Assembly: GCF_056746865.1 (NCBI RefSeq)
Contig: NZ_CM163382.1
Strand: one strand, 5' to 3'
DNA length: 64,000 nt
The notes under the pieces were generated by a model that saw only the letters and a program-made list of their open reading frames with translations, searched no databases and was not told the DNA's origin. This document shows positions 1 to 64,000 of this stretch, piece after piece (positions within the stretch are counted from its first letter, which is position 1; every line of letters starts with the position of its first letter). Both the position numbers and the translations under genes were made by a program.

Positions 1-2
1 TA

Positions 3-686
3 GTGGTCATGCAAACCGTGCGTGACCAGATAGGCCAGCATGTGTTTACTGCTCATCGTCTGGACCGACCAACTTCTGGTGTGTTGTTGATGGGATTATC
101 CAGCGAGGCCGGACGGCTGCTGGCACAACAGTTTGAACAGCACCAAATCCAGAAACGTTACCATGCGATTGTGCGCGGCTGGTTGATGGAAGAAGCAGTT
201 CTGGATTATCCACTGGTGGAAGAACTGGACAAAATCGCTGATAAATTTGCCCGCGAAGATAAAGGCCCACAGCCAGCAGTGACGCATTATCGCGGTCTGG
301 CGACCGTAGAAATGCCGGTAGCGACCGGACGTTACCCGACCACGCGCTACGGCCTGGTGGAACTGGAGCCGAAAACCGGACGCAAGCACCAGCTCCGTCG
401 CCATCTTGCCCATTTGCGCCACCCGATTATTGGCGACAGCAAACATGGTGATTTACGCCAGAATCGCAGCGGTGCTGAACATTTTGGCCTTCAGCGGTTA
501 ATGTTGCATGCCAGTCAGTTGTCATTGACGCATCCTTTTACTGGCGAGCCGCTGACTATTCACGCGGGCCTGGACGACACCTGGATGCAGGCGTTATCAC
601 AATTTGGCTGGCGCGGTCTGCTTCCTGAAAATGAAAGGGTTGAGTTCAGTGCGCCATCGGGTCAGGATGGAGAGATAAGTTCCTAA
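3..686 (+). CDS. truC: tRNA pseudouridine synthase TruC (RluA family), 5'-truncated by window edge
   Basis: ORF open from the window start; translation has the RluA-family [12 protein letters not shown] motif and matches my recollection of E. coli TruC C-terminal ~227 aa; stop at 686. Confidence 0.85.
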
Positions 687-703
687 TCCAGGGAGAAAAC
701 GGT

Positions 704-1153
704 ATGGCGGAAATTGGTATTTTTGTCGGCACCATGTACGGAAATTCGCTGTTAGTGGCGGAAGAAGCAGAAGCAATTCTGACCGCACAGGGCCACAAAG
801 CAACGGTATTTGAAGATCCTGAATTAAGCGACTGGCTGCCCTATCAGGATAAGTATGTTCTGGTGGTTACGTCCACGACCGGGCAGGGCGACCTTCCTGA
901 TAGCATTGTGCCGCTCTTTCAGGGAATCAAAGATACCCTGGGCTTCCAGCCGAATCTGCGTTATGGCGTGATTGCGCTCGGCGACAGTAGTTATGTGAAT
1001 TTCTGCAATGGCGGCAAACAGTTCGATGCCTTGTTGCAGGAACAGAGCGCTCAGCGAGTGGGAGAAATGCTGTTGATTGACGCCAGTGAGAACCCGGAAC
1101 CGGAAACGGAATCAAATCCGTGGGTCGAACATTGGGGCACGCTGTTGTCCTGA
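704..1153 (+). CDS. yqcA: flavodoxin-like protein YqcA
   Basis: 149-aa ORF, ATG 18 bp after truC stop; short-chain flavodoxin-like sequence (GTMYGNS...[10 protein letters not shown]). Confidence 0.8.
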
Positions 1154-1167
1154 TACGTTCAGCGAGC

Positions 1168-1230
1168 GGTAAATGCCGTTTTAGCGGTGTAAATGCCGTT
1201 TTAGCGGTGTAAATGCCGTTTTAGCGGTGC
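1168..1230. repeat. tandem direct repeat, three copies of a ~20-bp unit GGTGTAAATGCCGTTTTAGC (first copy 18 bp)
   Basis: read directly: cggtaaatgccgttttagc / ggtgtaaatgccgttttagc / ggtgtaaatgccgttttagc / ggtgc, immediately 3' of yqcA. Confidence 0.8.
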
Positions 1231-1627
1231 TGAATCGAATCTTTTCAGGCAAATGCCAGTAAAAACTGCTTCATAGCGCGGATTTTTACTGGCGTTTGCC
1301 TGGAGTCAAGCGATCCATTTCATACTCTTCTTTATTTCTTCGTTTTAACCCTTCCTTTCTTGTTCTTGTTTTCATTTCCGTGAAGTGGATTCCACCGTCC
1401 AGGGCTAATGCCAAAATTGGGCCTCATTGAACGCATTAATGTTGTGTTGTTGCACGGTGAGCCGCTATGGCGCGCTTTTTATACTGCTATTGCCAGATAT
1501 AAACACGCGCCGTATTCGGCGAACGACCTATAAAAACGGCAAAAAACACCCTACGTCACCTCTGATTTCCTGGCGATGTCGCAGTCCAGAGTGAGCGTGG
1601 CTAACGCGAATTTTCAGGAGTGCAACA

Positions 1628-2980
1628 ATGAGTTCTTTAAGTCAGGCTGCGAGCAGTGTGGAAAAACGCACGAATGCTCGTTACTGGATAGTGGTGATGT
1701 TGTTTATCGTCACATCCTTCAACTACGGCGACCGCGCTACGCTTTCTATTGCCGGTTCGGAAATGGCCAAAGATATCGGCCTTGATCCCGTGGGAATGGG
1801 CTATGTGTTCTCTGCCTTCTCATGGGCTTATGTTATCGGGCAGATCCCTGGTGGTTGGTTGCTGGATCGTTTTGGTTCAAAACGCGTCTACTTCTGGTCG
1901 ATCTTTATCTGGTCGATGTTTACCTTGCTGCAAGGCTTCGTCGATATCTTTAGTGGATTCGGCATTATCGTTGCCCTGTTTACGCTGCGCTTCCTGGTCG
2001 GGCTTGCTGAAGCGCCATCTTTCCCCGGCAACAGTCGCATTGTTGCGGCCTGGTTTCCGGCGCAGGAAAGGGGAACGGCGGTGTCGATTTTTAACTCCGC
2101 TCAATACTTCGCAACGGTGATCTTCGCGCCGATTATGGGCTGGCTGACGCATGAAGTGGGCTGGTCACACGTCTTCTTCTTTATGGGCGGTCTGGGGATT
2201 GTCATCAGCTTTATCTGGTTGAAAGTCATCCACGAGCCAAATCAACATCCGGGGGTAAATCAGAAAGAGCTGGAGTACATCGCCGCGGGTGGCGCGCTGA
2301 TCAATATGGATCAGCAAAACACCAAAGTTAAAGTGCCGTTCAGCGTGAAGTGGGGGCAGATCAAACAACTGCTCGGGTCACGGATGATGATCGGCGTTTA
2401 TATCGGTCAGTACTGTATCAACGCCCTGACTTACTTCTTTATTACCTGGTTCCCGGTTTATCTGGTGCAGGCGCGTGGGATGTCGATTCTGAAAGCGGGC
2501 TTTGTGGCTTCCGTTCCGGCGGTTTGCGGTTTTATCGGCGGTGTGCTGGGTGGGATTATTTCCGACTGGCTGATGCGCCGCACGGGATCGCTGAACATTG
2601 CGCGTAAAACACCGATCGTAATGGGCATGTTGCTGTCGATGGTGATGGTGTTCTGCAACTACGTCAACGTTGAGTGGATGATCATCGGCTTTATGGCGCT
2701 GGCCTTCTTCGGTAAGGGCATCGGGGCGCTGGGTTGGGCAGTAATGGCAGATACCGCGCCAAAAGAGATCAGCGGTCTTTCCGGTGGCCTGTTCAACATG
2801 TTCGGTAACATTTCTGGCATCGTCACGCCAATCGCAATTGGTTATATCGTTGGCACGACTGGCTCCTTTAATGGGGCGCTGATTTATGTTGGTGTTCATG
2901 CCTTAATCGCGGTACTGAGCTACCTGGTGCTGGTGGGCGATATCAAGCGTATCGAGCTGAAACCTGTCGCGGGGCAATAA
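1628..2980 (+). CDS. gudP: glucarate/galactarate MFS transporter GudP
   Basis: 450-aa ORF; hydrophobic multi-TM MFS sequence matching recalled E. coli GudP. Confidence 0.9.
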
Positions 2981-2981
2981 G

Positions 2982-4322
2982 ATGACGACACAATCCAGTC
3001 CTGTTATTACTGATATGAAAGTCATTCCGGTCGCCGGGCACGATAGCATGTTGCTTAATATTGGTGGGGCGCATAACGCATATTTCACTCGCAATATTGT
3101 GGTACTCACCGATAACGCCGGGCATACCGGCATTGGTGAAGCGCCAGGCGGAGAGGTGATTTATCAGACATTGGTCGATGCTATTCCGATGGTGCTGGGC
3201 CAGGAAGTTGCGCGCCTGAATAAAGTGGTTCAGCAGGTGCATAAAGGTAATCAGGCAGCCGATTTTGATACCTTCGGCAAAGGTGCCTGGACTTTTGAAT
3301 TGCGCGTTAATGCCGTGGCGGCGCTGGAAGCCGCCTTGCTTGACCTGCTAGGTAAGGCGCTGAATGTTCCGGTCTGCGAACTGTTGGGGCCAGGCAAGCA
3401 ACGCGAGGCTATTACCGTCCTCGGTTATCTGTTTTATATCGGTGATCGGACCAAAACCGATCTTCCTTATCTGGAAAATACGCCGGGCAACCATGAGTGG
3501 TATCAATTGCGGCATCAGAAAGCGATGAACAGCGAAGCCGTTGTGCGTCTGGCGGAAGCTTCACAGGATCGCTATGGCTTTAAAGATTTCAAACTTAAGG
3601 GCGGGGTGTTACCTGGCGAGCAAGAAATCGACACTGTTCGTGCATTGAAGAAACGCTTCCCGGATGCGCGAATTACCGTTGATCCCAACGGTGCATGGCT
3701 GCTTGATGAAGCAATTTCTCTGTGCAAAGGGCTGAATGATGTTCTCACCTATGCTGAAGATCCATGCGGCGCTGAGCAGGGTTTCTCCGGTCGTGAAGTG
3801 ATGGCTGAGTTTCGACGGGCGACCGGCCTGCCCGTCGCGACCAACATGATTGCCACCAACTGGCGCGAAATGGGCCATGCGGTAATGCTTAATGCGGTGG
3901 ATATTCCACTTGCCGATCCGCATTTCTGGACGCTTTCCGGTGCAGTCCGCGTAGCGCAGCTTTGCGACGACTGGGGGCTGACCTGGGGCTGCCATTCCAA
4001 TAACCACTTTGATATCTCTCTGGCGATGTTTACCCATGTGGGTGCGGCGGCACCGGGTAATCCTACCGCTATCGATACCCACTGGATTTGGCAGGAGGGC
4101 GATTGTCGCCTGACCAAAAATCCGCTGGAGATTAAAAACGGAAAAATTGCCGTTCCTGATGCGCCCGGTCTGGGCGTGGAACTGGACTGGGAGCAGGTAC
4201 AAAAGGCGCATGAGGCCTATAAACGTCTGCCTGGCGGTGCGCGTAACGACGCGGGCCCGATGCAGTACCTGATCCCCGGCTGGACCTTTGACCGTAAACG
4301 TCCCGTTTTCGGCCGTCATTGA
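2982..4322 (+). CDS. gudX: glucarate dehydratase-related protein GudX (enolase superfamily)
   Basis: 446-aa ORF starting 2 bp after gudP stop; enolase-superfamily sequence, paralogous to downstream GudD. Confidence 0.9.
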
Positions 4323-4342
4323 TTTTGAAAAAGGACATAAAT

Positions 4343-5683
4343 ATGAGTTCTCAATTTACGACGCCTGTTGTTACTGAAATGCAGGTCATCCCGGTGGCGG
4401 GCCATGACAGTATGCTGATGAATCTGAGTGGTGCACACGCACCGTTCTTCACGCGTAATATTGTGATTATCAAAGATAATTCTGGTCACACTGGCGTAGG
4501 GGAAATTCCCGGCGGCGAGAAAATCCGTAAAACGCTGGAAGATGCGATTCCGCTGGTGGTGGGTAAAACGCTGGGTGAATACAAAAACGTTCTGACGCTG
4601 GTGCGTAATACATTTGCCGATCGTGATGCCGGCGGGCGCGGTTTGCAGACATTTGACCTGCGGACCACTATTCATGTGGTTACCGGGATAGAAGCGGCAA
4701 TGCTGGATCTGCTGGGGCAGCATCTGGGGGTTAACGTGGCATCGCTGCTGGGCGATGGTCAACAGCGTAGCGAAGTCGAAATGCTCGGTTATCTGTTCTT
4801 CGTCGGTAATCGCAAAGCCACACCGCTGCCGTATCAAAGCCAGCCGGATGATAAATGTGACTGGTATCGCCTGCGTCACGAAGAAGCGATGACGCCGGAT
4901 GCGGTGGTGCGCCTGGCGGAAGCGGCATATGAAAAATATGGCTTCAACGATTTCAAACTGAAGGGCGGTGTACTGGCCGGGGAAGAAGAAGCAGAATCTA
5001 TTGTGGCACTGGCGCAACGCTTCCCACAGGCGCGTATTACCCTCGATCCTAACGGTGCCTGGTCGCTGAACGAGGCGATTAAAATTGGTAAATACCTGAA
5101 AGGTTCGCTGGCTTATGCAGAAGATCCGTGTGGTGCGGAGCAAGGTTTCTCCGGGCGTGAAGTGATGGCAGAGTTCCGTCGCGCGACAGGTCTGCCGACT
5201 GCAACCAATATGATCGCCACCGACTGGCGGCAGATGGGCCATACGCTCTCCCTGCAATCCGTTGATATCCCGCTGGCGGATCCGCATTTCTGGACGATGC
5301 AAGGTTCGGTACGTGTGGCGCAAATGTGCCATGAATTTGGCCTGACCTGGGGTTCACACTCTAACAATCATTTCGATATTTCCCTGGCGATGTTTACCCA
5401 CGTTGCCGCTGCTGCACCGGGTAAAATTACTGCTATTGATACGCACTGGATCTGGCAGGAAGGCAATCAGCGTCTGACCAAAGAACCGTTTGAGATCAAA
5501 GGCGGGCTGGTACAGGTGCCGCAAAAACCAGGATTGGGCGTAGAAATCGATATGGATCAGGTGATGAAAGCCCACGAGCTGTATCAGAAACATGGGCTTG
5601 GTGCGCGTGACGATGCGATGGGAATGCAGTACCTGATTCCTGGCTGGACGTTTGATAACAAGCGCCCGTGCATGGTGCGTTAA
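4343..5683 (+). CDS. gudD: glucarate dehydratase GudD
   Basis: ORF 4319..5683; preferred start is the ATG at 4343 ([22 protein letters not shown]...) giving 446 aa, parallel to GudX N-terminus. Confidence 0.9.
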
Positions 5684-5696
5684 GACAGAAAACCAA

Positions 5697-5723
5697 AACC
5701 GGCTCTTTCAGGAGCCGGTTTGA
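5697..5723. terminator. hairpin after gudD (aaccggctc-tttcagg-agccggtt), weak T-tract
   Basis: inverted repeat read directly, lying between convergent gudD and barA. Confidence 0.45.
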
Positions 5724-5805
5724 GACTGATGCCAAACGCAAAATTGCCTGTTGCGCTACGTATCAGGCCAACATACTTTTTAATTCATTGAATTTAATTG
5801 GTTTT

Positions 5806-5841
5806 GTAGGCCGGATAAGGCGTTAACGCCGCATCCGGCAT
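5806..5841. repeat. REP-like palindromic unit (gtaggccggataaggcgttaacgccgcatccggcat)
   Basis: characteristic enterobacterial REP motif GCCGGATAAGGCG...GCATCCGGC between convergent genes. Confidence 0.6.
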
Positions 5842-5913
5842 AAACACAGGCACCTTGTCACCAATCTGAAACCAGCGTCATAAAAAGCCGATTGCTACTC
5901 GACAAGACGTCCA

Positions 5914-8670
5914 TTACCCGAGAATTTTGCTGGCTTCGCGCGCTACATTATCCATCTCGTCCAACAGTTCCAGCAGCTCCGGCTCCAAATCTTCTTCTTT
6001 AGTACCGCTACGTAGCTGTTGTTCGATCAGTTGGCAGAGATTCTTCATACGCGGCACACCGCTATAGCCGCAACTGCCATGCAGTTTATGAATCAAATCA
6101 ACCAGGCCTTCCGGGTTTTCTCCAACCAGCTGTTCCTCAACTTTGTTGCGAACTTCAGGCAGGAAATCGAGTAACATTTGCAGCATATCGCGCGCTAAAT
6201 CGGTTTTTCCTGCTGCCTGGCGTAGTGCCAGTTGCCAGTCGAGGGTCGCATTCGGGTTCACCACAATTTCGTTGACTTCGGGCGTCACGACGCGAGAGGA
6301 AATACCGCTGCCAGGCTTGTAGCGCAACAGCAAATTATGCAATCGTTCTTCTTCAATCGGTTTCGCCAGATAATCGCTCATCCCTGCGCCAAGCAGCTTC
6401 TCTTTTTGCCCGGCCATTGCATGCGCCGTTACCGCGATAACTGGCGTTTGTTGCTGATGGGGGAGCTGGTGGATGAGTTCGCAGGCCCGAATGCCGTCCA
6501 TGTCCGGCATTTGAATATCCATTAAGATCAAATCGAACGGCATCTGTTTCGCCCGTTCAACCGCCTGATGCCCGCTATCGCAAAGTTCCACATGTTGCAC
6601 CATATCTTCCAGCAATGCGCCGATAAGTTTCAGGTTAGCGGGGTTGTCATCAACCGCCATGACTGTCATTGCCAGCTTACTTTCATCGGTTACAGGCAAA
6701 AGCGTGTTTTGTTTGTGATGACAAAATTCCGTCAGGGCAGGTAACAGGCGCGTAGGTGTTAATGGTTTCAGCAGACACGCGCCGATACCATCTTGCTTAA
6801 GTTTTTCAGCATTGACTTGTGCATGGCAAGGAAGTGCCAGCATCAGAAAATCGGTCATCGATACCGCTTTCGCTAATCGCTCATGTTGCATTGTTAGCGG
6901 CTCGCGGAAGGTCACCGCAATGCCTAATAACATCATGTCGTAATGCGCGGGAGGCAGCGCGGAGAACGTTGGGCTATAAACCACTTCCAGCGGCGTTTCA
7001 CTTAAAATATCCAGCGTGCATTGCGCTGCTGCGGAGTTTGGTTCGACATAGGCCAGGCGCTTGCCGGCGAGGCATTGGGTGGATGGCCCTTCGATAATAA
7101 TGTTCGGATTCAGATCGAGATTAATGTGGAACCAGAAAGTTGAACCGCGATTCGGCTGGCTATGGAACGAAATATCGCCGCCCATTTCATTAACCAGTTT
7201 TTGTGTAATCACCAGCCCCAGCCCGGTGCCACCATGACGGCGGGAAATACTGGCATCAGCCTGTCGGAAGGCCTGGAATAAGCGCGATTGATCGCGTTCC
7301 GGAATACCAATGCCGGTATCCCGAATCTGCACTTCAATCTGCACTTTGGTATTACTCAGCGCACGTTTTTCTACCAGAATATCAATGTTGCCATTCTCGG
7401 TGAATTTAATTGCATTCCCTACCAGGTTAGTGATGATTTGCTGTAATCGTAGTGGGTCGCCGATAACGTTATCAGGCACGTCGCTTTTAATATTGAGCGT
7501 CAGTTCCAGCCCTTTATCGTGAGAAGAATGTGCCAGCAGGGTAACGACTTCATCCAGCGTGCTGCGTAGTGGGAATGGAATACTTTCCAGAATCAGCTTA
7601 CCTGCTTCCAGTTTCGAGAAGTCGAGAACATCATTAATAATTGCCAGCAAATTATTTGCCGAACGTTCAATCGTATTCAGGTGATCGCGCTGCGTTGGTG
7701 TTAATTCTGTTTTCAGCGTCAGGCGGGTAAAGCCAATAACACCATTCAGTGGTGTACGCAGTTCGTGTGACATATTTGCCAGAAACTCGGATTTAATACG
7801 CGCCGCTTCCTGGGCGCGCTTTTTCGCCAGATCCAACTCAACGTTCTGAATTTCCATCTGCTCCAGCGTTTCACGCAGATCGGACGTCGCCTGGTCGATA
7901 TTGTGCTGCATCTCTTCGTGATAAGCAGCCAGCGACATTGCCATCGAGTTGATACCGTTTTTCAGCATATCCAGCTCACCAAGCATAAATCCTTCCACCC
8001 GGCTGTCGAGTTGCCCGCGACGGATGCGGTCGACGGTATTCACCATGTTGCGAATCGGACCGGTTACATCGCGCATTAAGCGCCAGCCAAAAATAAGCGC
8101 AATACCGATACAAAACAGCATCATCACGCTGGAAATAAAGATCTCTTTATATTGCTGCAAGCGAACCGATTTAAGATCCAGCTCCAGCGCAATATATCCC
8201 AGCATATTTTGACTATTTTTGGCATCGCTACTGGGCGATTCGTCGGGGGAGTAACTCTCAGAAATAATCGGCGTGCGGAGGATCATAATATCGCCGTCAC
8301 GAGTGACAGTGAGCTGGCGAGGAAACGGCACGTTGCTGCCGAGCTGCATTGATGAGGGATCAAGATGAAAATTGGAAGTGACAAAGAGTCGGTTATTTTC
8401 ATCATAAACCGAAATCGCGCGAACAATATCGGAATGGCGACGATGCAGTACGCTTATTAACTGACCGATAGATTCGCGATTTTGCAGGCTCATGCCATAT
8501 TCAGTAGAAACTGCAAGCGGCTCAATAATGCTGGCTCCGGCATCTTCCAGTTGACGCTGCAAGTCGTTATAGCGATGCACAACGAAAAAGATACTCAGCA
8601 ATAAACCAATAAGGACGGTCGGTGCCAGGATCAGAATCATCATGCGTGCGCGCAGGCTGTAGTTGGTCAT
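5914..8670 (-). CDS. barA: hybrid sensor histidine kinase BarA
   Basis: 918-aa ORF; N-terminal TM segments, HAMP, HisKA (H-box [10 protein letters not shown]), HATPase, receiver and Hpt regions. Confidence 0.95.
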
Positions 8671-8726
8671 GGAGTTCCGTTATGGGACAATTAAGGTCAC
8701 ACTGTTAAATTGAGAAAGTCTCGCCA

Positions 8727-10028
8727 ATGGCGCAATTCTACTCTGCAAAACGACGCACGACGACGCGTCAGATCATAACTGTTTCAGTCAACGACCTCGA
8801 CTCTTTTGGTCAGGGCGTGGCACGACATAACGGCAAAGCGTTATTTATTCCTGGATTACTGCCACAGGAAAACGCGGAAGTTACTGTTACTGAAGATAAA
8901 AAACAATACGCCCGCGCTAAAGTCGTACGCCGGTTAAGCGATAGCCCGGAACGCGAAACGCCACGCTGCCCTCATTTTGGCGTATGCGGCGGCTGTCAGC
9001 AACAACACGCCAGCGAGGATTTACAGCAGCGAAGCAAAAGTGCGGCACTCGCCCGATTAATGAAACACGAGGTCTCTGAAGTGATCGCCGATGTTCCCTG
9101 GGGCTATCGCCGTCGCGCGCGTTTAAGTTTGAACTACTTACCGAAAACACAGCAACTTCAGATGGGGTTTCGCAAAGCGGGCTCCAGTGACATTGTCGAC
9201 GTTAAACAATGTCCCATTTTAGTGCCCCAACTTGAAGCATTGCTGCCCAAAGTCAGGGCATGCCTGGGCAGCTTACAAGCTATGCGCCATCTTGGTCATG
9301 TTGAACTGGTACAGGCAACCAGCGGCACGCTGATGATTTTGCGCCATACCGCACCGCTAAGTTCGGCAGATCGCGAAAAACTGGAACGCTTTTCGCATTC
9401 TGAAGGCCTGGATCTGTATCTCGCCCCCGATAGTGAGATACTCGAAACCGTCTCTGGTGAGATGCCCTGGTATGACTCAAACGGGTTGCGCTTAACTTTT
9501 AGCCCGCGCGATTTTATTCAGGTCAATGCGGGTGTGAACCAAAAAATGGTAGCGCGTGCGTTGGAATGGCTGGATGTGCAACCTGAAGATCGCGTACTGG
9601 ATCTGTTCTGCGGTATGGGCAACTTTACACTGCCATTGGCGACACAAGCTGCCAGTGTGGTGGGTGTAGAAGGTGTTCCGGCGCTGGTGGAAAAAGGCCA
9701 GCAGAATGCGCGTCTTAATGGCTTACACAATGTGACGTTTTATCACGAAAATCTTGAAGAAGATGTCACAAAGCAGCCGTGGGCGAAAAACGGCTTCGAT
9801 AAAGTGTTGCTGGACCCGGCGCGAGCAGGTGCCGCAGGAGTTATGCAGCAAATTATAAAACTGGAACCTATTCGTATAGTTTATGTATCCTGTAACCCTG
9901 CAACGCTGGCTCGGGATAGCGAAGCGTTATTAAAAGCAGGATATACCATTGCGCGACTGGCGATGCTGGATATGTTCCCACACACGGGACATCTGGAATC
10001 GATGGTACTTTTCTCGCGCGTTAAATAG
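8727..10028 (+). CDS. rlmD: 23S rRNA (uracil1939-C5)-methyltransferase RlmD (RumA)
   Basis: 433-aa ORF; TRAM-like N-terminus, Fe-S cysteines ([11 protein letters not shown]), SAM-MTase core. Confidence 0.95.
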
Positions 10029-10075
10029 TTACGATTTGCCGATTTCGGCAGGTCTGGTCCCTAAAGGAGAGGACG

Positions 10076-12310
10076 ATGGTTGCGGTAAGAAGTGCACATA
10101 TCAATAAGGCTGGTGAATTTGATCCGGAAAAATGGATCGCAAGTCTGGGTATTACCAGCCAGAAGTCGTGTGAGTGCTTAGCCGAAACCTGGGCGTATTG
10201 TCTGCAACAGACGCAGGGGCATCCGGATGCCAGTCTGTTATTGTGGCGTGGTGTTGAGATGGTGGAGATCCTCTCGACATTAAGTATGGACATTGACACG
10301 CTGCGGGCGGCGCTGCTGTTCCCTCTGGCGGATGCCAACGTAGTCAGCGAAGATGTGCTGCGTGAGAGCGTCGGTAAGTCGGTCGTTAACCTTATTCACG
10401 GCGTGCGTGATATGGCGGCGATCCGCCAGCTGAAAGCGACGCATACCGATTCTGTTTCCTCCGAGCAGGTCGATAACGTTCGCCGGATGTTATTGGCGAT
10501 GGTCGATGATTTTCGCTGCGTGGTCATCAAACTGGCAGAGCGTATTGCTCATCTGCGCGAAGTAAAAGACGCGCCGGAAGATGAACGCGTACTGGCGGCA
10601 AAAGAGTGCACCAATATCTACGCGCCGTTGGCGAACCGTCTTGGGATTGGACAACTGAAATGGGAGCTGGAAGATTACTGCTTCCGTTATCTCCACCCGA
10701 CCGAATACAAACGCATCGCAAAACTGCTGCATGAACGCCGTCTCGACCGCGAACACTATATCGAAGAGTTTGTCGGCCATCTGCGCGCTGAGATGAAAGC
10801 TGAAGGCGTTAAAGCTGAAGTGTATGGTCGACCGAAACACATCTACAGCATCTGGCGCAAAATGCAGAAAAAGAACCTCGCCTTCGATGAGCTGTTTGAT
10901 GTGCGTGCGGTACGTATTGTCGCCGAGCGTTTACAGGATTGTTATGCCGCACTGGGGATAGTGCACACTCACTATCGCCACCTGCCGGATGAGTTTGACG
11001 ATTACGTCGCTAACCCGAAACCAAACGGTTATCAGTCTATTCATACCGTGGTTCTGGGGCCGGGTGGAAAAACCGTTGAGATCCAAATCCGCACCAAACA
11101 GATGCATGAAGATGCAGAGTTGGGGGTTGCTGCGCACTGGAAATATAAAGAAGGCGCGGCAGCTGGCGGCGCACGTTCGGGACATGAAGACCGAATTGCC
11201 TGGCTGCGTAAACTGATTGCGTGGCAGGAAGAGATGGCTGATTCCGGCGAAATGCTCGACGAAGTACGCAGCCAGGTCTTTGACGACCGGGTGTACGTCT
11301 TTACGCCGAAAGGTGACGTCGTTGATTTGCCTGCGGGATCAACGCCGCTGGACTTCGCTTACCACATCCACAGTGATGTCGGGCACCGCTGCATCGGGGC
11401 AAAAATTGGCGGGCGCATTGTGCCGTTCACCTACCAGCTGCAGATGGGCGACCAGATTGAAATTATCACCCAGAAACAGCCGAACCCCAGCCGTGACTGG
11501 TTAAACCCAAACCTCGGTTACGTCACAACCAGCCGTGGGCGTTCGAAAATTCACGCCTGGTTCCGTAAACAGGACCGTGACAAAAACATTCTGGCTGGGC
11601 GGCAAATCCTTGACGACGAGCTGGAACATCTGGGGATCAGCCTGAAAGAAGCAGAAAAACATCTGCTGCCGCGTTACAACTTCAATGATGTCGACGAGTT
11701 GCTGGCGGCGATTGGTGGCGGGGATATCCGTCTCAATCAGATGGTGAACTTCCTGCAATCGCAATTTAATAAGCCGAGTGCCGAAGAGCAGGATGCCGCC
11801 GCGCTGAAGCAACTTCAGCAAAAAAGCTATACGCCGCAAAACCGCAGTAAAGATAACGGTCGTGTGGTGGTTGAAGGTGTCGGTAACCTGATGCACCACA
11901 TCGCGCGCTGCTGCCAGCCGATTCCTGGAGATGAGATTGTCGGCTTCATTACCCAGGGACGCGGTATTTCAGTACACCGCGCCGATTGCGAACAACTGGC
12001 GGAACTGCGCTCCCATGCGCCAGAACGTATTGTTGATGCGGTATGGGGCGAGAGCTACTCCGCCGGATATTCGCTGGTGGTCCGCGTGGTGGCTAATGAT
12101 CGTAGTGGGTTGTTACGTGATATCACGACCATTCTCGCCAACGAGAAGGTGAACGTACTTGGCGTTGCCAGCCGTAGCGACACCAAACAGCAACTGGCGA
12201 CCATCGACATGACCATTGAGATTTACAACCTGCAAGTGCTGGGCCGCGTGCTGGGTAAACTCAACCAGGTGCCGGATGTTATCGACGCGCGTCGGTTGCA
12301 CGGGAGTTAG
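10076..12310 (+). CDS. relA: GTP pyrophosphokinase RelA ((p)ppGpp synthetase I)
   Basis: 744-aa ORF with RelA/SpoT synthetase, TGS and ACT regions; matches recalled E. coli RelA. Confidence 0.95.
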   Translation: MVAVRSAHINKAGEFDPEKWIASLGITSQKSCECLAETWAYCLQQTQGHPDASLLLWRGVEMVEILSTLSMDIDTLRAALLFPLADANVVSEDVLRESVGKSVVNLIHGVRDMAAIRQLKATHTDSVSSEQVDNVRRMLLAMVDDFRCVVIKLAERIAHLREVKDAPEDERVLAAKECTNIYAPLANRLGIGQLKWELEDYCFRYLHPTEYKRIAKLLHERRLDREHYIEEFVGHLRAEMKAEGVKAEVYGRPKHIYSIWRKMQKKNLAFDELFDVRAVRIVAERLQDCYAALGIVHTHYRHLPDEFDDYVANPKPNGYQSIHTVVLGPGGKTVEIQIRTKQMHEDAELGVAAHWKYKEGAAAGGARSGHEDRIAWLRKLIAWQEEMADSGEMLDEVRSQVFDDRVYVFTPKGDVVDLPAGSTPLDFAYHIHSDVGHRCIGAKIGGRIVPFTYQLQMGDQIEIITQKQPNPSRDWLNPNLGYVTTSRGRSKIHAWFRKQDRDKNILAGRQILDDELEHLGISLKEAEKHLLPRYNFNDVDELLAAIGGGDIRLNQMVNFLQSQFNKPSAEEQDAAALKQLQQKSYTPQNRSKDNGRVVVEGVGNLMHHIARCCQPIPGDEIVGFITQGRGISVHRADCEQLAELRSHAPERIVDAVWGESYSAGYSLVVRVVANDRSGLLRDITTILANEKVNVLGVASRSDTKQQLATIDMTIEIYNLQVLGRVLGKLNQVPDVIDARRLHGS

Positions 12311-12405
12311 TCTTACATAGCTGGATATGGCGTCAGCCGTATCCAGCGATATCTTTTACTCGAAGGTATTACACCTGACAGACCCGCAATTTTCAGGACA
12401 TTCTA

Positions 12406-13197
12406 ATGAATCAAATCGACCGTTTGCTCACTATTATGCAGCGCCTGCGCGATCCGGAAAACGGCTGCCCGTGGGATAAAGAGCAGACATTTGCCACCAT
12501 TGCGCCTTACACCCTTGAAGAAACCTACGAGGTGCTGGACGCCATCGCCCGTGAAGATTTTGACGATCTTCGCGGTGAACTGGGCGATCTGCTGTTCCAG
12601 GTGGTGTTTTACGCACAAATGGCTCAGGAAGAAGGGCGCTTTGACTTTAATGATATATGCGCCGCGATCAGCGATAAATTAGAACGTCGCCATCCGCATG
12701 TTTTTGCTGACAGTTCTGCCGAAAATAGTAGTGAAGTGCTTGCCCGTTGGGAGCAAATCAAAACCGAAGAGCGCGCGCAGAAAGCGCAGCATTCGGCGCT
12801 GGACGATATTCCTCGTAGTTTACCGGCTTTAATGCGTGCGCAAAAAATCCAGAAACGTTGCGCCAACGTTGGTTTTGACTGGACGACGCTTGGTCCGGTA
12901 GTCGATAAAGTCTACGAAGAGATCGACGAGGTGATGTACGAGGCACGGCAGGCTGTTATCGACCAGGCTAAACTGGAGGAGGAAATGGGCGACCTGCTGT
13001 TTGCCACGGTCAATCTGGCTCGTCATTTAGGGACAAAAGCGGAAATCGCATTGCAAAAAGCGAACGAAAAATTCGAGCGTCGTTTTCGCGAAGTGGAGCG
13101 TATTGTTGCCGCGCGTGGACTGGAAATGACAGGTGTTGACCTCGAAACAATGGAAGAAGTCTGGCAACAGGTAAAACGGCAGGAAATTGATCTCTAA
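12406..13197 (+). CDS. mazG: nucleoside triphosphate pyrophosphohydrolase MazG
   Basis: 263-aa ORF with tandem MazG EE..E motifs; starts only 95 bp after relA stop. Confidence 0.9.
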   Translation: MNQIDRLLTIMQRLRDPENGCPWDKEQTFATIAPYTLEETYEVLDAIAREDFDDLRGELGDLLFQVVFYAQMAQEEGRFDFNDICAAISDKLERRHPHVFADSSAENSSEVLARWEQIKTEERAQKAQHSALDDIPRSLPALMRAQKIQKRCANVGFDWTTLGPVVDKVYEEIDEVMYEARQAVIDQAKLEEEMGDLLFATVNLARHLGTKAEIALQKANEKFERRFREVERIVAARGLEMTGVDLETMEEVWQQVKRQEIDL

Positions 13198-13409
13198 GGG
13201 AATTACGTGGTCAAGCGCGATTTGTGTCATTTTTTAAATGACAAGCGCTTGATTTGCGTCAAAAACATTTACCCCAAAGGGGCTATTTTCTCACTCCTGA
13301 TTTCAATAGTGCGCTGGCGAAGAGGAGGGATAATGAAAGTTTGTGGCACAGGTCATGTTCGGGTATACTGCTTTCCCGTCCTGGTTATTCCATCGTCTTT
13401 TCAACCTAA

Positions 13410-15062
<1,653 letters not shown>

Positions 15063-15081
15063 GAAAAAAGTTAGAACGGCA

Positions 15082-15110
15082 ACGCGTACCCTGGGTACGC
15101 GTTGTTTGTC
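15082..15110 (+). terminator. hairpin between pyrG and eno (acgcgtacc-ctg-ggtacgcgt) followed by T-rich tract
   Basis: perfect 9-bp inverted repeat read directly, then tgtttgtc. Confidence 0.45.
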
Positions 15111-15133
15111 TGGAGTTTCAGTTTAACTAGTGA

Positions 15134-16447
<1,314 letters not shown>

Positions 16448-16471
16448 GTCTGACTTTATCTGATTTAAAAA

Positions 16472-16498
16472 TGCCAGCCTTCGGGCTGGCATTTTTTA
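16472..16498 (+). terminator. rho-independent terminator after eno (gccagcc-ttcg-ggctggc + TTTTTT)
   Basis: GC stem and T-run read directly, 25 bp after eno stop. Confidence 0.8.
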
Positions 16499-16506
16499 TG
16501 GTTGAG

Positions 16507-17412
16507 TTACCAGCGACCGGACGCGCCGCCACCGCCAGAAGAACCGCCCCCGCCGCTAAAGCCACCGCCTGAGCCTCCGCCACTTGAGCCGCCACCGGAA
16601 GAGGATGAAGAAGAACCTTTTCTTGAAGCTCTTTCTTTACCGAGCTTCTTGTATTTAGCGCGTAGCTTTTTATTAACGATAAGCCAAAAAATAAGCAGTG
16701 GTACGATGGCAAAAGGCGTGAGCATACCGCAGGCAACGATTAAATTGGTCCATGGTCCTGGCTCGGCAACATAGAGGAATACCATCCCGTAAATGGCGCC
16801 AGTGAGAGTGATCCAGGGTAAATTCGACGGATCGGTAAAAACAATAAAATATGAAAGTACCGCCAGCAATATAATTACAGCAAGCGATAATGGAATAAAG
16901 GGATTGATACTGTAATAATCCCCCCTGTCTTCCGATAATTCACCATTCAACAGAAGCGCGCCGATATTTTCGCTTGCCAGTGTTAATCCACCCATCAGGT
17001 CATCACTTTTGAAGGCAGGGATCAAAATATCTCTGATAATCTTCGCCGCTTGCAGGTCGGTAACCACCCCTTCCAGCCCGTAGCCAACCTCAATACGAAC
17101 AGCATGCTCCTCCCAGGCAACCAGAAGTAAAATACCATCGTTTCTCTGCTTATCTCCCAGTTTCCAGCTATCAAAAACGCGTGCTGCATATTGTTCAATG
17201 GAATCGTCTCCGGTGGACGGCACTACTAATACAGCGACCTGCGCCCGTGTTTTATGTGTAATATCCTGCAGCTGCTGCGTTAGCGATTGCTGTTCAGACG
17301 TGCTTAACGTACCAGTAATATCAGTCACTTGTTGGCGCAGCTCCGGCACAGCAATTTGCTGGGCAAGCCCGGGAAGGCTCCACAAAGCAAGTAGAATAAA
17401 GATTAAGCGCAT
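16507..17412 (-). CDS. TPM-domain (YgcG-like) protein, paralog 1; signal peptide, C-terminal TM region, Gly/Ser tail ending SGRW
   Basis: ORF 16507..17424 uses a TTG start; preferred ATG at 17412 (MRLIFILLALWSLPGLAQQ...); TPM-like core (VAVLVVPSTGDDSIEQYA...LLLVAWEEHAVRIEVGYGLEG). Confidence 0.75.
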   Translation of the reverse strand: MRLIFILLALWSLPGLAQQIAVPELRQQVTDITGTLSTSEQQSLTQQLQDITHKTRAQVAVLVVPSTGDDSIEQYAARVFDSWKLGDKQRNDGILLLVAWEEHAVRIEVGYGLEGVVTDLQAAKIIRDILIPAFKSDDLMGGLTLASENIGALLLNGELSEDRGDYYSINPFIPLSLAVIILLAVLSYFIVFTDPSNLPWITLTGAIYGMVFLYVAEPGPWTNLIVACGMLTPFAIVPLLIFWLIVNKKLRAKYKKLGKERASRKGSSSSSSGGGSSGGGSGGGFSGGGGSSGGGGASGRW

Positions 17413-17417
17413 TACGA

Positions 17418-18566
17418 TCACCAACGGCCGGATGAACCGCCGCCTCCTGAAGAACCGCCACCACCGCGGAAAGAATTTCTCGACGAAGAGCGAGAATGAG
17501 CATTACGATTCCCCGTTTTCCTGTTGCTTTTTTCTCCTGATCCCAGCTTAAGATTGCCAGTAAATTTGGCCACAATGATCAGCAGAACGATGCCAGCAAT
17601 GGTTATTGGGCCGATAAAATGATCAATTAACCCAATAATTGTTGAGATGAATGCAATATCTTTATTACTGGCGAACACCAGGCACCATCCCACAATAATT
17701 ATCAGCATCACGACAAACAATGAATTTCGTCCTGATTCACGAACCTGCGGAGTCTTCTTTTGTTTTTTCACTTTAGCGTTTTTATTTTTTGGGGTCAGCA
17801 TCATAGGAAATACGCGGCACATATTAAAAACTACCGCGAGACGCTGCTTGCAGGTTGTTGCTAACAATAAACTAAAACAAACGACCGATACCCGCCGAAT
17901 GATGACATCGTCCTGAAAGGAGAAAAACCAGACCATAGGGGTAATCATCGATATCATCCATATGCCACGCCCTGGGCGGCTGGCAAATCGCCAGAGGACA
18001 ACGATGGCAACGATCATCAGCAGTGTCCAGGCAAGACAAGGCAGCGAACGTTGCGGATTAGCAAACAGATGATTGGCTAAAGCATCCAAAGGGCTAAGGT
18101 TCGCTTTGATATGGGTAAACTGTGCGATGCTTTCAATTCCGCCCGTTAATCCAGCAAAGAGATTGTTTTTTTCGAATTCTGGCTGCATATGGTAACGAAC
18201 AATTTGCGAAGCTTGTTCCGGCGGCAACATCTGTTCCAGTCCATGTCCAATCTTCATTGACGCCAGCCCTTCCGGCCATACGACGAGAATTAAGATACCT
18301 TCGCCATATCGCTTCTCTCCAACGGGTTTCCAGTGATATACCCCGTATCTCTGCGAGGCTGCAAGTTTAATGTTTTTGCCCCCTGTGGTCGGCGTGACCA
18401 ACACGGCCACCTGGAAGTGGTTTTGCTGCTCGAGAGTCTGTAATTGTTGAGTTAAAGCAGTTTGTTCTTCTGTCGTTAATGTCCCGGTTAAGTCAGTTAC
18501 TGAAGGCAATTGTTCAGCGAATACCTGAAAACCGCATAGCATCAGAAGTAAGAGAAAAATACGCAT
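17418..18566 (-). CDS. TPM-domain (YgcG-like) protein, paralog 2, with extended multi-TM C-terminal half; Gly/Ser tail ending SGRW
   Basis: 382-aa ORF; signal peptide; TPM-like core (VAVLVTPTTGG...LILVVWPEGLASMKIGHGLE); several hydrophobic segments. Confidence 0.75.
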   Translation of the reverse strand: MRIFLLLLMLCGFQVFAEQLPSVTDLTGTLTTEEQTALTQQLQTLEQQNHFQVAVLVTPTTGGKNIKLAASQRYGVYHWKPVGEKRYGEGILILVVWPEGLASMKIGHGLEQMLPPEQASQIVRYHMQPEFEKNNLFAGLTGGIESIAQFTHIKANLSPLDALANHLFANPQRSLPCLAWTLLMIVAIVVLWRFASRPGRGIWMISMITPMVWFFSFQDDVIIRRVSVVCFSLLLATTCKQRLAVVFNMCRVFPMMLTPKNKNAKVKKQKKTPQVRESGRNSLFVVMLIIIVGWCLVFASNKDIAFISTIIGLIDHFIGPITIAGIVLLIIVAKFTGNLKLGSGEKSNRKTGNRNAHSRSSSRNSFRGGGGSSGGGGSSGRW

Positions 18567-18580
18567 ATCAATTCCTTTTG

Positions 18581-19474
18581 TTACCAGCGCCCGGAAGCGC
18601 CACCGCCACCAGATGAACCGCCACCACCGCTGAAATTGTCATTGTTGAATGAAGAGGATGACGATGATGAATAGTGGGAGGAAGAATTGCTTCTTGTATG
18701 GCGTGATGGCTGGTTGGCATCACGCATCGAATCCCGAACCTTTTTGCCGAAGGGGGTAAAAGCGATGGCGACAGCCAGGAACGGTGTGGCGAAGCAGAGT
18801 AATGTTGCGAGTACTCCCCAGCTTCCGCTGAAGCCTGCTATAGGTAAAACAAAGGCCAGTACAATAGCTGCGAAGCAAATTACTCCCAGCGTTTTGATAT
18901 ATCCTCTGGCAGAAATAAACGTCAGTACTATCGCCCAGACTAACAAAGCCCACCAACCGCTAAAAGGCAAAGGGTGATCGGTCGGTGTTATCGTTGCTAA
19001 ATTATTCCCCGTCAGACGACTTTCAATATCGCTGATTCCCTTTTGCAAACCACCAGCCAGGTCCCCTTTTTTAAATGCCGGAATAATACTGTTGCGAATA
19101 ATTTTCCCGGACTGTGCATCCGTAATAATACCTTCCAGTCCGTAACCGATTTCAATACGCACGGTATGATCCTGCCAGGCGACTAACAGTAGAACGCCAT
19201 CATCGTGGTCTTTATCACCCGGTTTCCAGCTATCGAATACCCGCGTTGCGTACTGCTCGATGGTTTCATCGCCAGTTGTTTCAACCACTAACACGACCAA
19301 CTGTGCGTAGTTTTTTTGCGTCAGGGCTTTAATCTGGTTGGTCAGGGTGTTTACTTCGCTGTTTGTTAATGTGCCGGTTAAGTCATTCACATACTTGGGT
19401 GATTCAGGTACTGGAATTTGTGTGGCAAACACAGATGAACAGAAGAAAGCCATAAGGAAGATAAAATTTCGCAT
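18581..19474 (-). CDS. TPM-domain (YgcG-like) protein, paralog 3; Gly/Ser tail ending SGRW
   Basis: ORF 18581..19504; preferred ATG at 19474 (MRNFIFLMAFF...) preceded by GGGGAAG Shine-Dalgarno; TPM-like core (LVVLVVETTGDETIEQYA...LLLVAWQDHTVRIEIGYGLEG). Confidence 0.75.
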   Translation of the reverse strand: MRNFIFLMAFFCSSVFATQIPVPESPKYVNDLTGTLTNSEVNTLTNQIKALTQKNYAQLVVLVVETTGDETIEQYATRVFDSWKPGDKDHDDGVLLLVAWQDHTVRIEIGYGLEGIITDAQSGKIIRNSIIPAFKKGDLAGGLQKGISDIESRLTGNNLATITPTDHPLPFSGWWALLVWAIVLTFISARGYIKTLGVICFAAIVLAFVLPIAGFSGSWGVLATLLCFATPFLAVAIAFTPFGKKVRDSMRDANQPSRHTRSNSSSHYSSSSSSSFNNDNFSGGGGSSGGGGASGRW

Positions 19475-19487
19475 AGAACTTCCCCGC

Positions 19488-20090
19488 TTAATGAGCATTA
19501 GCATTCTGGCTAAAATCTATTGTTGGGGCTTTACTTACTGCGGCGACATCATCCGGCAAATAATTTTTCTTTGGTGTGTAATCCATGACCTTTGCGGTTA
19601 ACACAGCGGGGAATTTGCGGATAGTGACATTATATTGTTCAATGGCTTTAATATATCTTCCTCGCGCAACGGCAATCCGATTTTCACTTCCTTCAAGCTG
19701 TACCATTAAATTTTGATAGAGTTCCTGAGATTTTAACTCAGGGTAACGCTCACTAATTATCGTTAACTGACCGAGAGTGCGAGTCACCTGCGCTTGAGCC
19801 TGTTGCCAGGCTTGTAATTTTTGTTCATCGCCCGGAGTTTGCTGAAGATCGCTACTGGCGCGATTAGCCTGGCTACGAGCCAATGTTACGGCTTCCAGTA
19901 CATCTCGTTCATGGCTGGAATAACCTTTAATGCTGGCGACAAGATTAGGAATAAGATCGGCGCGACGTTGATATTGATTCAATACCTCAGACCAGGAGGC
20001 GTTAACCTGCTCATCATAGGTTTGAATATCGTTATATCCACAGCCTGATAAATTGAAAATAAATATAATTACGATGAATATTCTGAGCAT
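19488..20090 (-). CDS. LemA-family lipoprotein
   Basis: 200-aa ORF; lipobox LSGC; LemA-like sequence (WSEVLNQYQRRADLIPNLV...); first gene of the lemA-TPM-TPM-TPM string. Confidence 0.8.
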   Translation of the reverse strand: MLRIFIVIIFIFNLSGCGYNDIQTYDEQVNASWSEVLNQYQRRADLIPNLVASIKGYSSHERDVLEAVTLARSQANRASSDLQQTPGDEQKLQAWQQAQAQVTRTLGQLTIISERYPELKSQELYQNLMVQLEGSENRIAVARGRYIKAIEQYNVTIRKFPAVLTAKVMDYTPKKNYLPDDVAAVSKAPTIDFSQNANAH

Positions 20091-20262
20091 GTTTAAATCC
20101 CTTTTAATTAATTCCTTAAAACATAATACTCTGCTTCATTTTATTCTTTATGATCTAATCCACTTTTTGCCTTAAAACTGCCTGTAACAGAATGTTAATA
20201 AGACATGATTGTTGTGGCAGGATCTGCAATAATTAACAATTATCCACTTCACAGAGAATGCT

Positions 20263-20934
20263 ATGCAGTACCCGATTAACGAGATGTTCCAGACCCTGCA
20301 AGGTGAGGGTTACTTTACCGGCGTCCCCGCCATTTTTATTCGTTTACAGGGATGCCCGGTTGGCTGTGCCTGGTGCGACACCAAACACACCTGGGAAAAG
20401 CTTGAGGATCGGGAAGTCTCCCTTTTCAGCATTCTGGCGAAGACCAAAGAGAGTGATAAGTGGGGGGCGGCGAGCAGTGAAGACTTGCTGGCTGTCATTG
20501 GTCGCCAGGGATACACCGCGCGGCATGTGGTGATTACGGGTGGTGAGCCTTGCATTCATGATTTGCTGCCACTGACTGACCTGCTCGAAAAGAACGGTTT
20601 TAGCTGCCAGATCGAAACCAGTGGTACTCATGAGGTACGCTGCACACCGAATACCTGGGTTACCGTATCGCCAAAGCTGAACATGCGCGGCGGCTATGAA
20701 GTGTTGTCACAGGCACTGGAGCGAGCCAACGAAATCAAGCATCCAGTGGGACGCGTACGTGATATTGAAGCACTGGATGAACTTTTGGCGACGCTGACCG
20801 ATGATAAACCGCGAGTCATTGCACTGCAGCCGATTAGCCAAAAGGATGATGCCACACGATTGTGCATTGAAACCTGCATTGCTCGTAATTGGCGTTTGTC
20901 GATGCAAACACATAAATATCTAAATATTGCCTGA
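20263..20934 (+). CDS. queE: 7-carboxy-7-deazaguanine synthase QueE (radical SAM)
   Basis: 223-aa ORF; radical-SAM cysteine motif (CPVGCAWCDT). Confidence 0.9.
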   Translation: MQYPINEMFQTLQGEGYFTGVPAIFIRLQGCPVGCAWCDTKHTWEKLEDREVSLFSILAKTKESDKWGAASSEDLLAVIGRQGYTARHVVITGGEPCIHDLLPLTDLLEKNGFSCQIETSGTHEVRCTPNTWVTVSPKLNMRGGYEVLSQALERANEIKHPVGRVRDIEALDELLATLTDDKPRVIALQPISQKDDATRLCIETCIARNWRLSMQTHKYLNIA

Positions 20935-21099
20935 TTAAACATTTATAAGCGTTATAAATGGGTGGAACCTGTAAAGATTTCTACTCATTTATATTGTTTG
21001 TCGCCTCTGAAAACTCCTCCATTTTACCCATCCAGGGCTAATCATTAGCATTCTCTACAAATTCTGCGGCATTAATTTTTCGCTGGAGTGAAAATTATT

Positions 21100-21272
21100 G
21101 CGGTAAAGTTTGGTAGATTTTAGTCGGTATAGGATTACTTTAAATATTTAGCTTTTCAATCAATGGATTAAGTGCTCTTTAACATAATGGATGTGTTGTT
21201 TGTGTGATACTATAAAGTTGGTAGATTGTGACTGACTTAAAAAATCAATAATTAATAATAGGTTATGTTTAG
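21100..21272 (+). promoter_or_regulatory. AT-rich CRISPR leader upstream of first repeat
   Basis: strongly AT-rich tract directly abutting repeat 1; repeat orientation matches the transcribed E. coli I-E crRNA repeat. Confidence 0.5.
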
Positions 21273-21850
21273 TGAGTTCCCCGCGCCAGCGGGGATAAAC
21301 CGTCTGGGCCGGATTCGATCCCGCGCGTACCGGAGAGTTCCCCGCGCCAGCGGGGATAAACCGTACAATCCCGCATCGAAACTGAATACCCCGATGAGTT
21401 CCCCGCGCCAGCGGGGATAAACCGTTGCCCAGGCTTTTGCGAAAATTTGTGATTTGGAGTTCCCCGCGCCAGCGGGGATAAACCGACACGGGGCAGATTG
21501 AGCAGGACTGCGACCTCGAGTTCCCCGCGCCAGCGGGGATAAACCGGCAGCAGATTTACAAACAGATCGGAGATTACTGAGTTCCCCGCGCCAGCGGGGA
21601 TAAACCGCGCGGCCTGCGCTCGCGTAAAATCAGTTGCAGGAGTTCCCCGCGCCAGCGGGGATAAACCGTCCGCGCAAGCCTATATAAACCAGATTGATCA
21701 GAGTTCCCCGCGCCAGCGGGGATAAACCGCGAAATCGCACGCGCTTCCCGCATGGGGGAAAGAGTTCCCCGCGCCAGCGGGGATAAACCGTGTAAAAGTC
21801 TTGGTTTTGGCGCATCATTTGTGAGTTCCCCGCGCCAGCGGGGATAAACC
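21273..21850 (+). CRISPR. type I-E CRISPR array, 10 repeats of 29 bp (GAGTTCCCCGCGCCAGCGGGGATAAACCG), 9 spacers of 32 bp, terminal repeat degenerate (ends ...CCA)
   Basis: exact 61-bp periodicity; repeats start at 21273, 21334, 21395, 21456, 21517, 21578, 21639, 21700, 21761, 21822. Confidence 0.97.
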
Positions 21851-22283
21851 ACCATATAACCCGTTATCTCTTTCTCAAGTTTTTATATTAGCAGTACTCG
21901 TATTAAGCAATATATCCACGTAACACCTCATGTTCAAAATAGCTCTCCATATATGAGAAGTTCACAATTATCGATACAAAAAATCAAATTTAATTAAAGT
22001 GTTAGTTGTATGATACTTAAATCATTAAGAAATTATCATATATTATTTTTTTAATATTGAATTGATGTTTGTTAATTTTTTCTTTAGGATAGTAGTTTGT
22101 TTTTTAAGCTTATTATTCATTGATTAAGTAATAAATCTGGAAATTTGTCTTTGTTTTGAGGCTAATGAGTGGTTTTACATAATCGCCTCTATACGCTGTT
22201 GATGAATAGTTCTTATGAATAAAGATATCCAGTTCATACTTTAAGTGAAAATTGATAAAGTGCGATTCGTATTGTCTTTTATT

Positions 22284-22288
22284 CTAAA
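22284..22288. repeat. left 5-bp target-site duplication (CTAAA) of IS2
   Basis: CTAAA immediately flanks both IS2 ends. Confidence 0.8.
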
Positions 22289-22379
22289 TAGACTGGCCCC
22301 CTGAATCTCCAGACAACCAATATCACTTAAATAAGTGATAGTCTTAATACTAGTTTTTAGACTAGTCATTGGAGAGCAG

Positions 22380-22745
22380 ATGATTGATGTCTTAGGACCG
22401 GAGAAACGCAGACGGCGTACTACACAGGAAAAGATCGCTATTGTTCAGCAGAGTTTTGAACCGGGAATGACGGTCTCCCTTGTTGCCCGGCAACACGGTG
22501 TGGCAGCCAGCCAGTTATTTCTCTGGCGCAAGCAATACCAGGAGGGAAGTCTTACTGCTGTGGCCGCAGGAGAGCAGGTCGTTCCTGCCTCTGAACTTGC
22601 TGCTGCCATGAAGCAGATTAAAGAACTCCAGCGCCTGCTCGGCAAAAAAACGATGGAAAATGAACTCCTTAAAGAAGCCGTTGAATACGGGCGTGCAAAA
22701 AAGTGGATAGCGCACGCGCCCTTATTGCCCGGGGATGGGGAGTAA
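22380..22745 (+). CDS. insC: IS2 OrfA (InsC), helix-turn-helix transposase subunit
   Basis: ORF 22335..22745; preferred ATG at 22380 ([18 protein letters not shown]...), 121 aa. Confidence 0.85.
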
Positions 22746-23608
22746 GCTTAGTCAGCCGTTGTCTCCGGGTGTCGCGTGCGCAGTTGCACGTCATTCTCAG
22801 ACGAACCGATGACTGGAAAGATGGTCGCCGCAGCCGTCACTCAGATGATACGGATGTGCTTCTCCGTATACACCATGTTATCGGAGAGCTGCCCACGTAT
22901 GGTTATCGTCGGGTATGGGCGCTGCTTCGCAGACAGGCCGAACTTGATGGTATGCCTGCGATCAATGCCAAACGTGTTTACCGGATCATGCGCCAGAATG
23001 CGCTGTTGCTTGAGCGAAAAACCGCTGTACCGCCATCGAAACGGGCACATACTGGCAAAGTGGCCGTGAAAGAAAGCAATCAACGATGGTGCTCTGACGG
23101 GTTCGAGTTCCGCTGTGATAACGGAGAAAAACTGCGAGTCACGTTCGCGCTGGACTGCTGTGACCGTGAGGCACTGCACTGGGCAGTCACTACGGGCGGC
23201 TTCGACAGTGAAACAGTACAGGACGTAATGCTGGGAGCGGTGGAACGCCGCTTCGGCAACGAGCTTCCGGCGTCTCCAGTAGAGTGGCTGACGGATAATG
23301 GTTCATGCTACCGGGCTAATGAAACACGGCAGTTTGCCCGGATGTTGGGGCTTGAACCGAAGAACACGGCGGTGCGGAGTCCGGAGAGTAACGGCATAGC
23401 AGAGAGCTTCGTGAAAACGATAAAGCGTGACTACATCAGTATCATGCCTAAACCAGACGGGTTAACGGCAGCAAAGAACCTTGCAGAGGCGTTCGAGCAT
23501 TATAACGAATGGCATCCGCATAGTGCACTGGGTTATCGCTCGCCACGGGAATATCTACGGCAGCGGGCCAGTAATGGGTTAAGTGATAACAGGTGTCTGG
23601 AAATATAG
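22703..23608 (+). CDS. insD: IS2 OrfB (InsD), DDE transposase catalytic subunit, normally made as OrfAB by -1 frameshift
   Basis: 301-aa ORF overlapping orfA; rve/DDE-type sequence. Confidence 0.85.
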
Positions 23609-23619
23609 GGGCAAATCCA

Positions 23620-23624
23620 CTAAA
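23620..23624. repeat. right 5-bp target-site duplication (CTAAA) of IS2
   Basis: CTAAA read directly after the IS2 right end. Confidence 0.8.
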
Positions 23625-23641
23625 GACATCGAGTGTAGTTA

Positions 23642-23779
23642 ATATTCCTTGTAAAAACAGGGATAAACCGAACTAGTTAAAGTTTTTATTATGTTCCCTG
23701 CATCAGCGGGGATAAACCGGACTTGTTATCATTTTTTAAGTTGTCGAACTTATGTTCCCCGCGTCAGCGGGGATAACCA
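23642..23779 (+). CRISPR. degenerate CRISPR remnant: three decayed repeats (..cagggataaaccg; atgttccctgcatcagcggggataaaccg; atgttccccgcgtcagcggggataa-cca)
   Basis: partial matches to the 29-bp repeat at ~23642-23670, 23691-23719, 23752-23779; one 32-bp spacer between the last two. Confidence 0.6.
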
Positions 23780-23825
23780 TTCAGGTACGTTCATGCCGGG
23801 CAGTTTCCCGCCCGGCCTTCCTCAC

Positions 23826-25304
23826 TTACGCATTCGACCAGCTCTGGATCGAATCCGCATTCCCCAATTCCCCATGCATCACTTCATACGATTTTTTCAG
23901 GATTACATCAGTATGTTTGGTTAACTCCTTGAAAATGCCTTTATTCATCGCGTCGTAGCGTTTGGCATTGTTCTCAACAGGCATAAAGATATCTTTCACG
24001 CGAACCATTTTGTCGACAGCCGTTGCGTAATCCGGGTATAGCCCCAGACCTACCGCCGTATTGATCGCTGCCCCCAGACTTGCACAACCATTAATGGCGT
24101 TACGGCGTGCCGGAAGGTTGAACACGTCGGCAAAAATCTGCATAAACAGATCGCTGTTCGAACCGCCGCCAGTAATGATCACATGTTTGGCAAAGTGATT
24201 CATTTCATTACACATATTGTCGTAATTGTTCTTCAGCGTCAGCGCCACGCTTTCCAGTATCGAACGATATATCCATGCGTAATCCATGCTGGAATCAAAG
24301 CCGATCATAATCCCGCGTTTGTACGGTTCCCACGGATTGGTCAGCCAGTCCAGCACCGTCATCAGACCATTACAGCCAGGCGGCACACAAGACGCTTTCT
24401 TGTTGAGTAAATCTTCCGGTGAAAGATCCTGTGCTTTGGCATCCTGAATTAACGACTCGCCTAACATGTCGCGCAGCCAGCTCACTGTCCACATGCCTTT
24501 GCGGATACCGTAACCTTCATACAGCAATGTTTGCGGAATAGAAGACATAATTGGCCAGTACGCCACCGGATCTTTCGGCAGTGCTTTGCCGTTCATCATC
24601 AATGCGATGTAAGTGCCAAGAGAAATTACCGCAGTTTCATTATCCAGTAATCCGGCCCCCAGAGCTTCTACCGGTTTATCACTGGTGGTACAAACAACCG
24701 GCAGTCCTGCCGGGAAATGTGTCGCCAGTGCGGCTTGTGGTGTGATATGTCCGAGGACGGTGCCAGGCATTTGCACATCAAAAAGCATATGACGGGGGAT
24801 ATTAAACTTCTCCATGACTGCGGCATCTTCACTCCATGCCCAGGTCTTATAATCCACCGGCCACTGACCAAAATAGTTGGCGATATTGTCTTTAAACTCG
24901 CCGGTTAAGCGATGCGTCAGATAACCTGAAAAAGAGGTGACATATGCCACGTCAGGATTCGTATGTTCGTAAGGGCGTGTAACGCGTGCATCCTGCCAGC
25001 TAATCAACGGCGCAGCTGGCGTGCCATCGGCTTTCAATAACGCACGGCAGCAACGGATGGATCCCAGACCAATACCGACAATATCTTCTTTATTCCCGGC
25101 AAACTGACTCATCAAATCGTGACCGGCAAAACATAATGATGCCCATAAATCGTCGTCAGGATGTTCTGCGGTATCGGCATCTGGCGTGTGCATCGGCTGC
25201 AATAAGCCTTTGCCTTCGCAAACCACATTACCTTCCAGATCATACATCACCACTTTTGTGCTCTGACTTCCGCCATCAATCCCTATGATGTATTTTTTCG
25301 ACAT
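23826..25304 (-). CDS. ygcE: FGGY-family carbohydrate kinase YgcE
   Basis: 492-aa ORF; FGGY kinase N-terminus (KYIIGIDGGSQSTK). Confidence 0.85.
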   Translation of the reverse strand: MSKKYIIGIDGGSQSTKVVMYDLEGNVVCEGKGLLQPMHTPDADTAEHPDDDLWASLCFAGHDLMSQFAGNKEDIVGIGLGSIRCCRALLKADGTPAAPLISWQDARVTRPYEHTNPDVAYVTSFSGYLTHRLTGEFKDNIANYFGQWPVDYKTWAWSEDAAVMEKFNIPRHMLFDVQMPGTVLGHITPQAALATHFPAGLPVVCTTSDKPVEALGAGLLDNETAVISLGTYIALMMNGKALPKDPVAYWPIMSSIPQTLLYEGYGIRKGMWTVSWLRDMLGESLIQDAKAQDLSPEDLLNKKASCVPPGCNGLMTVLDWLTNPWEPYKRGIMIGFDSSMDYAWIYRSILESVALTLKNNYDNMCNEMNHFAKHVIITGGGSNSDLFMQIFADVFNLPARRNAINGCASLGAAINTAVGLGLYPDYATAVDKMVRVKDIFMPVENNAKRYDAMNKGIFKELTKHTDVILKKSYEVMHGELGNADSIQSWSNA

Positions 25305-25330
25305 GATTTTTCTCCTGTAATTTTCTGGAC

Positions 25331-26608
25331 TTACTTGCTGCTAGCCATAGCAGGGGCGCTATCAGCAGTACGAATTTTTTGGAACAGCAAAAAGGTAAAG
25401 ACGATCACCATGGCAAGCGCCGCCATGCCCATCAGCCACATATTGCGGTAGGCTTCTGCAGCGGGCAGGGTGTCTTGCCAGTAGCCGATAATCGGGTAAA
25501 CGAAGACATCCGGCAGGAATCCAATCACCGAACAAATACCTACCGTGGTGCCCATAATGTAAGACGGTGTTCTCGCTTCGCCAGGGCAGGCCCAGTACAG
25601 CCCGCGTGAGGCGTAACAGGTGAATCCCAGCAGTAAAATCAGGCCAATCCCCATCGCGACCGATTGCGGGTTAGAGTTCGTGACGAGCAGGGCAGTTAAC
25701 GCCAGCAAGCCGAGTACGGAAAGGATTTGGATCACGCGGGTAGGGGATTTCACTTTGCTGTAGGTGGTGATAATGCCACCAAGTGGGCCGCACAGTGCGC
25801 GGAAGATTTTGTTGATCACAATCCCCATGTAGCTCGCCGCCACCAGCGACATGCCGTACATTTCGGTCAGATAGTTGGTGGAGTAACTCAGAATGGCGTA
25901 GATGGTGAAGACACCAAAAATCACCATGCTGCAATACCAGGTGGTGCTGATGCGCAAAACAGCCAGGATGTCGCTAAGCTGGAATGACTGTTTTTCTTCG
26001 TTATTGGTATTGCGCAGGTTGTTGTTATCGCTAACAAAAAACCAACACAAAATGCCCAGCAGAATGTAAACCACACTATAGATAATAATGACCGTTTTCA
26101 GGCTGGCGCTGTCATCCGGTGCAAAGCGAGAAAAGACCCACATGGTAAACACCGCCAGCGACATTACACCGACGCCGCGCAGCCCTTCCATCCAGCCCAT
26201 AATTTTCCCTTGCTCGCTATGATCGCCCAGCAACGAGGCGGCTTTAATCGACACCGACCACAGCATTAAAATCGTCGTTATCGCAAAGGCGACCTGAATA
26301 CAGAGCATTACCCACAGCGGTGGATATGTTGCCATTAACAGACCCAGTAATCCGGTAATGATCATCGCGGAAGTAATCATTTTGCGGTGTGAAAATTTAT
26401 CGGCAATAACGCCGCTGGGGGCATAAAGAATAATAGCCGCAATACCAAAGGTACTCATTATTAAACCTATCTCGGTATTGCTGAATCCCATAAATTTCGC
26501 CATGGGAATTTGATAAATATAACGTAAATAAGCCAGGTCGAAACTAACGCCGCCGCTAAAACTAATTATCGCGAGGGTTATCCAACGGCGATATGAGTTG
26601 TGTTGCAT
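25331..26608 (-). CDS. yqcE: MFS transporter YqcE
   Basis: 425-aa polytopic membrane ORF. Confidence 0.8.
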   Translation of the reverse strand: MQHNSYRRWITLAIISFSGGVSFDLAYLRYIYQIPMAKFMGFSNTEIGLIMSTFGIAAIILYAPSGVIADKFSHRKMITSAMIITGLLGLLMATYPPLWVMLCIQVAFAITTILMLWSVSIKAASLLGDHSEQGKIMGWMEGLRGVGVMSLAVFTMWVFSRFAPDDSASLKTVIIIYSVVYILLGILCWFFVSDNNNLRNTNNEEKQSFQLSDILAVLRISTTWYCSMVIFGVFTIYAILSYSTNYLTEMYGMSLVAASYMGIVINKIFRALCGPLGGIITTYSKVKSPTRVIQILSVLGLLALTALLVTNSNPQSVAMGIGLILLLGFTCYASRGLYWACPGEARTPSYIMGTTVGICSVIGFLPDVFVYPIIGYWQDTLPAAEAYRNMWLMGMAALAMVIVFTFLLFQKIRTADSAPAMASSK

Positions 26609-26926
26609 ATCGTATTCCCATTTGTAATAGACAAAAAAAAGAGAAAAGTAAGCCGCCCTTTCAGGTGGATTACTTTTCTCAGGTCTCTAGTAATTGCAAT
26701 AAGAAATAACATGGAAAGCAGTGGTGTTGTGTGAGAGTAATCACGCTTCTGCTTTTTAAAATTATTTGACAATTCGAATATAACACTGTGATTACGATCA
26801 CATTAGCGATTATGCCCTTATGATAAAAATTATCTCCAGTTACCAGAGATAATGAGAAAGGTAACTTCCCTCTCGCGGGGGAAGTTACCTTTCTTTTTTT
26901 TTGCCTTACGGAAATTGGAGCTAACT

Positions 26927-27712
26927 ATGTCAATCGAATCTCTCAATGCGTTCTCAATGGATTTTTTCTCCCTGAAAGGTAAAACCGCAATTGTTACCGG
27001 CGGGAATAGCGGTTTAGGCCAGGCATTTGCCATGGCGCTGGCCAAAGCAGGCGCAAATATCTTTATTCCAAGCTTCGTTAAAGATAACGGCGAAACAAAG
27101 GAAATGATTGAAAAACAGGGTGTTGAGGTGGACTTCATGCAGGTGGATATCACCGCAGAAGGCGCGCCGCAGAAGATAATCGCCGCCTGTTGCGAACGTT
27201 TCGGTACCGTCGATATTCTGATTAACAATGCCGGTATTTGTAAGCTGAATAAGGTGCTGGACTTCGGTCGTGCCGACTGGGACCCGATGATTGATGTGAA
27301 CCTGACCGCCGCATTCGAGTTAAGCTATGAAGCTGCAAAAATTATGATCCCGCAGAAAAGCGGTAAAATCATTAATATCTGTTCATTATTCTCTTACTTA
27401 GGTGGACAATGGTCACCTGCATATTCTGCCACTAAACATGCTCTTGCCGGATTCACCAAAGCTTACTGTGATGAACTAGGTCAATATAATATTCAGGTAA
27501 ATGGTATTGCCCCTGGCTATTATGCAACAGATATTACGCTGGCGACACGCAGTAATCCAGAAACCAATCAGCGCGTTCTTGATCATATTCCGGCAAACCG
27601 TTGGGGCGATACTCAGGATTTAATGGGCGCAGCCGTATTCCTCGCAAGTCCGGCATCGAATTATGTCAACGGACATTTATTAGTGGTTGATGGTGGTTAT
27701 TTAGTGCGCTAA
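26927..27712 (+). CDS. ygcW: short-chain dehydrogenase/reductase YgcW
   Basis: ORF 26852..27712; preferred ATG at 26927 with GGAG Shine-Dalgarno; Rossmann TGGNSGLG and catalytic YxxxK (YSATK). Confidence 0.85.
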   Translation: MSIESLNAFSMDFFSLKGKTAIVTGGNSGLGQAFAMALAKAGANIFIPSFVKDNGETKEMIEKQGVEVDFMQVDITAEGAPQKIIAACCERFGTVDILINNAGICKLNKVLDFGRADWDPMIDVNLTAAFELSYEAAKIMIPQKSGKIINICSLFSYLGGQWSPAYSATKHALAGFTKAYCDELGQYNIQVNGIAPGYYATDITLATRSNPETNQRVLDHIPANRWGDTQDLMGAAVFLASPASNYVNGHLLVVDGGYLVR

Positions 27713-27781
27713 TCCATAACGGTGGTTTCTGTTTTCTCTTATTAATGATTATTCCATTTTTATTATCAGGAAGGAATTACT

Positions 27782-29236
27782 ATGTCTTTATCTCGCGCAG
27801 CGATTGTCGACCAGCTAAAGGAAATTGTTGGTGCAGATCGCGTAATTACCGATGAAACAGTATTAAAGAAGAACAGTATTGACCGTTTTCGCAAATTTCC
27901 GGATATTCATGGCATTTATACTTTGCCGATTCCGGCAGCGGTCGTAAAACTCGGTTCCACAGAACAAGTATCCCGTGTGCTGAATTTTATGAATGCGCAC
28001 AAAATTAACGGTGTGCCGCGTACCGGTGCTTCCGCTACCGAAGGTGGGCTGGAAACCGTTGTGGAAAACTCGGTGGTGCTCGACGGCTCTGCCATGAATC
28101 AAATCATTAATATTGATATTGAGAATATGCAGGCCACGGCGCAATGCGGAGTTCCGCTGGAAGTGCTGGAAAACGCGTTGCGTGAAAAAGGTTACACCAC
28201 GGGGCATTCTCCGCAGTCAAAGCCGCTGGCGCAGATGGGCGGCCTGGTAGCAACCCGCAGTATCGGGCAGTTCTCCACACTCTACGGCGCAATCGAAGAT
28301 ATGGTCGTTGGTCTGGAAGCAGTATTGGCTGATGGCACCGTAACACGCATTAAAAACGTACCACGCCGCGCGGCAGGCCCGGACATTCGTCACATCATCA
28401 TCGGCAACGAAGGTGCATTGTGCTATATCACTGAAGTAACTGTGAAAATCTTTAAGTTCACCCCGGAAAACAACCTCTTCTACGGCTATATCCTGGAAGA
28501 CATGAAAACCGGCTTCAACATCCTGCGTGAAATCATGGTGGAAGGGTATCGTCCGTCGATCGCTCGTTTGTATGACGCTGAAGATGGCACCCAACACTTC
28601 ACCCATTTTGCTGACGGAAAATGCGTGCTGATCTTTATGGCTGAAGGTAACCCTCGCATTGCGAAGGCGACGGGCGAAGGGATTGCTGAAATCGTGGCAC
28701 GTTACCCGCAATGCCAGCGAGTGGACAGCAAGCTGATCGAAACCTGGTTTAACAACCTGAACTGGGGACCGGATAAAGTAGCTGCCGAACGTGTGCAGAT
28801 CCTCAAAACCGGCAACATGGGCTTTACCACCGAAGTGTCCGGCTGCTGGAGCTGCATTCACGAAATCTACGAAAGCGTTATTAACCGTATTCGTACCGAG
28901 TTCCCGCACGCCGACGACATCACCATGCTGGGCGGTCACTCCTCTCACAGCTACCAGAACGGCACCAACATGTACTTCGTTTACGACTACAACGTTGTTG
29001 ACTGTAAGCCGGAAGAGGAAATCGACAAGTACCACAATCCGCTCAACAAAATCATCTGCGAAGAAACCATTCGCCTCGGTGGTTCGATGGTGCACCACCA
29101 CGGCATTGGTAAACATCGCGTTCACTGGAGCAAGCTGGAACACGGCAGCGCGTGGACGTTGCTGGAAGGTCTGAAAAAGCAGTTCGATCCTAACGGCATT
29201 ATGAATACGGGTACTATCTATCCGATTGAAAAATAA
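27782..29236 (+). CDS. ygcU: FAD-linked oxidase YgcU (alkyl-DHAP-synthase-like)
   Basis: 484-aa ORF with FAD-binding-type sequence. Confidence 0.8.
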   Translation: MSLSRAAIVDQLKEIVGADRVITDETVLKKNSIDRFRKFPDIHGIYTLPIPAAVVKLGSTEQVSRVLNFMNAHKINGVPRTGASATEGGLETVVENSVVLDGSAMNQIINIDIENMQATAQCGVPLEVLENALREKGYTTGHSPQSKPLAQMGGLVATRSIGQFSTLYGAIEDMVVGLEAVLADGTVTRIKNVPRRAAGPDIRHIIIGNEGALCYITEVTVKIFKFTPENNLFYGYILEDMKTGFNILREIMVEGYRPSIARLYDAEDGTQHFTHFADGKCVLIFMAEGNPRIAKATGEGIAEIVARYPQCQRVDSKLIETWFNNLNWGPDKVAAERVQILKTGNMGFTTEVSGCWSCIHEIYESVINRIRTEFPHADDITMLGGHSSHSYQNGTNMYFVYDYNVVDCKPEEEIDKYHNPLNKIICEETIRLGGSMVHHHGIGKHRVHWSKLEHGSAWTLLEGLKKQFDPNGIMNTGTIYPIEK

Positions 29237-29329
29237 TGTGTCAGGCAGCGTTCCGCGATGACGGGGCGTTGCCTTTTCGGCTTCTCAGGCGAGAAGCCGT
29301 TCTTATTACCGGACAATGAAGGGATAAAG

Positions 29330-30667
29330 ATGAACACTTCACCGGTGCGAATGGATGATTTACCACTTAACCGTTTTCACTGCCGCATTGCTGCGCTCAC
29401 TTTCGGCGCACACCTGACCGACGGTTATGTCCTCGGCGTCATTGGTTACGCCATTATTCAGCTTACGCCCGCCATGCAACTGACGCCGTTTATGGCGGGA
29501 ATGATTGGCGGCTCAGCACTCCTTGGTTTGTTTCTTGGCAGCCTGGTTCTGGGCTGGATCTCCGACCATATTGGGCGACAAAAAATCTTCACCTTCAGCT
29601 TTTTGCTGATTACGCTTGCTTCGTTTTTACAATTTTTTGCCACCACGCCAGAGCATCTTATTGGACTGCGCATTTTGATTGGCATTGGTCTGGGAGGCGA
29701 TTACTCAGTCGGTCACACCTTGCTGGCTGAATTTTCCCCGCGCCGCCACCGCGGTATTTTGCTGGGCGCGTTCAGCGTGGTGTGGACTGTAGGCTATGTG
29801 CTGGCAAGTATTGCCGGACATCACTTTATTAGCGAAAGCCCGGAGGCCTGGCGCTGGCTGCTGGCATCGGCAGCTCTGCCCGCATTGTTGATTACGTTAT
29901 TACGCTGGGGAACGCCAGAATCGCCACGCTGGCTACTGCGCCAGGGGCGTTTTGCAGAAGCTCACGCTATCGTGCATCGCTATTTTGGTCCCCATGTTTT
30001 ACTGGGCGATGAAGTGGCAACGGCGACCCATAAACACATCAAAACCTTGTTCTCTTCGCGCTACTGGCGGCGCACAGCGTTTAACAGCGTCTTCTTTGTC
30101 TGCCTCGTAATCCCATGGTTTGTGATTTATACCTGGCTGCCAACTATCGCCCAGACTATTGGTCTGGAAGATGCGTTGACCGCTAGCCTGATGCTTAATG
30201 CGTTGTTAATTGTGGGTGCGCTGCTGGGATTAGTTCTGACGCACCTGCTGGCACATCGCAAATTTTTGCTGGGAAGTTTTTTGCTGCTGGCGGCAACGCT
30301 GGTAGTGATGGCTTGTTTGCCTTCCGGCAGTTCATTAACGCTGCTGCTTTTTGTTCTCTTCAGCACCACCATTTCGGCAGTCAGTAATCTGGTGGGCATT
30401 TTGCCTGCGGAAAGTTTTCCTACTGACATTCGCTCGCTGGGCGTCGGTTTTGCCACCGCCATGAGTCGGTTGGGCGCGGCGGTAAGTACTGGCCTGCTGC
30501 CGTGGGTGCTGGCGCAGTGGGGAATGCAAGTCACCTTATTGCTCCTGGCGGCAGTGTTGTTGGTTGGTTTTGTCGTGACCTGGCTATGGGCACCAGAAAC
30601 CAAAGCACTCCCGCTGGTGGCGGCGGGAAATGTTGGAGGTGCGAATGAACATTCTGTTAGCGTTTAA
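29330..30667 (+). CDS. ygcS: MFS transporter YgcS
   Basis: ORF 29258..30667; preferred ATG at 29330 (MNTSPVRMDDL...), 445 aa; polytopic. Confidence 0.8.
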   Translation: MNTSPVRMDDLPLNRFHCRIAALTFGAHLTDGYVLGVIGYAIIQLTPAMQLTPFMAGMIGGSALLGLFLGSLVLGWISDHIGRQKIFTFSFLLITLASFLQFFATTPEHLIGLRILIGIGLGGDYSVGHTLLAEFSPRRHRGILLGAFSVVWTVGYVLASIAGHHFISESPEAWRWLLASAALPALLITLLRWGTPESPRWLLRQGRFAEAHAIVHRYFGPHVLLGDEVATATHKHIKTLFSSRYWRRTAFNSVFFVCLVIPWFVIYTWLPTIAQTIGLEDALTASLMLNALLIVGALLGLVLTHLLAHRKFLLGSFLLLAATLVVMACLPSGSSLTLLLFVLFSTTISAVSNLVGILPAESFPTDIRSLGVGFATAMSRLGAAVSTGLLPWVLAQWGMQVTLLLLAAVLLVGFVVTWLWAPETKALPLVAAGNVGGANEHSVSV

Positions 30668-31424
30668 AGCCGAACCGGATGCCGGAATGCTGGCGGAAAA
30701 AGAGTGGCAGGCGGCGGCTCAGGGTAATAGCGGACCGGATGTTTCGCTTCTGCGAAGTTTGCTCGGTGCTGATGAACAGGCTGCCGCCGCGCTGCTGTTG
30801 GCGCAGAGAAAAAACGGTACGTCGATGTCTTTAACCGCGTTGAGCATGGGGGATGAACGGGCGTTGCACTGGCTGCGCTATCTTATGGCTCTTGGGTTTG
30901 AGGAAGCTGTATTGCTGGAGACGGCGGCAGATCTGCGCTTTGCGCCGGAATTTGTCGCTCGCCATATTGCCGAATGGCAGTACCAGAATCCGCTGGAGCT
31001 GATAATTACTGGCTGCCAAAGCAGCGAAGGGCAGAATGGGCAAACGCCATTTTTGCTGGCGGAAATGCTGGGCTGGCCCTGCTTCACCCAGGTGGAGCGT
31101 TTTACTCTCGACGCGCCGTTTATCACCCTTGAACAGCGTACTGAAAACGGGCTGCGCTGTTGCCGGGTTCGCTTGCCTGCGGTGATTGCCGTGCGTCAGT
31201 GTGGTGAAGTGGCCTTGCCAGTACCGGGAATGCGCCAGCGAATGGCTGCGGGGAAAGCAGCAATTATCCGTAAAACTGTTGCTGCCGAATCGCCAGCGAT
31301 GCAGTGTCGGCAACTGGCAAGAGCAGAGCAACGACGCGGAGCGACGCTGATTGATGGGCAAACGGTAGCAGAAAAAGCGCAAAAGCTATGGCAGGACTAT
31401 TTACGCCAAAGGATGCAGCCATGA
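30645..31424 (+). CDS. ygcR: electron-transfer flavoprotein beta-subunit-like YgcR
   Basis: ORF 30630..31424; preferred ATG at 30645 (MNILLAFKAEPD...). Confidence 0.75.
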   Translation: MNILLAFKAEPDAGMLAEKEWQAAAQGNSGPDVSLLRSLLGADEQAAAALLLAQRKNGTSMSLTALSMGDERALHWLRYLMALGFEEAVLLETAADLRFAPEFVARHIAEWQYQNPLELIITGCQSSEGQNGQTPFLLAEMLGWPCFTQVERFTLDAPFITLEQRTENGLRCCRVRLPAVIAVRQCGEVALPVPGMRQRMAAGKAAIIRKTVAAESPAMQCRQLARAEQRRGATLIDGQTVAEKAQKLWQDYLRQRMQP

Positions 31425-32281
31425 ATATCGCAATTGTGACAATAAATCAGGAGAATGCCGCAATAGCGAGCTGGCAGGCGGCGCAGGATTTCAGCGGTTG
31501 TACCCTGGCGCACTGGAAGATTGAACCTCAGCCCGCTGTGGCGGAACAGGTGCTGGATGCGCTGGTGGAACAGTGGCAGCGAACGCCTGCGGACGTTGTT
31601 CTCTTTCCGCCGGGAACGTTTGGCGATGAACTGTCGACCCGGCTGGCCTGGCGTTTACATGGTGCAAGCATCTGCCAGGTGACTTCGTTAGATATTCCAA
31701 CCGTAAGCGTGCGCAAATCCCACTGGGGAAATGCGCTAACGGCGACGCTGCAAACAGAAAAACGCCCGCTATGCCTTTCCCTGGCGCGTCAGGCGGGAGC
31801 AGCGAAAAACGCCACGTTGCCCTCTGGTATGCAGCAACTGAACATTGTCCCAGGTGCGCTTCCCGACTGGCTGGTTAGCACAGAGGATCTGAAAAATGTT
31901 ACCCGTGACCCATTAGCTGAGGCCAGACGGGTGCTGGTGGTGGGGCAGGGCGGAGAGGCAGATAACCAGGAAATCGCTATGCTGGCAGAAAAGCTGGGAG
32001 CCGAAGTGGGCTATAGTCGGGCGCGAGTAATGAACGGTGGCGTTGATGCCGAAAAAGTGATTGGTATTTCCGGACATTTGCTGGCACCTGAGGTGTGTAT
32101 TGTTGTTGGCGCTTCCGGCGCAGCAGCGTTAATGGCGGGCGTACGCAATAGCAAGTTTGTGGTGGCGATTAATCATGACGCCAGCGCGGCGGTATTTTCA
32201 CAGGCAGATGTTGGCGTGGTTGATGACTGGAAAGCGGTGCTGGAGGCACTGGTGACAACCATTCACGCAGATTGCCAATAA
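31421..32281 (+). CDS. ygcQ: electron-transfer flavoprotein alpha-subunit-like YgcQ
   Basis: ORF 31388..32281; preferred ATG at 31421 (MNIAIVTINQ...) overlapping ygcR stop (ATGA). Confidence 0.75.
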   Translation: MNIAIVTINQENAAIASWQAAQDFSGCTLAHWKIEPQPAVAEQVLDALVEQWQRTPADVVLFPPGTFGDELSTRLAWRLHGASICQVTSLDIPTVSVRKSHWGNALTATLQTEKRPLCLSLARQAGAAKNATLPSGMQQLNIVPGALPDWLVSTEDLKNVTRDPLAEARRVLVVGQGGEADNQEIAMLAEKLGAEVGYSRARVMNGGVDAEKVIGISGHLLAPEVCIVVGASGAAALMAGVRNSKFVVAINHDASAAVFSQADVGVVDDWKAVLEALVTTIHADCQ

Positions 32282-32289
32282 CGTGCTGC

Positions 32290-32400
32290 CGGATGATCCT
32301 GCCTACGGTTCTGGCCTGGGGACTTGTAGGCCTGATAAGACGCGTCAAGCGTCGCATCAGACGCTGAATGTCGGATGTGGCGTGCAGCCTACAAATCACA
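32290..32400. repeat. REP/BIME-like palindromic elements between ygcQ and ygcP
   Basis: gtaggcctgataagacgcgtcaagcgtcgcatcagacgc plus a second diverged copy. Confidence 0.6.
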
Positions 32401-32427
32401 CAAATTCAATTCGTTACGATTATCCCG

Positions 32428-33003
32428 TCAAAGCAATTTTTTCGCTAGCGTCCAGACCCCGGTATTCGTGGTGGAAAGCGCCACGACACCTGCGTTAATC
32501 GCATTACGCGCATCTTCTTCATCGCACACCAGCCCGCCAGCAATCAGCGGTTGGCGGATTTTCTCCGTCACCCAGCCCAGCACTTTGGGCATACAGCCTG
32601 GCAGGATCTCAATACAATCCGGATTCGATTGCGCAACTTGCTTATCAATGTTGTGAAACGAAATTGAATCAACAATAAACAGGCGATGAATACAGAAAAA
32701 ACCTTCCGCTCTTGCCGCTTTCAACATTGAGGCTTTGGTACTGATAATGCCGTCCGCCTCAGTCACCAGTTTCAAAAACTGAATCACCACTTCTTTATTT
32801 GACGCGCCTTCCAGCAAATCAACATGAATAAAAGCATATTTTCCGGCGTTCTTAATCTTTTTAACGATATTACTGATGGTGCAGATATTGCCGTACAACA
32901 CGGAAATAAACTGGCATTCAGAGTCGATTGCCAGTTGCAGGCTGGCATTATCTTTAACGGCAGCAATCACCGGATTCTGGCGGAGCAGGTGTAAGAGGGG
33001 CAT
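32428..33003 (-). CDS. ygcP: GlpP-like glycerol-3-phosphate-responsive antiterminator family protein YgcP
   Basis: 191-aa ORF; gene order matches K-12. Confidence 0.75.
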   Translation of the reverse strand: MPLLHLLRQNPVIAAVKDNASLQLAIDSECQFISVLYGNICTISNIVKKIKNAGKYAFIHVDLLEGASNKEVVIQFLKLVTEADGIISTKASMLKAARAEGFFCIHRLFIVDSISFHNIDKQVAQSNPDCIEILPGCMPKVLGWVTEKIRQPLIAGGLVCDEEDARNAINAGVVALSTTNTGVWTLAKKLL

Positions 33004-33019
33004 AAATTATCCTTATTAT

Positions 33020-33280
33020 TTATCCAAAACGGTAGGTGATGCCGAATCCGGAAGGCGGATAGCGCCACTGTTGTAGTGTTGATTCGTCGCACAGCAAACG
33101 GCAGGTGCCACACTCCAGGCAGCCGCGATAATCAACGCGTAAGTCACCTTCCGGTGTGAGCGAAAAAAGACCAGCCGGACAAGCGTTAATCAACCGTTGT
33201 ACCGTCTGACGCTCAACGGAGTCAGCCGGAACAATGTGCGGCGCATCGGCAACGCGCCAGAGATTACGGGCTACAGACAT
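33020..33280 (-). CDS. ygcO: ferredoxin-like protein YgcO (FixX-like)
   Basis: ORF 33020..33316; preferred start MSVARNL... (86 aa); 4-Cys cluster CxxCxxC(R)LLC. Confidence 0.7.
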   Translation of the reverse strand: MSVARNLWRVADAPHIVPADSVERQTVQRLINACPAGLFSLTPEGDLRVDYRGCLECGTCRLLCDESTLQQWRYPPSGFGITYRFG

Positions 33281-34542
33281 CGCAGACTCATGATAACATC
33301 GCCCGCCAGATGCCACAGGCCGTGACGACGTAAATGACGCCAGAATAACTGGCGCAGCGGTGGAACAGGTTTATCACCCTGATCCCATAAATCACGGGAA
33401 ATATCCTGCATTAACGCAGGCCATGCACGGTACCATCCAGGGCGTTGCAAAAGCGCCGGAACATGCTGATAACGTTGTAGAACATCCCATAGCAGGCTGC
33501 GCTCTATGTTGTGATGATAAAGCGCAAACAGATTTTGCGGCTCGCGGTGCTGGCAGGCGCTTATCAGCGTTTGTGCCGCCGCCTGCGCGCCAGTCAGCGC
33601 CATATCCATGCCGCGCACGGAAATTCCGGTATTGACGCAACTGCGCAACGCATCGCCCAGCAGCAGCCAGCCGTTACCGGCGTATTGCACCGGCATACTG
33701 TGCAAGCCACCTTCTGGCACCAGATGCGCACCATACTCCAGTGATTCCGTGTTTTTGATAAGCGGGCGCACTGCCGGATGCGTTTTAAAGCGAGCCAGCA
33801 GCTCGCTTGCCGGAACACGACTTTGCGTAAGGGAAGAGAGCGGGCAAACAATCCCTAACGAGAGCGTTTGTTGATTAGTATAAAGAAATGTGCCGCCGGG
33901 TAAGTCATCACAGATCCCGCCGCTGAACAGCAACGCTGCGCCTTCGTTATTCTCCAGATGAAAACGTTCTTCAATAGCGGATGTTTCAAGCGCCAGCACT
34001 TCTTTGATCCCCAACGCCATCGCTTCGCCAGCAGGACGAGTCACTAACCCGTGACGTTCAGCCAGGACGCTGTTGGCTCCTTCTGCCAGCACCACATAAC
34101 GGGCGCGGAGAATATCGTCACCACAAATGACACCACACACCCTGCCGTTTTCTTCATACAGCGCATCCACCGTCGCACCGGGGATGCATTCGACACCTTC
34201 TTTTTCGGCTTCGGCAACCAGCCACGGATCGAACCGTGCACGTAATACACTCCAGGATTCACCGCCGGGCTGTAAGCTGGAAAACGTCGTTGCGCCATCC
34301 GGCGTTAACAGGGAAAGGCTTTCGTGAGTGATGCGTCGTTCAAGAGGCGCGGTCAGATGAAATTGTGGGAGGAGTTCCGCGAGCGCCTGGGTATATAAAC
34401 GCCCGCCGGAAAGATTTTTGCTGCCGGGGATTTCAGCGCGTTCCAGTAACAAAACGGATAAACCCGCTCGCGCGCAGCGTAACGCGCAAGCGGTGCCTGC
34501 AATACCGGCACCAATAATAATAATGTCGCAGTCGTCTTCCAT
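33271..34542 (-). CDS. ygcN: FAD-dependent oxidoreductase YgcN (FixC-like)
   Basis: ORF 33271..34572; preferred start MEDDCDIIIIGAGIAGTACA (FAD dinucleotide-binding motif). Confidence 0.8.
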   Translation of the reverse strand: MEDDCDIIIIGAGIAGTACALRCARAGLSVLLLERAEIPGSKNLSGGRLYTQALAELLPQFHLTAPLERRITHESLSLLTPDGATTFSSLQPGGESWSVLRARFDPWLVAEAEKEGVECIPGATVDALYEENGRVCGVICGDDILRARYVVLAEGANSVLAERHGLVTRPAGEAMALGIKEVLALETSAIEERFHLENNEGAALLFSGGICDDLPGGTFLYTNQQTLSLGIVCPLSSLTQSRVPASELLARFKTHPAVRPLIKNTESLEYGAHLVPEGGLHSMPVQYAGNGWLLLGDALRSCVNTGISVRGMDMALTGAQAAAQTLISACQHREPQNLFALYHHNIERSLLWDVLQRYQHVPALLQRPGWYRAWPALMQDISRDLWDQGDKPVPPLRQLFWRHLRRHGLWHLAGDVIMSLRCL

Positions 34543-34619
34543 GTCATGCCCCAGATATCCAGAACACAACACCCTAACATAGCGTTACTTAAGGGAAATT
34601 GACCGCCGACACACTCTTA

Positions 34620-34985
34620 TCATTCGCCGCGATAGATGCAACCTGCGGTGCAGGTTTCTTTCACCATAACCGCACTTAACAGCGGAACAACCGGTTTAAC
34701 CTGATCCCAAATCCATTTTGCTAAAACCTCGCTGGTCGGGTTTTCCAGGCCAGGAATATCATTGAGATAATAGTGATCGAGGCGCTCGTAGGTTGGCTTA
34801 AACGCCGCTTTTAGTTCAGCGAAATCGATAATCCAGCCCGTATGCGGATCGACTTCCCCGGTAATTTCCAGTCGCACCATAAAGGAATGCCCGTGCAGGC
34901 GACCACATTTATGCCCTTCCGGGACGTGTGGTAAGCGGTGAGCGGCTTCGAAGGTGAAATCTTTAAATAACGTGGTGGACATCAT
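34620..34985 (-). CDS. queD: 6-carboxy-5,6,7,8-tetrahydropterin synthase QueD
   Basis: ORF 34620..35069; preferred start [10 protein letters not shown]... giving 121 aa; conserved Cys/His motif ([18 protein letters not shown]). Confidence 0.85.
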
Positions 34986-35300
34986 AATTTCTCTACAGGA
35001 CGATAAAACCGCCGTAGAGTACCGGAAAGGCTGTTTTTTCGCATTATCTAAAACGACTTTGTTGCGCAAAATCGCTGATTTATCTTAATGATTGGCTAAA
35101 TTCATTTGTTTTTCATTGGGTTGGTTAATCTGTTTTGTTGTTAAAGACTATTGCTAAAACAGGTTAGTCGATTTGGTTATTAGTTATCGCTATCCCGTCT
35201 TTAATCCACACCGTTCACCCCGTTAACCTTACCTTCTCTTCTGTTTTATGGGCGCTGACAGGGCGCAGAAACAGCTTTGCTTACTGGAACATAACGACGC

Positions 35301-37100
35301 ATGACGACACAGGTCCCACCTTCCGCGTTGCTTCCGTTGAACCCGGAGCAACTGGCACGCCTTCAGGCGGCCACGACCGATTTAACTCCCACCCAGCTTG
35401 CCTGGGTTTCTGGCTATTTCTGGGGCGTGCTCAACCAGCAGCCTGCTGCGCTTGCAGCGACGCCAGCGCCCGCCGCAGAAATGCCGGGTATAACTATTAT
35501 CTCCGCCTCGCAAACCGGCAATGCGCGCCGGGTTGCTGAAGCATTACGCGATGATTTATTGGCGGCAAAACTGAACGTTAAGCTGGTGAACGCGGGCGAC
35601 TATAAATTCAAACAAATCGCCAGCGAAAAACTGCTTATCGTGGTGACGTCAACGCAAGGGGAAGGGGAACCGCCGGAAGAAGCCGTCGCGCTGCATAAGT
35701 TCCTGTTCTCCAAAAAAGCGCCGAAGCTGGAAAACACCGCATTTGCCGTGTTTAGCCTCGGCGATAGCTCTTATGAATTTTTCTGCCAGTCCGGGAAAGA
35801 TTTTGACAGCAAGCTGGCGGAACTGGGCGGTGAACGCCTGCTCGACCGTGTCGATGCCGACGTTGAATACCAGGCTGCTGCCATCGAGTGGCGCGCCCGC
35901 GTGGTTGATGTTCTGAAGTCCCGTGCGCCTGTCGCGGCACCTTCGCAATCCGTCGCTACTGGCGCGGTAAATGAAATCCACACCAGCCCGTACAGCAAAG
36001 ACGCGCCGCTGGTGGCGAGCCTTTCGGTTAACCAGAAAATTACCGGGCGTAACTCTGAAAAAGACGTTCGCCATATCGAAATTGACTTAGGTGACTCTGG
36101 CCTGCGTTATCAGCCGGGTGACGCGCTGGGCATATGGTATCAGAACGATCCGGCACTGGTGAAAGAACTTGTCGAACTGCTGTGGCTGAAAGGCGATGAA
36201 ACTGTCACCGTTGACGGCAAAACGCTGACCCTGAGCGAAGCGCTCCAGTGGCACTTTGAACTGACCGTCAACACCGCCAACATTGTTGAGAACTACGCCA
36301 CGCTTACCCGCAGCGAAACGCTGCTGCCGCTGGTGGGCGATAAAGCGAAGTTACAGCATTACGCCGCGACCACGCCGATTGTTGACATGGTGCGTTTCTC
36401 TCCGGCGCAACTGGATGCCGAAGCGCTGATTAATCTGCTGCGCCCGCTGACCCCGCGCCTGTATTCCATCGCCTCCTCGCAGGCGGAAGTCGAGAACGAA
36501 GTGCACGTTACCGTTGGTGTGGTGCGTTACGACGTGGAAGGCCGCGCCCGTGCGGGTGGTGCCTCCAGCTTCCTCGCGGATCGTGTGGAAGAAGAGGGTG
36601 AAGTCCGCGTCTTTATCGAACATAACGATAACTTCCGCCTGCCAGCCAATCCGGAAACGTCGGTGATTATGATTGGCCCAGGCACCGGCATCGCGCCGTT
36701 CCGCGCCTTTATGCAGCAACGCGCCGCCGACGAAGCGCCGGGGAAAAACTGGCTGTTCTTTGGCAACCCGCACTTTACGGAAGATTTCCTCTACCAGGTG
36801 GAATGGCAGCGCTACGTCAAAGAGGGCGTGCTGACGCGTATCGATCTTGCCTGGTCGCGCGATCAAAAAGAAAAAATTTACGTACAAGACAAACTGCGCG
36901 AACAGGGCGCGGAGCTGTGGCGCTGGATCAATGACGGTGCCCACATTTATGTCTGCGGCGACGCTAATCGCATGGCGAAAGATGTTGAGCAGGCACTTCT
37001 GGAAGTGATTGCCGAATTTGGTGGCATGGACACCGAAGCGGCGGATGAATTTTTAAGTGAGCTGCGCGTAGAGCGCCGTTATCAGCGAGATGTCTACTAA
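35301..37100 (+). CDS. cysJ: sulfite reductase [NADPH] flavoprotein alpha component CysJ
   Basis: 599-aa ORF; flavodoxin-like FMN domain plus FAD/NADPH reductase domain. Confidence 0.95.
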
Positions 37101-38812
37101 TGAGCGAAAAACATCCAGGGCCTTTAGTGGTCGAAGGAAAACTGACAGACGCCGAGCGCATGAAGCTTGAAAGCAACTACCTGCGCGGCACCATTGCGGA
37201 AGATTTAAACGACGGTCTGACCGGCGGCTTTAAGGGCGATAACTTTCTGCTGATCCGCTTCCACGGCATGTATCAACAGGATGACCGCGACATTCGCGCC
37301 GAACGTGCTGAACAGAAGCTGGAGCCGCGCCACGCGATGCTGTTGCGCTGCCGTCTGCCGGGTGGCGTGATCACCACCAAACAGTGGCAGGCGATCGATA
37401 AATTTGCCGGTGAAAACACCATTTATGGCAGCATTCGCCTGACCAACCGCCAGACGTTCCAGTTCCACGGCATTCTGAAAAAGAACGTCAAACCGGTGCA
37501 CCAGATGCTGCACTCGGTCGGTCTTGATGCGCTGGCGACTGCTAACGACATGAACCGTAACGTACTCTGCACCTCGAACCCTTACGAGTCGCAGTTGCAC
37601 GCGGAAGCATATGAATGGGCGAAGAAAATCTCTGAACATCTGCTGCCGCGTACCCGCGCGTATGCGGAGATCTGGCTCGATCAGGAAAAAGTCGCCACCA
37701 CCGATGAAGAACCGATCCTCGGTCAGACTTATTTGCCGCGTAAATTCAAAACCACGGTAGTGATCCCGCCGCAGAACGATATCGATCTGCACGCCAACGA
37801 CATGAACTTCGTGGCGATCGCCGAAAACGGCAAGCTGGTGGGCTTTAACCTGCTGGTGGGCGGTGGGCTTTCCATCGAGCACGGCAACAAGAAAACCTAC
37901 GCCCGCACGGCGAGTGAGTTTGGTTATCTGCCGCTGGAGCATACGCTGGCGGTGGCAGAAGCCGTCGTGACGACTCAGCGCGACTGGGGTAACCGTACCG
38001 ATCGTAAAAATGCCAAAACCAAATACACGCTGGAGCGCGTGGGGGTTGAGACGTTTAAAGCGGAAGTGGAGCGTCGCGCGGGGATCAAATTTGAACCGAT
38101 CCGTCCATATGAGTTCACCGGACGCGGCGATCGTATTGGCTGGGTTAAAGGCATTGATGATAACTGGCACCTGACGCTGTTTATCGAAAATGGTCGCATC
38201 CTTGATTATCCTGGGCGTCCGCTGAAAACCGGCCTGCTGGAGATCGCGAAGATCCACAAAGGTGATTTCCGCATTACGGCGAACCAGAATCTGATCATCG
38301 CCGGAGTGCCGGAAAGCGAGAAAGCGAAGATCGAGAAGATCGCCAAAGAGAGCGGGTTAATGAATGCCGTCACGCCACAGCGTGAAAACTCAATGGCCTG
38401 CGTGTCATTCCCGACTTGCCCGCTGGCGATGGCCGAAGCGGAGCGTTTCCTGCCGTCTTTTATCGACAACATCGATAATTTAATGGCGAAACATGGTGTC
38501 AGCGATGAGCATATCGTGATGCGTGTAACAGGCTGCCCGAACGGTTGTGGTCGCGCGATGCTGGCGGAAGTGGGCCTGGTGGGTAAAGCGCCGGGTCGCT
38601 ACAACCTGCATCTTGGCGGCAACCGCATTGGGACACGTATCCCACGGATGTATAAAGAAAACATCACCGAACCGGAAATCCTGGCGTCGCTTGATGAACT
38701 GATAGGGCGCTGGGCGAAAGAGCGCGAAGCGGGTGAAGGCTTCGGCGACTTTACGGTGCGTGCGGGCATCATTCGCCCGGTGCTCGATCCGGCGCGCGAT
38801 TTGTGGGATTAA
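37100..38812 (+). CDS. cysI: sulfite reductase hemoprotein beta component CysI
   Basis: 570-aa ORF starting at cysJ stop overlap; sirohaem/4Fe-4S cysteines (CVSFPTC...CPNGC). Confidence 0.95.
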
Positions 38813-38826
38813 CCATCAGCCCGGTC

Positions 38827-38864
38827 TTGTAGGCCTGATAAGACGCGTGAGCGTCGCATCAGGC
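38827..38864. repeat. REP-like palindromic unit between cysI and cysH
   Basis: cttgtaggcctgataagacgcgtgagcgtcgcatcaggca. Confidence 0.6.
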
Positions 38865-38885
38865 AAGGCAAACAGTGAGGAATCT

Positions 38886-39620
38886 ATGTCCAAACTCGAT
38901 CTAAACGCCCTGAACGAACTGCCGAAGGTAGATCGCATTCTGGCGCTGGCAGAAACTAACGCCGAACTGGAAAAACTGGACGCTGAAGGCCGCGTTGCCT
39001 GGGCGCTGGATAATCTGCCCGGTGAATATGTACTTTCTTCCAGTTTCGGCATTCAGGCGGCGGTGAGCCTGCATCTGGTGAATCAGATTCGCCCGGATAT
39101 TCCAGTGATCCTCACCGATACGGGTTACTTGTTCCCGGAAACCTACCGCTTTATTGACGAGTTAACGGACAAACTCAAACTCAACCTGAAAGTGTACCGT
39201 GCTACCGAAAGCGCAGCCTGGCAGGAAGCACGCTACGGTAAACTATGGGAGCAGGGCGTTGAAGGCATTGAAAAGTACAATGACATCAACAAAGTCGAAC
39301 CGATGAACCGGGCGCTGAAAGAACTGAATGCGCAAACGTGGTTTGCTGGCCTGCGCCGCGAACAATCCGGCAGTCGCGCCAATTTACCGGTGCTGGCAAT
39401 TCAGCGTGGCGTATTTAAAGTGCTGCCGATTATCGACTGGGATAACCGAACGATATATCAGTATCTGCAAAAACATGGCCTGAAATATCACCCATTATGG
39501 GATGAAGGATATTTATCGGTCGGTGATACCCATACAACCCGTAAATGGGAACCCGGCATGGCGGAAGAAGAAACGCGTTTCTTTGGCTTAAAAAGAGAAT
39601 GTGGGTTACACGAAGGGTAA
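38886..39620 (+). CDS. cysH: phosphoadenosine phosphosulfate (PAPS) reductase CysH
   Basis: ORF 38733..39620; preferred ATG at 38886 ([15 protein letters not shown]...) giving 244 aa; C-terminal ECGLH motif. Confidence 0.9.
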
Positions 39621-39637
39621 ATATTGCCGGATAAATT

Positions 39638-39677
39638 AAACGCCTCTGTCAGAAATGATGGGGGCGTTTTTATTTTG
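39638..39677 (+). terminator. probable cysH terminator (aaacgcc ... ggcgttt + TTTTATTTT)
   Basis: 7-bp stem with long loop then T-run, 18 bp after cysH stop. Confidence 0.45.
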
Positions 39678-39884
39678 CGAGCAGCATTCCTGATTTTAAA
39701 CGTGAACGCCGCTGGAAGAATTATCAGGTATAGAATGGCGTTGGGTGCTTGAGGCTGTCTGGCGTTAAGCATTCGCGAGGTTCCAGATGGACAAAAGCCC
39801 CAGGCGATATTTCTATCAACCTGAGGCCAGCGTTCGAACCTAAGCAATTCGAATGTTAGTCTCTTCTTTGCAGGGAGGCAAGAC

Positions 39885-40037
39885 ATGCTGACAAAATATG
39901 CCCTTGTGGCAATCATCGTACTGTGTTGTACAGTACTGGGATTCACGCTGATGGTAGGCGACTCGTTGTGTGAGTTGAGTATCAGAGAACGTGGTATGGA
40001 GTTTAAGGCAGTTCTCGCTTACGAATCGAAGAAGTAG
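39885..40037 (+). CDS. Hok/Gef-family type I toxin (HokE-like), 50 aa
   Basis: ATG at 39885 preceded by AGGGAGG Shine-Dalgarno; [50 protein letters not shown] has the single TM helix and the Hok signature ...SLCE...E..AVLAYES.K; not listed in the ORF track because it is under the length cutoff. Confidence 0.75.
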
Positions 40038-40048
40038 CCACCACGCGG

Positions 40049-40058
40049 GGGTAAAACC
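40049..40058. repeat. left target-site duplication of IS186 (GGGTAAAACC)
   Basis: identical 10-bp sequence flanks both IS186 ends; an 11th base is ambiguous. Confidence 0.75.
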
Positions 40059-41397
40059 CATAAGCGCTAACTTAAGGGTTGTGGTATTACGCCTGATATG
40101 ATTTAACGTGCCGATGAATTACTCTCACGATAACTGGTCAGCAATTCTGGCCCATATTGGTAAGCCCGAAGAACTGGATACTTCGGCACGTAATGCCGGG
40201 GCTCTAACCCGCCGCCGCGAAATTCGTGATGCTGCAACTCTGCTACGTCTGGGGCTGGCTTACGGCCCCGGGGGGATGTCATTACGTGAAGTCACTGCAT
40301 GGGCTCAGCTCCATGACGTTGCAACATTATCTGACGTGGCTCTCCTGAAGCGGCTGCGGAATGCCGCCGACTGGTTTGGCATACTTGCCGCACAAACACT
40401 TGCTGTACGCGCCGCAGTTACGGGTTGTACAAGCGGAAAGAGATTGCGTCTTGTCGATGGAACAGCAATCAGTGCGCCCGGGGGCGGCAGCGCTGAATGG
40501 CGACTACATATGGGATATGATCCTCATACCTGTCAGTTCACTGATTTTGAGCTAACCGACAGCAGAGACGCTGAACGGCTGGACCGATTTGCGCAAACGG
40601 CAGACGAGATACGCATTGCTGACCGGGGATTCGGTTCGCGTCCCGAATGTATCCGCTCACTTGCTTTTGGAGAAGCTGATTATATCGTCCGGGTTCACTG
40701 GCGAGGATTGCGCTGGTTAACTGCAGAAGGAATGCGCTTTGACATGATGGGTTTTCTGCGCGGGCTGGATTGCGGTAAGAACGGTGAAACCACTGTAATG
40801 ATAGGCAATTCAGGTAATAAAAAAGCCGGAGCTCCTTTTCCGGCACGTCTCATTGCCGTATCACTTCCTCCCGAAAAAGCATTAATCAGTAAAACCCGAC
40901 TGCTCAGCGAGAATCGTCGAAAAGGACGAGTAGTTCAGGCGGAAACGCTGGAAGCAGCGGGCCATGTGCTATTGCTAACATCATTACCGGAAGATGAATA
41001 TTCAGCAGAGCAAGTGGCTGATTGTTACCGTCTGCGATGGCAAATTGAACTGGCTTTTAAGCGGCTCAAAAGTTTGCTGCACCTGGATGCTTTGCGTGCA
41101 AAGGAACCTGAACTCGCGAAAGCGTGGATATTTGCTAATCTACTCGCCGCATTTTTAATTGACGACATAATCCAGCCATCGCTGGATTTCCCCCCCAGAA
41201 GTGCCGGATCCGAAAAGAAGAACTAACTCGTTGTGGAGAATAACAAAAATGGTCATCTGGAGCTTACAGGTGGCCATTCGTGGGACAGTATCCCTGACAG
41301 CCTACAAAACGCAATTGAAGAACGCGAGGCATCGTCTTAACGAGGCACCGAGGCGTCGCATTCTTCAGATGGTTCAACCCTTAAGTTAGCGCTTATG
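40059..41397 (+). mobile_element. IS186 (IS4 family), ~1.34 kb
   Basis: 23-bp terminal inverted repeats CATAAGCGCTAACTTAAGGGTTG / CAACCCTTAAGTTAGCGCTTATG; transposase matches recalled IS186 InsL; inserted in a G-run/C-run palindrome. Confidence 0.9.
40114..41226 (+). CDS. IS186 transposase
   Basis: ORF 40108..41226 begins at a GTG; preferred ATG at 40114 (MNYSHDNWSAILAHIGKPEEL...). Confidence 0.85.
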   Translation: MNYSHDNWSAILAHIGKPEELDTSARNAGALTRRREIRDAATLLRLGLAYGPGGMSLREVTAWAQLHDVATLSDVALLKRLRNAADWFGILAAQTLAVRAAVTGCTSGKRLRLVDGTAISAPGGGSAEWRLHMGYDPHTCQFTDFELTDSRDAERLDRFAQTADEIRIADRGFGSRPECIRSLAFGEADYIVRVHWRGLRWLTAEGMRFDMMGFLRGLDCGKNGETTVMIGNSGNKKAGAPFPARLIAVSLPPEKALISKTRLLSENRRKGRVVQAETLEAAGHVLLLTSLPEDEYSAEQVADCYRLRWQIELAFKRLKSLLHLDALRAKEPELAKAWIFANLLAAFLIDDIIQPSLDFPPRSAGSEKKN

Positions 41398-41407
41398 GGG
41401 TAAAACC
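41398..41407. repeat. right target-site duplication of IS186 (GGGTAAAACC)
   Basis: read directly after the right inverted repeat. Confidence 0.75.
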
Positions 41408-41580
41408 CCGCGTATTGAATTGTGATGGTTTGGTCTCCTGCACCCTTTTTTAATTTATATTGTTTATGTGAATATTATGCCTATGTTTATTATTCATATA
41501 TATTACTGATGAAAATTATTTGATTATTCATAATGTAAATATTTTATTGGACGATATATATCACAGATAATTTTTAATAT

Positions 41581-44280
41581 ATGCGTAAATATCCTTTAAG
41601 TTTACTGAAGGATAAAAATATTGTGACTTTTTTTGATTTCTGGGGAAAAACCCGACGCGGCGAGAAAGACGGGGGCGACGACTATCACCTTCTTTGCTGG
41701 CATTCGCTGGATGTAGCCGCGATGGGCTATTTAATGGTTAAAAGCAATTGCTTCGGACTGGCTGACTATTTTCGTCAATTAGAGATTTCTGACAAGGAAC
41801 AGGCGGCTCAATTTTTCGCCTGGTTGTTGTGCTGGCACGATACTGGTAAATTTGCCCGCTCATTTCAGCAACTTTACCTGCACCCGAAACTCAGGGTTCC
41901 GGAAGGTGCTAGAAAAAATTACGAAAAAATCTCTCATTCAACGCTGGGCTACTGGTTGTGGCATCATTATTTAAGTGAATGTCAGGAGTTACTTCCTTCC
42001 TCTTCACTCTCTCCCCGCAAACTTACACGTGTAATAGCGATGTGGATGCCCATAACTACCGGGCATCATGGTCGCCCGCCTGACCGTATTGATGAACTGG
42101 ATAATTTTCTGCCTGAAGACAAAGCTGCCGCGCGAGATTTTCTTCTTGAAATCAAACCACTGTTTCCGCTCATAGAGATCCCCGCATTCTGGGATGATGA
42201 TGAGGGCATTGAACTTATAAAACACCTTTCCTGGTATATCTCTGCAACCGTCGTACTCGCAGACTGGACGGGATCGTCAGCGCGGTTTTTTCCACGCGTT
42301 GCACAGGCAATGGATATTAAAGATTACTGGCAGAAGGCTTTAGTTCAGGCTCAAAACGCCTTAACCGTCTTTCCTCCAAAAGCACAAACCGCGCCTTTCA
42401 CCGGAATTAATACGCTGTTTCCTTTTATTGAGAATCCGACACCGTTACAGCAAAAGGTGCTGGATCTGGATATCAGCCAGCCAGGGCCACAGTTATTTAT
42501 TCTGGAAGATGTGACTGGCGCAGGTAAAACGGAAGCGGCGCTTATCCTGGCGCACAGGTTGATGGCTGCGGGTAAAGCGCAGGGTTTGTTTTTTGGCCTG
42601 CCAACAATGGCAACGGCCAATGCCATGTACGATCGACTGGTCAAAACCTGGCTTGCTTTCTATTCGCCAGAGTCCCGCCCCAGCCTGGTGCTGGCACACA
42701 GTGCCCGAACATTAATGGACCGCTTTAATGAATCACTCTGGTCCGGTGATTTAGTCGGGTCAGAAGAACCGGATGAACAAACGTTCAGTCAGGGATGTGC
42801 GGCCTGGTTTGCCGACAGTAACAAGAAGGCGCTACTGGCTGAAATTGGCGTCGGCACGCTGGATCAGGCGATGATGGCTGTGATGCCGTTCAAACATAAT
42901 AATCTGCGGCTTCTGGGACTGAGTAACAAAATCCTGCTGGCTGATGAGATCCATGCCTGTGACGCTTACATGTCATGCATTCTTGAAGGGCTGATCGAGC
43001 GGCAGGCGCGTGGCGGAAACAGCGTCATTTTGCTTTCTGCCACGTTATCTCAACAGCAGTGCGACAAACTCGTTGCTGCCTTTGCGCGTGGTACAGAGGG
43101 CCAGCAAGAAGCTCCGTTCCTGGAAAAGGATGATTACCCCTGGCTGACGCACGTTACGAAATCCGATGTGCATTCACACCGGGTAGCGACGCGCAAAGAC
43201 GTTGAGCGTAGCGTGAGCGTGGGTTGGCTTCATAGCGAACAAGAATGTATTGCGCGTATCGAATCGGCAGTAAGTCAGGGGAAATGCATCGCCTGGATCC
43301 GGAATTCTGTCGATGACGCTATTAAGGTTTATCGTCAGTTGCTTGCCCGCGGCGTCATTCCTGCTTCCAGCCTTTCTCTGTTTCATAGCCGCTTTGCTTT
43401 TAGCGATCGCCAGCGAATTGAAACGGAAACGCTGGCACGCTTCGGTAAAGAAGATAGCTCACAGCGTGCCGGAAAAGTCCTCATTTGTACTCAGGTCTTA
43501 GAGTCGAGCGTTGATTGCGATATGGACGAAATGATTTCCGACCTGGCCCCTGTTGATTTGCTGATCCAGCGAGCGGGGCGATTACAGCGGCATATCCGCG
43601 ATATTAATGGTCAGTTAAAGCGTGACGGAAAAGACGAGCGTTCCCCTCCTGAATTGCTGATTCTGGCCCCCGTCTGGGACGACGCTCCAGGTGACGAATG
43701 GTTCGGCAGTGCCATGCGTAACAGTGCATATGTCTATCCCGATCATGGACGAATCTGGCTGACGCAGCGTGTACTGCGTGAGCAAGGCGCTATTCAAATG
43801 CCACACGCAGCCCGCCTTCTTATTGAATCAGTCTACGGTGAGGACGTGGTAATGCCGGAAGGATTTGCCCGCAGCGAGCAGGAGCAAGTGGGCAAATATT
43901 ACTGCGATCGCGCAATGGCTAAAAAGTTTGTGCTGAACTTCAGGCCTGGCTATGCCGCCAATATCAACGATTACCTTCCGGAAAAGCTGTCGACACGTCT
44001 GGCGGAGGAGTCTGTTTCCCTGTGGCTGGCTACCTGTATTGCCAGTGTGGTGAAGCCTTATGCCAACGGTGCTCACGCATGGGAAATGAGCGTTGTCAGA
44101 GTGCGTCGAAGCTGGTGGAAAAAACATCGGGATGAGTTTTCTTTACTGGAAGGGGAAGCGTTCAGGCAGTGGTGCATTGAACAGCGGAAAGATCCGGAGA
44201 TGGCAAACGTGATTTTAGTTACCGATGACGAAAGTTGCGGGTATTCGGCTATGGAAGGATTGACTGGCAAGGTTGGTTGA
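41581..44280 (+). CDS. cas3: CRISPR-associated nuclease/helicase Cas3 (type I-E)
   Basis: 899-aa ORF; N-terminal HD-type histidines (HSLDVA, WHDTGK, TGHHGRP); helicase Walker A (GAGKTEA) and DExH-like box (LADEIHACD); AT-rich upstream region. Confidence 0.9.
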   Translation: MRKYPLSLLKDKNIVTFFDFWGKTRRGEKDGGDDYHLLCWHSLDVAAMGYLMVKSNCFGLADYFRQLEISDKEQAAQFFAWLLCWHDTGKFARSFQQLYLHPKLRVPEGARKNYEKISHSTLGYWLWHHYLSECQELLPSSSLSPRKLTRVIAMWMPITTGHHGRPPDRIDELDNFLPEDKAAARDFLLEIKPLFPLIEIPAFWDDDEGIELIKHLSWYISATVVLADWTGSSARFFPRVAQAMDIKDYWQKALVQAQNALTVFPPKAQTAPFTGINTLFPFIENPTPLQQKVLDLDISQPGPQLFILEDVTGAGKTEAALILAHRLMAAGKAQGLFFGLPTMATANAMYDRLVKTWLAFYSPESRPSLVLAHSARTLMDRFNESLWSGDLVGSEEPDEQTFSQGCAAWFADSNKKALLAEIGVGTLDQAMMAVMPFKHNNLRLLGLSNKILLADEIHACDAYMSCILEGLIERQARGGNSVILLSATLSQQQCDKLVAAFARGTEGQQEAPFLEKDDYPWLTHVTKSDVHSHRVATRKDVERSVSVGWLHSEQECIARIESAVSQGKCIAWIRNSVDDAIKVYRQLLARGVIPASSLSLFHSRFAFSDRQRIETETLARFGKEDSSQRAGKVLICTQVLESSVDCDMDEMISDLAPVDLLIQRAGRLQRHIRDINGQLKRDGKDERSPPELLILAPVWDDAPGDEWFGSAMRNSAYVYPDHGRIWLTQRVLREQGAIQMPHAARLLIESVYGEDVVMPEGFARSEQEQVGKYYCDRAMAKKFVLNFRPGYAANINDYLPEKLSTRLAEESVSLWLATCIASVVKPYANGAHAWEMSVVRVRRSWWKKHRDEFSLLEGEAFRQWCIEQRKDPEMANVILVTDDESCGYSAMEGLTGKVG

Positions 44281-44377
44281 GATGCCTGCGACAGGGCTCT
44301 CTGAATAGTTGATACACCGAAAAGGATGGAATGATGGACAACCGACCTAGGATGGTCTTTTTTACGAGAGGATGCGT

Positions 44378-45940
44378 ATGAACTCGTTTTCACTTCTGAC
44401 AACCCCGTGGTTGCCCGTTCGTTATAAAGACGGAACGACAGGCAAACTGGCGCCTGTCGATCTGGCGGATGAAAATGTTGTCGATATTGCTGCGCCACGG
44501 GCAGATCTCCAGGGAGCGGCATGGCAGTTTTTGCTGGGGCTACTACAAACCAGCTTTGCGCCAAAAGATCATCGTCGTTGGGATGATATCTGGGAAGACG
44601 GACTGGAATCTGAAAAGCTACGGGAAGCATTGCTGTCCTTAGAACACGCTTTCCAGTTTGGGCCAGATTCCCCTTCATTTATGCAGGATTTCGAGGCGCT
44701 CACAGGAGATAAAGTTCAGGTCGCTTCGCTACTGCCTGAGATTCCCGGCGCTCAAACAACGAAGTTTAATAAAGACCACTTTATCAAGCGTGGTGTAACG
44801 GAATACCTGTGCCCACATTGTTCTGCGTTAGCTCTGTTCTCCCTACAGTTAAATGCGCCGTCAGGTGGTAAAGGCTACCGCACCGGTTTACGCGGCGGTG
44901 GGCCGATGACCACTCTGATTGAATTACAGGAATATCAGGGCAATCAACAAACGCCCTTGTGGCGCAAACTGTGGCTCAATGTGATGCCGCAGGACGAAGC
45001 CGACTTACCGCTACCCAAAAAATTTGACGATCTGGTTTTCCCCTGGCTTGGCCCGACGCGTACCAGCGAACTGGCCGGTGCGGTGGTAACCGATGATCAG
45101 GTTAATAAACTCCAGGCGTACTGGGGAATGCCGCGGCGTATTCGTATTGATTTTAATACCACGACAGTCGGCAACTGCGATATTTGCGGCGAGCAGAACG
45201 ACGCGCTCCTGAGCCTGATGACGACCAAAAATTACGGCGCGAATTATGCCATGTGGCAGCATCCCTTAACGCCTTACCGTGTACCCCTTAAAGAGGGCGG
45301 CGAGTTTTACTCGGTCAAACCACAACCAGGCGGTTTAATCTGGCGCGACTGGTTAGGCCTTATCGAAACGGGTAAATCAGAAAACAATACGGAACTTCCC
45401 GCGCTGGTGGTGAAACTCTTTAATGCCAGCAGTCTCAAGCAGGCAAAAGTGGGCCTGTGGGGATTTGGTTATGATTTTGACAACATGAAAGCGCGCTGTT
45501 GGTACGAACACCATTTTCCGCTGCTGCTCGATAAAAAAGAAGGCCAGATACCGAAGCTGCGGCTGGCTGCGCAAACGGCTTCACGGATTCTGAGTCTGTT
45601 ACGGAGTGCATTGAAAGAAGCGTGGTTCTCCGATCCAAAAGGTGCACGGGGTGATTTCAGTTTTGTGGATATCGACTTCTGGAACAAAACTCAGCATCGC
45701 TTCCTGAGGTTAGTGCGCCACATTGAAGAAGGTCAGGATGCGGATGAATTACTCAGCAAATGGCAAAAGGAAATTTGGTTATTCGCGCGTCAGGATTTTG
45801 ACGAGCGTGTCTTCACCAATCCATATGAGCCCGTTGATTTGAAACGCGTCATGACCGCGCGCAAGAAATATTTTACAACATCGGCGGAGAAGCAAAATGC
45901 TAAAGCCGCCAGGGAGAAAAAGCAGGAGGCTGCTGAATGA
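44378..45940 (+). CDS. cse1: Cascade large subunit Cse1 (CasA)
   Basis: ORF 44372..45940; ATG at 44378 has better Shine-Dalgarno spacing (GAGAGG); position after cas3 and size ~520 aa; sequence diverges from the K-12 CasA I recall. Confidence 0.8.
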   Translation: MNSFSLLTTPWLPVRYKDGTTGKLAPVDLADENVVDIAAPRADLQGAAWQFLLGLLQTSFAPKDHRRWDDIWEDGLESEKLREALLSLEHAFQFGPDSPSFMQDFEALTGDKVQVASLLPEIPGAQTTKFNKDHFIKRGVTEYLCPHCSALALFSLQLNAPSGGKGYRTGLRGGGPMTTLIELQEYQGNQQTPLWRKLWLNVMPQDEADLPLPKKFDDLVFPWLGPTRTSELAGAVVTDDQVNKLQAYWGMPRRIRIDFNTTTVGNCDICGEQNDALLSLMTTKNYGANYAMWQHPLTPYRVPLKEGGEFYSVKPQPGGLIWRDWLGLIETGKSENNTELPALVVKLFNASSLKQAKVGLWGFGYDFDNMKARCWYEHHFPLLLDKKEGQIPKLRLAAQTASRILSLLRSALKEAWFSDPKGARGDFSFVDIDFWNKTQHRFLRLVRHIEEGQDADELLSKWQKEIWLFARQDFDERVFTNPYEPVDLKRVMTARKKYFTTSAEKQNAKAAREKKQEAAE

Positions 45941-46473
45941 GTATTGTAAAAGAGGAGCACAAAGCCACGCTGCGTAAATGGCACGAAGAGTTGCAGGAAA
46001 AACGCGGCAATCGTGCCAGTCTGCGGCGTAGCACAACGGTTAATGATGTTTGTCTGTCAGAAGGGTTTCGTTCTCTGCTGATGCAGACCCACACTTTGTG
46101 GAAAATTGAAGCACAAGAGTGGCGTTTTACCGCACTGGCGCTGGTCGCCGCAGTTAGCGCCAATGTTAAAGCTATTGATGAACGGCAGCCTTTTGCCGCG
46201 CAGCTGGCGGCGGTAATGTCGGAGGGGCGTTTTACTCGCCTGTCGGCAGTAAAAACGCCTGATGATTTACTGCGTCAGTTACGTCGCGCGGTCAAATTAT
46301 TAAATGGTTCCGTCAATCTTATCTCTTTGGCAGAAGATATTTTCCGCTGGTGCCAGGAGAGCGACGACCTGCTCAATCATCACCGCCGCCAGCAGCGGCC
46401 AACAGAATTTATCCGTATCCGCTGGGCGCTGGAATATTACCAGGCTGGCGACGCCGATAACGAACAAAATTAA
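45937..46473 (+). CDS. cse2: Cascade small subunit Cse2 (CasB)
   Basis: 178-aa ORF, start overlaps cse1 stop (ATGA), AGGAGG Shine-Dalgarno; operon position. Confidence 0.8.
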   Translation: MSIVKEEHKATLRKWHEELQEKRGNRASLRRSTTVNDVCLSEGFRSLLMQTHTLWKIEAQEWRFTALALVAAVSANVKAIDERQPFAAQLAAVMSEGRFTRLSAVKTPDDLLRQLRRAVKLLNGSVNLISLAEDIFRWCQESDDLLNHHRRQQRPTEFIRIRWALEYYQAGDADNEQN

Positions 46474-46487
46474 TAAAGGACTATCTC

Positions 46488-47543
46488 ATGACGACATTTA
46501 TTCAGCTTCATTTGTTAACCGCTTACCCTGCTGCCAACCTTAACCGTGATGACACCGGTGCGCCAAAAACTGTGGTACTGGGTGGAGCAACGCGTCTGCG
46601 CGTTTCCTCACAAAGTCTGAAACGTGCGTGGCGCACTTCTGCACTTTTTGAACAGGCACTGGCGGGCCATATTGGTATTCGCAGTGGGCGTATTGCGCGT
46701 GAGGCGGCAACTATCCTGATTGAGAAAGGCATCGAAGAGAAAAAAGCCATCGAATGGGCGGCAAAAATTGCGGATTATCTTGGGAAAGCTAAAAACGACA
46801 AAAAACCAAAAGATCCGCTCACTAACGCCGAAACTGAACAGCTAGTCCATATCAGCCCGGCAGAATTTGACGCCGTAAAAGCGCTGGCCCATCAACTGGC
46901 CGAAGAAAAGCGCGCGCCAAAAGAGGAAGATCTCGCTTTGTTACGTAAAGATCGCATGGCGGTAGATATCGCTATGTTTGGTCGTATGCTGGCGAATAAA
47001 CCCGAATTTAATGTTGAAGCCGCCTGCCAGGTCGCGCATGCATTTGGTGTCAGTGAAACGATTGTCGAAGATGATTTTTTCACCGCCGTTGATGATTTGC
47101 GCCAGGCTTCTGAAGATGCCGGTGCCGGGCATCTTGGTGAAACCGGATTCGGTTCTGCGCTGTTCTACACCTATATCTGCATCGATAAAGATCTGCTGGT
47201 CGAAAACCTCGGCGGTGACGAAGCGTTAGCTAATCAGACCTTGCGCGCCTTTACGGAAGCCGCACTTAAAGTCTCCCCAACCGGCAAACAGAACAGCTTT
47301 GCCAGCCGTGCCTACGCCTCCTGGGCGCTGGCAGAAAAAGGCACTGAACAACCACGCTCTCTGGCGGCGGCTTTCTATGAACCCATTAATGGCACCCGGC
47401 AGTTAGATGTGGCGGTGCAGCGTATTACAACGCTTCGCGAAAATATGAATACGGTCTATGAACAGAAGACCGAATGCGCAAGCTTTGACGTGATGAACAA
47501 ACAGGGAAGCATGAAGGACGTGCTGGACTTTATCTGCGCGTAA
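46488..47543 (+). CDS. cas7e: Cascade backbone Cas7e (CasC/Cse4)
   Basis: 351-aa ORF; N-terminus ...LNRDDTGAPK...GGATRLRVSSQSLKRAWR parallels K-12 CasC (...LNRDDLGKPK...GGVERGRVSSQCWKRAIR). Confidence 0.9.
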   Translation: MTTFIQLHLLTAYPAANLNRDDTGAPKTVVLGGATRLRVSSQSLKRAWRTSALFEQALAGHIGIRSGRIAREAATILIEKGIEEKKAIEWAAKIADYLGKAKNDKKPKDPLTNAETEQLVHISPAEFDAVKALAHQLAEEKRAPKEEDLALLRKDRMAVDIAMFGRMLANKPEFNVEAACQVAHAFGVSETIVEDDFFTAVDDLRQASEDAGAGHLGETGFGSALFYTYICIDKDLLVENLGGDEALANQTLRAFTEAALKVSPTGKQNSFASRAYASWALAEKGTEQPRSLAAAFYEPINGTRQLDVAVQRITTLRENMNTVYEQKTECASFDVMNKQGSMKDVLDFICA

Positions 47544-47553
47544 GGGGCGGCTA

Positions 47554-47630
47554 ATGAGCCAATATTTGATTTTTCAGCTTCATGGGCCAATGGCATCCTG
47601 GGGCGTCGATGCCCCGGCGAAGGGAACAAT
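47554..47630 (+). pseudogene. cas5e: cas5e (casD) 5' fragment: only about 24 N-terminal codons retained; breakpoint approximate
   Basis: MSQYLIFQLHGPMASWGVDAPAKG parallels the Cas5e N-terminus (MRSYLILRLAGPMQAWG...); the frame then runs into unrelated low-complexity sequence and stops at 107 aa; no cas6e/cas1/cas2 follow. Confidence 0.7.
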
Positions 47631-48113
47631 ACAACATCACACAAGGCCAGTAATAGCGCGAATCCTGCGAGTTCTAAAATCAATTCTATACACATTTCTA
47701 TACACATTTATCCCTCGCTTGAGGGTTATGCGTCATCGTTATCGGCTATCTCGCTGGTGGATGATCACGGATGGCCTGATATCTACAGCCGCCTTAAAAA
47801 GCTGTACCCGACAAGCATTACTGCGTATCGGGTTCGTTCGCTCTTTCTACTCGTGGCAGATGAGTTTATCGGTGTGATTTTATCGGGCGAGGGTATTGTA
47901 TCAGGCATCCCCTTTTCTATGCAGATTTGCATAGTTCCGAATGGTGGCGTTATGGAAGCCTCCCATATCAGCATCATGCCCACCAGCGTGAAGTATTTTT
48001 TTATTTCGCGGGTGTAAAAATTTGACGAGGCGGGCGGTCCCATAAGCAATGGATTGTAGGGATTTCGCTCCCCCCCTCCTGAATGCAATTTTTCGTATAT
48101 ATATACAAAACAG

Positions 48114-48270
48114 TGCGGGTTATGCGGGTTACCGGGTTATCTTAGTATGCTAACTATTTTTTGTTCTTTAGTATCAATATGTTGCAAAATACACTGTTCA
48201 TTATTCAAGCATCACATAACCCGCAAAACATCCCAAATAACCCGCAAACGCCCCAAAATAACCCGCAAAC
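48114..48270. repeat. iteron cluster A: GCGGGTTA(T/C) direct copies (48114-48140) and three inverted copies phased at 21 bp (48216, 48237, 48258), next to an AT-rich TATATATATA tract
   Basis: read directly: cagtgcgggttatgcgggttaccgggttat ... cataacccgcaaaacatcccaaataacccgcaaacgccccaaaataacccgcaaac. Confidence 0.65.
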
Positions 48271-48878
48271 ACATTGCTGAAAGCAGGGGTTGATAGTTCC
48301 ACTGGTGCCACAGAACGGCTGAATACGGTAACTGTTGCTGGTGGTCTGTCCTGTTGTCGTTCCAGTCTCATCAAATTGAGAGGCAAGACAAAGTGCATTT
48401 TTGCACTATAGCCAAAGCCTCATAAAACAGAGTTACCCCCACAGGCTGGCAAACCATTACCCAACGCAATTAAGTGCGTCAGAATCGATTACAGCGCGTT
48501 CCTGTGGCACGTTGTTGCCGTTCTCAGCAGTGAAAGGAGAGAGTGAAAAGCGCATATCTATTACTGTTGAGGGGTGTAGCGGCATATATCGCGAATATCC
48601 ACGCCCTTAATCCCGATACCGTCACGGCGCATTGAGATCCACCAGAAGATTAAGATAGTTTTTACCTGAAATTATCCAAATAATTGTTTTAACTGATTAA
48701 TTTTTCGAATATCTATTGTTAGGGAATAAATCATCAGATACACCATAAAACGACATCTTTCAGGGTGTAGAAGATGCAAAGCCGGTACTGAAGAAAAGAC
48801 AAAGAATATGAATGGCTGGCCACACGATGGAAGGATTGTCCATTGAAGGATAAATCCCCGTGGTACAAGTTTTGGTAA

Positions 48879-48899
48879 GCCCGCAGCGCGGGCTTTTTT
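48879..48899 (+). terminator. rho-independent terminator on + strand (gcccgc-agc-gcgggc + TTTTTT)
   Basis: read directly; no convincing ORF upstream of it. Confidence 0.65.
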
Positions 48900-48971
48900 G
48901 TGGACGAAACAAAAGTCAGTGCTACATTCATTGACGCCACATCGAGGTGGCTTATAGATGGAAATTTCACA

Positions 48972-49133
48972 ATGAAAAAAGCATTTGCTGCACTGTTCGT
49001 TTTGTTGTCTCTGGTAGCTTCAACTCAGGCCTTTGCCGGTCGTTGTCAGCACGACAGCGATACTGCCGCTGACGGCTCCCGCTGCGGTGGGCGTTCTGCG
49101 GATTCCCGCCCGGGCGGCGGTGGCATTCGTTAA
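48972..49133 (+). CDS. small secreted peptide (53 aa precursor): signal peptide then ~30-aa Cys-containing, Gly-rich mature region
   Basis: ATG at 48972 inside ORF 48900..49133; MKKAFAALFVLLSLVASTQAFA | GRCQHDSDTAADGSRCGGRSADSRPGGGGIR; followed by a hairpin terminator. Confidence 0.45.
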   Translation: MKKAFAALFVLLSLVASTQAFAGRCQHDSDTAADGSRCGGRSADSRPGGGGIR

Positions 49134-49136
49134 AAA

Positions 49137-49156
49137 CAAGGCCGCGAAAGCGGCCT
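49137..49156. terminator. bidirectional hairpin terminator (aggccgc-gaaa-gcggcct) between convergent small-peptide gene and cargo operon
   Basis: perfect 7-bp stem; T-tracts on both strands. Confidence 0.7.
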
Positions 49157-49162
49157 GTTTGA

Positions 49163-50014
49163 TCACTGTGCAGTTTTCGCTGATCGATTTTCAGCTCTAA
49201 ATTCAAGAACCGTTTCAATATTTCTTTCCTTCAGCATATCAATAACATTTTTATTCATTTGACTATCACTGGTTAATAACTGGTAAACGTTGCTTCTCTC
49301 TTTATCAGAATTTTCTTTAACAGCTGCTTTGCATGCCAAATGCTTATTGAAATTTTCTACATCGCTAGTACAGGAATTTACGGCTGCTGATGAAATATCA
49401 GACGCTGAAGAAACACCATCATCCAAACGTTTTATAGCATTTTCTATACATGAGTTAAGGGAATAAACGACAACTGAGCGATACCCTTCAGACGCACACC
49501 ATTCTAAATTTCTTGAAGGATCGAGTGGTTTTACTTCGCTGGATTGAATTAACTTGTCAAAAACTGACTTATATTCAATCTGTTTTTTATCTATAGCCCA
49601 TACTTCAGTAGCTGATTTATAATTCCCCGTATGCCTATTAACATCAAATCCATGTTTTATAAGCAAATCTGCCCATGAAAGATTTATTGATTCATTGTTA
49701 TGAGGCCATTTTCCTGTCAGAACCGCCCCCATAGACCCCATATATCCGCCATATGATGGTATAGCACCATGGCTCAGTAACTTCTCAGCAACCACAGGGC
49801 AATTAATTACATAAGAGGCGTAAAGCCCATTCCATAAAGCCCCTCTATAGTAATCGCCACGATTAGGTTCTTTTAAGTCGATAGCCTTTGATAATTGTTC
49901 ACACGTTTTGCATGCATCAAAGTTATCCTTATTGCATTGCAATGAACTGGCGGCTGTAGGATTTACAGAGACTATTGAAAGCACTATGCCAAAAAACAAA
50001 TTTATTTTTTTCAT
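49163..50014 (-). CDS. secreted Cys-rich protein of unknown function (283 aa), last gene of cargo operon
   Basis: N-terminal signal peptide (MKKINLFFGIVLSIVSVNPTAA); 8 Cys; strongly AT-rich codon usage; ATG one base after upstream stop (TAGGATG). Confidence 0.7.
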   Translation of the reverse strand: MKKINLFFGIVLSIVSVNPTAASSLQCNKDNFDACKTCEQLSKAIDLKEPNRGDYYRGALWNGLYASYVINCPVVAEKLLSHGAIPSYGGYMGSMGAVLTGKWPHNNESINLSWADLLIKHGFDVNRHTGNYKSATEVWAIDKKQIEYKSVFDKLIQSSEVKPLDPSRNLEWCASEGYRSVVVYSLNSCIENAIKRLDDGVSSASDISSAAVNSCTSDVENFNKHLACKAAVKENSDKERSNVYQLLTSDSQMNKNVIDMLKERNIETVLEFRAENRSAKTAQ

Positions 50015-50015
50015 C

Positions 50016-53000
50016 CTATTTCATCTGCTCTTCAACTTTATTTAGTAATGGTGATATCGCCCACAGATTCTGAAAAGGTAGCATTTTACGGACAGCGTGG
50101 GTTTGCTGGCTGTCAAATTCTCCGTTAAGTACACCATTTGCAACCGTCGCGGCATCACCGCCAAGATCAAAGGTAGGACCAAGTAAAGCACCAATAGCAT
50201 TACGACTCTGAAACCTTGATACCGGAGGCGCACCAAACATCGCGCCAAGACCAAACCTACCGCCGCTTATGTTCTCAACGGTATTCAGCGGCTCAGAGAG
50301 CCAGCCAAGCATTCCGCCCCGGTCGATCCCCTCTTTCACAAGGTTATTCCAGCTGTAGTCGATATCGCGACCGCTTAACTTCTGTTTCATCATATAGACC
50401 ATTGAGCCAAGCGCAATCGTGCCAAGCGCACCAAGATAGAATGAAGCATCGCCCTGCTGGATACCAGATACCAACACCCTGTTATGCTGTGCGAAGATAA
50501 ACGTTTTGAACTGCGTGATCATCTTCCAGCCTTCTTTACTAAAAAACAGCGGTGTATCACCTACGCCAGGCGTTACAATCACTGAGTCTACATCTTTCAG
50601 CACTGCAGACTGGAAAATCTCTCTAGCGAAACGGTCATCCCACAGATGACTATGCCCGGTTAACAGCCCGTCCATATCCTCTCCGTGCTTCCCGAATTGC
50701 TCCCCGATTCGGCGCAGAACATCTTCATTGATGCCGACCTGTGCCATCTTCCGCATTTCACTTTTGGCGAGCGTGCCACCAGCAGAAACCTGGCGAGCCG
50801 CGTCAAGTATCCTCGACTGCACTATCATCCCGGACCATGATTTAAGTGCGCTGTTCCACTGATTCATCAGCGTCCAGTTACCGAATTTCTGCGTCATCCA
50901 GTTCAGGCCTCGCTCAGCGGCGCTTCTCCGGCTATAGGGGTCAGTAAGATCCGCTATAGCCTTTGTACGCGTAGACAGGACATAATCAAGCCCAACGGCC
51001 ATTTCTCGCAAATCCCTGGTTGCAATTTTCACTGAGTCCATATTTTTAAGCATGCTTACCATTGGTCCGAGAGATTTTCTCAGGCCATGCTGCATCATCG
51101 GTCGCATCAGATCAGTTGCAGCGGAGACGGTCATTCCACCAAGCAAACGGAGGAAGTTAATATTCCTAGCAACTCGCCCGGCACGAACAAAGAAACTGCG
51201 TGGATCTTGAGGTGCGCCGTAAGTACCAAGCAGTCGGTCACGCATAGCCGTAATATCCCTAATATCAGCCTCCCGTTGCTTCTCAAGAGCTGCACGTCGT
51301 TTAGGTGTTTTAGCCTCTTTTATTAGCCGGGTATATTCCTCACTAACCTGACGGATTTGCTCCCCCATATCTTTACGGCCAAACTGCGCAGTCAGCTCAA
51401 TTTCTGGTGCCACCTGCCGGAGATAACTTTCCATGATGTAGTTAACATCTGATTCAAGAAAATCTTCTATACGCTCATCAGGAATAAGCAGCGTTCGGCT
51501 TTTAGTGAAACCAGCCCGACCAACGAGTCTCTCTGGGATAATATCGGCTGGTACAAGCCCGGAAGGTGCGCCTATTATTTTATTCACGATCTCGTCAGCA
51601 GCGTCCTCTGCTTCCTCTCGGGATAGAGGCTCCATCTGCTTCAGTGCTCGCTCGCGGCTTGCATTCAGCCTTGTGGTTGAATTTGCCCGTTTTTGCAGTC
51701 GGCGAAGCTCAGAACGATATTTCCGTGGATTATCCAGCAACTCCATATGGCGCTGATAGACAGGAAGCTCACTCTTTGCCTGCGCTATATCATCAAGGCG
51801 TGTTTTAAGGTCAGAGCTTTCTTTCATCATTCTTGCCTGAAGTTTTTCTGATGAAGTCTCGGCCAACTCTTTTTCTATTCTTGTAAGACGCGCCTGTGTG
51901 TCAGTCTCCTGAGATATAAGCTTATTTCGTTTATCCAGTTCTTCCATGAGTAGAATTTTTTTACCAGACCATTTCTCCGCTTCAGCGATTTCACTAGCGA
52001 GAGCATCAGCGCGCGGTGCCGATTCCTCTGCAGTTTTTAGCAATGAATTTATCCTTTCAATTCGCTGACCTGCTTTGTCAGCACCTTTGGCACTAATCCC
52101 TTGTATCCAGTTGGCAATTCGCCCTCTGAATTCAGTGCGGTCGGAAAGTATCTTATCGAACTTATAAATGCGGGGAAGATAACTTTTCGCCGTCACGACA
52201 TCGATATCCTCAGGAAGGATCCCCAGTTCCTGCATACGGGCTTTTGTGGTCTCGAAAATGGGGCGGATTCTGGCGGCTGCTTGTGAAACCTCAGGAATAT
52301 CACTCTGATCACCACGGCGCATAGCCATGCCAACAGCTTCATTGAAATCAATAAAGCTCATCCTCTTCACGCCGCGGGCGCTGACAGATTTGCTGTACTG
52401 CTGGTAAGCATCACGAGTGGCTTCCATCTGCTTATAAAGCATGGCGTCGTATTGCTTAATCTTAGTCTCGACTGCCGTAAACGTAGCCAACCCCTCATCA
52501 TTTTTGGCGAAGAAATAGTTATTTTCGGCAAGCTGCTGGTTAATCTGACGGGAGACAAGAGATGGTGATTGCGCCAAGCGGCCAGCAGGAGTGACACTCA
52601 ACGTTTTGTTAGCAAGTCCAAGTCCAGCGAGCTGTTCCTGATCGAGTGTGGTATTGAAAACCTGAGCTGCACCAATGCTTTGAGGAGAATCCATACCTCG
52701 CAAATGATTACCTACTGAGTTAACCACTGCCTCGCGCGCGCTAGGTCCAGCAAGTAGCTGTGCACCAGCACCAAGGATCCCACCAACGAGAGCATCAACA
52801 ACAACGTTCGATACGCTCTCCATCGGTGAGCGAGCTTCCTGAGTGGCCTGCAATGCGGCCTCTGAAGCAACACTGCCAGCAGCATTGGCTAAAGCAAAAC
52901 GTCCGGCTGTTTCTGCAATACGACCGCCACGAACGACAGCGCCGAACGGAATAAACATAGAAATCGCATTGAATGGATCTGCTAATCTCATTGCTACAGA

Positions 53001-53405
53001 AGAGACTGTACCAGCAAATCCCAAGCCTGAATTGTATTCCATGTCAGCTCTCTGCTGATCGATTCGATGTTTAATTGCCATTGTTTCTTCAGGCGAACCG
53101 GAGTTGATAAACGAATCTGCAAAATCTTCATAGCCTTTAATATCTGCTGCATCGTTATCAAATGGGTTATATCCTTCAATCCTGTCAAACTGACTGAAAG
53201 GAGCACTGGCAATAAAGCTACCCAGCGTGTTATCTATACGAAATGCTGCTTGTCTAGACCTTTGAACGCGTTGATCACTGGTAAATGGGTTCACAGCAGA
53301 AAGCAAAGAAGGTGTTTCCATATAGAAATTACTGTCATCAGGTGCTGCTATTTGCTGAATATCCTCGCCAAGCAACTCTTTAGGATCCTGTTCATATATC
53401 GGCAT
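50016..53405 (-). CDS. large protein of unknown function (1129 aa), predicted alpha-helical with Gly-rich hydrophobic C-terminal region
   Basis: long uninterrupted ORF; start overlaps upstream stop (TAATG); Q/A/E/R-rich; C-terminal hydrophobic/glycine-rich segments (GALGTIALGSMVYMM, GGRFGLGAMFGAPP); no NTPase motifs seen. Confidence 0.8.
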   Translation of the reverse strand: MPIYEQDPKELLGEDIQQIAAPDDSNFYMETPSLLSAVNPFTSDQRVQRSRQAAFRIDNTLGSFIASAPFSQFDRIEGYNPFDNDAADIKGYEDFADSFINSGSPEETMAIKHRIDQQRADMEYNSGLGFAGTVSSVAMRLADPFNAISMFIPFGAVVRGGRIAETAGRFALANAAGSVASEAALQATQEARSPMESVSNVVVDALVGGILGAGAQLLAGPSAREAVVNSVGNHLRGMDSPQSIGAAQVFNTTLDQEQLAGLGLANKTLSVTPAGRLAQSPSLVSRQINQQLAENNYFFAKNDEGLATFTAVETKIKQYDAMLYKQMEATRDAYQQYSKSVSARGVKRMSFIDFNEAVGMAMRRGDQSDIPEVSQAAARIRPIFETTKARMQELGILPEDIDVVTAKSYLPRIYKFDKILSDRTEFRGRIANWIQGISAKGADKAGQRIERINSLLKTAEESAPRADALASEIAEAEKWSGKKILLMEELDKRNKLISQETDTQARLTRIEKELAETSSEKLQARMMKESSDLKTRLDDIAQAKSELPVYQRHMELLDNPRKYRSELRRLQKRANSTTRLNASRERALKQMEPLSREEAEDAADEIVNKIIGAPSGLVPADIIPERLVGRAGFTKSRTLLIPDERIEDFLESDVNYIMESYLRQVAPEIELTAQFGRKDMGEQIRQVSEEYTRLIKEAKTPKRRAALEKQREADIRDITAMRDRLLGTYGAPQDPRSFFVRAGRVARNINFLRLLGGMTVSAATDLMRPMMQHGLRKSLGPMVSMLKNMDSVKIATRDLREMAVGLDYVLSTRTKAIADLTDPYSRRSAAERGLNWMTQKFGNWTLMNQWNSALKSWSGMIVQSRILDAARQVSAGGTLAKSEMRKMAQVGINEDVLRRIGEQFGKHGEDMDGLLTGHSHLWDDRFAREIFQSAVLKDVDSVIVTPGVGDTPLFFSKEGWKMITQFKTFIFAQHNRVLVSGIQQGDASFYLGALGTIALGSMVYMMKQKLSGRDIDYSWNNLVKEGIDRGGMLGWLSEPLNTVENISGGRFGLGAMFGAPPVSRFQSRNAIGALLGPTFDLGGDAATVANGVLNGEFDSQQTHAVRKMLPFQNLWAISPLLNKVEEQMK

Positions 53406-56152
53406 TATTTGCCCCCTGCGTATATATTGCTCGGAAGGTAATTGGCTGAACCATAACCGAATGGTTTGGTCAGATCTGGAGGAGTATATCCATCTTTATT
53501 GCTGAACTGCGGCAGCGGATTGCCTTCTCTCCGCACTCTAGCCTCATCAACACGCTGTTGCTGGAACTGAATGGTTTGCCTGTACATTGGAGATGTCAGC
53601 TGATCCGGCTTGAAACGAACAGGGAGACCATTTTCTCCAATATAATTTCTCGGTTCTATCGCTCCGTTTGCGTCAGGCTGTAAAACCATAACAGCATAAC
53701 TCCTATCCCTTGCCGTAAGGCCATCAGAAACAAGTATTAAGTCCGTATCACTGCGAGGACCGCCAAAGGATTTTGATTTAAGCTCGCGTTTTTCCTGCTC
53801 CCACTGCCCCTGTATCCAGTTACCAGCACCATTATTTACTCCGTACAATGCCTCAGGTGCATACTTCATAACCTCTGCTTTGCCATTAACCGTAGAAACT
53901 CCCCAGGTGGTTCTGATCATGGCATTGGTCATTTTCTCAGCCTGTTCTGCATCGCCACCTGTCTGTACAAAGTTAGCATCGTAAATTGTCTGGTAATCTC
54001 GCTGATAGGCCGCATTTGATTTTCCTGGATCGGTAATATCCGGAGACCACGAACCAAAGGAAGTCAGACTGCTGGCGTTATTTTGTGCAGCAGTTACCCT
54101 CGCCGCGACATATTTTTTGTCTCGCATGGCAGTGGAAAGCATCTGTTTCATTCGGTCATCCTGTTGGAACACCTGACTGTAAGCCATATCAACAGCCTTA
54201 TCCTCCGGCACGCCAGCGCGGGAATAATCGTAAACCTTGCCATAAAATGCCATCGTACTTTTATCAAGTGTTGCCGCTGCCGCCGGATTATTATCGAATA
54301 ACTGACCGTAGAATTTTGCCATCGGGACAACCAGCGCAGGATCTCTTGATGTTGCTCCACTGTTAAGCATTGTTTTAACCTGAGTTGGTATCATGCCGCT
54401 TTTAGTTGTGACGGTGACCAGTGTATTGATGCTCTGCGGATCAGATATGGAAAACGAAGGCGCGATATCCTGCGCGAAATAACGGTCTACCGCTGCCTGA
54501 TTGTTTTTGTCGTTCGGGTCCAGCGGGAAGTTATTTTGCATTGAAGACACGAACCTGTTTCTTCCCTGCTGAATCTCCCACTCCCTATCCATCTCTTTAA
54601 ATTTGGCCTGCATTTTCTCCCAGCGTTGCTGGTTAGCAGCAAATCCAGGAGCATTTGGATCCTGTGGACGTAAACGTTCAAGAATGTCTTGTCGTCCTTC
54701 TGGAGTGAGGTCTTTAGCGGCACCAATGACACCTCCATATTGTATCTGCGCCTGCATATCCTTCCACTTCATAGCGCCAATGCGCGGACCATTGGCCCGG
54801 ATAAAATCGTCCTCAGAAGGTAACTTCTCAGGTTTCAATCCTTCATCAAGGGCTGAATATGCATCTTTAACTACGGTGCTAAGCTGGTCCGCATACTGCT
54901 GGCGGTACTGATTTCTCAGCTCATTAGCCTGCCTCAATGCCTGTATTTGCATTTGAGGGCTCATAGCATCAAATGCCGCATTGCCCGTATAACGCTTAGG
55001 TGAATCAAGGTTAGTTAGACCAAGGGCTGCCGAGATACCAGTTTCAAGCTGTTCGGTGCTATAAGGCATACTGCCATTTTCGTGTTTAATAATCCCAGCA
55101 CATAAAGCAGCTAGTGTCTTTGGGTTAGAGATATCAAGCTGATCATTCTCCCCAACACCAAGCTCACCACACAATGCCCTAATATAAGCATCAGTATTAT
55201 TACCATCACTAGCCGGAGCATAGCGATTAACAATCTCGCTAACGGTGTCATAGCCTTGACGCTGGTAAGACAACATATTTTTACCCAACGCGCGGATTCC
55301 ATGCTCAGGGGTAGCAAACGTTGCAAAACGTCCATCGCTACCGATCTGACCTTCCCACGGGTTAGATTTGCTCGCTTCAATATTACCAGGGTTATTATTA
55401 CGTAAACCACGAGCATCCAATGAATTACCATGTGATATTGCACGACTCACACCATCAAGATCCCCTGGCTCTCCATTAACCTGAAGAAACTCGTTGTATT
55501 TTTGAGCGATATTTCCTATCCATGCTTGCTGCCCCATTTGTTCCTTGAGCTGAGTTTTCTGCTGAACACGCCACTCATCAGGAAGCCCATGCGCATCAGC
55601 GTATTGATCAATAGATTCAAATCGCTGCTTGGCTAAATCGACAAATGCTTGGTTATAGCTATATAGCCCCGCAGACTGAGTGACAGCCAATGCATTTCCT
55701 GACAAATACGTTTGATCTTGGAATTGCTGAAACTGCCCAACTTCATATCGACGTGCCTGATTGTAATAAGACTGCATAGACTGCTGGAGTTGAAAGGATA
55801 ATTTATTCCTTTCCTCACTTTCAGGGATTGAGCCTAATAATGCCTGAGCCCTTTCCTGCATATTTTTCATAACAGCGTCACTCTGACCAAGAGCGTTTTT
55901 ACCCTGTTTAGAAATCAGCCCATTTTCAGGGTTGTTAATCTGGTCATCTGCAAATTGGTTAAATTGCAGTAACGCCTCCTGGGCCATAGCAACATTCGCT
56001 TTCTGCCTGGCTTCACCATATGCCACCGCATACTGATCTGCGACATTCGCCAGCACCTGACCTGCTTGAGGAACATCGAAGGTCTGAAAACCACCGGTTT
56101 GCACACCACGACTTTGCACCTGGCGTCCGGATGTAGTAGGAACAACAAGCAT
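53405..56152 (-). CDS. large protein of unknown function (915 aa), Q/N/A-rich
   Basis: ATG at 56152 preceded by TAGGAGGT Shine-Dalgarno; contains conserved-looking block RGLRNNNPGNIEASKSNPWEGQ...; no NTPase motifs seen. Confidence 0.8.
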   Translation of the reverse strand: MLVVPTTSGRQVQSRGVQTGGFQTFDVPQAGQVLANVADQYAVAYGEARQKANVAMAQEALLQFNQFADDQINNPENGLISKQGKNALGQSDAVMKNMQERAQALLGSIPESEERNKLSFQLQQSMQSYYNQARRYEVGQFQQFQDQTYLSGNALAVTQSAGLYSYNQAFVDLAKQRFESIDQYADAHGLPDEWRVQQKTQLKEQMGQQAWIGNIAQKYNEFLQVNGEPGDLDGVSRAISHGNSLDARGLRNNNPGNIEASKSNPWEGQIGSDGRFATFATPEHGIRALGKNMLSYQRQGYDTVSEIVNRYAPASDGNNTDAYIRALCGELGVGENDQLDISNPKTLAALCAGIIKHENGSMPYSTEQLETGISAALGLTNLDSPKRYTGNAAFDAMSPQMQIQALRQANELRNQYRQQYADQLSTVVKDAYSALDEGLKPEKLPSEDDFIRANGPRIGAMKWKDMQAQIQYGGVIGAAKDLTPEGRQDILERLRPQDPNAPGFAANQQRWEKMQAKFKEMDREWEIQQGRNRFVSSMQNNFPLDPNDKNNQAAVDRYFAQDIAPSFSISDPQSINTLVTVTTKSGMIPTQVKTMLNSGATSRDPALVVPMAKFYGQLFDNNPAAAATLDKSTMAFYGKVYDYSRAGVPEDKAVDMAYSQVFQQDDRMKQMLSTAMRDKKYVAARVTAAQNNASSLTSFGSWSPDITDPGKSNAAYQRDYQTIYDANFVQTGGDAEQAEKMTNAMIRTTWGVSTVNGKAEVMKYAPEALYGVNNGAGNWIQGQWEQEKRELKSKSFGGPRSDTDLILVSDGLTARDRSYAVMVLQPDANGAIEPRNYIGENGLPVRFKPDQLTSPMYRQTIQFQQQRVDEARVRREGNPLPQFSNKDGYTPPDLTKPFGYGSANYLPSNIYAGGK

Positions 56153-56248
56153 CAGTAACCTCCTATTTTGAATCGGGAGTCAGAATTCATAAAACCTGAG
56201 TTAGATAACATTGGCGTCCCTCTGCTTTGATGCTGTACCAGCGATTCA

Positions 56249-56455
56249 TTACTCACCCCCCGATGCAAAACCATTCTGATTAAGCCAGGCGTTTACGGCA
56301 TGTCTGACAATCTGCGCCACGCCTGGTAATGGCTGATCAGGGTGATTGTTCACATGGTCGATTCTGTACTGCTTAAGGCGCATCACGGTCTGTGCATCCA
56401 GATGAACGGAACCACCTCTGACATCGCCTGTGTTCAGGTCGTTAATACAATTCAC
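56249..56455 (-). CDS. small protein of unknown function (68 aa), first gene of cargo operon, GTG start
   Basis: GTG start preceded by AAGAGGAAA Shine-Dalgarno at optimal spacing; AT-rich putative promoter region upstream (56456-56554). Confidence 0.55.
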   Translation of the reverse strand: MNCINDLNTGDVRGGSVHLDAQTVMRLKQYRIDHVNNHPDQPLPGVAQIVRHAVNAWLNQNGFASGGE

Positions 56456-56554
56456 AGCAATTTCCTCTTACTGACTAAACTATGCACATTATTGATCTGA
56501 AAAAGTGGTAGATAAACATATTTCTATCACAAAAACAGATTAATTGATTTCAGC

Positions 56555-56580
56555 CAAAAAAAAGCCGGATTGCTCCGGCT
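56555..56580 (-). terminator. rho-independent terminator on minus strand (agccgga-ttgc-tccggct with A-run on + strand)
   Basis: read directly; separates the IS200/IS605 element from the cargo-operon promoter. Confidence 0.6.
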
Positions 56581-56785
56581 CTGTGCTTACTTCTGGTAGT
56601 TACGCCATACTGATTTCCCGATCCCATCTATCCCCATTTCTTTTTCAGTGCGTTTAAGCGACCGTTTCAGGTCTTCTAAATTATCCGGTTGCTTCGGTGG
56701 CCTCTGTGCCTTCCTGGAACATTCCAGTCGTCGCATTGATATTTGACATCCTCCACGCCCTGAAGGACGTGGATTCCTGCTACGT

Positions 56786-57994
56786 TCAGGCTGTCGCCTG
56801 AATCATTTCGGTGGGTTCCTGCTTCAACGGGCGGCCTGACTGCACCATCCCTCCACAGGCAAGAACGGCGTGCCCCGCCGCTAAAATGTTACGAGCGCCG
56901 TTTACATCGGCGTTCGCTGTATATCCACATACCTGGCATCTGAATTGACTTTGTGACAGGCGATTTTCTTTCGCTGTATGACCACAGCACGCGCAACGCT
57001 GGCTTGTGTACGCTGGCGGAACAGCAAGCACCTGACCGCCACACCAGAGCTGCTTGTACTCAAGCTGACGGCGCATTTCATACCAGCCCTGATCCAGTAT
57101 CGAACGGTTTAAACCTGATTTTGCCCGGACATTGCGCCCCGGCTGGCTGACCGTACCCGAGGCTGACTTTGACATGTTGCTGACCTTCAAATCCTCAATG
57201 ACTATCATTGCGTGGTTTTTGCTGATGGTCGTTGTGACTTTGTGAAGGTAGTCCCTGCGGATATTTGCGATACGGGAATGCAGTCGCTGTATTTTGCGTT
57301 TCTGCTTCTGCCAGTTGTTGCTGAATTTAACCTTGCGGCTTAACTGGCGCTGAAGTCTCGCCAGCTTCTTCTGGTTTTTATGAAAACTGTTTACAGGCTC
57401 AAAGACCGTGCCATCTGACAGCGTGGCGAGTTTAGCCACGCCAGCATCCAGCCCGACCATTAATGCTGAAGGGTGAACCGGAGTTGATACTTCACTTTCT
57501 GTCTGAATACTGATGTACCACTTACCGCAGGACTGGCTGACAGTGACATTTTTCACAACACCCGTGACCTGACGGCTGTTCCGGTAGCGCATCCAGCCCA
57601 GTTTCGGCAGAAAAATACGGCTGTTTTCCTGATCGAGCTTAACACCCTGCGGATAGCGGAATGCATCATGCTGTCCCCGCTTTTTGAATCGGGGAAAAGC
57701 GGCACGCTTCTGAAAGAAATTTTTGTAGGCTCGCTCAAGGTCTTTCAGTGACTGCTGCAATGGCTGTGAGGGAGAATCTTTAAGCCATTGCGTTTCAGTA
57801 GCATTTTTCCATTCAACCAGCCAGGAAGTCATCTTTGCATAAGAAATATATTTGTTCCCGGCCTCATGATTCTCATTCTGAAGCGCCAGAGCACGATTGA
57901 AAACGAAACGACATGCGCCCGCGAAGCGCCTCATTTCACGCTCCTGTTTTCCATTTGGTCTTAACTGGAATTTGAAAGCTTGTAGTCGTTTCAT
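56786..57994 (-). CDS. tnpB: TnpB (OrfB), RuvC-like RNA-guided nuclease of IS200/IS605 elements
   Basis: 402-aa ORF; C-terminal zinc-finger cysteines (CACCGH...CQVCGY) and RuvC-like blocks. Confidence 0.85.
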
Positions 57995-58016
57995 ATGCCA
58001 AATTATACTTTGGCCT

Positions 58017-58433
58017 ATGAAAAAAGAAACCGATATCCGACGTGGAAGGCACTGTGTCTTCCTGATGCACGTTCACCTGGTCTTTGTTACCAAGTACCGA
58101 CGCCAGATTTTTGACCATGACGCAATAGAAAAACTACGCACTTACTTTTCAAGTGTATGTGCTGATTTTGAAGCTGAACTGGTTGAAATGGATGGAGAAC
58201 GAGATCACGTTCACCTGCTAATTAACTATCCTCCCAAATTGGCGATATCCACCCTGGTGAACAGTCTCAAGGGCGTATCGAGTAGATTATTGCGACGAGA
58301 TCGACCAGATATTGCAGTCAGGTATTACTACAAAGGCGTTTTATGGAGTCCCAGCTATTTTGCCAGTAGCTGCGGAGGTGCGCCAATATCCATCATCCGC
58401 CAATACATTGAACAACAGCAAACACCTAGTTAG
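58017..58433 (+). CDS. tnpA: IS200/IS605 TnpA, Y1 HuH transposase
   Basis: ORF 57897..58433; preferred ATG at 58017 (MKKETDIRRGRH...); HuH motifs (HVHLVF, HVHLLI) and C-terminal catalytic Tyr region (RQYIEQQ). Confidence 0.85.
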   Translation: MKKETDIRRGRHCVFLMHVHLVFVTKYRRQIFDHDAIEKLRTYFSSVCADFEAELVEMDGERDHVHLLINYPPKLAISTLVNSLKGVSSRLLRRDRPDIAVRYYYKGVLWSPSYFASSCGGAPISIIRQYIEQQQTPS

Positions 58434-58516
58434 GTGGAAAACCGCGCCTTATATCCCCGACCTGAAGGACGGGGCTTTACGGCGCACTGGGTAATTACTC
58501 TGTTCGCTGTTGTGAA

Positions 58517-58942
58517 TTAAAACGGTATCCCGTCCCCGTACGGATCATCGTGCTGGCCTGTCTGTTGCTTTGCCCTGTTCAGTGCATCAGTAGCCTGCCC
58601 CTGCTGGCCTTTTTTGCCGCCCGGTCGCGCCGTTCGCGCACTGATTACGCTGTCTGCGATAACCTGCCATCCCTGCCTCGTTTCGCCGTTCTGGCCCGTC
58701 CACCAGCTCACCTGCATGTTACCGGCCACGCTCACCAGTTCGCCTTTGTGGTGTTTTGCCAGTGCGTCAGCCTGTCTGCCAAACGCCAGGACGGATAACC
58801 ACATCGTCGCCGTTCCGTCATCTGTCTGATTGCATGGAAGGGGGACCGCCATACTCGCCATCGCCATTTGTGTGCCCTTGCTGGTGGTCTTTAACTGCGG
58901 GTCAGCCACCAGCCGCCCGTAAGCTGATATTTGCGCCGTCAT
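58517..58942 (-). CDS. ssb: single-stranded DNA-binding protein (SSB-like), 141 aa
   Basis: OB-fold-like sequence and C-terminal acidic tip ending ...DDPYGDGIPF (compare E. coli SSB ...DDDIPF). Confidence 0.75.
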   Translation of the reverse strand: MTAQISAYGRLVADPQLKTTSKGTQMAMASMAVPLPCNQTDDGTATMWLSVLAFGRQADALAKHHKGELVSVAGNMQVSWWTGQNGETRQGWQVIADSVISARTARPGGKKGQQGQATDALNRAKQQTGQHDDPYGDGIPF

Positions 58943-59001
58943 GCTGTTTGTTCTCCGGTTTTAACGTGATAGTTACGCTTGTTTACACTCTTACAGTGAA
59001 A

Positions 59002-59129
59002 TTTTGCGGGTTACAATCGCACATTTGCGGGTTATAACTGCCGTTTTGCGGGTTACGTGCGGGTTATTAATTTCCTTTTTAATCATTCAGTTAATTAACT
59101 TATGCACAGGATAACCCGCATAACCCGCA
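59002..59129. repeat. iteron cluster B: four direct copies of TTTGCGGGTTA(C/T) plus two inverted copies (ATAACCCGCA), immediately 3' of the primase-helicase gene
   Basis: read directly: ttttgcgggttac ... tttgcgggttat ... tttgcgggttac gtgcgggttat ... ataacccgcataacccgca. Confidence 0.7.
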
Positions 59130-59152
59130 ACTTTTTACCTCACACAGGGAAG

Positions 59153-61279
59153 TTAATCTTCTGCTTCAGGCTGGAACATCAGCACGTAAAAAATATGTTG
59201 CTTCCCGCCAATCCTGCCGAGCGCCTTTTTCTTGTAACGGCGGTCGCCTCCCGCTTCCAGCATTCCGGCTGCACTCAACGCGCGGGCAAAGTGAGACGGA
59301 TTAAATCCCTGTGCTATCTCACCCTCAAACACATGCGGGAACGTGTAAAAACGGAACTCGTCATCTTCGTTTCTGATACTCCCCTTTCTGTATCCGGCAA
59401 GGTCTTTAATCGGTAAATCACGCTCGTCGCTGTTTGGATAGGGAAGGTATCGACTGAACCCGAACGACGACAAAAACGCCTCAGCCTGTTCAACCATCTG
59501 TTTAAACTCCCTGTTCCCCGTGCCGAACTCCTTCACCCAGGCATTAAAATTATGCTGAATGGCATCGCGGCATTCCTGCTCATCCCAGCCAGTAACATGA
59601 CCGGAAAGTACAAGCGCGGCCTCCAGTATGGCGAATCGTTCCCCCACACGGTGAACCTGTTCGCCGTAGCTCTCCGGTATCAGGTTGCGCCACCGCTCGC
59701 GACATGCCCTTACCGCGTCCTTTGCCTCCTGCTGGTGTTCTGCCAGCCATTTAACCCACTCACGACCTGCCGCCCCGTGATTTTCTGTCCAGGCATCTTT
59801 TAACGCGTCTGCGTGCGCCTTTCCGGTGCTGTATTCGTGAAACTGCGAGGCCTTTTCCATCGGCACGTTAAGCAGACGGACAAGCTGCCCCGCTTTAATT
59901 TTTATCCCTTCCGTTTTGAGGAATGTTTCAACGTCCATTTCTCCGGTGCTGATTGCCACCGTGCGCCAGTGTTTTATCTCCCTGTTGCCGCCGTCCTTCG
60001 CCCCCTGTAATTTCCCCGAACCGTTAAACAGCGTATAGGCTGACGTGGACACCTCCCGCGCGTTTCCGGCCTGGCCTATTTCATCCAGGGGTAACAGCCC
60101 GTCATTATGTGCTTCGGCCTCGTTGGCGATACCTAACGCCGTTCCGTACCAGGTCAGCCGTTGCGCGTCCGGCTCTCCCCATAAACTTGATGCAATGTTC
60201 TGTGTGGTGGTTTTACCTGCTGATGATTGCTCAAAAAGATGAACCCCGAAGCCGTCAGCACCCACCAGCCCGATTAATGGTGCAGATAGCGATACCGCCA
60301 CACCCAGCATCATGGACGGATTACCACCAGCCAGCCGTGCCACGGTATCGCGCCAGCCCTCCGCTGTTCCCGCCACGGAATAGCCATTAACAGCGGCAGT
60401 TTTTCCGGTAAACAGGATGGGTTTCTCTGATTCACCGATGATCGAACCATCCGGCATGATGTACGCACCAAAATGCCACCCCGTTGTTGTGCTTAACTGC
60501 CATTCCTCATGGTTTCCGCTTAACTGCATCCAGTCAGCCAGGATAGCCCTGTATTTGCCGTTGGTCGTCACGTTAAGGCCGTGGTCTTTCAGCAACCGCC
60601 AGCCGTCACGGTCACCAATGCCTCCGCACGGGACCGCCATTGTAATGACCTCATGGTTTGCTGGTTTTTTCCAGCGCATCACGCGGTAATGCTCTTTGCC
60701 GATTGTTCCTGTTCCCAGTAGTTCAAGCGGAGAACATAACCACGTCTCAGGCCGGATAATTTCGCCTGACTGCTTGTCCACTTTGGGCGTTACCCAGAAA
60801 ACACCATCGACGCGACTTTCAACACGAGGCTTTAATTCGTCATCATAATTTCCGGTGAAATTTGTCTTCGCCGGAAGGTTGATCACCAGACTGTTACCGC
60901 GTTCCGCATCATACTTCAGTCCAGCCATGCGCGGAGTCCAGTCCTCCGGCTGCTGATCAACAAAGCTGCGGTAGCAACGCGCCTCCTTCACACCCGCCAC
61001 TGCAAGCAGTGTCGCTATCTGTGTAAGGTGCTGCTCTGATATTTCACCAGCACGATAAATGCGCACGTAATAGCGTCCTTTGTCGATGATTTGCGTGTCT
61101 GCCAGACTCGCCAGTTGTTCCGGTCCAAGAATAACTGGATGTGTATCATCTGCCGCAATATGCTTTCCGGCCCATTCGCTCCACTCTTTCGCATGTGCCC
61201 AGGCATCACTACCCGCAAAGATAATCACCTCCGTCATTTTGTCTTTCGGCTGGTGCTTTAAATTCGGTGCGCGTTTCAT
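59153..61279 (-). CDS. replication primase-helicase (P4 alpha-like)
   Basis: 708-aa ORF; helicase Walker A-like (SSAGKTT) and Walker B-like (LLPLDEI) blocks; adjacent iterons; typical of satellite/island replication modules. Confidence 0.8.
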   Translation of the reverse strand: MKRAPNLKHQPKDKMTEVIIFAGSDAWAHAKEWSEWAGKHIAADDTHPVILGPEQLASLADTQIIDKGRYYVRIYRAGEISEQHLTQIATLLAVAGVKEARCYRSFVDQQPEDWTPRMAGLKYDAERGNSLVINLPAKTNFTGNYDDELKPRVESRVDGVFWVTPKVDKQSGEIIRPETWLCSPLELLGTGTIGKEHYRVMRWKKPANHEVITMAVPCGGIGDRDGWRLLKDHGLNVTTNGKYRAILADWMQLSGNHEEWQLSTTTGWHFGAYIMPDGSIIGESEKPILFTGKTAAVNGYSVAGTAEGWRDTVARLAGGNPSMMLGVAVSLSAPLIGLVGADGFGVHLFEQSSAGKTTTQNIASSLWGEPDAQRLTWYGTALGIANEAEAHNDGLLPLDEIGQAGNAREVSTSAYTLFNGSGKLQGAKDGGNREIKHWRTVAISTGEMDVETFLKTEGIKIKAGQLVRLLNVPMEKASQFHEYSTGKAHADALKDAWTENHGAAGREWVKWLAEHQQEAKDAVRACRERWRNLIPESYGEQVHRVGERFAILEAALVLSGHVTGWDEQECRDAIQHNFNAWVKEFGTGNREFKQMVEQAEAFLSSFGFSRYLPYPNSDERDLPIKDLAGYRKGSIRNEDDEFRFYTFPHVFEGEIAQGFNPSHFARALSAAGMLEAGGDRRYKKKALGRIGGKQHIFYVLMFQPEAED

Positions 61280-61578
61280 TTCTTGCCCCTGAATGCGTTA
61301 ATCATGTTCTTTATTACCTGAATATTTGCCCGTGCTTTCTCTTTACTGGTGGGCTTACTGCGTGGTGCTGCACATACCAGTGAAAAATCACGCCGGAACT
61401 GATGAACGGGCATCACACAGTCATAGTCGTACCCTGCGCGGCGGTATGTAATGTGCCGTTCATACACGGAATTAATAACCACGCTGTCGCCATATTTATC
61501 CCGGAAAATATCCCCGATCCTGATTTTCGGATGAGTCTGTCCGCTGGCATTTAAGCCAGTAAATTTAATCTTCTTCAT
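61276..61578 (-). CDS. hypothetical protein (100 aa), translationally coupled to primase-helicase
   Basis: ATG start; stop overlaps downstream start. Confidence 0.55.
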   Translation of the reverse strand: MKKIKFTGLNASGQTHPKIRIGDIFRDKYGDSVVINSVYERHITYRRAGYDYDCVMPVHQFRRDFSLVCAAPRSKPTSKEKARANIQVIKNMINAFRGKK

Positions 61579-61580
61579 GT

Positions 61581-61838
61581 TTATTTCCCGGTGTGAGGTT
61601 CTTCTTTATATTTATGGGCTAACAAATCTGGTAATTGCCTGTATTTATCCTCGGCAATATATTCAGAATAATCGACAGCACTGTTCAGTATATCTAACGC
61701 CGTTTCATGCTCCAGATTCGAAACTATAAGGAACGTTGCTACTTTTAGCATATTCGCGATATGCAAAAGAGCATCAATTTCATTTTTTGGCGCTTCACTG
61801 AATTTTTGCTCCAGAAGAATAAATCGTTCATCACGCAT
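61581..61838 (-). CDS. hypothetical protein (85 aa)
   Basis: ATG start; 2-bp gap to next gene. Confidence 0.55.
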   Translation of the reverse strand: MRDERFILLEQKFSEAPKNEIDALLHIANMLKVATFLIVSNLEHETALDILNSAVDYSEYIAEDKYRQLPDLLAHKYKEEPHTGK

Positions 61839-62034
61839 AGTATTCCCCCTGACGGATGCGGGCAGTAAATACCATCACGCAGCCAGCCGGGGATTGCTGG
61901 CGTGCTTCCTGTTCGCTGGTGGCCACGATGGTAATCACACGCGGTTTTGCGGCGCTCAGGGCGATAAAACGCCAGGCGAATTTATTCAGGTTGTGCGAAT
62001 CCCGCCCTTGCGGGTGTATGGTATGATTTCTCAT
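61831..62034 (-). CDS. hypothetical protein (67 aa), likely first gene of the replication operon
   Basis: internal ATG at 62034 of the 415-aa ORF 61831..63078; stop overlaps next start (ATGCGTGA); the upstream 348 codons overlap the operator and the Arc-like gene and are unlikely to be real. Confidence 0.4.
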   Translation of the reverse strand: MRNHTIHPQGRDSHNLNKFAWRFIALSAAKPRVITIVATSEQEARQQSPAGCVMVFTARIRQGEYYA

Positions 62035-62129
62035 AGCTACCTCGATACTCTCGTTATCGTTGGTGGTTAGAAGCCCTGCGAGTGGTAACGACACTTGCGG
62101 GGCTTTGTTTTTTGTTGCACTTACTGTTA

Positions 62130-62175
62130 ATGTACGTACGTAATATTGATGATAATAGGAGTTACGTACGTACAT
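62130..62175. promoter_or_regulatory. perfect 14-bp inverted repeat ATGTACGTACGTAA (18-bp spacer), putative operator
   Basis: half-sites 62130-62143 and 62162-62175 read directly; overlaps the start codon of the Arc-like gene and sits upstream of the divergent replication operon. Confidence 0.6.
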
Positions 62176-62365
62176 GTCAACATTAAAGCGGGATAAATCA
62201 CCACGCGGCGAGGGATGGTCGCCGACATTCCAGATACGAATTAGCAAAGAACTACGCCAGCAAGTAAACGAGGCAGCAACCGCCGATGGCCTAACCCTCG
62301 GCAATTGGTTTAAAGAATTAGCTCGTGCCGAACTAAAGCGACGCGGCATTGAACCTAAAGGCTGA
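62174..62365 (+). CDS. Arc/Mnt-like ribbon-helix-helix DNA-binding protein (63 aa)
   Basis: ...PTFQIRISKELRQQVNEAATADGLTLGNWFKELARAELKRRG resembles P22 Arc (...PQFNLRWPREVLDLVRKVAEENGRSVNSEIYQRVMESFKKEG); divergent from the minus-strand operon. Confidence 0.6.
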   Translation: MSTLKRDKSPRGEGWSPTFQIRISKELRQQVNEAATADGLTLGNWFKELARAELKRRGIEPKG

Positions 62366-62917
62366 TGTATGACTGAAAAGCAGACCGATAACAAACTTTC
62401 TCTACCAGAGAATAAACCAGCAGGCTTCTTACCAAGAAAAATCCTTGATGAGATCAAACGCCGCCAGCGGCGCAAGGCCAAAGAGCAGGAGTAACCATCA
62501 CCAGCGCCGTGGTGCGGTGAACTGTGGCGCACAGGGTTACAGGTATCTACGATGACTGACAAATCATTAAAGAAATTATCCTCATCCAGGAAAAAACAAC
62601 GCAAAAATGCGGTAAGCGAACAAGAACAGGAAAGATTTGCGCCATGTGCGTTTGTCCTTGAGAAGTTCTTAAAAGAGTACAGGCGCACAAAAATGGAATC
62701 GCATACCTGGAAAACATCGCAGTATGGCGATGCTAAAGAGCAGGAATAGCCCACCAGCAAGCCAGCACACTGATCACATTGCCCACCAGCCGCAAATCTG
62801 GCATTGTTGGCGATGCGTTTGATTTCCTTTGTTCCCACTGGCGACCTATCCCGGTCGCCTTTGTTTTGCCTGTTATCCAGCAACGGGGCGCTTTTTCTTT
62901 CTGTAACGTTCGGATCG

Positions 62918-63475
62918 TTACACATTGCTTTCACCCTCCAGAAAATCAGGCTGATATTTACGCCATAGCGCCCGCTCTTCTCGTTCCAGTGCATCTTTTG
63001 CCTCTTTGCATTGCTGTAACCTGTAACCGCGTTTGCTGGCTTCCTGTTGATATGCAGCCTGACGTTTACTGAAATCATTCAGCATGGCAAACGGAACACC
63101 ATAACCCCCCGTTTTGCGGATTGAAGGAATCACCTCGCGGAATACCCAGTTACTGAAACGGTGCGCAAATGTGCCTGGTGTGGAAGCTTTACGGCTGCGG
63201 GCGATCAGTTTGTAGAAACCTGATTCAGAGACAACATTCCAGCTTCTGGCACCACCACGCTTACCGGAATGACCCTCGGTTAAAGCTAGGGTCATTACCT
63301 CATCGTTATCCAGAACTGAAACGGCATCAGTAACATTGCTGATTTCCAGCGCGGCACACACATCAGCGCCAACAAACCACGGCTCGCCGTTGATACTCAC
63401 TATGCGCACCTGAATGTCATCGAATTTAATGACAGAGATTTCAGTGCGACCGGCATAAAAGACAGGTTTACGCAT
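62918..63475 (-). CDS. Bro-N domain protein (phage antirepressor-like)
   Basis: 185-aa ORF; Bro-N-like N-terminus (...[37 protein letters not shown]...). Confidence 0.7.
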
Positions 63476-63950
63476 GGCTGCTCACCTCCATGCGGCGGGC
63501 TAACCAGCGTTGCGAAAGACGAATTAATTCAGCTTTCCGCTGGTGGTAGTCCTGGCCTAACTCAATCAGCGTGATATTGCTCTGCTCAAGGTAAGAAAGG
63601 TGCTCAAGCTGCAGCGTGCTCATGTGGTCGCGTGGTTCGCCTGTGATGCCGTTCGCCTGCGCCCACTGTTTTGCATTCATGCCACCCAGCACGATACGCG
63701 CCAGCATATTGGCTTCCGTGGTGTAGTGGTGCTGGAGCGTGTTTTTACCCAGTTCAGCCCGGTACGCCTCCAGCGCGGCACACATTGGCTTAAAGTAGCT
63801 GGCTACGGTGATACGGGCTTTCAGTTCCCGGCGTAACGCTGCGGAACGTACAGGCGCTACCTTGTGTAGCTCCTCCTCGCATTTGATGAAGTACTGACGA
63901 ACGGCGCGGCCCTGTTCGGTGCGTTCGATCATTGCCAGTTCTTTCGCCAT
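63468..63950 (-). CDS. hypothetical phage-like regulatory protein (160 aa)
   Basis: ATG-initiated ORF overlapping the Bro-N gene start by 8 bp; no motif I can assign. Confidence 0.5.
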
Positions 63951-64000
63951 TCCGACACTTAACAGATAGTCTTTACCGGGTCTGCCAGAGTGCTTAATCT

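Follow-up and report, generated by a model that had tools for sequence, protein, structure and literature searches.

Why would an integrated element carry two clusters of the same short repeat, one directly behind its replication gene and the other 10.7 kb away? This question arises in a 64,000-nt stretch of DNA (one strand; RefSeq GCF_056746865.1, contig NZ_CM163382.1), hereafter the window, for which the original prediction had likened the two clusters to ori and crr of phage P4. The reading that we favor as probable is that the element is a PICI in cas5e with a bipartite origin made of two mirror modules, in which cluster B (module M1) would be the canonical origin and cluster A (module M2) a second module displaced by 10.7 kb to a position beside cos.

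The iteron arrays and the element that carries them

The 64 kb contain 14 exact matches to GCGGGTTA, whereas 100 dinucleotide-preserving shuffles of the window gave 1.85 on average and never more than 5; 11 of the 14 lie inside the two clusters, five in A and six in B. The remaining three (25666, 38352, 40205) fall at dispersed positions within chromosomal genes, which is roughly what chance would give. The enrichment at two sites that had been proposed as a check on the original prediction is thus present, and its description of the clusters holds as well: B begins 24 bp past the stop codon of the gene for the 708-aa protein, and A, with its inverted copies phased at 21 bp, lies far from B beside AT-rich DNA. 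Both clusters have iterons facing each other across an AT-rich spacer, with 4 + 2 copies in B and 3 + 2 in A, or 3 + 3 if a degenerate copy is counted (Table 1). Read in the direction of rep, M1 consists of two tandem 9-bp iterons, the spacer and four iterons spaced 11/21/21, and M2 of three iterons at a 21-bp phase, the spacer and tandem 9-bp iterons; the reverse complement of cluster A accordingly has the architecture of cluster B, a 9-bp tandem set, an AT-rich spacer and a 21-bp-phased set (inverted repeats I1 and I3), a parallel that the original prediction did not mention.

Table 1. Positions of the modules, their parts and neighboring features in the window.
Feature	Position	Strand	Remarks
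Distal element end	47616..47626	.	att-core-like GGCGAAGGGAA fused to cas5e codon ~23
phiP27-type cos	47997..48079	-	84.5% identity to annotated phage phiP27 cos
cos core	48027-48036	+	GAGGCGGGCG, equivalent of core CGCCCGCCTC
T4G(TA)5CGA5 motif	48089..48111	-	directly past M2 tandem iterons
Cluster A (module M2)	48114..48270	-	beside cos, att-distal side
M2 tandem 9-bp iterons	48115-48139	+	copies at 48115 and 48124, degenerate third cCGGGTTA at 48132
M2 spacer	48141-48215		75 bp, 72% AT
IHF consensus site TATCAATATGTTG	48172..48184	+	within M2 spacer
M2 phased iterons	48217-48266	-	copies at 48217, 48238 and 48259, spacing exactly 21 bp
Cargo between modules	48876..56221	-	three genes (283 + 1129 + 915 aa), podophage internal-virion/ejection proteins
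IS200/IS605-family insertion	56786..58433	.	Pfam Y1_Tnp, OrfB_IS605, TNB
tnpB	56786-57994	-	within the IS200/IS605-family insertion
tnpA	57897-58433	+	within the IS200/IS605-family insertion
SSB gene	58517..58942	-	Pfam SSB; first gene past M1
Cluster B (module M1)	59003..59130	-	directly 3' of rep
M1 four-iteron set	59006-59066	+	copies at 59006, 59027, 59048 and 59059 (spacing 21, 21, 11)
M1 spacer	59067-59110		44 bp, 75% AT
DnaA-box-like TTATGCACA	59100..59108	+	within M1 spacer; significance uncertain
M1 tandem 9-bp iterons	59112-59128	-	copies at 59112 and 59121
rep	59153..61279	-	708 aa, predicted initiator-helicase

As far as sequence can place it, the element is a PICI of E. coli akin to capsid-forming PICIs (cf-PICIs), inserted in the 5' end of cas5e. 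The window holds its phiP27-type cos and an att-like junction, and the integrase lies outside the window end. At the junction, homology to intact cas5e reaches its limit at 47622 and element-end homology begins at 47616; a related PICI in ETEC1747 has an identical cas5 junction. An origin of this junction by inversion between cas and glyU was considered and dropped because in ETEC1747 that cas5 position holds a bona fide insertion. The relatives L001 and L002, at tRNA-Gly, carry int, HTH, AntA/BRO, Icd-like, DUF4222, rep, SSB, ProQ and PerC genes; the SSB gene holds the same position in L001, L002, L004 and L006, and the IS200/IS605 insertion stands where relatives have ProQ/FinO, a hypothetical gene and PerC (compared with L001). 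This insertion, the phage-derived cargo and the use of a secondary integration site mark the element as remodelled.

A defense system was considered as the cargo, the genes of which are instead 99.8% identical to internal-virion genes of a BPP-1-like prophage (PHROG 342, 1044 and 7182). Between conserved flanks, gene content differs among the window, L002 and L006, in line with the claim that the clusters bracket variable cargo, and because M2 sits 10.7 kb off beside cos, accessory and late genes lie between the putative halves of the origin.

The initiator and its predicted binding sites

The product of rep falls into three parts, namely a conserved domain of ~135 aa at the N-terminus, the DUF927 ATPase core, and ~105 aa at the C-terminus that are variable. 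It matches Pfam DUF927 (E=1e-46) and PHROG 1139, and its best solved relative is PDB 8tch, a "Pathogenicity island protein" that is the Rep of a SaPI (E=2.4e-15, residues 214-603), with a further match to Cch (5dgk, E=3e-3). These similarities identify it as a predicted self-loading, MCM-like initiator-helicase of the SaPI-Rep/Cch family. Of the "primase-helicase" originally proposed, the helicase and initiator part is supported (DUF927, 8tch); for the primase part, a Pfam search returned no primase domain. The N-terminal domain was modelled at a pLDDT of 84, and a fold search of it against the PDB gave no match at E<=1e-3, the best being a weak one to the RNA-polymerase domain of DnaG (4e2k, E=0.026); the relative L008 carries Zn-ribbon and Toprim domains. 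The full-length AlphaFold2 model, from a 14-sequence alignment, reached a pLDDT of 52.9, with the ATPase core and the C-terminus below 50.

The C-terminal ~105 aa are common to Reps that go with GCGGGTTA and divergent in those that go with other iterons, and in relatives with another Rep C-terminus the iteron has changed in both modules together. Across the related loci there are eight specificities (GCGGGTTA, GGGACAAG, TGAGGCAAC, GAGACAAC, TGGGTTAC, TGAACCAAC, GGGATAAG and GGGACAAC), and in each element the iteron of M1 is that of M2. Most likely, then, the iteron (T)TTGCGGGTTA is read by Rep through its variable C-terminal ~105 residues, for which we assume a winged-helix fold by analogy with the SaPI literature. 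This covariation agrees with the earlier claim that the clusters are predicted binding arrays of the element's own replication protein, and we infer that Rep binds both.

Published PICI origins are located directly 3' of rep, with opposite iteron sets around an AT-rich region; in SaPI and PICI origins, recognition of the iterons falls to a winged-helix domain at the C-terminus, and two hexamers have been proposed to load (PMC6092414, PMC9371898). Autonomous replication driven by rep-ori has been demonstrated by experiment solely for EcCICFT073, SaPIs and EfCIV583 (PMC6092414). In EcCICFT073, the DNA 3' of rep is likewise bounded on either side by 9-bp iterons in tandem pairs, which point in opposite directions. 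The position and grammar of M1 match 43 related loci, and cluster B is to all appearances the canonical PICI origin. The DnaA-box-like sequence has the same offset in most M1 spacers of the GCGGGTTA type, and none is found in M2.

The second module and its setting beside cos

M2 is not peculiar to the window. A second module was found in 43 of the 44 related loci in which its presence could be judged, adjacent to M1 in 25 and split from it in 18, counts that overstate independence because the loci share ancestry and many of them hardly differ in sequence. In adjacent loci, M1 and M2 together occupy ~290 bp; in split loci, the window included, the distance between them is 2.2 to 11 kb, and the split arrangement occurs in two specificities, GCGGGTTA (window, L001, L002, L006 and others) and GGGACAAG (L004 and L010). 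M2 is not indispensable everywhere, since L049 has M1 only, with no M2 within 10 kb; PICIs that have other Rep types at the same cas5 site (ETEC1747) carry no distal copy of their origin iterons.

The two modules also differ in composition. Of 26 distinct M2 spacers, 20 contain an IHF consensus site, where shuffles predict 0.28, compared with 2 of 38 M1 spacers; L004 and L010 have the site as well. A T-tract/(TA)n motif follows M2 at all 17 distinct M2 ends, in adjacent and split types alike. Because of the IHF site in its spacer and the T4G(TA)5CGA5 tract beyond its tandem iterons, M2 appears to be a differentiated second origin module and no plain copy of M1. An Rfam scan of 47500-49000 gave nothing credible.

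The iterons of M2 are under purifying selection: among 12 variants picked by a flanking anchor independent of the iterons, 46 of 48 iteron columns are invariant versus 56 of 106 spacer columns (Fisher p=2.8e-8). This bears on whether cluster A might be an inert relic of rearrangement, such as the remains of a tandem island or an origin fragment that had once been duplicated. An element with an IS200/IS605 insertion, phage cargo and secondary-site integration could harbor such debris, but a relic is very improbable given that the iterons have stayed intact and invariant while the spacers diverged, that the same distal module recurs in 18 loci with two iteron specificities, and that no rep remnant adjoins cluster A.

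In the window, M2 and cos lie ~500 bp from the att-distal end, and cos adjoins M2 in 17 of 17 untruncated split loci. The cos region also matches the termini of Burkholderia phage genomes, and the flank from (TA)5 to cos is nearly identical between GCGGGTTA and GGGACAAG split loci despite their differing iterons. A search for a cos block beside M2 in adjacent-type islands found none; in L007, the best cos-like match falls between HNH and terS, as in phiP27. Because M2 of the adjacent type is thus far from cos, the link between M2 and cos is not intrinsic to M2.

These observations frame the possibility that cluster A serves chiefly in packaging or gene expression and not in replication: Rep beside cos might modulate terminase, or the tandem iterons and the (TA)5 tract might make up a Rep-controlled promoter from which, in the circular element, transcription would run across cos and attP into int. 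Such a role would suit the contact of M2 with cos in every split locus, the circular order M2, cos, attP, int with all in one common direction, and the place of the (TA)n motif in adjacent-type relatives, 20-30 bp ahead of the start codon that follows. We nonetheless regard it as improbable, with M2 so far from cos in the adjacent type and a downstream gene that varies among elements. The (TA)5 motif is not canonical sigma-70, the (TA)n lacking the -7 T of a -10 element; a simple scan for sigma-70 promoters and terminators detected no promoter there, and the promoter reading was downgraded because of that scan.

Given that M1 by itself already supplies the minimal layout that the SaPI model asks of an origin, M2 is perhaps regulatory rather than replicative. 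In plasmids P1 (incA) and F (incC), second iteron arrays titrate the initiator or handcuff the origin, and cluster A could exert negative control of copy number in either way. A second array of identical iterons outside the minimal origin is what this would require, and an M1-M2 distance that varies from 0 to 11 kb would be tolerable for looping or titration. Such control is nevertheless doubtful, in that M2 keeps a two-set opposed layout, an AT-rich spacer, an IHF site and (TA)5, all needless for titration, and PICIs, replicating in a post-induction burst, would have no obvious need for tight control.

Under the bipartite reading that we prefer, each module would set a 9-bp tandem set and a 21-bp-phased set in opposition around an AT-rich spacer, and M2 would resemble an initiator array combined with a bend and an unwinding element. 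It would take part in replication, either by offering another place where DNA melts and the helicase loads or by acting in cis, brought together with M1 through looping by Rep, like P4 crr and ori; all readings considered, the distal module may be a second origin, a cis partner or a copy-number control. A bolder version, which we think rather unlikely, makes M2 an obligatory cis partner: Rep at both sites, with the IHF bend, would loop out the 10.7-kb late and cargo region, unwinding would proceed from (TA)5 beside cos, and the modules would also act as homology arms for swaps of late-gene cassettes. If true, this would amount to a convergent reinvention of P4 ori/crr logic in the SaPI-Rep helicase family and would tie the start of replication physically to the site of packaging, and the swapped late cassettes would be the capsid module in cf-PICIs and the podophage ejection proteins in the window.

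Among enterobacteria, PICIs and cf-PICIs are common agents of horizontal transfer, and accounts of their origin have described one short block downstream of rep. Our preferred reading would make it two differentiated modules that persist under selection, or work, up to 11 kb apart, the separated one always beside cos. It would also provide a natural experiment in how a self-loading, MCM-like initiator-helicase uses multiple arrays, be it as independent origins, by looping as in P4 or R6K, or for copy control, and the arrangement of modules, which marks the boundaries of variable cassettes, may aid island annotation.

Comparison with known origins

E. coli PICIs, such as EcCICFT073 (Fillol-Salom et al. 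2018, PMC6092414) and the cf-PICI EcCIEDL933, are of the same element family, with int, an HTH regulator, Icd-like, DUF4222, rep, SSB, PerC and cos. Like that of the window, their origins lie directly 3' of rep with element-specific iterons flanking AT-rich DNA, and L007 (O157:H7) has an identical iteron and a Rep of 83% identity. The window differs in having two differentiated modules separated by 10.7 kb, the second of them next to cos; in full-text searches on PICI, SaPI and cf-PICI origins and iterons, we found no title or abstract describing a distal module. The SaPI Rep-ori (PMC9371898) and SCCmec Cch are related through the sequence of Rep, and SaPIs likewise have an origin directly downstream of rep, opposed iterons around an AT-rich center and a C-terminal specificity domain. 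Their iterons, however, measure 5-6 nt compared with 8-11 nt here, the combination of 9-bp tandem and 21-bp-phased spacing is distinctive, and the element further differs in its second module, IHF site, (TA)5 tract, Gram-negative host and N-terminal domain.

The likeness to P4 proved to be partial. In P4, too, one initiator has its iterons at two loci separated by several kilobases, of which one follows the initiator gene directly on its 3' side, and either locus contains iterons of both orientations, with 9-bp tandem pairs among them; moreover, sibling islands with a P4-alpha-like Rep carry P4's own iteron. True membership in the P4 ori/crr system with an alpha-type initiator is nonetheless refuted at the level of homology and retains next to no probability. 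The BLASTP match of Rep to alpha is not significant (E=0.12), and the domain content is different, with Zn_Ribbon_Prim, Toprim_3, D5_N, DUF5906 and Pox_D5 in alpha and DUF927 only in Rep. The iteron, as originally noted, is unlike P4's (GCGGGTTA versus TGTTCACC), and the sid, delta and psu genes were not seen in the element family. P4 crr consists of two direct 120-bp repeats directly 3' of alpha, a pair that the window lacks, its clusters being single, mutually inverted modules. The loci are 4.7 kb apart in P4 and 10.7 kb apart in the window, and the gene-proximal site is crr in P4, with ori distal, whereas the rep-proximal site here is the predicted canonical PICI origin. No IHF consensus was found in P4 ori or crr. 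What stands of the ori/crr comparison is thus a functional analogy.

Iteron plasmids offer a further parallel. They have IHF sites in AT-rich origin DNA, and in R6K (gamma with the alpha and beta origins), P1 (incA) and F (incC), distant repeats act by initiator-mediated looping or pairing. The initiators of these plasmids are winged-helix Reps that recruit host DnaB, whereas Rep of the window is predicted to be a self-loading helicase, and their auxiliary arrays are direct repeats, whereas M2 is a full mirror-image module.

Two iteron clusters in an island at cas5e

Cluster B is the canonical origin of a phage-inducible chromosomal island (PICI). Together with cluster A it probably makes up a bipartite origin, whose second half, cluster A, has in this lineage moved away from the first and come to lie beside cos. 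As the original prediction held, the window contains two real iteron clusters: the iteron GCGGGTTA occurs 14 times in 64 kb (dinucleotide-preserving shuffles average 1.85 and never exceed 5), with 11 of the 14 copies concentrated in clusters A and B and the other three dispersed among chromosomal genes, at about the number expected by chance. The clusters also bracket the cargo as predicted, the region between them being the variable part of the island, which differs among the window, its sister island L002 and the related island L006. Cluster B begins 24 bp past the rep stop codon, and the reverse complement of cluster A has the layout of cluster B, with 21-bp-phased TTTGCGGGTTA, AT-rich DNA and 9-bp tandems (inverted repeats I1 and I3). 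Because the two show no similarity outside the iterons, they are not a recent duplication.

Features of the two clusters and the genes around them
Feature	Position	Strand	Details
cos block	47997-48079	-	
T-tract/G/(TA)n motif	48089-48111	-	GTTTTGTATATATATACGAAAAA
Cluster A tandem iterons	48115, 48124	+	two copies
Cluster A degenerate third iteron	48132		cCGGGTTA
Cluster A spacer			75 bp, 72% AT
IHF consensus site	48172-48184		M2 spacer
Cluster A phased iterons	48217, 48238, 48259	-	spacing exactly 21 bp
Cargo genes, three (283, 1129, 915 aa)	48876-56221		podophage internal-virion/ejection proteins
IS200/IS605-family element	56786-58433		tnpA + tnpB/Cas12f-like TNB protein
SSB gene	58517-58942		
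Cluster B iterons	59006, 59027, 59048, 59059	+	four copies
Cluster B spacer			44 bp, 75% AT
DnaA-box-like sequence	59100-59108		TTATGCACA, cluster B spacer
Cluster B tandem iterons	59112, 59121	-	two copies
rep	59153-61279	-	708 aa

From 1 to 47543 the window is E. coli chromosome, with cysJIH, cas3, cse1, cse2 and cas7 as its last genes; the cas5e frame opens at 47554 and breaks off at 47616-47622 into sequence found at the far end of a tRNA-Gly (glyU)-integrated island in strains CS5L and 2022E04-002. The window junction and the 3' end of glyU tRNA-Gly have GGCGAAG(GGAA) in common, and the PICI interrupts the 5' end of cas5e (near codon 23; window 47554-47626) at a site, CGGCGAAGGGAA, that mimics the glyU 3' end. 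This insertion splits the type I-E operon, cutting cas3-cse1-cse2-cas7 off from the rest. ETEC1747 carries a related island at exactly the same cas5e position (L099 20305-30466), with cas5e-cas6e-cas1-cas2-CRISPR on the other side, and the window junction is therefore an insertion and not a deletion; it was absent from every other complete E. coli genome in our collection. Near the distal end of the ETEC1747 island, which is of the RepA-helicase type, TTGACACTTTTT occurs seven times (L099 21040-21330); this repeat differs from the island's own origin iteron, CCTCACTTTT.

Gene order in related islands (int, HTH regulator, AntA/BRO, Icd-like, DUF4222, rep, SSB, ProQ/FinO, PerC, cargo) agrees with that of the Gram-negative PICIs of Fillol-Salom et al. 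(PMC6092414), and two close rep relatives, L006 and L007, are capsid-forming PICIs (cf-PICIs) with capsid, portal, HNH, TerS and TerL genes. An apparent 415-aa ORF at 61831-63078 is probably an ORF-finder artefact, with matches confined to its last ~80 residues (Icd-like cell-division inhibitor), where relatives have an annotated 67-aa gene. In the window, the IS200/IS605 element takes the place of ProQ/FinO, a hypothetical gene and PerC. The cargo trio is 99.8% identical to its counterparts in a BPP-1-like prophage that carries an endosialidase tailspike (L003 12001-19342), while the same slot holds three different large genes in L002 (22186-29533) and a full capsid-terminase module in L006. 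The cargo is of podophage ejection type, yet the island cos is of the phiP27 (HNH-terminase) type.

The Rep initiator

The product of rep, originally described as a primase-helicase, is supported as a helicase: it has a DUF927 domain (E=1e-46), and its closest solved relative is 8tch, "Pathogenicity island protein" (E=2.4e-15 over residues 214-603), with the SCCmec helicase Cch (5dgk) next. On the primase half of the description, no primase domain is detectable in Rep. The Reps of SaPIs are self-loading initiator-helicases whose C-terminal winged-helix domain reads iterons that lie directly downstream of rep and flank an AT-rich centre (PMC9371898).

The conserved N-terminal domain of ~135 aa gave a confident model (pLDDT 84) with no significant structural match in a fold search; the RNA-polymerase domain of DnaG ranked first, as a weak hit (E=0.026). 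This alpha/beta domain (Rep residues 1-137; window 60869-61279) is common to three otherwise unrelated PICI Rep types, namely DUF927, P4-alpha-like and EcCICFT073-type, and stands in place of the Zn-ribbon/Toprim primase of P4 alpha.

Two origin modules across related islands

Relatives were drawn from complete E. coli genomes, one genome per species, and IMG/VR, and iterons were located downstream of rep in each. All DUF927-type loci have one common grammar 3' of the rep stop. The first module, M1 (cluster B in the window), opens with a set of two or three 9-bp tandem iterons, followed by AT-rich spacer DNA and then four iterons at 11/21/21-bp spacing; the second, M2 (cluster A), runs from two or three oppositely oriented iterons in 21-bp phase through another AT-rich spacer to three 9-bp tandems. 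Eight iterons were found (GCGGGTTA, GGGACAAG, TGAGGCAAC, GAGACAAC, TGGGTTAC, TGAACCAAC, GGGATAAG and GGGACAAC), and M1 and M2 of any one element always share their iteron. The last ~105 residues are common to Reps with GCGGGTTA, and Reps with other iterons diverge precisely there.

A second module is present in 43 of 44 judgeable loci, adjacent to M1 in 25 and separated from it in 18; the sole exception, L049, has M1 but no M2 within 10 kb. Separated modules lie 2.2 kb apart in L004 and L010; in L006-like cf-PICIs the distance is 7.8 to 9.3 kb, and for the window, L001 and L002 it reaches 10.7 to 11 kb. Split elements use either of two iterons, yet the DNA just past M2 is nearly the same with both; this combination is difficult to account for unless M2 has to fit the Rep of its own element. 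Among 12 distinct GCGGGTTA-type M2 sequences, chosen by flanking anchor and not by iterons, 46 of 48 iteron columns are invariant versus 56 of 106 spacer columns (Fisher p=2.8e-8, though the sequences are related and p is not calibrated), which shows constraint on the iterons. At the M1/M2 junction of adjacent-type elements (L007 20317-20345; L011 7558-7590), iterons face each other in a hairpin-like arrangement, e.g. TAACCCGCA-N14-TGCGGGTTA; in split-type elements the M1 side lacks its extra copy and the M2 side has a third one instead, placing the breakpoint at this central dyad.

M2 is not simply a second M1. The IHF consensus WATCAANNNNTTR is present in 20 of 26 distinct M2 spacers, against 0.28 expected by shuffling, and in only 2 of 38 M1 spacers; it is kept across at least five iteron types, with its four free positions varying. 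Directly past the M2 tandem iterons, a T-tract, G and (TA)n follow in all 17 distinct M2 ends. Conversely, most M1 spacers of the GCGGGTTA type contain, at a constant offset, a DnaA-box-like TTATNCACA that was never found in M2. Such a sequence is unexpected at the origin of a self-loading helicase. In classical origins such as oriC, pSC101 and R6K gamma, the core combines an array of initiator sites, a bend made by IHF, another array and a tract that melts easily. The array-IHF-array-meltable tract order of M2 would resemble such a core, a likeness that does not by itself identify the firing module.

The cos block beside cluster A shares 84.5% identity with the cos site annotated in phiP27, which lies between HNH and terS and has the core CGCCCGCCCC (window equivalent, CGCCCGCCTC), and it also matches Burkholderia phage genome termini. 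It comes after M2 in 17/17 untruncated split loci but is missing from that position in adjacent-type loci; L007 is one of these, and its best cos-like match is between HNH and terS. Once excised and circular, the island reads rep, M1, SSB, cargo, M2, cos, attP and int, in one direction throughout.

Comparison with EcCICFT073 and P4

The rep-ori region of the PICI EcCICFT073 has been shown experimentally to drive replication (PMC6092414), and at each end of the region 3' of its rep we find tandem pairs of 9-bp iterons, the two ends being oppositely oriented. The Rep of sibling islands (L054-L084) is a 606-aa chimera (L054 3797-5900) in which the N-terminal ~138 aa are the domain of the window's Rep (78% identity), and the helicase and C-terminus are P4-alpha-like (51% identity to alpha 323-771, E=1e-162). 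The iteron of these islands, CTGTTCACC, lies 3' of rep and includes P4's own type-1 repeat, and the iteron therefore follows the C-terminal part of Rep.

The two clusters had originally been likened to the ori and cis-required region (crr) of phage P4. While the observation is confirmed, this interpretation is partly supported. Similarity between Rep and P4 alpha is not significant (BLASTP E=0.12), alpha instead having Zn-ribbon, Toprim, D5_N and Pox_D5 domains, and neither iteron sequence nor repeat organization matches: P4 crr consists of two direct 120-bp repeats with five type-1 iterons each, located 46 bp past alpha and ~200 bp from attP, with ori 4.7 kb from crr. The distal half may serve as a second origin, a crr-like cis partner or a means of copy-number control. 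What the island and P4 share is the logic of the arrangement, in which a single initiator has two iteron loci and one of these lies close to its gene.

What the first reader, a model, noticed from the sequence alone, without database searches (positions are those of the whole stretch)
48600..49160. Non-coding stretch ending in a strong + strand terminator, and a small secreted Cys/Gly-rich peptide gene, convergent with the cargo operon
A GC hairpin with T6 tail at 48879-48899 has no plausible ORF upstream, which suggests a small RNA of about 100-200 nt. Immediately after it, a 53-aa precursor (signal peptide plus a 30-aa mature peptide with two Cys and a Gly-rich tail) ends at a bidirectional terminator shared with the cargo operon. 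Either could be a regulator or immunity-type factor of the element.
Basis: seen in the sequence. Interest (0 to 1): 0.35.

Follow-up and report, generated by a model that had tools for sequence, protein, structure and literature searches.

The report
Recombination scar plus phage moron peptide
The "orphan" terminator belongs to a truncated phage gene left behind at a recombination junction, and the 53-aa ORF is a real, widely conserved small secreted protein of temperate phages carried along as a passenger, so the region is ordinary mobile-element patchwork and not a regulatory RNA or an immunity factor of the element.

Summary

**The terminator.**
- It lies at 48877-48899, with an 8-bp stem, T6 and -13.4 kcal/mol.
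- It directly follows the last 25 codons plus the stop (48801-48878) of a DUF4760 gene. These codons are 100% identical to the intact gene of epsilon15/phiV10-like (Uetakevirus) prophages.
- It is therefore that gene's terminator. The gene's 5' 154 codons were lost at the junction between a PICI-like satellite and a captured phage segment.
- Upstream lie a 168-bp AT-rich filler and a 16-codon remnant of another satellite gene.
- There is no Rfam match, no structure signal beyond the hairpin, and no conservation outside one E. coli clade.

**The 53-aa ORF (48972-49133).**
- It equals RefSeq WP_000708858.1, phage TL-2011b gp43 and phrog_14503.
- It occurs in about 500 of 5,426 complete E. coli genomes.
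- Homologues occur in Klebsiella, Cronobacter, Pectobacterium, Dickeya and Salmonella phages.
- It is under strong purifying selection (dN/dS about 0.02-0.10).
- It has its own conserved -10 element, a 5'UTR hairpin and a terminator, which makes it a classic phage moron.
- Its 2-Cys core is an unnamed domain with no Pfam or PDB match.
- About 37 of the roughly 44 related satellites have lost the gene, so it is not the element's regulator.

Its molecular function remains unknown.

The parts
48585..48632 (-). 16-codon remnant (MRRDGIGIKGVDIRDI) of the 94-aa last gene found at the distal end of other E. coli PICI/cfPICI satellites; a pseudogene fragment
   Evidence: tblastn of the 94-aa proteins of L005 and L006 gives 12/16 identical residues, E = 5e-5. 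DNA matches of 88-92% to those genes. The overlapping 30-aa + strand ORF (48543-48635) is frameshifted in L001.
48633..48800 (.). AT-rich filler (32% G+C) between two gene remnants; no ORF; origin unknown
   Evidence: Stops in all six frames and 32% G+C. Found only in about 44 closely related E. coli records. Absent from phages and from the divergent satellites L005-L007. One weak promoter-like match at 48632-48659, 9 of 12 positions.
48801..48878 (+). Last 25 codons plus TAA of a DUF4760-family gene (3' pseudogene fragment). Position 48801 is the left junction between satellite DNA and captured phage DNA
   Evidence: tblastn gives 100% identity to the last 25 residues plus stop of the 179-aa WP_000947646.1 (PF15956, E = 8e-31). 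DNA is 98% identical from 48801 onward to prophage L003.
48877..48899 (+). Intrinsic terminator of the DUF4760 gene. In phages it is the conserved right boundary of a slot where different morons are exchanged
   Evidence: 8-bp stem plus T6, -13.4 kcal/mol. In phages with YafO, DUF2335 or other upstream genes, homology to the window starts exactly at this hairpin. It is degraded in the deletion-variant satellites.
48920..48928 (+). Putative extended -10 promoter element (TGcTACATT) of the peptide gene
   Evidence: The TAnnnT hexamer is invariant in 17 diverged upstream regions at a fixed distance from the hairpin and the ATG. This is inference from sequence; no transcript data.
48936..48951 (+). 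Conserved 5-bp stem-loop (GCCAC-ATCGAG-GTGGC) in the predicted 5' UTR of the peptide mRNA
   Evidence: 86% of cells paired. Two pairs show compensatory changes (CG to UA in 4 sequences; AU to GC or GU). GC/GU alternation at the base. Covariation 0.277 against 0.199 in shuffles (0 of 500 reach it); slid controls are 0.10 or lower. Other lineages have different hairpins at the same place.
48972..49133 (+). 53-aa small secreted or membrane-face protein gene (identical to WP_000708858.1; phrog_14503). Signal peptide 48972-49037, mature 31 aa 49038-49130
   Evidence: phrog_14503 E = 2e-40. Present in 505 of 5,426 E. coli genomes, in TL-2011b gp43 and other Uetakevirus phages. Homologues across Enterobacterales. 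dN/dS 0.02-0.10 in the mature part with saturated dS.
49139..49156 (.). Hairpin terminator shared by the peptide gene and the convergent virion-protein operon
   Evidence: Conserved in phages including phiV10, where the depositors annotate a terminator at the homologous place.
49163..56152 (-). Context: the 'cargo operon' is three phage internal-virion / ejection protein genes (283, 1129 and 915 aa) captured from a Uetakevirus-like phage
   Evidence: phrog_6118, phrog_342 and phrog_1044. 99.4-99.8% DNA identity to prophages over window 48876-56221.
47608..47626 (.). Context: distal att core of the satellite (copy of the glyU tRNA-Gly 3' end) joined to truncated cas5e
   Evidence: 19-bp direct repeat with the tRNA-Gly end in L002. 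Junction sequences. cas5e homology ends at 47622.

Best explanation
The interval is the left edge of a roughly 7.4-kb piece of an epsilon15/phiV10-like (Uetakevirus) temperate phage that a PICI-like satellite acquired by recombination.

**Shown.**
- Satellite DNA runs to 48800. It contains a 16-codon remnant of the satellite's own last gene and 168 bp of AT-rich filler.
- From 48801 the sequence is phage DNA. It starts inside a DUF4760 moron gene, so only that gene's last 25 codons, its stop and its intrinsic terminator survive. This accounts for the 'terminator without an ORF'.
- Next comes a complete, independent moron: a conserved TAnnnT -10 element, a small 5'UTR stem-loop, the 53-aa gene, and a hairpin terminator shared with the convergent phage internal-virion protein genes.
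- The gene is under strong purifying selection.
- It is spread among many temperate phages of Enterobacterales.
- It is dispensable for the satellite, since most relatives have deleted it.

**Inferred.**
- The product is exported by the Sec pathway and cleaved after AFA, or else stays signal-anchored.
- Either way, a 28-aa core closed by one disulfide (C-x12-C, then GGRSADSRPGG) is placed at the periplasmic face of the inner membrane.
- Like other prophage morons beside tail or ejection genes, it is made by the lysogen and acts on the envelope. My best guess is superinfection exclusion or another envelope-directed lysogenic-conversion function.
- That last step is a guess from location, topology and analogy only.
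For: **Junction and truncated gene**
- Window 48801-48878 equals the C-terminus of the intact 179-aa DUF4760 protein (100% aa), followed by the same terminator.
- Upstream of 48801 the satellite and the phage are unrelated.

**Terminator as a moron-slot boundary**
- In 80 IMG/VR phage loci the gene upstream of the hairpin is YafO (23), DUF4760 (11), DUF2335 (5) or something else (41).
- The hairpin, the 72-nt spacer and the peptide gene stay constant across these loci.

**No evidence for an sRNA**
- No Rfam match at gathering score; nothing better than E = 0.27 in permissive mode.
- Fold z-scores are -1.0 for 234 nt and -1.8 for 110 nt, terminator included.
- The stretch is absent from divergent satellites.
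- The hairpin is degraded in L002 and L194.
- The satellite's ProQ/FinO gene, a possible sRNA partner, is deleted in this window by an IS200/IS605 insertion.

**The peptide is a real gene**
- Identical to WP_000708858.1.
- phrog_14503, E = 2e-40.
- 57 clusters across Enterobacterales, with an invariant mature core and a variable signal peptide.
- In the mature part pS is 0.57-0.89 against pN of 0.02-0.18.

**The gene has its own expression signals**
- Invariant TAnnnT, and a hairpin with compensatory and G-U changes.
- Terminator.

**Dispensable for the satellite**
- 48900-49094 is deleted in L002, L193, L194 and L195.
- Only 7 of about 44 satellite-bearing genomes keep the full region.
Against: - No transcript or protein data exist. 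A spurious or even functional RNA starting in the AT-rich filler (weak promoter-like site at 48632-48659) and ending at 48899 cannot be excluded by sequence alone.
- The origin of 48633-48800 is unexplained.
- The function of the peptide is unsupported by any homology. Pfam, NCBIfam, PADLOC and PDB all gave nothing.
- The AlphaFold2 models are of low to moderate confidence (pLDDT 64 and 71), with no structural neighbour.
- Cleavage of the signal peptide is inferred. NCBI's name for the family ('transmembrane anchored protein') implies an uncleaved anchor.
- The promoter lacks a good -35 element, and the tool's consensus scan did not call it.
Confidence: 0.82

Rival explanations
1. An independent small RNA gene of about 100-250 nt is transcribed from the AT-rich stretch and ends at the 48877-48899 terminator. 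It acts as a regulator of the element, perhaps as a 3'-end-type RNA bound by a ProQ/FinO protein.
For: - The terminator is strong.
- A weak sigma-70-like site lies at 48632-48659.
- Related satellites encode a ProQ/FinO-family protein.
- The stretch is 94-98% conserved in about 44 genomes.
Against: - The 3' 78 nt are the coding end of a DUF4760 gene and the terminator is that gene's own.
- There is no structure signal and no Rfam family.
- Conservation is no higher than in the flanks, and only among near-identical satellites. The stretch is absent from divergent PICIs.
- The hairpin is weakened or lost in most relatives.
- The ProQ/FinO gene is deleted in this window.
- Promoter-like sites in the region are fewer than in shuffles: 3 against 6.5.
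Confidence: 0.05
2. The 53-aa peptide is a regulator or immunity factor of the satellite itself, for example one that controls its induction or protects its host against the products of the adjacent operon.
For: It lies adjacent to and convergent with the virion-protein genes and is intact in the window.
Against: - The gene is deleted in most related satellites while the adjacent genes stay intact.
- The same protein, identical in sequence, sits in about 420 phage contexts in E. coli.
- It also sits next to quite different genes in other prophages: tail genes, lysis cassettes, RelB/YafQ.
- It has no DNA- or RNA-binding features and is exported.
Confidence: 0.04
3. The peptide is a bacteriocin/microcin-like toxin or a phage-phage signalling (arbitrium-like) pro-peptide.
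For: It is small, carries a signal sequence, is rich in Cys and Gly, and is phage-borne.
Against: - It has a Sec-type leader and not a double-glycine leader.
- No immunity, export or receptor gene is consistently adjacent.
- The whole 28-aa core is conserved, not a short C-terminal peptide.
- The core also occurs as a domain of 100-300-aa envelope proteins, which does not fit a diffusible toxin or signal.
Confidence: 0.03
4. The peptide gene is a real moron, but its role is not exclusion of incoming phage. The 2-Cys domain could be a metal-binding (Ca2+) or peptidoglycan- or membrane-surface-binding module. It might alter envelope properties for host fitness, or serve the phage's own assembly or lysis.
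For: - The D-x-D/A-x-DG-x-x-C pattern recalls the DxDxDGxxC Ca-binding loop of Excalibur. This is from my own knowledge and is not a tested match.
- The domain follows signal peptides or TM helices in many non-phage proteins, one of them with SH3_3 domains.
Against: No Pfam hit to Excalibur or anything else even at E <= 10, and no structural neighbour. Nothing distinguishes this reading from the exclusion hypothesis.
Confidence: 0.3

Closest known systems
Escherichia phage TL-2011b gp43 / RefSeq WP_000708858.1 / PHROG phrog_14503 ('membrane associated protein', moron category)
   Same: Identical 53-aa sequence. Same neighbourhood in phages: a variable moron (YafO, DUF4760 or DUF2335), then the terminator, then the peptide gene, convergent with the internal-virion protein operon.
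   Different: Here the cassette sits in a PICI-like satellite and not in a phage, and the moron upstream is truncated. No function has been reported for the family.
Phage morons (autonomous promoter-gene-terminator cassettes inserted between phage operons, such as lambda bor/lom and the HK97 morons; concept from my own knowledge)
   Same: Own -10 element and terminator. Presence or absence varies among otherwise collinear phages: phiV10 lacks the gene but keeps the terminator. G+C is 58% against 32-47% in the flanks. Location is between the late operon and the tailspike.
   Different: Expression from the prophage is not shown, and the phenotype is unknown.
Small periplasmic or envelope superinfection-exclusion proteins of phages (T4 Spackle, T5 Llp, phi80/N15 Cor, TP-J34 Ltp; my own knowledge)
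   Same: Works-like analogy only: small, phage-encoded, exported by a signal peptide, and encoded beside genes for the DNA-ejection machinery.
   Different: No sequence or structural similarity. Not a lipoprotein, since no Cys lies at +1 of a lipobox. Exclusion has not been tested.
3'-end-derived or terminator-containing sRNAs bound by ProQ/FinO or Hfq (RaiZ, CpxQ, FinP; my own knowledge)
   Same: A strong intrinsic terminator at the end of a coding-derived sequence, and ProQ/FinO genes in related satellites.
   Different: There is no 3'UTR, since the stop codon abuts the hairpin. There is also no conserved processing site or promoter, no structure signal and no Rfam family, and the ProQ/FinO gene is absent here.
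Gram-negative PICIs (EcCICFT073, EcCIEDL933, EcCIMP1; PMC11773190)
   Same: The host element has, in relatives, an integrase at a tRNA gene, antirepressor and Bro genes, an Icd-like gene, a DUF927 primase, SSB and PerC. It has no capsid or lysis genes and is about 18 kb.
   Different: It carries phage internal-virion (ejection) protein genes. In this window it sits in cas5e and not at glyU. Helper dependence is not tested.

Membership tests
Rho-independent (intrinsic) terminator | G+C-rich stem-loop immediately followed by a U-tract | tested here: met
   48877-48895 stem of 8 bp (6 G-C) plus T6; -13.4 kcal/mol, z = -2.65.
Rho-independent (intrinsic) terminator | Lies just downstream of the stop codon of a gene on the same strand | tested here: met
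   TAA at 48876-48878 of the DUF4760 reading frame overlaps the base of the stem. The arrangement is identical in the intact gene of L003.
Independent bacterial sRNA gene | Own promoter at a conserved distance from the terminator | tested here: inconclusive
   One 9-of-12 consensus match at 48632-48659. The region has fewer such sites than shuffles. No divergent relatives are available to test conservation.
Independent bacterial sRNA gene | Sequence or structure conservation not explained by coding, or a match to a described family | tested here: not met
   The 3' 78 nt are DUF4760 coding sequence. Fold z = -1.0 and -1.8. No Rfam hit. The hairpin is lost in L002 and L194.
Independent bacterial sRNA gene | A discrete transcript | not testable with these tools
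   No expression data available.
Protein-coding gene (small protein) | Purifying selection at the protein level across diverged homologues | tested here: met
   In the mature part pN is 0.02-0.18 against pS of 0.57-0.89, giving dN/dS of 0.00-0.10 where computable. 16 invariant residues in 21 sequences.
Sec-type signal peptide (SPase I substrate) | Basic n-region, hydrophobic h-region of about 10-15 residues, small residues at -3 and -1 | tested here: met
   MKK / AFAALFVLLSLVA / STQ-A-F-A|G, read from the sequence. The pattern is kept in homologues while the residues vary. Modelled as a helix over residues 2-22. Actual cleavage is not testable here.
Bacterial lipoprotein (SPase II substrate) | Lipobox L-[AS]-[GA]-C with Cys at +1 | tested here: not met
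   The first Cys is 3 residues after the A-F-A (A-G-R-C, or A-G-N-C in homologues).
PHROG phrog_14503 (moron; 'membrane associated protein') | Full-length HMM match | tested here: met
   E = 2.3e-40, residues 1-53 on profile positions 1-53 of 53.
Phage moron | Autonomous cassette (promoter and terminator) present in some and absent from other collinear phage genomes | tested here: met
   Conserved TAnnnT and terminator. phiV10 has the terminator but not the gene. The gene is found in unrelated prophage backbones. Promoter activity is not testable.
Excalibur Ca-binding domain (PF05901) | Match to the Pfam model or its DxDxDGxxCE motif | tested here: not met
   No Pfam family at E <= 10 for the peptide or E <= 1 for 82 domain relatives. 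The motif here is D-x-A-x-DG-S-R-C-G.
Class II microcin / double-glycine-leader bacteriocin | GG/GA leader cleavage site with adjacent immunity and ABC-exporter genes | tested here: not met
   The leader is Sec-type. The neighbours are phage morons and virion genes.
Known anti-phage defence proteins (PADLOC) | Match to any PADLOC model | tested here: not met
   No hit for the peptide, DUF4760, DUF2335, YafO or the 283-aa protein.

The most novel reading that the evidence does not exclude
The 28-aa two-cysteine core of the peptide (G-x-C-x7-A-x-DGSRCG-x-R-[SA]-A-x-x-RPGG) is an undescribed periplasm-facing mini-domain. It is found in 376 protein clusters (at 50% identity), as stand-alone phage morons and as terminal modules of envelope proteins. 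In temperate phages it could be a new class of envelope-acting lysogenic-conversion or superinfection-exclusion factor, for example one that blocks the trans-periplasmic channel built by the ejection proteins encoded next to it.
Probability: 0.15. Interest if true: 0.45.

Novelty: already known. Interest (0 to 1): 0.15.

Why it matters
For the finding itself, little. It shows that an apparent orphan terminator with a candidate sRNA is a truncated-gene scar. It also shows that the small ORF is an already catalogued, uncharacterised phage moron, and not part of the element's control circuitry.

Three things give it modest wider value.
- The terminator hairpin marks a recombination boundary where epsilon15/phiV10-like phages exchange morons, and where a satellite captured phage DNA.
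- The peptide's core is a widespread domain with no Pfam or PDB entry, which would be cheap to test.
- The surroundings are more interesting than the finding: a PICI-like satellite that carries helper-type ejection-protein genes and is inserted in cas5e of a type I-E CRISPR-Cas operon.

Tried and rejected
- **Rfam**, at gathering and permissive thresholds: nothing in 47600-49250. The best hit is a chance CRISPR-DR61 match at E = 0.27.
- **Folding of 48666-48899 and 48790-48899:** no signal beyond the terminator.
- **ProQ/FinO-partner sRNA idea:** related satellites encode ProQ/FinO, but in this window that gene is replaced by an IS200/IS605 insertion. The candidate RNA is also not conserved.
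- **30-aa + strand ORF at 48543-48635** with a Shine-Dalgarno-like AGGAG: rejected. It is frameshifted in L001 and lies antisense to a gene remnant.
- **Searching for further DUF4760 or 94-aa-gene homology in 48633-48800:** only insignificant tblastn hits.
- **Protein-family and structure searches for the peptide** (Pfam, NCBIfam, PADLOC, PDB sequence search): no hits.
- **AlphaFold2 from two alignments:** pLDDT 64 and 71, with only a tiny beta-bridge and a short helix.
- **Foldseek against PDB:** nothing below E = 8. The other fold libraries were not tried because of the low model confidence.
- **Context of distant small homologues** (P0060, P0063, P0073): short contigs, uninformative.
- **Names of larger domain-bearing proteins:** none informative.
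- **5-codon upstream ORF (ATGGAAATTTCACAATGA)** overlapping the start codon: not conserved in Klebsiella, so dropped.
- **CsrA-type site in the conserved CTACACA...GGA leader:** considered but left untested.
- **Remnant of the T7-gp14-family gene at the right-hand junction (about 56220):** none found with the alleles available.
- **Literature searches:** nothing on the peptide family, DUF4760 function, PICIs with internal virion proteins, or PICIs in cas5.
Full report
**Where the window comes from.**
- The left part of the window is E. coli chromosome in the order cysJ, cysI, cysH, sok RNA, an IS, cas3, cse1, cse2, cas7, and the first roughly 22 codons of cas5e. This rests on the ORFs, Rfam, Pfam and BLAST.
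- From about 47616 to the end of the window lies a PICI-like satellite with a DUF927 primase, SSB and Bro-N genes.
- In close relatives the satellite is about 18 kb and is bounded by an integrase next to tRNA-Gly (glyU) on one side. On the other side a 19-bp copy of the tRNA 3' end lies next to yqeG.
- The finding (48600-49160) lies about 1 kb inside the integrase-distal end of this element.

**Observation check.**
- The upstream hairpin with T6 is real and strong: stem 48877-48895, T6 48894-48899, -13.4 kcal/mol, and 1 of 200 shuffles folds as well.
- No intact ORF ends there.
- The 53-aa ORF (48972-49133) has a textbook Sec signal peptide, MKK-AFAALFVLLSLVA-STQAFA|G. Its mature part is 31 aa with two Cys and a Gly-rich tail.
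- It is followed by the hairpin at 49139-49156, which lies 6 nt from the stop codon of the convergent 283-aa gene.
- That hairpin has a proper U-tract only on the - strand.

**What the 'orphan' terminator is.**
- Searching E. coli genomes with 48560-48905 showed that the last 105 nt recur elsewhere under the 3' end of genes annotated as DUF4760.
- In prophage L003 (NZ_LT599825) an intact 179-aa DUF4760 gene (PF15956, E = 8e-31) ends with ...KEYEWLATRWKDCPLKDKSPWYKFW-TAA. The same hairpin and then the same peptide gene follow it.
- Window 48801-48878 encodes exactly those last 25 residues plus the stop, at 100% aa and 98% nt identity. Homology starts abruptly at 48801. In the window this frame is closed by a TGA at 48789-48791.
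- The terminator is therefore the DUF4760 gene's own, and the gene's first 154 codons are missing. The stop codon overlaps the stem, so there is not even a 3'UTR.

**What lies upstream of 48801.**
- Positions 48585-48632 on the - strand hold a 16-codon remnant (MRRDGIGIKGVDIRDI). It derives from a 94-aa gene that is the last gene of other E. coli PICI/cfPICI elements (L005, L006).
- Between the two remnants, 48633-48800 is 32% G+C with stops in all frames.
- That stretch is present only in about 44 near-identical satellites. It is absent from phages and from divergent satellites.
- Folding gives no signal beyond the terminator: z = -1.0 for 234 nt and -1.8 for 110 nt.
- Rfam finds nothing.
- In the commoner variant of the satellite the hairpin is weakened (L193, L195) or destroyed (L002, L194).
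- Related satellites encode a ProQ/FinO protein, which made an sRNA partner worth considering. In this window that gene, together with part of perC, has been replaced by an IS200/IS605 element.
- I therefore regard the small-RNA reading as not supported, though only transcript data can exclude it completely.

**The hairpin as a recombination boundary.**
- The phage-derived segment of the window, 48876-56221, is 99.4-99.8% identical to epsilon15/phiV10-like prophages.
- In phages whose upstream moron is YafO (TL-2011b, pHL15EC-2), DUF2335 (Klebsiella BUCT711) or something else, similarity to the window begins exactly at the hairpin.
- Among 80 IMG/VR phage loci the upstream gene is YafO in 23, DUF4760 in 11, DUF2335 in 5 and other in 41. 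The hairpin, the 72-nt spacer and the peptide gene remain constant.
- The loop of the hairpin is found in both orientations (AGC and GCT).
- The terminator is thus the fixed right edge of a slot in which morons are exchanged. The satellite's junction at 48801 fell inside one such moron.

**The 53-aa gene.**
- It is identical to RefSeq WP_000708858.1 and to TL-2011b gp43.
- It matches phrog_14503 end to end (E = 2e-40).
- It occurs in 505 of 5,426 complete E. coli genomes.
- It occurs in coliphages TL-2011b, phiv142-3, HEMP4 and EC.W1-9 and in three Klebsiella phages.
- Homologues at 68-93% identity exist in Shigella, Klebsiella, Citrobacter, Cronobacter, Franconibacter, Salmonella, Pectobacterium and Dickeya.
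- In the latter lineages it sits in quite different prophage backbones: next to tail genes, a lysis cassette, or RelB/YafQ.
- The signal peptide varies while the mature core C-QHDSDTAADGSR-C-GGRSADSRPGG is almost invariant.
- Synonymous sites are saturated (pS 0.57-0.89) while pN is 0.02-0.18 in the mature part, giving dN/dS of about 0.00-0.10.
- It is a real protein-coding gene.

**Its expression signals.**
- Aligning 17 diverged upstream regions shows an invariant TAnnnT hexamer (window TACATT at 48923-48928, preceded by TG at 48920-48921).
- Seven to nine nt downstream lies a 5-bp stem-loop (48936-48951).
- A conserved CTACACA-like motif and the ribosome-binding region follow.
- The stem shows compensatory changes at two pairs and GC/GU alternation at its base. 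Its covariation score exceeds all 500 shuffles and all slid controls. Other lineages have unrelated hairpins at the same position.
- G-U pairs argue for an RNA-level structure on the + strand, most simply a 5'-terminal stem-loop of the peptide mRNA.
- This evidence comes from a small helix and related sequences, so I rate it as suggestive.
- With its own promoter-like element and terminator, a patchy distribution and a deviant G+C (58% against 32-47%), the gene fits the definition of a phage moron. phiV10 keeps only the terminator, which its depositors annotated.

**Relevance to the satellite.**
- Of the roughly 44 E. coli genomes with this satellite's distal arm, only 7 keep the whole 48100-49158 region.
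- The others carry a clean deletion of 48900-49094 that removes the promoter and 41 of the 53 codons. Four of six sampled relatives show it.
- The peptide is therefore a passenger of the captured phage segment, not a regulator or immunity factor of the element.

**What the peptide might do.**
- A profile of the family finds 376 clusters (at 50% identity) with E <= 0.001.
- The 28-aa core recurs in proteins of 100-300 aa, either at the C-terminus or directly after a signal peptide or TM helix, and sometimes in two or three copies.
- Its consensus is xGNCxxPxDxAxDGSRCGGRSAxxRPGG.
- It has no Pfam, NCBIfam, PADLOC or PDB relative.
- AlphaFold2 gives only moderate confidence and no structural neighbour.
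- The topology, always extracytoplasmic and next to the membrane, and the location beside ejection and tail genes in prophages suggest an envelope-acting lysogen factor.
- I commit, with low confidence, to superinfection exclusion or an allied envelope-directed conversion function. A metal- or wall-binding role is the main alternative.

**Verdict.**
- The sRNA interpretation is not supported.
- The peptide is real but is an already catalogued phage moron of unknown function, and it is dispensable for the element.
- Interest is low for the finding itself.
- Several features of the surroundings, listed under Noticed in passing, are more unusual.

Noticed in passing
window 47554-47626 (junction), with L007 (NZ_CP122722.1) 4215-15071: The satellite is inserted in cas5e of the type I-E CRISPR-Cas operon. 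cas5e homology ends at 47622 and the satellite's att core (a copy of the glyU 3' end) starts at about 47608, so they share the microhomology GGCGAAGG. E. coli ETEC1747 has a related PICI at the same cas5e position, with cas5e-cas6e-cas1-cas2-CRISPR continuing on the far side. This looks like a recurrent secondary attachment site that splits the Cascade operon.
   Followed up: partly
window 49163-56152 (- strand); L001 17065-24726: The PICI-like satellite carries two or three large phage internal-virion / ejection protein genes (phrog_342, phrog_1044). They are 99.4-99.8% identical to epsilon15/phiV10-like prophages, and different alleles occur in different satellite copies. No paper on PICIs with ejection-protein genes was found in the library.
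   Followed up: partly
window 48114-48267: An iteron-like array: three copies of TGCGGGTTA (48114-48140) face three copies of TAACCCGCA (48217-48267) across an AT-rich spacer of about 75 bp. The surrounding 47948-48323 is the only part of the distal arm conserved (80-89%) in unrelated E. coli PICI/cfPICI elements integrated elsewhere. It is a candidate replication origin or packaging site.
   Followed up: partly
window 56743-58490: An IS200/IS605-family element (TnpB of 402 aa at 56786-57994 on the - strand; Y1 transposase-like ORF at 57897-58433 on the + strand) replaces the 3' part of perC, a 138-aa ORF and the ProQ/FinO-family gene present in related satellites (L002 17992-18976).
   Followed up: partly
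window 49038-49130 (mature peptide); proteins P0058-P0203: The mature peptide is a roughly 28-aa two-Cys domain (GxC-x7-AxDGSRCGxR[SA]A-xx-RPGG). It is found in 376 clusters at 50% identity, often at the C-terminus or just after a signal peptide or TM helix of 100-300-aa proteins. It has no Pfam model and no solved structure.
   Followed up: partly
window 48900-49094 compared with L002, L193, L194, L195: Most copies of this satellite lineage share an identical 195-bp deletion that removes the peptide promoter and 41 codons. They also carry a different allele of the DUF4760 3' end (...WYKY**) with a weakened hairpin.
   Followed up: yes
window 39743-39900 and 40108-41226: A sok antitoxin RNA (Rfam RF01794, 111.7 bits) lies downstream of cysH. 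An IS with a DDE_Tnp_1 transposase (372 aa) lies between it and cas3.
   Followed up: no
window 48952-48971 and homologous 5' leaders (A3): A CTACACA-like motif followed by (A/U)GG(A/U)A lies between the 5'UTR hairpin and the start codon. It is conserved across Klebsiella, Cronobacter and Pectobacterium versions; the E. coli version reads TTATAGATGGAAA. It could be a translational control site and resembles CsrA-type ACA..GGA sites. Not tested.
   Followed up: no

Follow-up and report, generated by a model that had tools for sequence, protein, structure and literature searches.

The stretch of DNA analysed here, called the window, covers 64,000 nucleotides of contig NZ_CM163382.1 (NCBI RefSeq assembly GCF_056746865.1). 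It holds a single copy of an IS609-like element of the IS200/IS605 family, in which a transposase gene (tnpA) and a gene for an RNA-guided nuclease homologue (tnpB) are read divergently. The element follows the host ssb gene, and beyond its other end come a remnant of perC, a terminator and large cargo genes. The features of the locus, in window positions, are the following.

56561..56582, minus strand: native intrinsic terminator of perC, outside the IS (terminator scan; hairpin and T-run)
56587..56742, minus strand: perC-like 3' remnant, host (Pfam PerC positions 41-88 of 90, E = 4e-14)
56727..56742, minus strand: predicted guide ATATCAATGCGACGAC, host DNA directly 3' of the right end (from TnpB biology)
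56743..58490, minus strand (the active or top strand, tnpB sense): IS609-like IS200/IS605 element, 1748 bp (ends compared with an identical copy and IS-free relatives)
56743..56785, minus strand: right end, RE (DNA fold z = -3.1; hairpin covariation in 56 loci), with guide GAAT at 56773-56776, hairpin at 56753-56772 and terminal cleavage site TCAA at 56743-56746
56743..56880, minus strand: predicted omega-RNA scaffold, its 5' end uncertain, perhaps at ~56913 (sub-threshold Rfam matches, covariation, fold)
56786..57994, minus strand: tnpB, RNA-guided nuclease homologue, 402 aa (three Pfam domains, alignment to ISDra2 TnpB)
58017..58433, plus strand: tnpA, Y1 HUH transposase, 138 aa (Pfam Y1_Tnp, E = 3.5e-42)
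58434..58490, minus strand: left end, LE (DNA fold -14.3 kcal/mol, z = -3.2), with guide AAAG at 58475-58478, core hairpin at 58455-58474 and extended imperfect palindrome at 58444-58485
58491..58494, minus strand: host TTAC, left cleavage and target site (CL) and predicted TnpB TAM (empty sites, other copies)
58517..58942, minus strand: host ssb (Pfam SSB; RefSeq annotation in relatives), its stop 22 nt upstream of TTAC

The element, its genes and its copies

The initial annotation had assigned the element to the IS200/IS605 family, with tnpA and tnpB both intact and divergent, and this is borne out by Pfam domains, full-length alignments and retained catalytic residues. TnpA is a Y1 HUH transposase that matches TnpA of IS608 (ISHp608, Helicobacter pylori) distantly (phmmer E = 5e-21). 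The alignment with this protein (2a6m) runs over the full length, and the HUH motif (HVH) and the catalytic tyrosine (RQYIEQQ) are kept, a further likeness to IS608. The accessory protein TnpB (OrfB_IS605), identical to RefSeq WP_072859362.1, carries the Pfam domains HTH_OrfB_IS605, OrfB_IS605 and Cas12f1-like_TNB. Its alignment with ISDra2 TnpB (8bf8/8exa) is likewise full-length (E = 1.8e-55) and retains all catalytic residues of the RuvC-like D/E/D triad together with the two CxxC pairs of the zinc ribbon, although 15 additional residues are inserted behind the RuvC glutamate in the window protein.

The start codons of tnpB and tnpA are separated by 22 bp. Most of this gap is occupied by a perfect 6-bp inverted repeat, GCCAAA-TTATAC-TTTGGC (57997-58014), which could be a regulatory site. 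A scan for sigma-70-like promoters returned 3 sites against 3.6 expected, and no minus-strand site within the IS. In IS609-proper copies, the annotated tnpA start lies 15 nt further upstream and yields a protein of 143 aa, whereas the window tnpA starts 5 codons later (138 aa).

IS609 of E. coli (insQ/tnpA, for example at the ydcO-ydcL locus) shares the organisation and the length of the window element. Nucleotide identity between the two is 94.5-95%, with 95-96% for TnpB and 92-93% for TnpA, and the right end is the same, terminating in GTCAA. A megablast search of 5,426 complete E. coli genomes with window positions 56400-58600 matched 5,564 records, in each case only from query position 336-344 to 2095. 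Two copies were 100% identical, both plasmid-borne, and copies of at least 99% identity were rare (8 records) among these genomes. Other matching copies are IS609 at ~95% identity, annotated as InsQ/TnpB and IS609-family TnpA. In PMC12781874, the TnpB of IS609 is reported only to have been purified as one of a set of candidates.

The nearest copies (97-100%; matches H1-H9, including L001, L003 and L004) all reside on E. coli plasmids of 60-94 kb, and phage genes (tail protein, KilAC antirepressor) adjoin the IS in at least two of these plasmids. The ~95% IS609 copies have a chromosomal location.

Ends, target site and predicted guide RNA

The window copy was compared, in tnpB sense, with the 100% identical copy on plasmid NZ_AP027794 (L001) and with seven others (L003-L009), and its flanks with IS-free relatives of the host island in strains GF4 (L002) and CS5L (L131). 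In this sense, the left junction reads ...GAGTAATTAC followed by CCAGTGCGCC, and the right junction GGATGTCAA followed by ATATCAATGCGAC. Because both junctions are fixed by these copies and by the IS-free relatives, the element is taken to be 56743-58490, or 1748 bp. The initial annotation had given a span of 56555-58500 and had asked for the ends to be settled by such a comparison with copies and empty sites. Conserved end structures are present at both ends, and the left limit of that span proves to lie 188 bp too far out, as bases 56555-56742 are host DNA also found in IS-free relatives. The trinucleotide ATA (56740-56742) was considered as IS sequence and rejected, being a chance match to L001 and host DNA in both GF4 and CS5L.

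The terminator had also been read as part of the insertion. This was rejected, as the hairpin and T-run at 56561-56582 are the native perC terminator, and the 46-nt stretch that holds it (56550-56595) is identical in IS-free GF4 and CS5L. Since this terminator separates the replication module from the cargo genes in IS-free relatives already, the IS does not newly uncouple them, contrary to what had been proposed. The perC remnant, which holds a 49-aa ORF from an internal Met at 56736, is continuous with the perC of both relatives, where the gene is annotated as frameshifted.

On the minus strand, the left end starts directly after TTAC with 12 nt, the guide AAAG and a hairpin, CCCCG-TCCTTCAGGT-CGGGG. 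The right end consists of GAAT, a hairpin (CCACGTCC-TTCA-GGGCGTGG), AGGATG and the terminal TCAA. The two subterminal hairpins are alike (stem-CCTGAAGGA-stem), one per end and on the same strand, in agreement with the initial annotation. Across the 64 kb, the 11-mer CCTGAAGGACG is matched perfectly at exactly two places, one near each end (56759 and 58461) and both on the same strand, and both DNA hairpins fold better than shuffles (z about -3). The ends thus carry imperfect palindromes in the same orientation, without terminal inverted repeats. Hairpin-to-end distances are asymmetric, with 16 nt on the left and 10 nt on the right.

TTAC adjoins the left end in the window copy, L001 and L004, and the assignment is ambiguous by one base in L003. 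In the IS-free relatives, TTAC is present once at this position (GAGTAATTAC followed by AGGGG in GF4 and CS5L), indicating insertion 3' of TTAC without target duplication as far as the left side shows, since the right flank of the window copy comes from 983 bp away. A guide tetranucleotide with a predicted role in cleavage stands 5' of each hairpin. On the left, AAAG accompanies a TTAC flank in the window copy, L001 and L004, whereas the five sampled IS609-proper copies (~95%) combine AAAA with TTAT. This covariation between LE guide and target holds in 8 of the 9 copies, the left end of L003 being divergent. On the right, the guide that goes with TCAA is GAAT here and GGAT in IS609 copies. 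Every copy ends in GTCAA, followed by an unrelated flank.

GAAT is also the right-end guide of IS608. In that element, TTAC is read by AAAG, and TCAA lies 10 nt from the foot of the right hairpin (PMC3201880); the window element resembles it in TTAC, AAAG and the placement of TCAA. The two differ in that tnpA and tnpB are co-directional in IS608 and divergent here, as in IS605, and in the distance from TTAC to the core left hairpin, which is 19 nt in IS608 and 16 nt here. Judged by sequence, the end architecture is that of the IS608 plan. As in other members of the family, TnpA would recognise the minus-strand hairpins near both ends and cleave 3' of two tetranucleotides: the flanking TTAC, which the LE guide AAAG reads, and the terminal TCAA, which the RE guide GAAT reads. 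The element would then move as a single-stranded circle.

An Rfam scan of positions 56300-58800 in E-value mode returned three matches, which all fall on the minus strand in the region of the tnpB 3' end and RE: HgcC (RF00062; 56730-56853, E = 0.001, 27.3 bits against a gathering threshold of 50), RAGATH-18 (RF03064; 56816-56859, E = 0.016, 28.1 bits against 44.9) and sot0042 (RF02656; 56752-56913, E = 0.053, 18.7 bits against 88). As all three scores fall below the gathering threshold, the predicted omega-RNA is not a member of these families by Rfam criteria. The likeness consists of a CCUUCAGG hairpin, a GGAGGAxGUCA tail and a CCUGUGGAG...GAAGCAGG helix, on the same strand and overlapping the predicted omega-RNA. 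HgcC, sot0042 and RAGATH-18 have been tied to TnpB guide RNAs (PMC4615843, PMC11061315).

A degenerate RE motif, TTCAGGNCGNGGAGGANGTCAA, was found at 120 loci or more in bacteria and archaea, each followed by a different flank; what follows GTCAA bears no relation from one copy to the next, nor among the 121 RE-motif matches. Across 56 loci, the terminal hairpin is 95% paired, and its double-change cells number 34, compared with 15.4 +/- 4.5 for shuffles. In a 190-nt alignment of 18 homologues with the GAAGCAGGAACCCACCGA block, 11 of the 21 consensus pairs show compensatory changes. The consensus helices fall at 56880-56866, 56859-56856 with 56821-56818, 56811/56810 with 56777/56776, 56806-56804 with 56784-56782, and 56773-56752, and the single-sequence RNA fold of the scaffold region gives z = -2.7. 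Covariation and the sub-threshold Rfam matches thus indicate a conserved structured RNA that overlaps the tnpB 3' end and RE.

The Rfam matches, the RE-motif loci and the covariation in hairpin and alignment support a scaffold of at least 56880-56743, with ATATCAATGCGACGAC as the guide and TTAC as the TAM. The initial annotation had expected an omega RNA on the minus strand at about 56700-56900, close to the scaffold at 56743-56880, and had called for its flank-derived guide to be identified; the predicted guide now occupies 56742-56727. A 12-mer of the guide occurs once in the window.

The predicted arrangement follows that of ISDra2, whose omega-RNA (reRNA) has a scaffold overlapping both the 3' end of tnpB and the right end and takes its guide from the flank. 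The TAMs differ, TTGAT in ISDra2 against the predicted TTAC here. ISDra2 TnpB is TAM-dependent (PMC8612924). In the window element, the scaffold would comprise the last ~100 nt of tnpB and RE. Continuing 3' into the flank, the RNA would acquire ATATCAATGCGACGAC as a guide that directs TnpB to cleave vacant sites flanked by TTAC, which would favour retention of the element. We infer that the predicted omega-RNA is transcribed and used by TnpB for cleavage. Because the island genes and tnpB all run in one direction, read-through from ssb could drive both tnpB and the omega-RNA.

In several genome-contig matches to the RE motif (L014, L015, L074, L089, L091, L092, L121 and L127), an LE-like 5' part (CGCCGTAAAG/AAAA before the hairpin) is fused to an RE tail (AGGATGTCAA). 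This suggests reuse of the hairpin module by related elements or miniature derivatives.

A deletion between two TTAC sites

A search with the joined flanks of the element found 43 E. coli genomes that contain both (at least 80% of the joined query). In each of the best 25 of these 43 genomes, the distance between the flanks exceeds that in the window by ~983 bp. Window positions 56743-58490 replace exactly positions 3595-4577 of L002 and 2104-3086 of L131, a segment of 983 bp. In these two relatives, the segment contains a ProQ/FinO gene (Pfam ProQ, E = 1.3e-24), a 138-aa ORF without a Pfam match and the 5' part of perC.

The left breakpoint lies 22 nt past ssb, between GAGTAATTAC and AGGGG, and the right one inside perC, between GGTATTAC and ATATCAATG. 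Both fall directly 3' of TTAC on the same strand and are identical whether taken from GF4 or CS5L. A top-strand TTAC precedes only 6 of the 983 positions of the deleted segment, so that a breakpoint would follow TTAC by chance in ~0.6% of cases. With both breakpoints directly 3' of a same-strand TTAC, the deletion bears the site specificity of the transposase. This copy therefore marks an IS-associated deletion in which the DNA between two TTAC sites is gone, and the breakpoints point to a deletion mediated by the IS.

The initial annotation had described an element inserted between ssb and the cargo operon. Its location stands, as the IS does sit between ssb and the downstream genes. However, a simple insertion that brought its own terminator is refuted by the breakpoint comparison with GF4 and CS5L and is hardly credible: the window lacks 983 bp that every close IS-free relative examined possesses, and the terminator together with 56555-56742 is host sequence shared with those relatives.

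Most likely, the deletion arose through two insertions followed by recombination. Elements would have inserted in the same orientation at both TTAC sites, and homologous recombination between the copies would then have removed the intervening DNA. Among 5,426 complete E. coli genomes, no intermediate with the IS at one or at two sites was found, and the LE and RE junctions of the window copy were both absent. Exact-match scans likewise found neither junction in a metagenome collection, and no RE junction in a collection of species-representative genomes.

It is unlikely, though worth weighing, that a single copy at the ssb-proximal TTAC sufficed and that TnpA itself made the deletion in one step. 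By this route, TnpA would have cut after TCAA and after the TTAC in perC, joined RE to ATATCAATG and released a 983-nt circle. Both breakpoints show exact TnpA cleavage specificity on the same strand, and the chemistry would mirror that of integration, in which RE and the target TTAC are cleaved and exchanged (PMC3201880). The failure of genome and metagenome scans to find a two-copy intermediate also speaks for it. However, five nearer top-strand TTACs would have been passed over, and the TTAC that flanks the element itself should compete for the LE guide. A literature search for one-step adjacent deletions by IS200/IS605 elements found no precedent. Recombination between IS copies is also simpler, and displaced flanks are seen in a plasmid with four IS places.

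This plasmid, pLH50-c-C, carries a second IS609-like copy (L132, NZ_CP100503.1 38300-45100) whose flanks appear to be non-adjacent in IS-free relatives. A truncated helicase-related gene contains the TTAC that its left end abuts; this left flank was not found in an IS-free plasmid. In IS-free P1-like plasmids (L133 18689), the right flank comes directly after the TTAC of an icd-like gene, and the two flanks seem to sit there as separate places. With its four IS places, pLH50-c-C is ~30 kb shorter than typical P1-like plasmids. Given this related pattern, IS-mediated rearrangement looks routine for the IS609-like element.

The two deletion sites, GAGTAATTAC and GGTATTAC, have ATTAC in common, and a microhomology deletion would therefore yield the same junction. 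Slippage between these 5-bp direct repeats could have removed the segment first, after which the IS simply inserted at the resulting TTAC. This order of events is quite improbable: adjacent flanks without an IS occur in 0 of the best 25 E. coli records, in which the two pieces are ~983 bp apart, and the IS would have had to choose, by chance, this one TTAC among tens of thousands per genome. Insertion at both TTAC sites and recombination between the copies is therefore favoured over the slippage route.

The host island and wider meaning

In relatives, the host DNA belongs to an integrative island of ~19 kb with genes for an integrase, AlpA, an Icd-like protein, a DUF927 primase, SSB, ProQ/FinO and PerC, as well as variable large genes. 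The island may replicate on its own. A search of plasmids with each host flank returned partial relatives only.

Other parts of the island also merit description. Between the perC terminator and the cargo genes lies a 68-aa ORF (WP_000995640.1; 56249-56455, minus strand) that is kept in all relatives and has no match in Pfam or PADLOC. Three large cargo ORFs (283, 1129 and 915 aa; 49163-56152, minus strand) are matched at 99.8% identity in other E. coli chromosomes. PADLOC gave no match for these large proteins and Pfam almost none, and the annotations under the cargo matches include a 'virion core protein, T7 gp14 family' and a DUF919 protein. This P4/PICI-like island may thus carry T7-like internal-core proteins. 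Close relatives of the island differ in their cargo: identity to GF4 ends at about window position 56100, whereas CS5L has the 915-aa gene. From these alignments, the region downstream of perC looks like a variable hotspot.

In summary, window positions 56743-58490 are very probably an intact IS609-like element (IS200/IS605 family) that works in the manner of IS608 and marks an IS-associated deletion. The type of element, with TnpB and omega-RNA, is already known, none of its features is unexpected for the family, and the TTAC-to-TTAC deletion alone is mildly unusual. For annotation, the gain is that the IS measures 1748 bp, not ~1950 bp, and that neither the terminator nor the perC fragment is part of it, both being host-island sequence. 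Lost from the island are a gene of the ProQ/FinO RNA-binding type, the 138-aa ORF and the 5' part of perC, a gene that relatives already carry in frameshifted form.

In L002 and L131, the two IS-free sibling islands examined, the predicted target (TTAC plus ATATCAATGCGACGAC) corresponds to the intact perC site; it would also form the vacant joint of the window copy upon excision. Because the predicted guide matches this perC allele, TnpB of the window copy could cut sibling islands. If TnpA did catalyse the deletion from a single copy, the guide match to the sibling-island allele would follow from the deletion itself, and the element would possess a one-step adjacent-deletion activity. With its end, TAM (TTAC) and guide defined, the locus offers a directly testable native E. 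coli pair of TnpB and omega-RNA, and its breakpoints, which run exactly from TTAC to TTAC, exemplify the remodelling of small mobile islands by IS200/IS605 elements.

What the first reader, a model, noticed from the sequence alone, without database searches (positions are those of the whole stretch)
62034..62365. Arc-like repressor gene with a perfect 14-bp inverted-repeat operator, divergent from the replication operon
ATGTACGTACGTAA half-sites spaced 18 bp apart overlap the start codon of a ribbon-helix-helix gene and lie just upstream of the 67/85/100-aa/primase operon. This looks like a compact autoregulated immunity switch for the element.
Basis: seen in the sequence. Interest (0 to 1): 0.35.

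Follow-up and report, generated by a model that had tools for sequence, protein, structure and literature searches.

The report
Arc-like repressor switch of a phage satellite
A tiny Arc-like DNA-binding protein and its two palindromic binding boxes sit on top of the main promoter of a phage-parasitising island (PICI) in E. coli. This is probably the repressor that keeps the island's replication genes silent, a role never assigned in Gram-negative PICIs.

Summary
A perfect 14-bp inverted repeat (62130-62143 / 62162-62175, 18-bp gap) abuts the start codon of a 63-aa gene (62174-62365). That gene runs divergently from an Icd-like/85-aa/DUF4222/DUF927-primase operon.

The protein models as a ribbon-helix-helix (RHH) dimer, and its best structural matches are Arc repressor. 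The element is a Gram-negative phage-inducible chromosomal island (PICI).

The functional unit is an 8-bp palindromic box, GTACGTAC, present twice and nowhere else in the 64 kb. The right box fills the spacer of a near-consensus leftward promoter (TTGACA-17-TATTAT) whose -35 lies in codons 1-3 of the RHH gene. The left box covers that promoter's early transcribed region and the predicted promoter of the RHH gene.

Both boxes are invariant in 36 distinct relatives from other genera, while the spacer drifts. Sister proteins with different beta-strands carry different palindromes in the same geometry. All 69 related PICIs examined carry an equivalent divergent RHH-type (ribbon-helix-helix-like) gene, and each protein type inspected had its own boxes.

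The repressor/immunity reading is therefore well supported comparatively, but it is untested experimentally. No paper in the searched open-access library (PMC open access plus bioRxiv) describes it, and the 2018 founding paper calls a global repressor "unclear".

A candidate antisense RNA against the Icd-like gene lies next to the boxes.

The parts
62174..62365 (+). 63-aa Arc-like ribbon-helix-helix regulator gene. Beta-strand is T18-R22 (TFQIR); helices are 25-37 and 42-56.
   Evidence: ORF. AF2 models. Arc is the best fold match and best PDB sequence match. PHROG 228 'Arc-like repressor', E 1.8e-4. In the 17-sequence alignment S16-P17-T18-F19-Q20, R22 and I23 are invariant (I21 nearly so).
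62162..62175 (.). Right operator arm/box O_R (core GTACGTAC 62166-62173). It lies in the 17-bp spacer of the leftward promoter and abuts the RHH start codon.
   Evidence: The viral-contig relatives were selected on this box, so its conservation is a test only in the loci fetched through the protein.
62130..62143 (.). Left operator arm/box O_L (core GTACGTAC 62132-62139). It lies at about +2 to +15 of the leftward transcript and between the -10 and +1 of the predicted RHH promoter.
   Evidence: The left core is invariant in 36/36 unique relatives, most of which were retrieved using the right box alone.
62152..62180 (-). P_L, the promoter of the Icd-like/replication operon. -35 TTGACA (62180-62175), 17-bp spacer, -10 TATTAT (62157-62152). 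Predicted start about 62145.
   Evidence: 11/12 consensus match. -35 TTGACA in 39/40 relatives and a TAnnAT-type -10 at 16-18 bp. Codon 2 is always TCA and codon 3 always starts with A, although the third residue varies.
62105..62133 (+). Predicted P_R, the promoter of the RHH gene. -35 TTGTTT (62105-62110), 17-bp spacer, extended -10 TGtTAATGT (62125-62133). Predicted start about 62140. Shine-Dalgarno AGGAG at 62157-62161.
   Evidence: Read from the sequence. TGnTAAnGT and the TTG are conserved columns in the 36-sequence alignment. It is below the threshold of the scan, so it is inferred.
61831..62034 (-). First gene of the repressed operon: 67-aa host cell division inhibitor Icd-like protein.
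   Evidence: NCBIfam NF033153, E 8.5e-18. PGAP annotation in sister loci.
59153..61838 (-). Rest of the operon: 85-aa ORF (61581-61838), DUF4222 protein (61276-61578) and DUF927 primase/helicase (59153-61279).
   Evidence: Pfam DUF4222 E 3.8e-18 and DUF927 E 1.1e-46. Overlapping stop/start codons.
62070..62116 (+). Plus-strand intrinsic terminator hairpin plus T tract. It marks the left boundary of the exchangeable cassette and is the probable 3' end of an antisense RNA.
   Evidence: More stable on the + strand in 58/58 variants. 12 of 13 pairs show compensatory changes. In most E. coli matches homology ends at 62106 (query position 307) and never extends through the boxes.
62019..62113 (+). 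Candidate ~80-nt cis-antisense RNA to the Icd-like ribosome-binding site and start codon. Extended -10 TGgTATGAT at 62019-62027; RNA about 62034-62113.
   Evidence: Fold of -40.1 kcal/mol, z -6.5. A -10 of form TAnnnT is conserved across divergent coding contexts. No Rfam family matches.
62369..62869 (+). Remainder of the rightward operon: 41-aa ORF (62369-62494, probably a recombination scar), 65-aa conserved ORF (62552-62749, phrog_21027) and a terminator (62840-62859 plus T tract).

Best explanation
The 63-aa protein is an Arc-like ribbon-helix-helix repressor encoded by a Gram-negative PICI, a phage satellite. Dimers insert their paired beta-strands (T18/Q20/R22) into the major groove of two copies of the palindrome GTACGTAC.

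The right box lies in the spacer between the -35 and -10 of P_L. P_L is a near-consensus promoter that drives the Icd-like division inhibitor and the island's primase/replication genes. The left box covers the first transcribed bases of P_L and the -10/+1 region of the weak promoter of the repressor gene itself.

Occupancy therefore shuts off the replication operon and limits the repressor's own synthesis. The two promoters overlap start to start, so RNA polymerase can use only one at a time, which gives switch-like behaviour.

- **Shown:** the sequence anatomy, the fold prediction, conservation of the boxes, and covariation between protein and box.
- **Inferred:** binding, repression, autoregulation, and the role as the silencing/immunity determinant. 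It is also inferred that AlpA-driven leftward transcription from upstream, running antisense through the repressor gene, overrides it on induction.
For: - **Fold.** RHH/Arc-like.
- **P_L.** TTGACA-17-TATTAT, 11/12 consensus, with the right box in the spacer.
- **Box conservation.** The GTACGTAC cores are conserved across all nine protein-fetched loci, exact in eight. The Klebsiella locus L012 has GTACGTAT at the right box, and its protein is 65-67% identical by different measures; the others are 63-79% identical. The left box is invariant in 36/36 unique relatives, most retrieved by the right box only. The spacer varies except at the P_L -10.
- **-35 constraint.** The -35 is held at the DNA level inside codons 1-3 while residue 3 varies.
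- **Covariation.** Sister proteins with other beta-strands carry other palindromes, always two copies, with the right one abutting the start codon. PPYQMRL goes with GGTAATTACC, PQFRMRI with AGGTGGTCAC(CT), and PPFHMRI with AGGTGTACACCT.
- **Generality.** In the other PICIs a YlcI/YnfO-type protein (RHH inferred from its sequence pattern, not modelled) occupies the same position. It has two or three type-specific GGTG-N5-CAC boxes placed the same way around a TTGAC(G/A) -35, plus usually one after its own -10.
- **Specificity of the sites.** GTACGTAC occurs nowhere else in the 64 kb or in the complete island L001.
- **Open question.** Fillol-Salom 2018 (PMC6092414) states that a global repressor in Gram-negative PICIs is 'unclear' and that AlpA is an activator.
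Against: - There are no binding or expression data.
- Sequence matches to RHH families are all below curated thresholds.
- P_R is only a weak consensus match and is not called by the scan.
- The Shine-Dalgarno to AUG spacing is long (12 nt).
- One subtype (L203, strand KKNIRFE) has a different beta-strand but still a GTACGTAC core, so the recognition code is not simple.
- Box spacing of 33-35 bp is not an integral number of helical turns, so cooperative binding is uncertain.
- AlpA overexpression alone induces a related island, so this repressor cannot be an absolute block.
Confidence: 0.75

Rival explanations
1. The protein binds the boxes, but it is not the maintenance or immunity repressor. 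Instead it acts as a Cro/Arc-type modulator, made only after induction, that damps or times expression of the replication operon. Silencing in the quiescent state would be achieved otherwise: no AlpA, the antisense RNA, or host factors.
For: - P22 Arc itself moderates an operon rather than maintaining repression (PMC11016777).
- AlpA is necessary and sufficient for induction of EcCICFT073.
- P_R is weak, and the overlapping strong P_L would occlude it.
Against: - P_L matches the consensus at 11/12 positions and would fire constitutively, driving a division inhibitor and replication, unless something bound it.
- The boxes are the only conserved candidate protein-binding sites there.
- The gene is divergent with its own promoter, like P22 mnt, and is not inside the regulated operon like arc.
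- Hypervariable specificity types fit an immunity determinant.
Confidence: 0.15
2. The inverted repeat acts as RNA. A 14-bp stem would sequester the Shine-Dalgarno sequence and start codon of the 63-aa gene, or structure the read-through transcript, giving translational control rather than a protein operator.
For: If transcribed from upstream of 62130, the region folds at -20.9 kcal/mol (z -4.4) with the Shine-Dalgarno in the loop and the AUG in the stem. Two copies of any palindrome can always pair.
Against: - Each box is itself self-complementary in the five Arc-like subtypes examined. A hairpin does not need this, but a symmetric dimer does.
- In many relatives the extended boxes are direct repeats.
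- In YlcI/YnfO-type islands there are up to three boxes, direct-oriented in some types (for example L167) and inverted in others, so no common hairpin is implied.
- From the predicted P_R start (about 62140) the left arm is not in the mRNA, and that RNA is unstructured (-4.2 kcal/mol, z +1.5).
Confidence: 0.04
3. The gene is the antitoxin of a type II toxin-antitoxin pair, as in NCBI's 'HicB family antitoxin' label. The palindrome would be the TA operator.
For: - Weak Pfam HicB hit (E 0.0038).
- Source annotations name it HicB.
- RHH antitoxins appear among the fold matches.
Against: - No HicA or other toxin family is adjacent.
- At 63 aa the protein has only the DNA-binding module, and the HicB match is below the gathering score.
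- Across genera the constant partner is the divergent Icd-like/primase operon of PICIs, not a co-transcribed toxin.
- The downstream 41-aa ORF is not seen downstream in the homologous loci examined.
Confidence: 0.04

Closest known systems
Phage P22 immI region (Mnt, Arc, sar RNA, Pant/Pmnt)
   Same: - Small RHH repressors.
- By general knowledge of P22, not checked here: the operator sits within a strong promoter and overlaps a divergent promoter.
- A divergently encoded repressor, as mnt is.
- A small antisense RNA against the first regulated gene (sar; here only a candidate).
- Best structural and sequence matches are to Arc. The P22 roles are summarised in PMC11016777.
   Different: - Not a member of the Pfam Arc family, and no significant sequence identity.
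- One repressor rather than two.
- The regulated genes are an Icd-like division inhibitor and a replication module, not an antirepressor.
- The sites are two separate 8-bp palindromes about 34 bp apart, rather than one 21-bp or 17-bp operator.
- The host element is a satellite, not a phage.
YlcI/YnfO-family small proteins of other E. coli PICIs (e.g. EcCICFT073 WP_000190587.1)
   Same: - Same genomic slot: between alpA/Bro and the Icd-like operon, on the opposite strand.
- Same promoter geometry and the same flanking conserved sequences.
- Type-specific repeated boxes.
- Weak NCBIfam similarity (E 4e-4).
   Different: - No pairwise similarity by BLASTP, and the score is below the family cut-off.
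- Two boxes instead of two or three, and a 67-bp rather than ~125-bp control region.
- In this element the leftward -35 lies inside the repressor's coding sequence.
- No function has been published for the YlcI/YnfO proteins either.
SaPI Stl / Gram-positive PICI Rpr master repressors
   Same: A divergently transcribed repressor at the junction between the integration and replication modules of a phage-inducible island, proposed to hold the replication operon silent (PMC6092414).
   Different: - Stl/Rpr are larger proteins that are unrelated by domain organisation to this 63-aa RHH (general knowledge, not checked here).
- They are inactivated by binding a helper-phage protein. No such partner is known here.
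- Gram-negative PICI induction is known to run through AlpA.
Plasmid pMV158 CopG (RHH copy-number repressor)
   Same: By general knowledge, not checked here, a ~45-aa RHH that represses the promoter of a replication-initiator operon by binding a pseudo-palindrome over the promoter. It appears among the fold matches.
   Different: CopG is the first gene of the operon it represses, and its antisense RNA targets rep. Here the repressor is divergent and sits on a chromosomal island.

Membership tests
Ribbon-helix-helix (Arc/MetJ/CopG) superfamily | Beta-alpha-alpha topology with an N-terminal strand | tested here: met
   The AF2 fused-dimer model has E18-22, H25-37 and H42-56 in both copies, with pLDDT 82-93 in the core. 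The monomer model has the same helices.
Ribbon-helix-helix (Arc/MetJ/CopG) superfamily | Obligate dimer formed by an antiparallel two-stranded ribbon | tested here: inconclusive
   This was modelled only as a linker-fused tandem. The two strands are the only sheet elements, so they must pair with each other. The model matches permuted single-chain Arc, chains of the F-plasmid relaxosome and AvtR. There is no multimer prediction and no experiment.
Ribbon-helix-helix (Arc/MetJ/CopG) superfamily | Significant profile match to an RHH family | tested here: inconclusive
   All matches are sub-threshold but concordant: Pfam HicB E 0.0038 (17.6 bits against 21); NCBIfam YlcI_YnfO_N E 4e-4 (20.3 against 30); PHROG 228 Arc-like E 1.8e-4; PDB Arc E 0.22.
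Ribbon-helix-helix (Arc/MetJ/CopG) superfamily | Binds repeated or palindromic sites at a promoter | not testable with these tools
   Indirect support only: two conserved palindromic boxes in promoter-critical positions, which covary with the beta-strand sequence.
Arc repressor family proper (Pfam Arc) | Match to the Arc family profile | tested here: not met
   The Pfam scan at E <= 0.1 returned only HicB and DUF6290. The resemblance to Arc is at the fold level, with 17-23% identity.
HicB antitoxin (type II TA) | Adjacent hicA toxin gene, and a HicB N-terminal domain in addition to the DNA-binding module | tested here: not met
   No HicA or toxin hit in neighbouring ORFs. The protein is 63 aa, and only residues 18-46 match the HicB profile. 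Its conserved partner is the divergent PICI operon.
YlcI/YnfO family (NCBIfam NF041551) | Score above the curated cut-off | tested here: not met
   20.3 bits against a cut-off of 30. No BLASTP alignment with the CFT073 member.
Gram-negative PICI (phage-inducible chromosomal island) | int and alpA, then a unidirectional replication module (primase), then a few phage late genes, inserted at a chromosomal att site | tested here: inconclusive
   The window holds Bro-N, an Ant-like gene, Icd-like, DUF4222, DUF927 primase and SSB. int and alpA would lie beyond base 64000. The identical switch in strain A36 sits in an island with integrase, an HTH gene in the alpA position, primase, SSB, capsid, head decoration and small terminase genes. 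The CFT073 relative is the published EcCICFT073.
P22 immI-type switch | Repressor operator inside a strong promoter that overlaps a divergent promoter for a repressor gene | tested here: met
   The geometry follows. It rests on sequence, and the transcription start sites are predicted, not mapped.

The most novel reading that the evidence does not exclude
The divergent RHH gene plus its boxes is the missing master-repressor/immunity cassette of Gram-negative PICIs. It is a hypervariable, recombinationally exchangeable module, bounded by the terminator hairpin and by the conserved KRRQRRKAKEQE-coding tail. Dozens of orthogonal repressor-operator specificities would keep co-resident islands from cross-regulating. 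It works together with a previously undescribed cis-antisense RNA against the Icd-like division inhibitor, and it is overridden by AlpA-driven antisense read-through. That would make a three-layer switch convergent on P22 immI.
Probability: 0.4. Interest if true: 0.7.

Novelty: new member of a known kind. Interest (0 to 1): 0.5.

Why it matters
Gram-negative PICIs occur in about a quarter of complete E. coli genomes: 1,262 of 5,426 matched the Icd-like region. They move virulence and defence genes. Yet the only regulator described for them is the activator AlpA, and the founding paper says a global repressor is 'unclear' (PMC6092414).

A small repressor whose boxes sit on the main promoter gives a concrete, easily tested answer to what keeps these islands silent. 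The natural series of protein/box pairs could explain how several islands coexist in one cell: GTACGTAC, GGTAATTACC, AGGTGTACACCT and many GGTG-N5-CAC variants. The same series is a ready-made set of candidate orthogonal repressor-operator pairs, and a data set for the RHH recognition code.

Tried and rejected
- **Rfam.** A scan of 58000-64000 at E <= 1 found nothing. The leader is therefore not a known C4/CI/IsrK-type immunity RNA, which other PICIs do carry (PMC10111431).
- **Pfam.** It gave no Arc or RHH_1 hit, only sub-threshold HicB and DUF6290.
- **Alignment query.** The Icd-like alignment was too divergent for the search for related loci, so a single-protein query was used instead.
- **Toxin-antitoxin reading.** Rejected: no toxin partner, and the conserved context is the PICI operon.
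- **RNA-hairpin reading.** Rejected mainly because each box is self-palindromic, and because the YlcI/YnfO-type islands carry up to three boxes in no consistent inverted arrangement.
- **Hairpin 62070-62106 as a leader structure or terminator of the minus-strand operon.** Rejected: its G-U pairs exist only on the plus strand, and no U tract follows it on the minus strand.
- **Literature.** Searches for any description of an RHH/YlcI/YnfO repressor in PICIs found none. Subscription-only papers could not be searched.
- **First ORF caller.** My first crude caller missed the RHH gene in several cassette types. Checking three representative loci showed a YlcI/YnfO-like gene there too.

Full report
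**1. Observation**

The inverted repeat is exactly as described. The arms are 62130-62143 ATGTACGTACGTAA and 62162-62175 TTACGTACGTACAT, 100% complementary, with an 18-nt gap. The right arm ends in the first two bases of the ATG of a 63-codon ORF, 62174-62365.

To the left, on the other strand, lie four tightly packed genes:
- 67 aa, Icd-like (NF033153, E 8.5e-18)
- 85 aa
- 100 aa (DUF4222)
- 708 aa (DUF927 primase/helicase)

A perfect inverted repeat of 14 bp or more with a gap of 40 or less appeared in none of 100 Markov simulations of the window. The core GTACGTAC occurs only at 62132 and 62166 in 64 kb.

**2. What the element is**

The near-identical region in E. coli A36 lies in a ~12-kb island. 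That island carries integrase, an HTH gene in the alpA position, this switch, Icd-like, DUF4222, DUF927 primase, SSB, capsid, head-decoration and small-terminase genes.

A more distant relative is the published island EcCICFT073 of strain CFT073. The window therefore holds part of a Gram-negative phage-inducible chromosomal island (PICI). Its int/alpA end lies beyond base 64000. Its late end is interrupted by an IS200/IS605 element.

**3. The protein**

Sequence matches are weak but all point the same way:
- Pfam HicB, E 0.0038
- NCBIfam YlcI_YnfO_N, E 4e-4, and MobA
- PHROG 228 'Arc-like repressor', E 1.8e-4
- Best PDB sequence hit Arc, E 0.22, collinear, aligning Arc's PQFNLRW with PTFQIRI

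AlphaFold2 gives two confident helices, 25-37 and 42-56. A linker-fused tandem adds strands 18-22 and 93-97, which can only pair with each other.

Foldseek's top five hits for the monomer are all Arc repressor (1myl, probability 0.98, TM 0.85), followed by AmrZ, CopA, PutA, ParG and CopG. The tandem model hits chains of the F-plasmid relaxosome, permuted single-chain Arc and AvtR.

The family is small: 21 cluster representatives at E <= 1e-3 among 1.84 billion. S16-P17-T18-F19-Q20, R22 and I23 are invariant, and I21 nearly so. 'Arc-like RHH' is correct at the fold level. Membership of the Pfam Arc, HicB or YlcI/YnfO families is not met.

**4. Promoter anatomy**

*The leftward promoter, P_L.* The consensus scan finds one promoter in the region, on the minus strand: TTGACA (62180-62175), 17 bp, TATTAT (62157-62152), an 11/12 match. 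Its -35 is the reverse complement of codons 1-3 of the RHH gene (ATG TCA A). The right box fills its spacer. The left box lies at about +2 to +15.

*The predicted rightward promoter, P_R.* On the plus strand there is an extended -10, TGtTAATGT (62125-62133). A TTG lies 17 bp upstream, in the tail of a terminator. This would start the RHH mRNA at about 62140, inside the left box (conserved columns).

The two predicted start sites are about 5 bp apart and point towards each other, so the promoters are mutually exclusive. All start sites are predictions.

**5. The decisive comparative tests**

*(a) Homologues in other genera.* Proteins 63-79% identical from Edwardsiella, Salmonella, Morganella and Klebsiella, plus metagenomes, sit in the same slot. 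They lie between an AlpA/Bro/Rha region and an Icd-like-led primase operon. All carry two GTACGTAC cores, exact in eight of nine loci; the Klebsiella locus has GTACGTAT at the right box.

*(b) An unbiased test of the left box.* I scanned viral contigs with the right box plus start codon only. This gave 46 loci encoding the family. After deduplication, and together with the protein-fetched loci, there were 36 unique upstream sequences.
- The left GTACGTAC is invariant in all of them.
- The spacer is free to vary, except at a TAnnAT that forms the P_L -10.
- With four sister-subtype loci added, ATGTCAA (the P_L -35) is present in 39 of 40.
- The third residue of the protein varies, yet its codon always starts with A. 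The constraint is therefore on the DNA.

*(c) Sister subtypes.* These were retrieved through the Icd-like protein. Each has a different palindrome, always in two copies, with the right copy abutting the start codon:

| Locus | Beta-strand | Box |
|---|---|---|
| window type | PTFQIRI | GTACGTAC |
| L202 | PPYQMRL | GGTAATTACC |
| L187 | PQFRMRI | AGGTGGTCAC(CT) |
| L194 | PPFHMRI | AGGTGTACACCT |
| L203 | KKNIRFE | TGGTACGTACCA |

L203 keeps the same core despite a different strand, so the recognition code is not one-to-one.

*(d) The majority PICI type.* Here an unrelated YlcI/YnfO-type protein (RHH inferred from its sequence pattern; no BLASTP similarity) occupies the same slot. It has two or three type-specific boxes of form GGTG-N5-CAC. 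Two flank the P_L -10 next to a TTGAC(G/A) -35, and a third usually follows its own -10.

All 69 Icd-like loci examined carry an equivalent divergent RHH-type gene. Three cassette types that my first ORF caller missed were checked on one representative each.

Protein and box covary.

**6. Mechanism**

Best-supported reading, confidence about 0.75 for binding and repression:
- RHH dimers bind the two boxes.
- Occupancy of the right box blocks RNA polymerase at P_L.
- Occupancy of the left box blocks both P_L escape and P_R.
- The result is repression of the Icd-like/replication operon and negative autoregulation.

Each box is self-palindromic, as expected for a symmetric dimer centred on the dyad. 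The basic N-terminal tail may reach the A/T-rich flanks, as Arc's N-terminal arms do (an inference from general knowledge of Arc, not checked here).

That this protein is the maintenance or immunity repressor is less certain, about 0.5. Three points favour it. P_L is too strong to be left unregulated. The boxes occur nowhere else in the island. The many specificity types resemble phage immunity regions.

AlpA is a helper-induced activator that is necessary and sufficient for induction (PMC6092414). alpA and the Bro/Ant genes read leftward towards this switch. The scan found no minus-strand terminator in 61700-63000. I therefore infer that induced transcription runs antisense through the RHH operon, lowering repressor synthesis and bypassing P_L. 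This step is untested.

**7. The cassette and its boundaries**

In most E. coli matches homology ends at 62106, the foot of the hairpin, and in none does it extend through the boxes. It resumes at about 62450-62465. That point lies inside a 41-aa ORF whose tail, EIKRRQRRKAKEQE, is the C-terminus of the YlcI/YnfO proteins.

Boxes plus repressor thus behave as an exchangeable module, and the 41-aa ORF looks like a recombination scar. This RHH type is present in 23-29 of 5,426 complete E. coli genomes, annotated 'hypothetical' or 'HicB family antitoxin'. The conserved Icd-like block is in 1,262 genomes.

**8. A neighbouring feature: a candidate antisense RNA**

The hairpin 62070-62106 followed by T-rich sequence is an intrinsic terminator on the plus strand.
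- In 58 of 58 sequence variants it is more stable on the plus strand, by a mean of 5.8 kcal/mol. The reason is 1-4 G-U pairs that would be A-C mismatches on the minus strand.
- 12 of 13 pairs show compensatory changes.
- No plus-strand gene lies upstream.
- A -10 of form TAnnnT is conserved 8-15 nt before the complement of the Icd-like start codon, in lineages whose Icd-like N-termini differ. In the window it is the extended -10 TGgTATGAT at 62019-62027.
- The predicted ~80-nt RNA (about 62034-62113) folds at -40.1 kcal/mol, z -6.5. In the window the 5' hairpin carries the anti-Shine-Dalgarno CCUC in its stem; in some relatives, read by eye, it lies in the loop.
- Rfam has no match.

This would be a cis-antisense regulator of the division-inhibitor gene. 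It recalls P22 sar and, more loosely, P1 c4/icd (the P1 comparison is from general knowledge). It is a lead, not a demonstrated RNA.

**9. Comparison with known systems, and novelty**

Functionally the closest system is P22 immI: Mnt, Arc and sar controlling Pant (roles summarised in PMC11016777). By position the protein resembles Mnt, and by size and fold it resembles Arc. It also parallels CopG and the Stl/Rpr master repressors of Gram-positive PICIs.

The mechanism is of a known kind. What appears unreported is its presence and likely role in Gram-negative PICIs:
- The 2018 paper leaves the repressor open.
- The 2023 survey of about 3,400 islands describes the region only as a 'Bro zone' with unidirectional genes.
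- The cf-PICI paper does not mention repression.
- No paper in the searchable library combines PICI/AlpA with RHH, YlcI/YnfO or operators.

Subscription-only literature could not be checked.

**10. Verdict**

It is a new member of a known kind of switch. Interest is moderate (0.5), because it makes an open question about satellite silencing directly testable and exposes a natural library of repressor-operator pairs.

Noticed in passing
window 62019-62116 (+): Candidate ~80-nt cis-antisense RNA complementary to the Shine-Dalgarno sequence and start codon of the Icd-like gene. It has an extended -10 (TGgTATGAT), a 5' hairpin carrying CCUC (in the stem in this window, in the loop in some relatives) and a plus-strand-specific terminator with compensatory changes. 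No Rfam family matches.
   Followed up: partly
window 62369-62494 (+): The C-terminal 14 residues of this 41-aa ORF (EIKRRQRRKAKEQE) equal the C-terminus of the YlcI/YnfO proteins of other PICIs. Homology to those islands resumes at about 62450. It is probably the scar of a cassette exchange rather than a functional gene.
   Followed up: partly
window 62552-62749 (+): 65-aa ORF (phrog_21027, unknown function), the last gene of the rightward operon. It has homologues in the several YlcI/YnfO-type PICIs examined (CFT073, L003, L004, L157) and is followed by a plus-strand terminator at 62840-62859. It could be a co-regulator.
   Followed up: no
L134-L213 (e.g. L167, L171, L178, L157, L162): Every YlcI/YnfO-type PICI subtype has its own two or three boxes (for example GGTGTCAGCCAC, GGTGTTGAACACC, GGTGTAAGACAC, TGTGCGCACA, TGGATTCCAGT). 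The arrangement around the leftward promoter and after the rightward -10 is always the same. This is a large natural set of candidate repressor-operator pairs.
   Followed up: partly
window 56786-58433: IS200/IS605 element (tnpB 56786-57994 on the minus strand, tnpA about 58023-58433 on the plus strand) inserted directly after the island's SSB gene. The late region of this PICI copy may be disrupted.
   Followed up: partly
window 49163-56152 (-): Three consecutive large ORFs (283, 1129 and 915 aa) with no Pfam or PADLOC match. They lie between the IS element and a type I-E CRISPR-Cas locus (Cse1 44372-45940 and a Cas_CT1975-family protein 46488-47543, both by Pfam; the 899-aa ORF at 41581-44280 was not scanned). 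They may be an uncharacterised cargo or defence module.
   Followed up: partly
window 26855-26896: Another perfect inverted repeat, with 16-bp arms and a short gap. It is the only other repeat of 14 bp or more in the window.
   Followed up: no
window 62918-64000 (-): A Bro-N protein and an AntA/AntB-like antirepressor homologue (truncated by the window end) read towards the switch, and the scan of 61700-63000 found no minus-strand terminator. Their transcripts would run antisense through the repressor operon.
   Followed up: no
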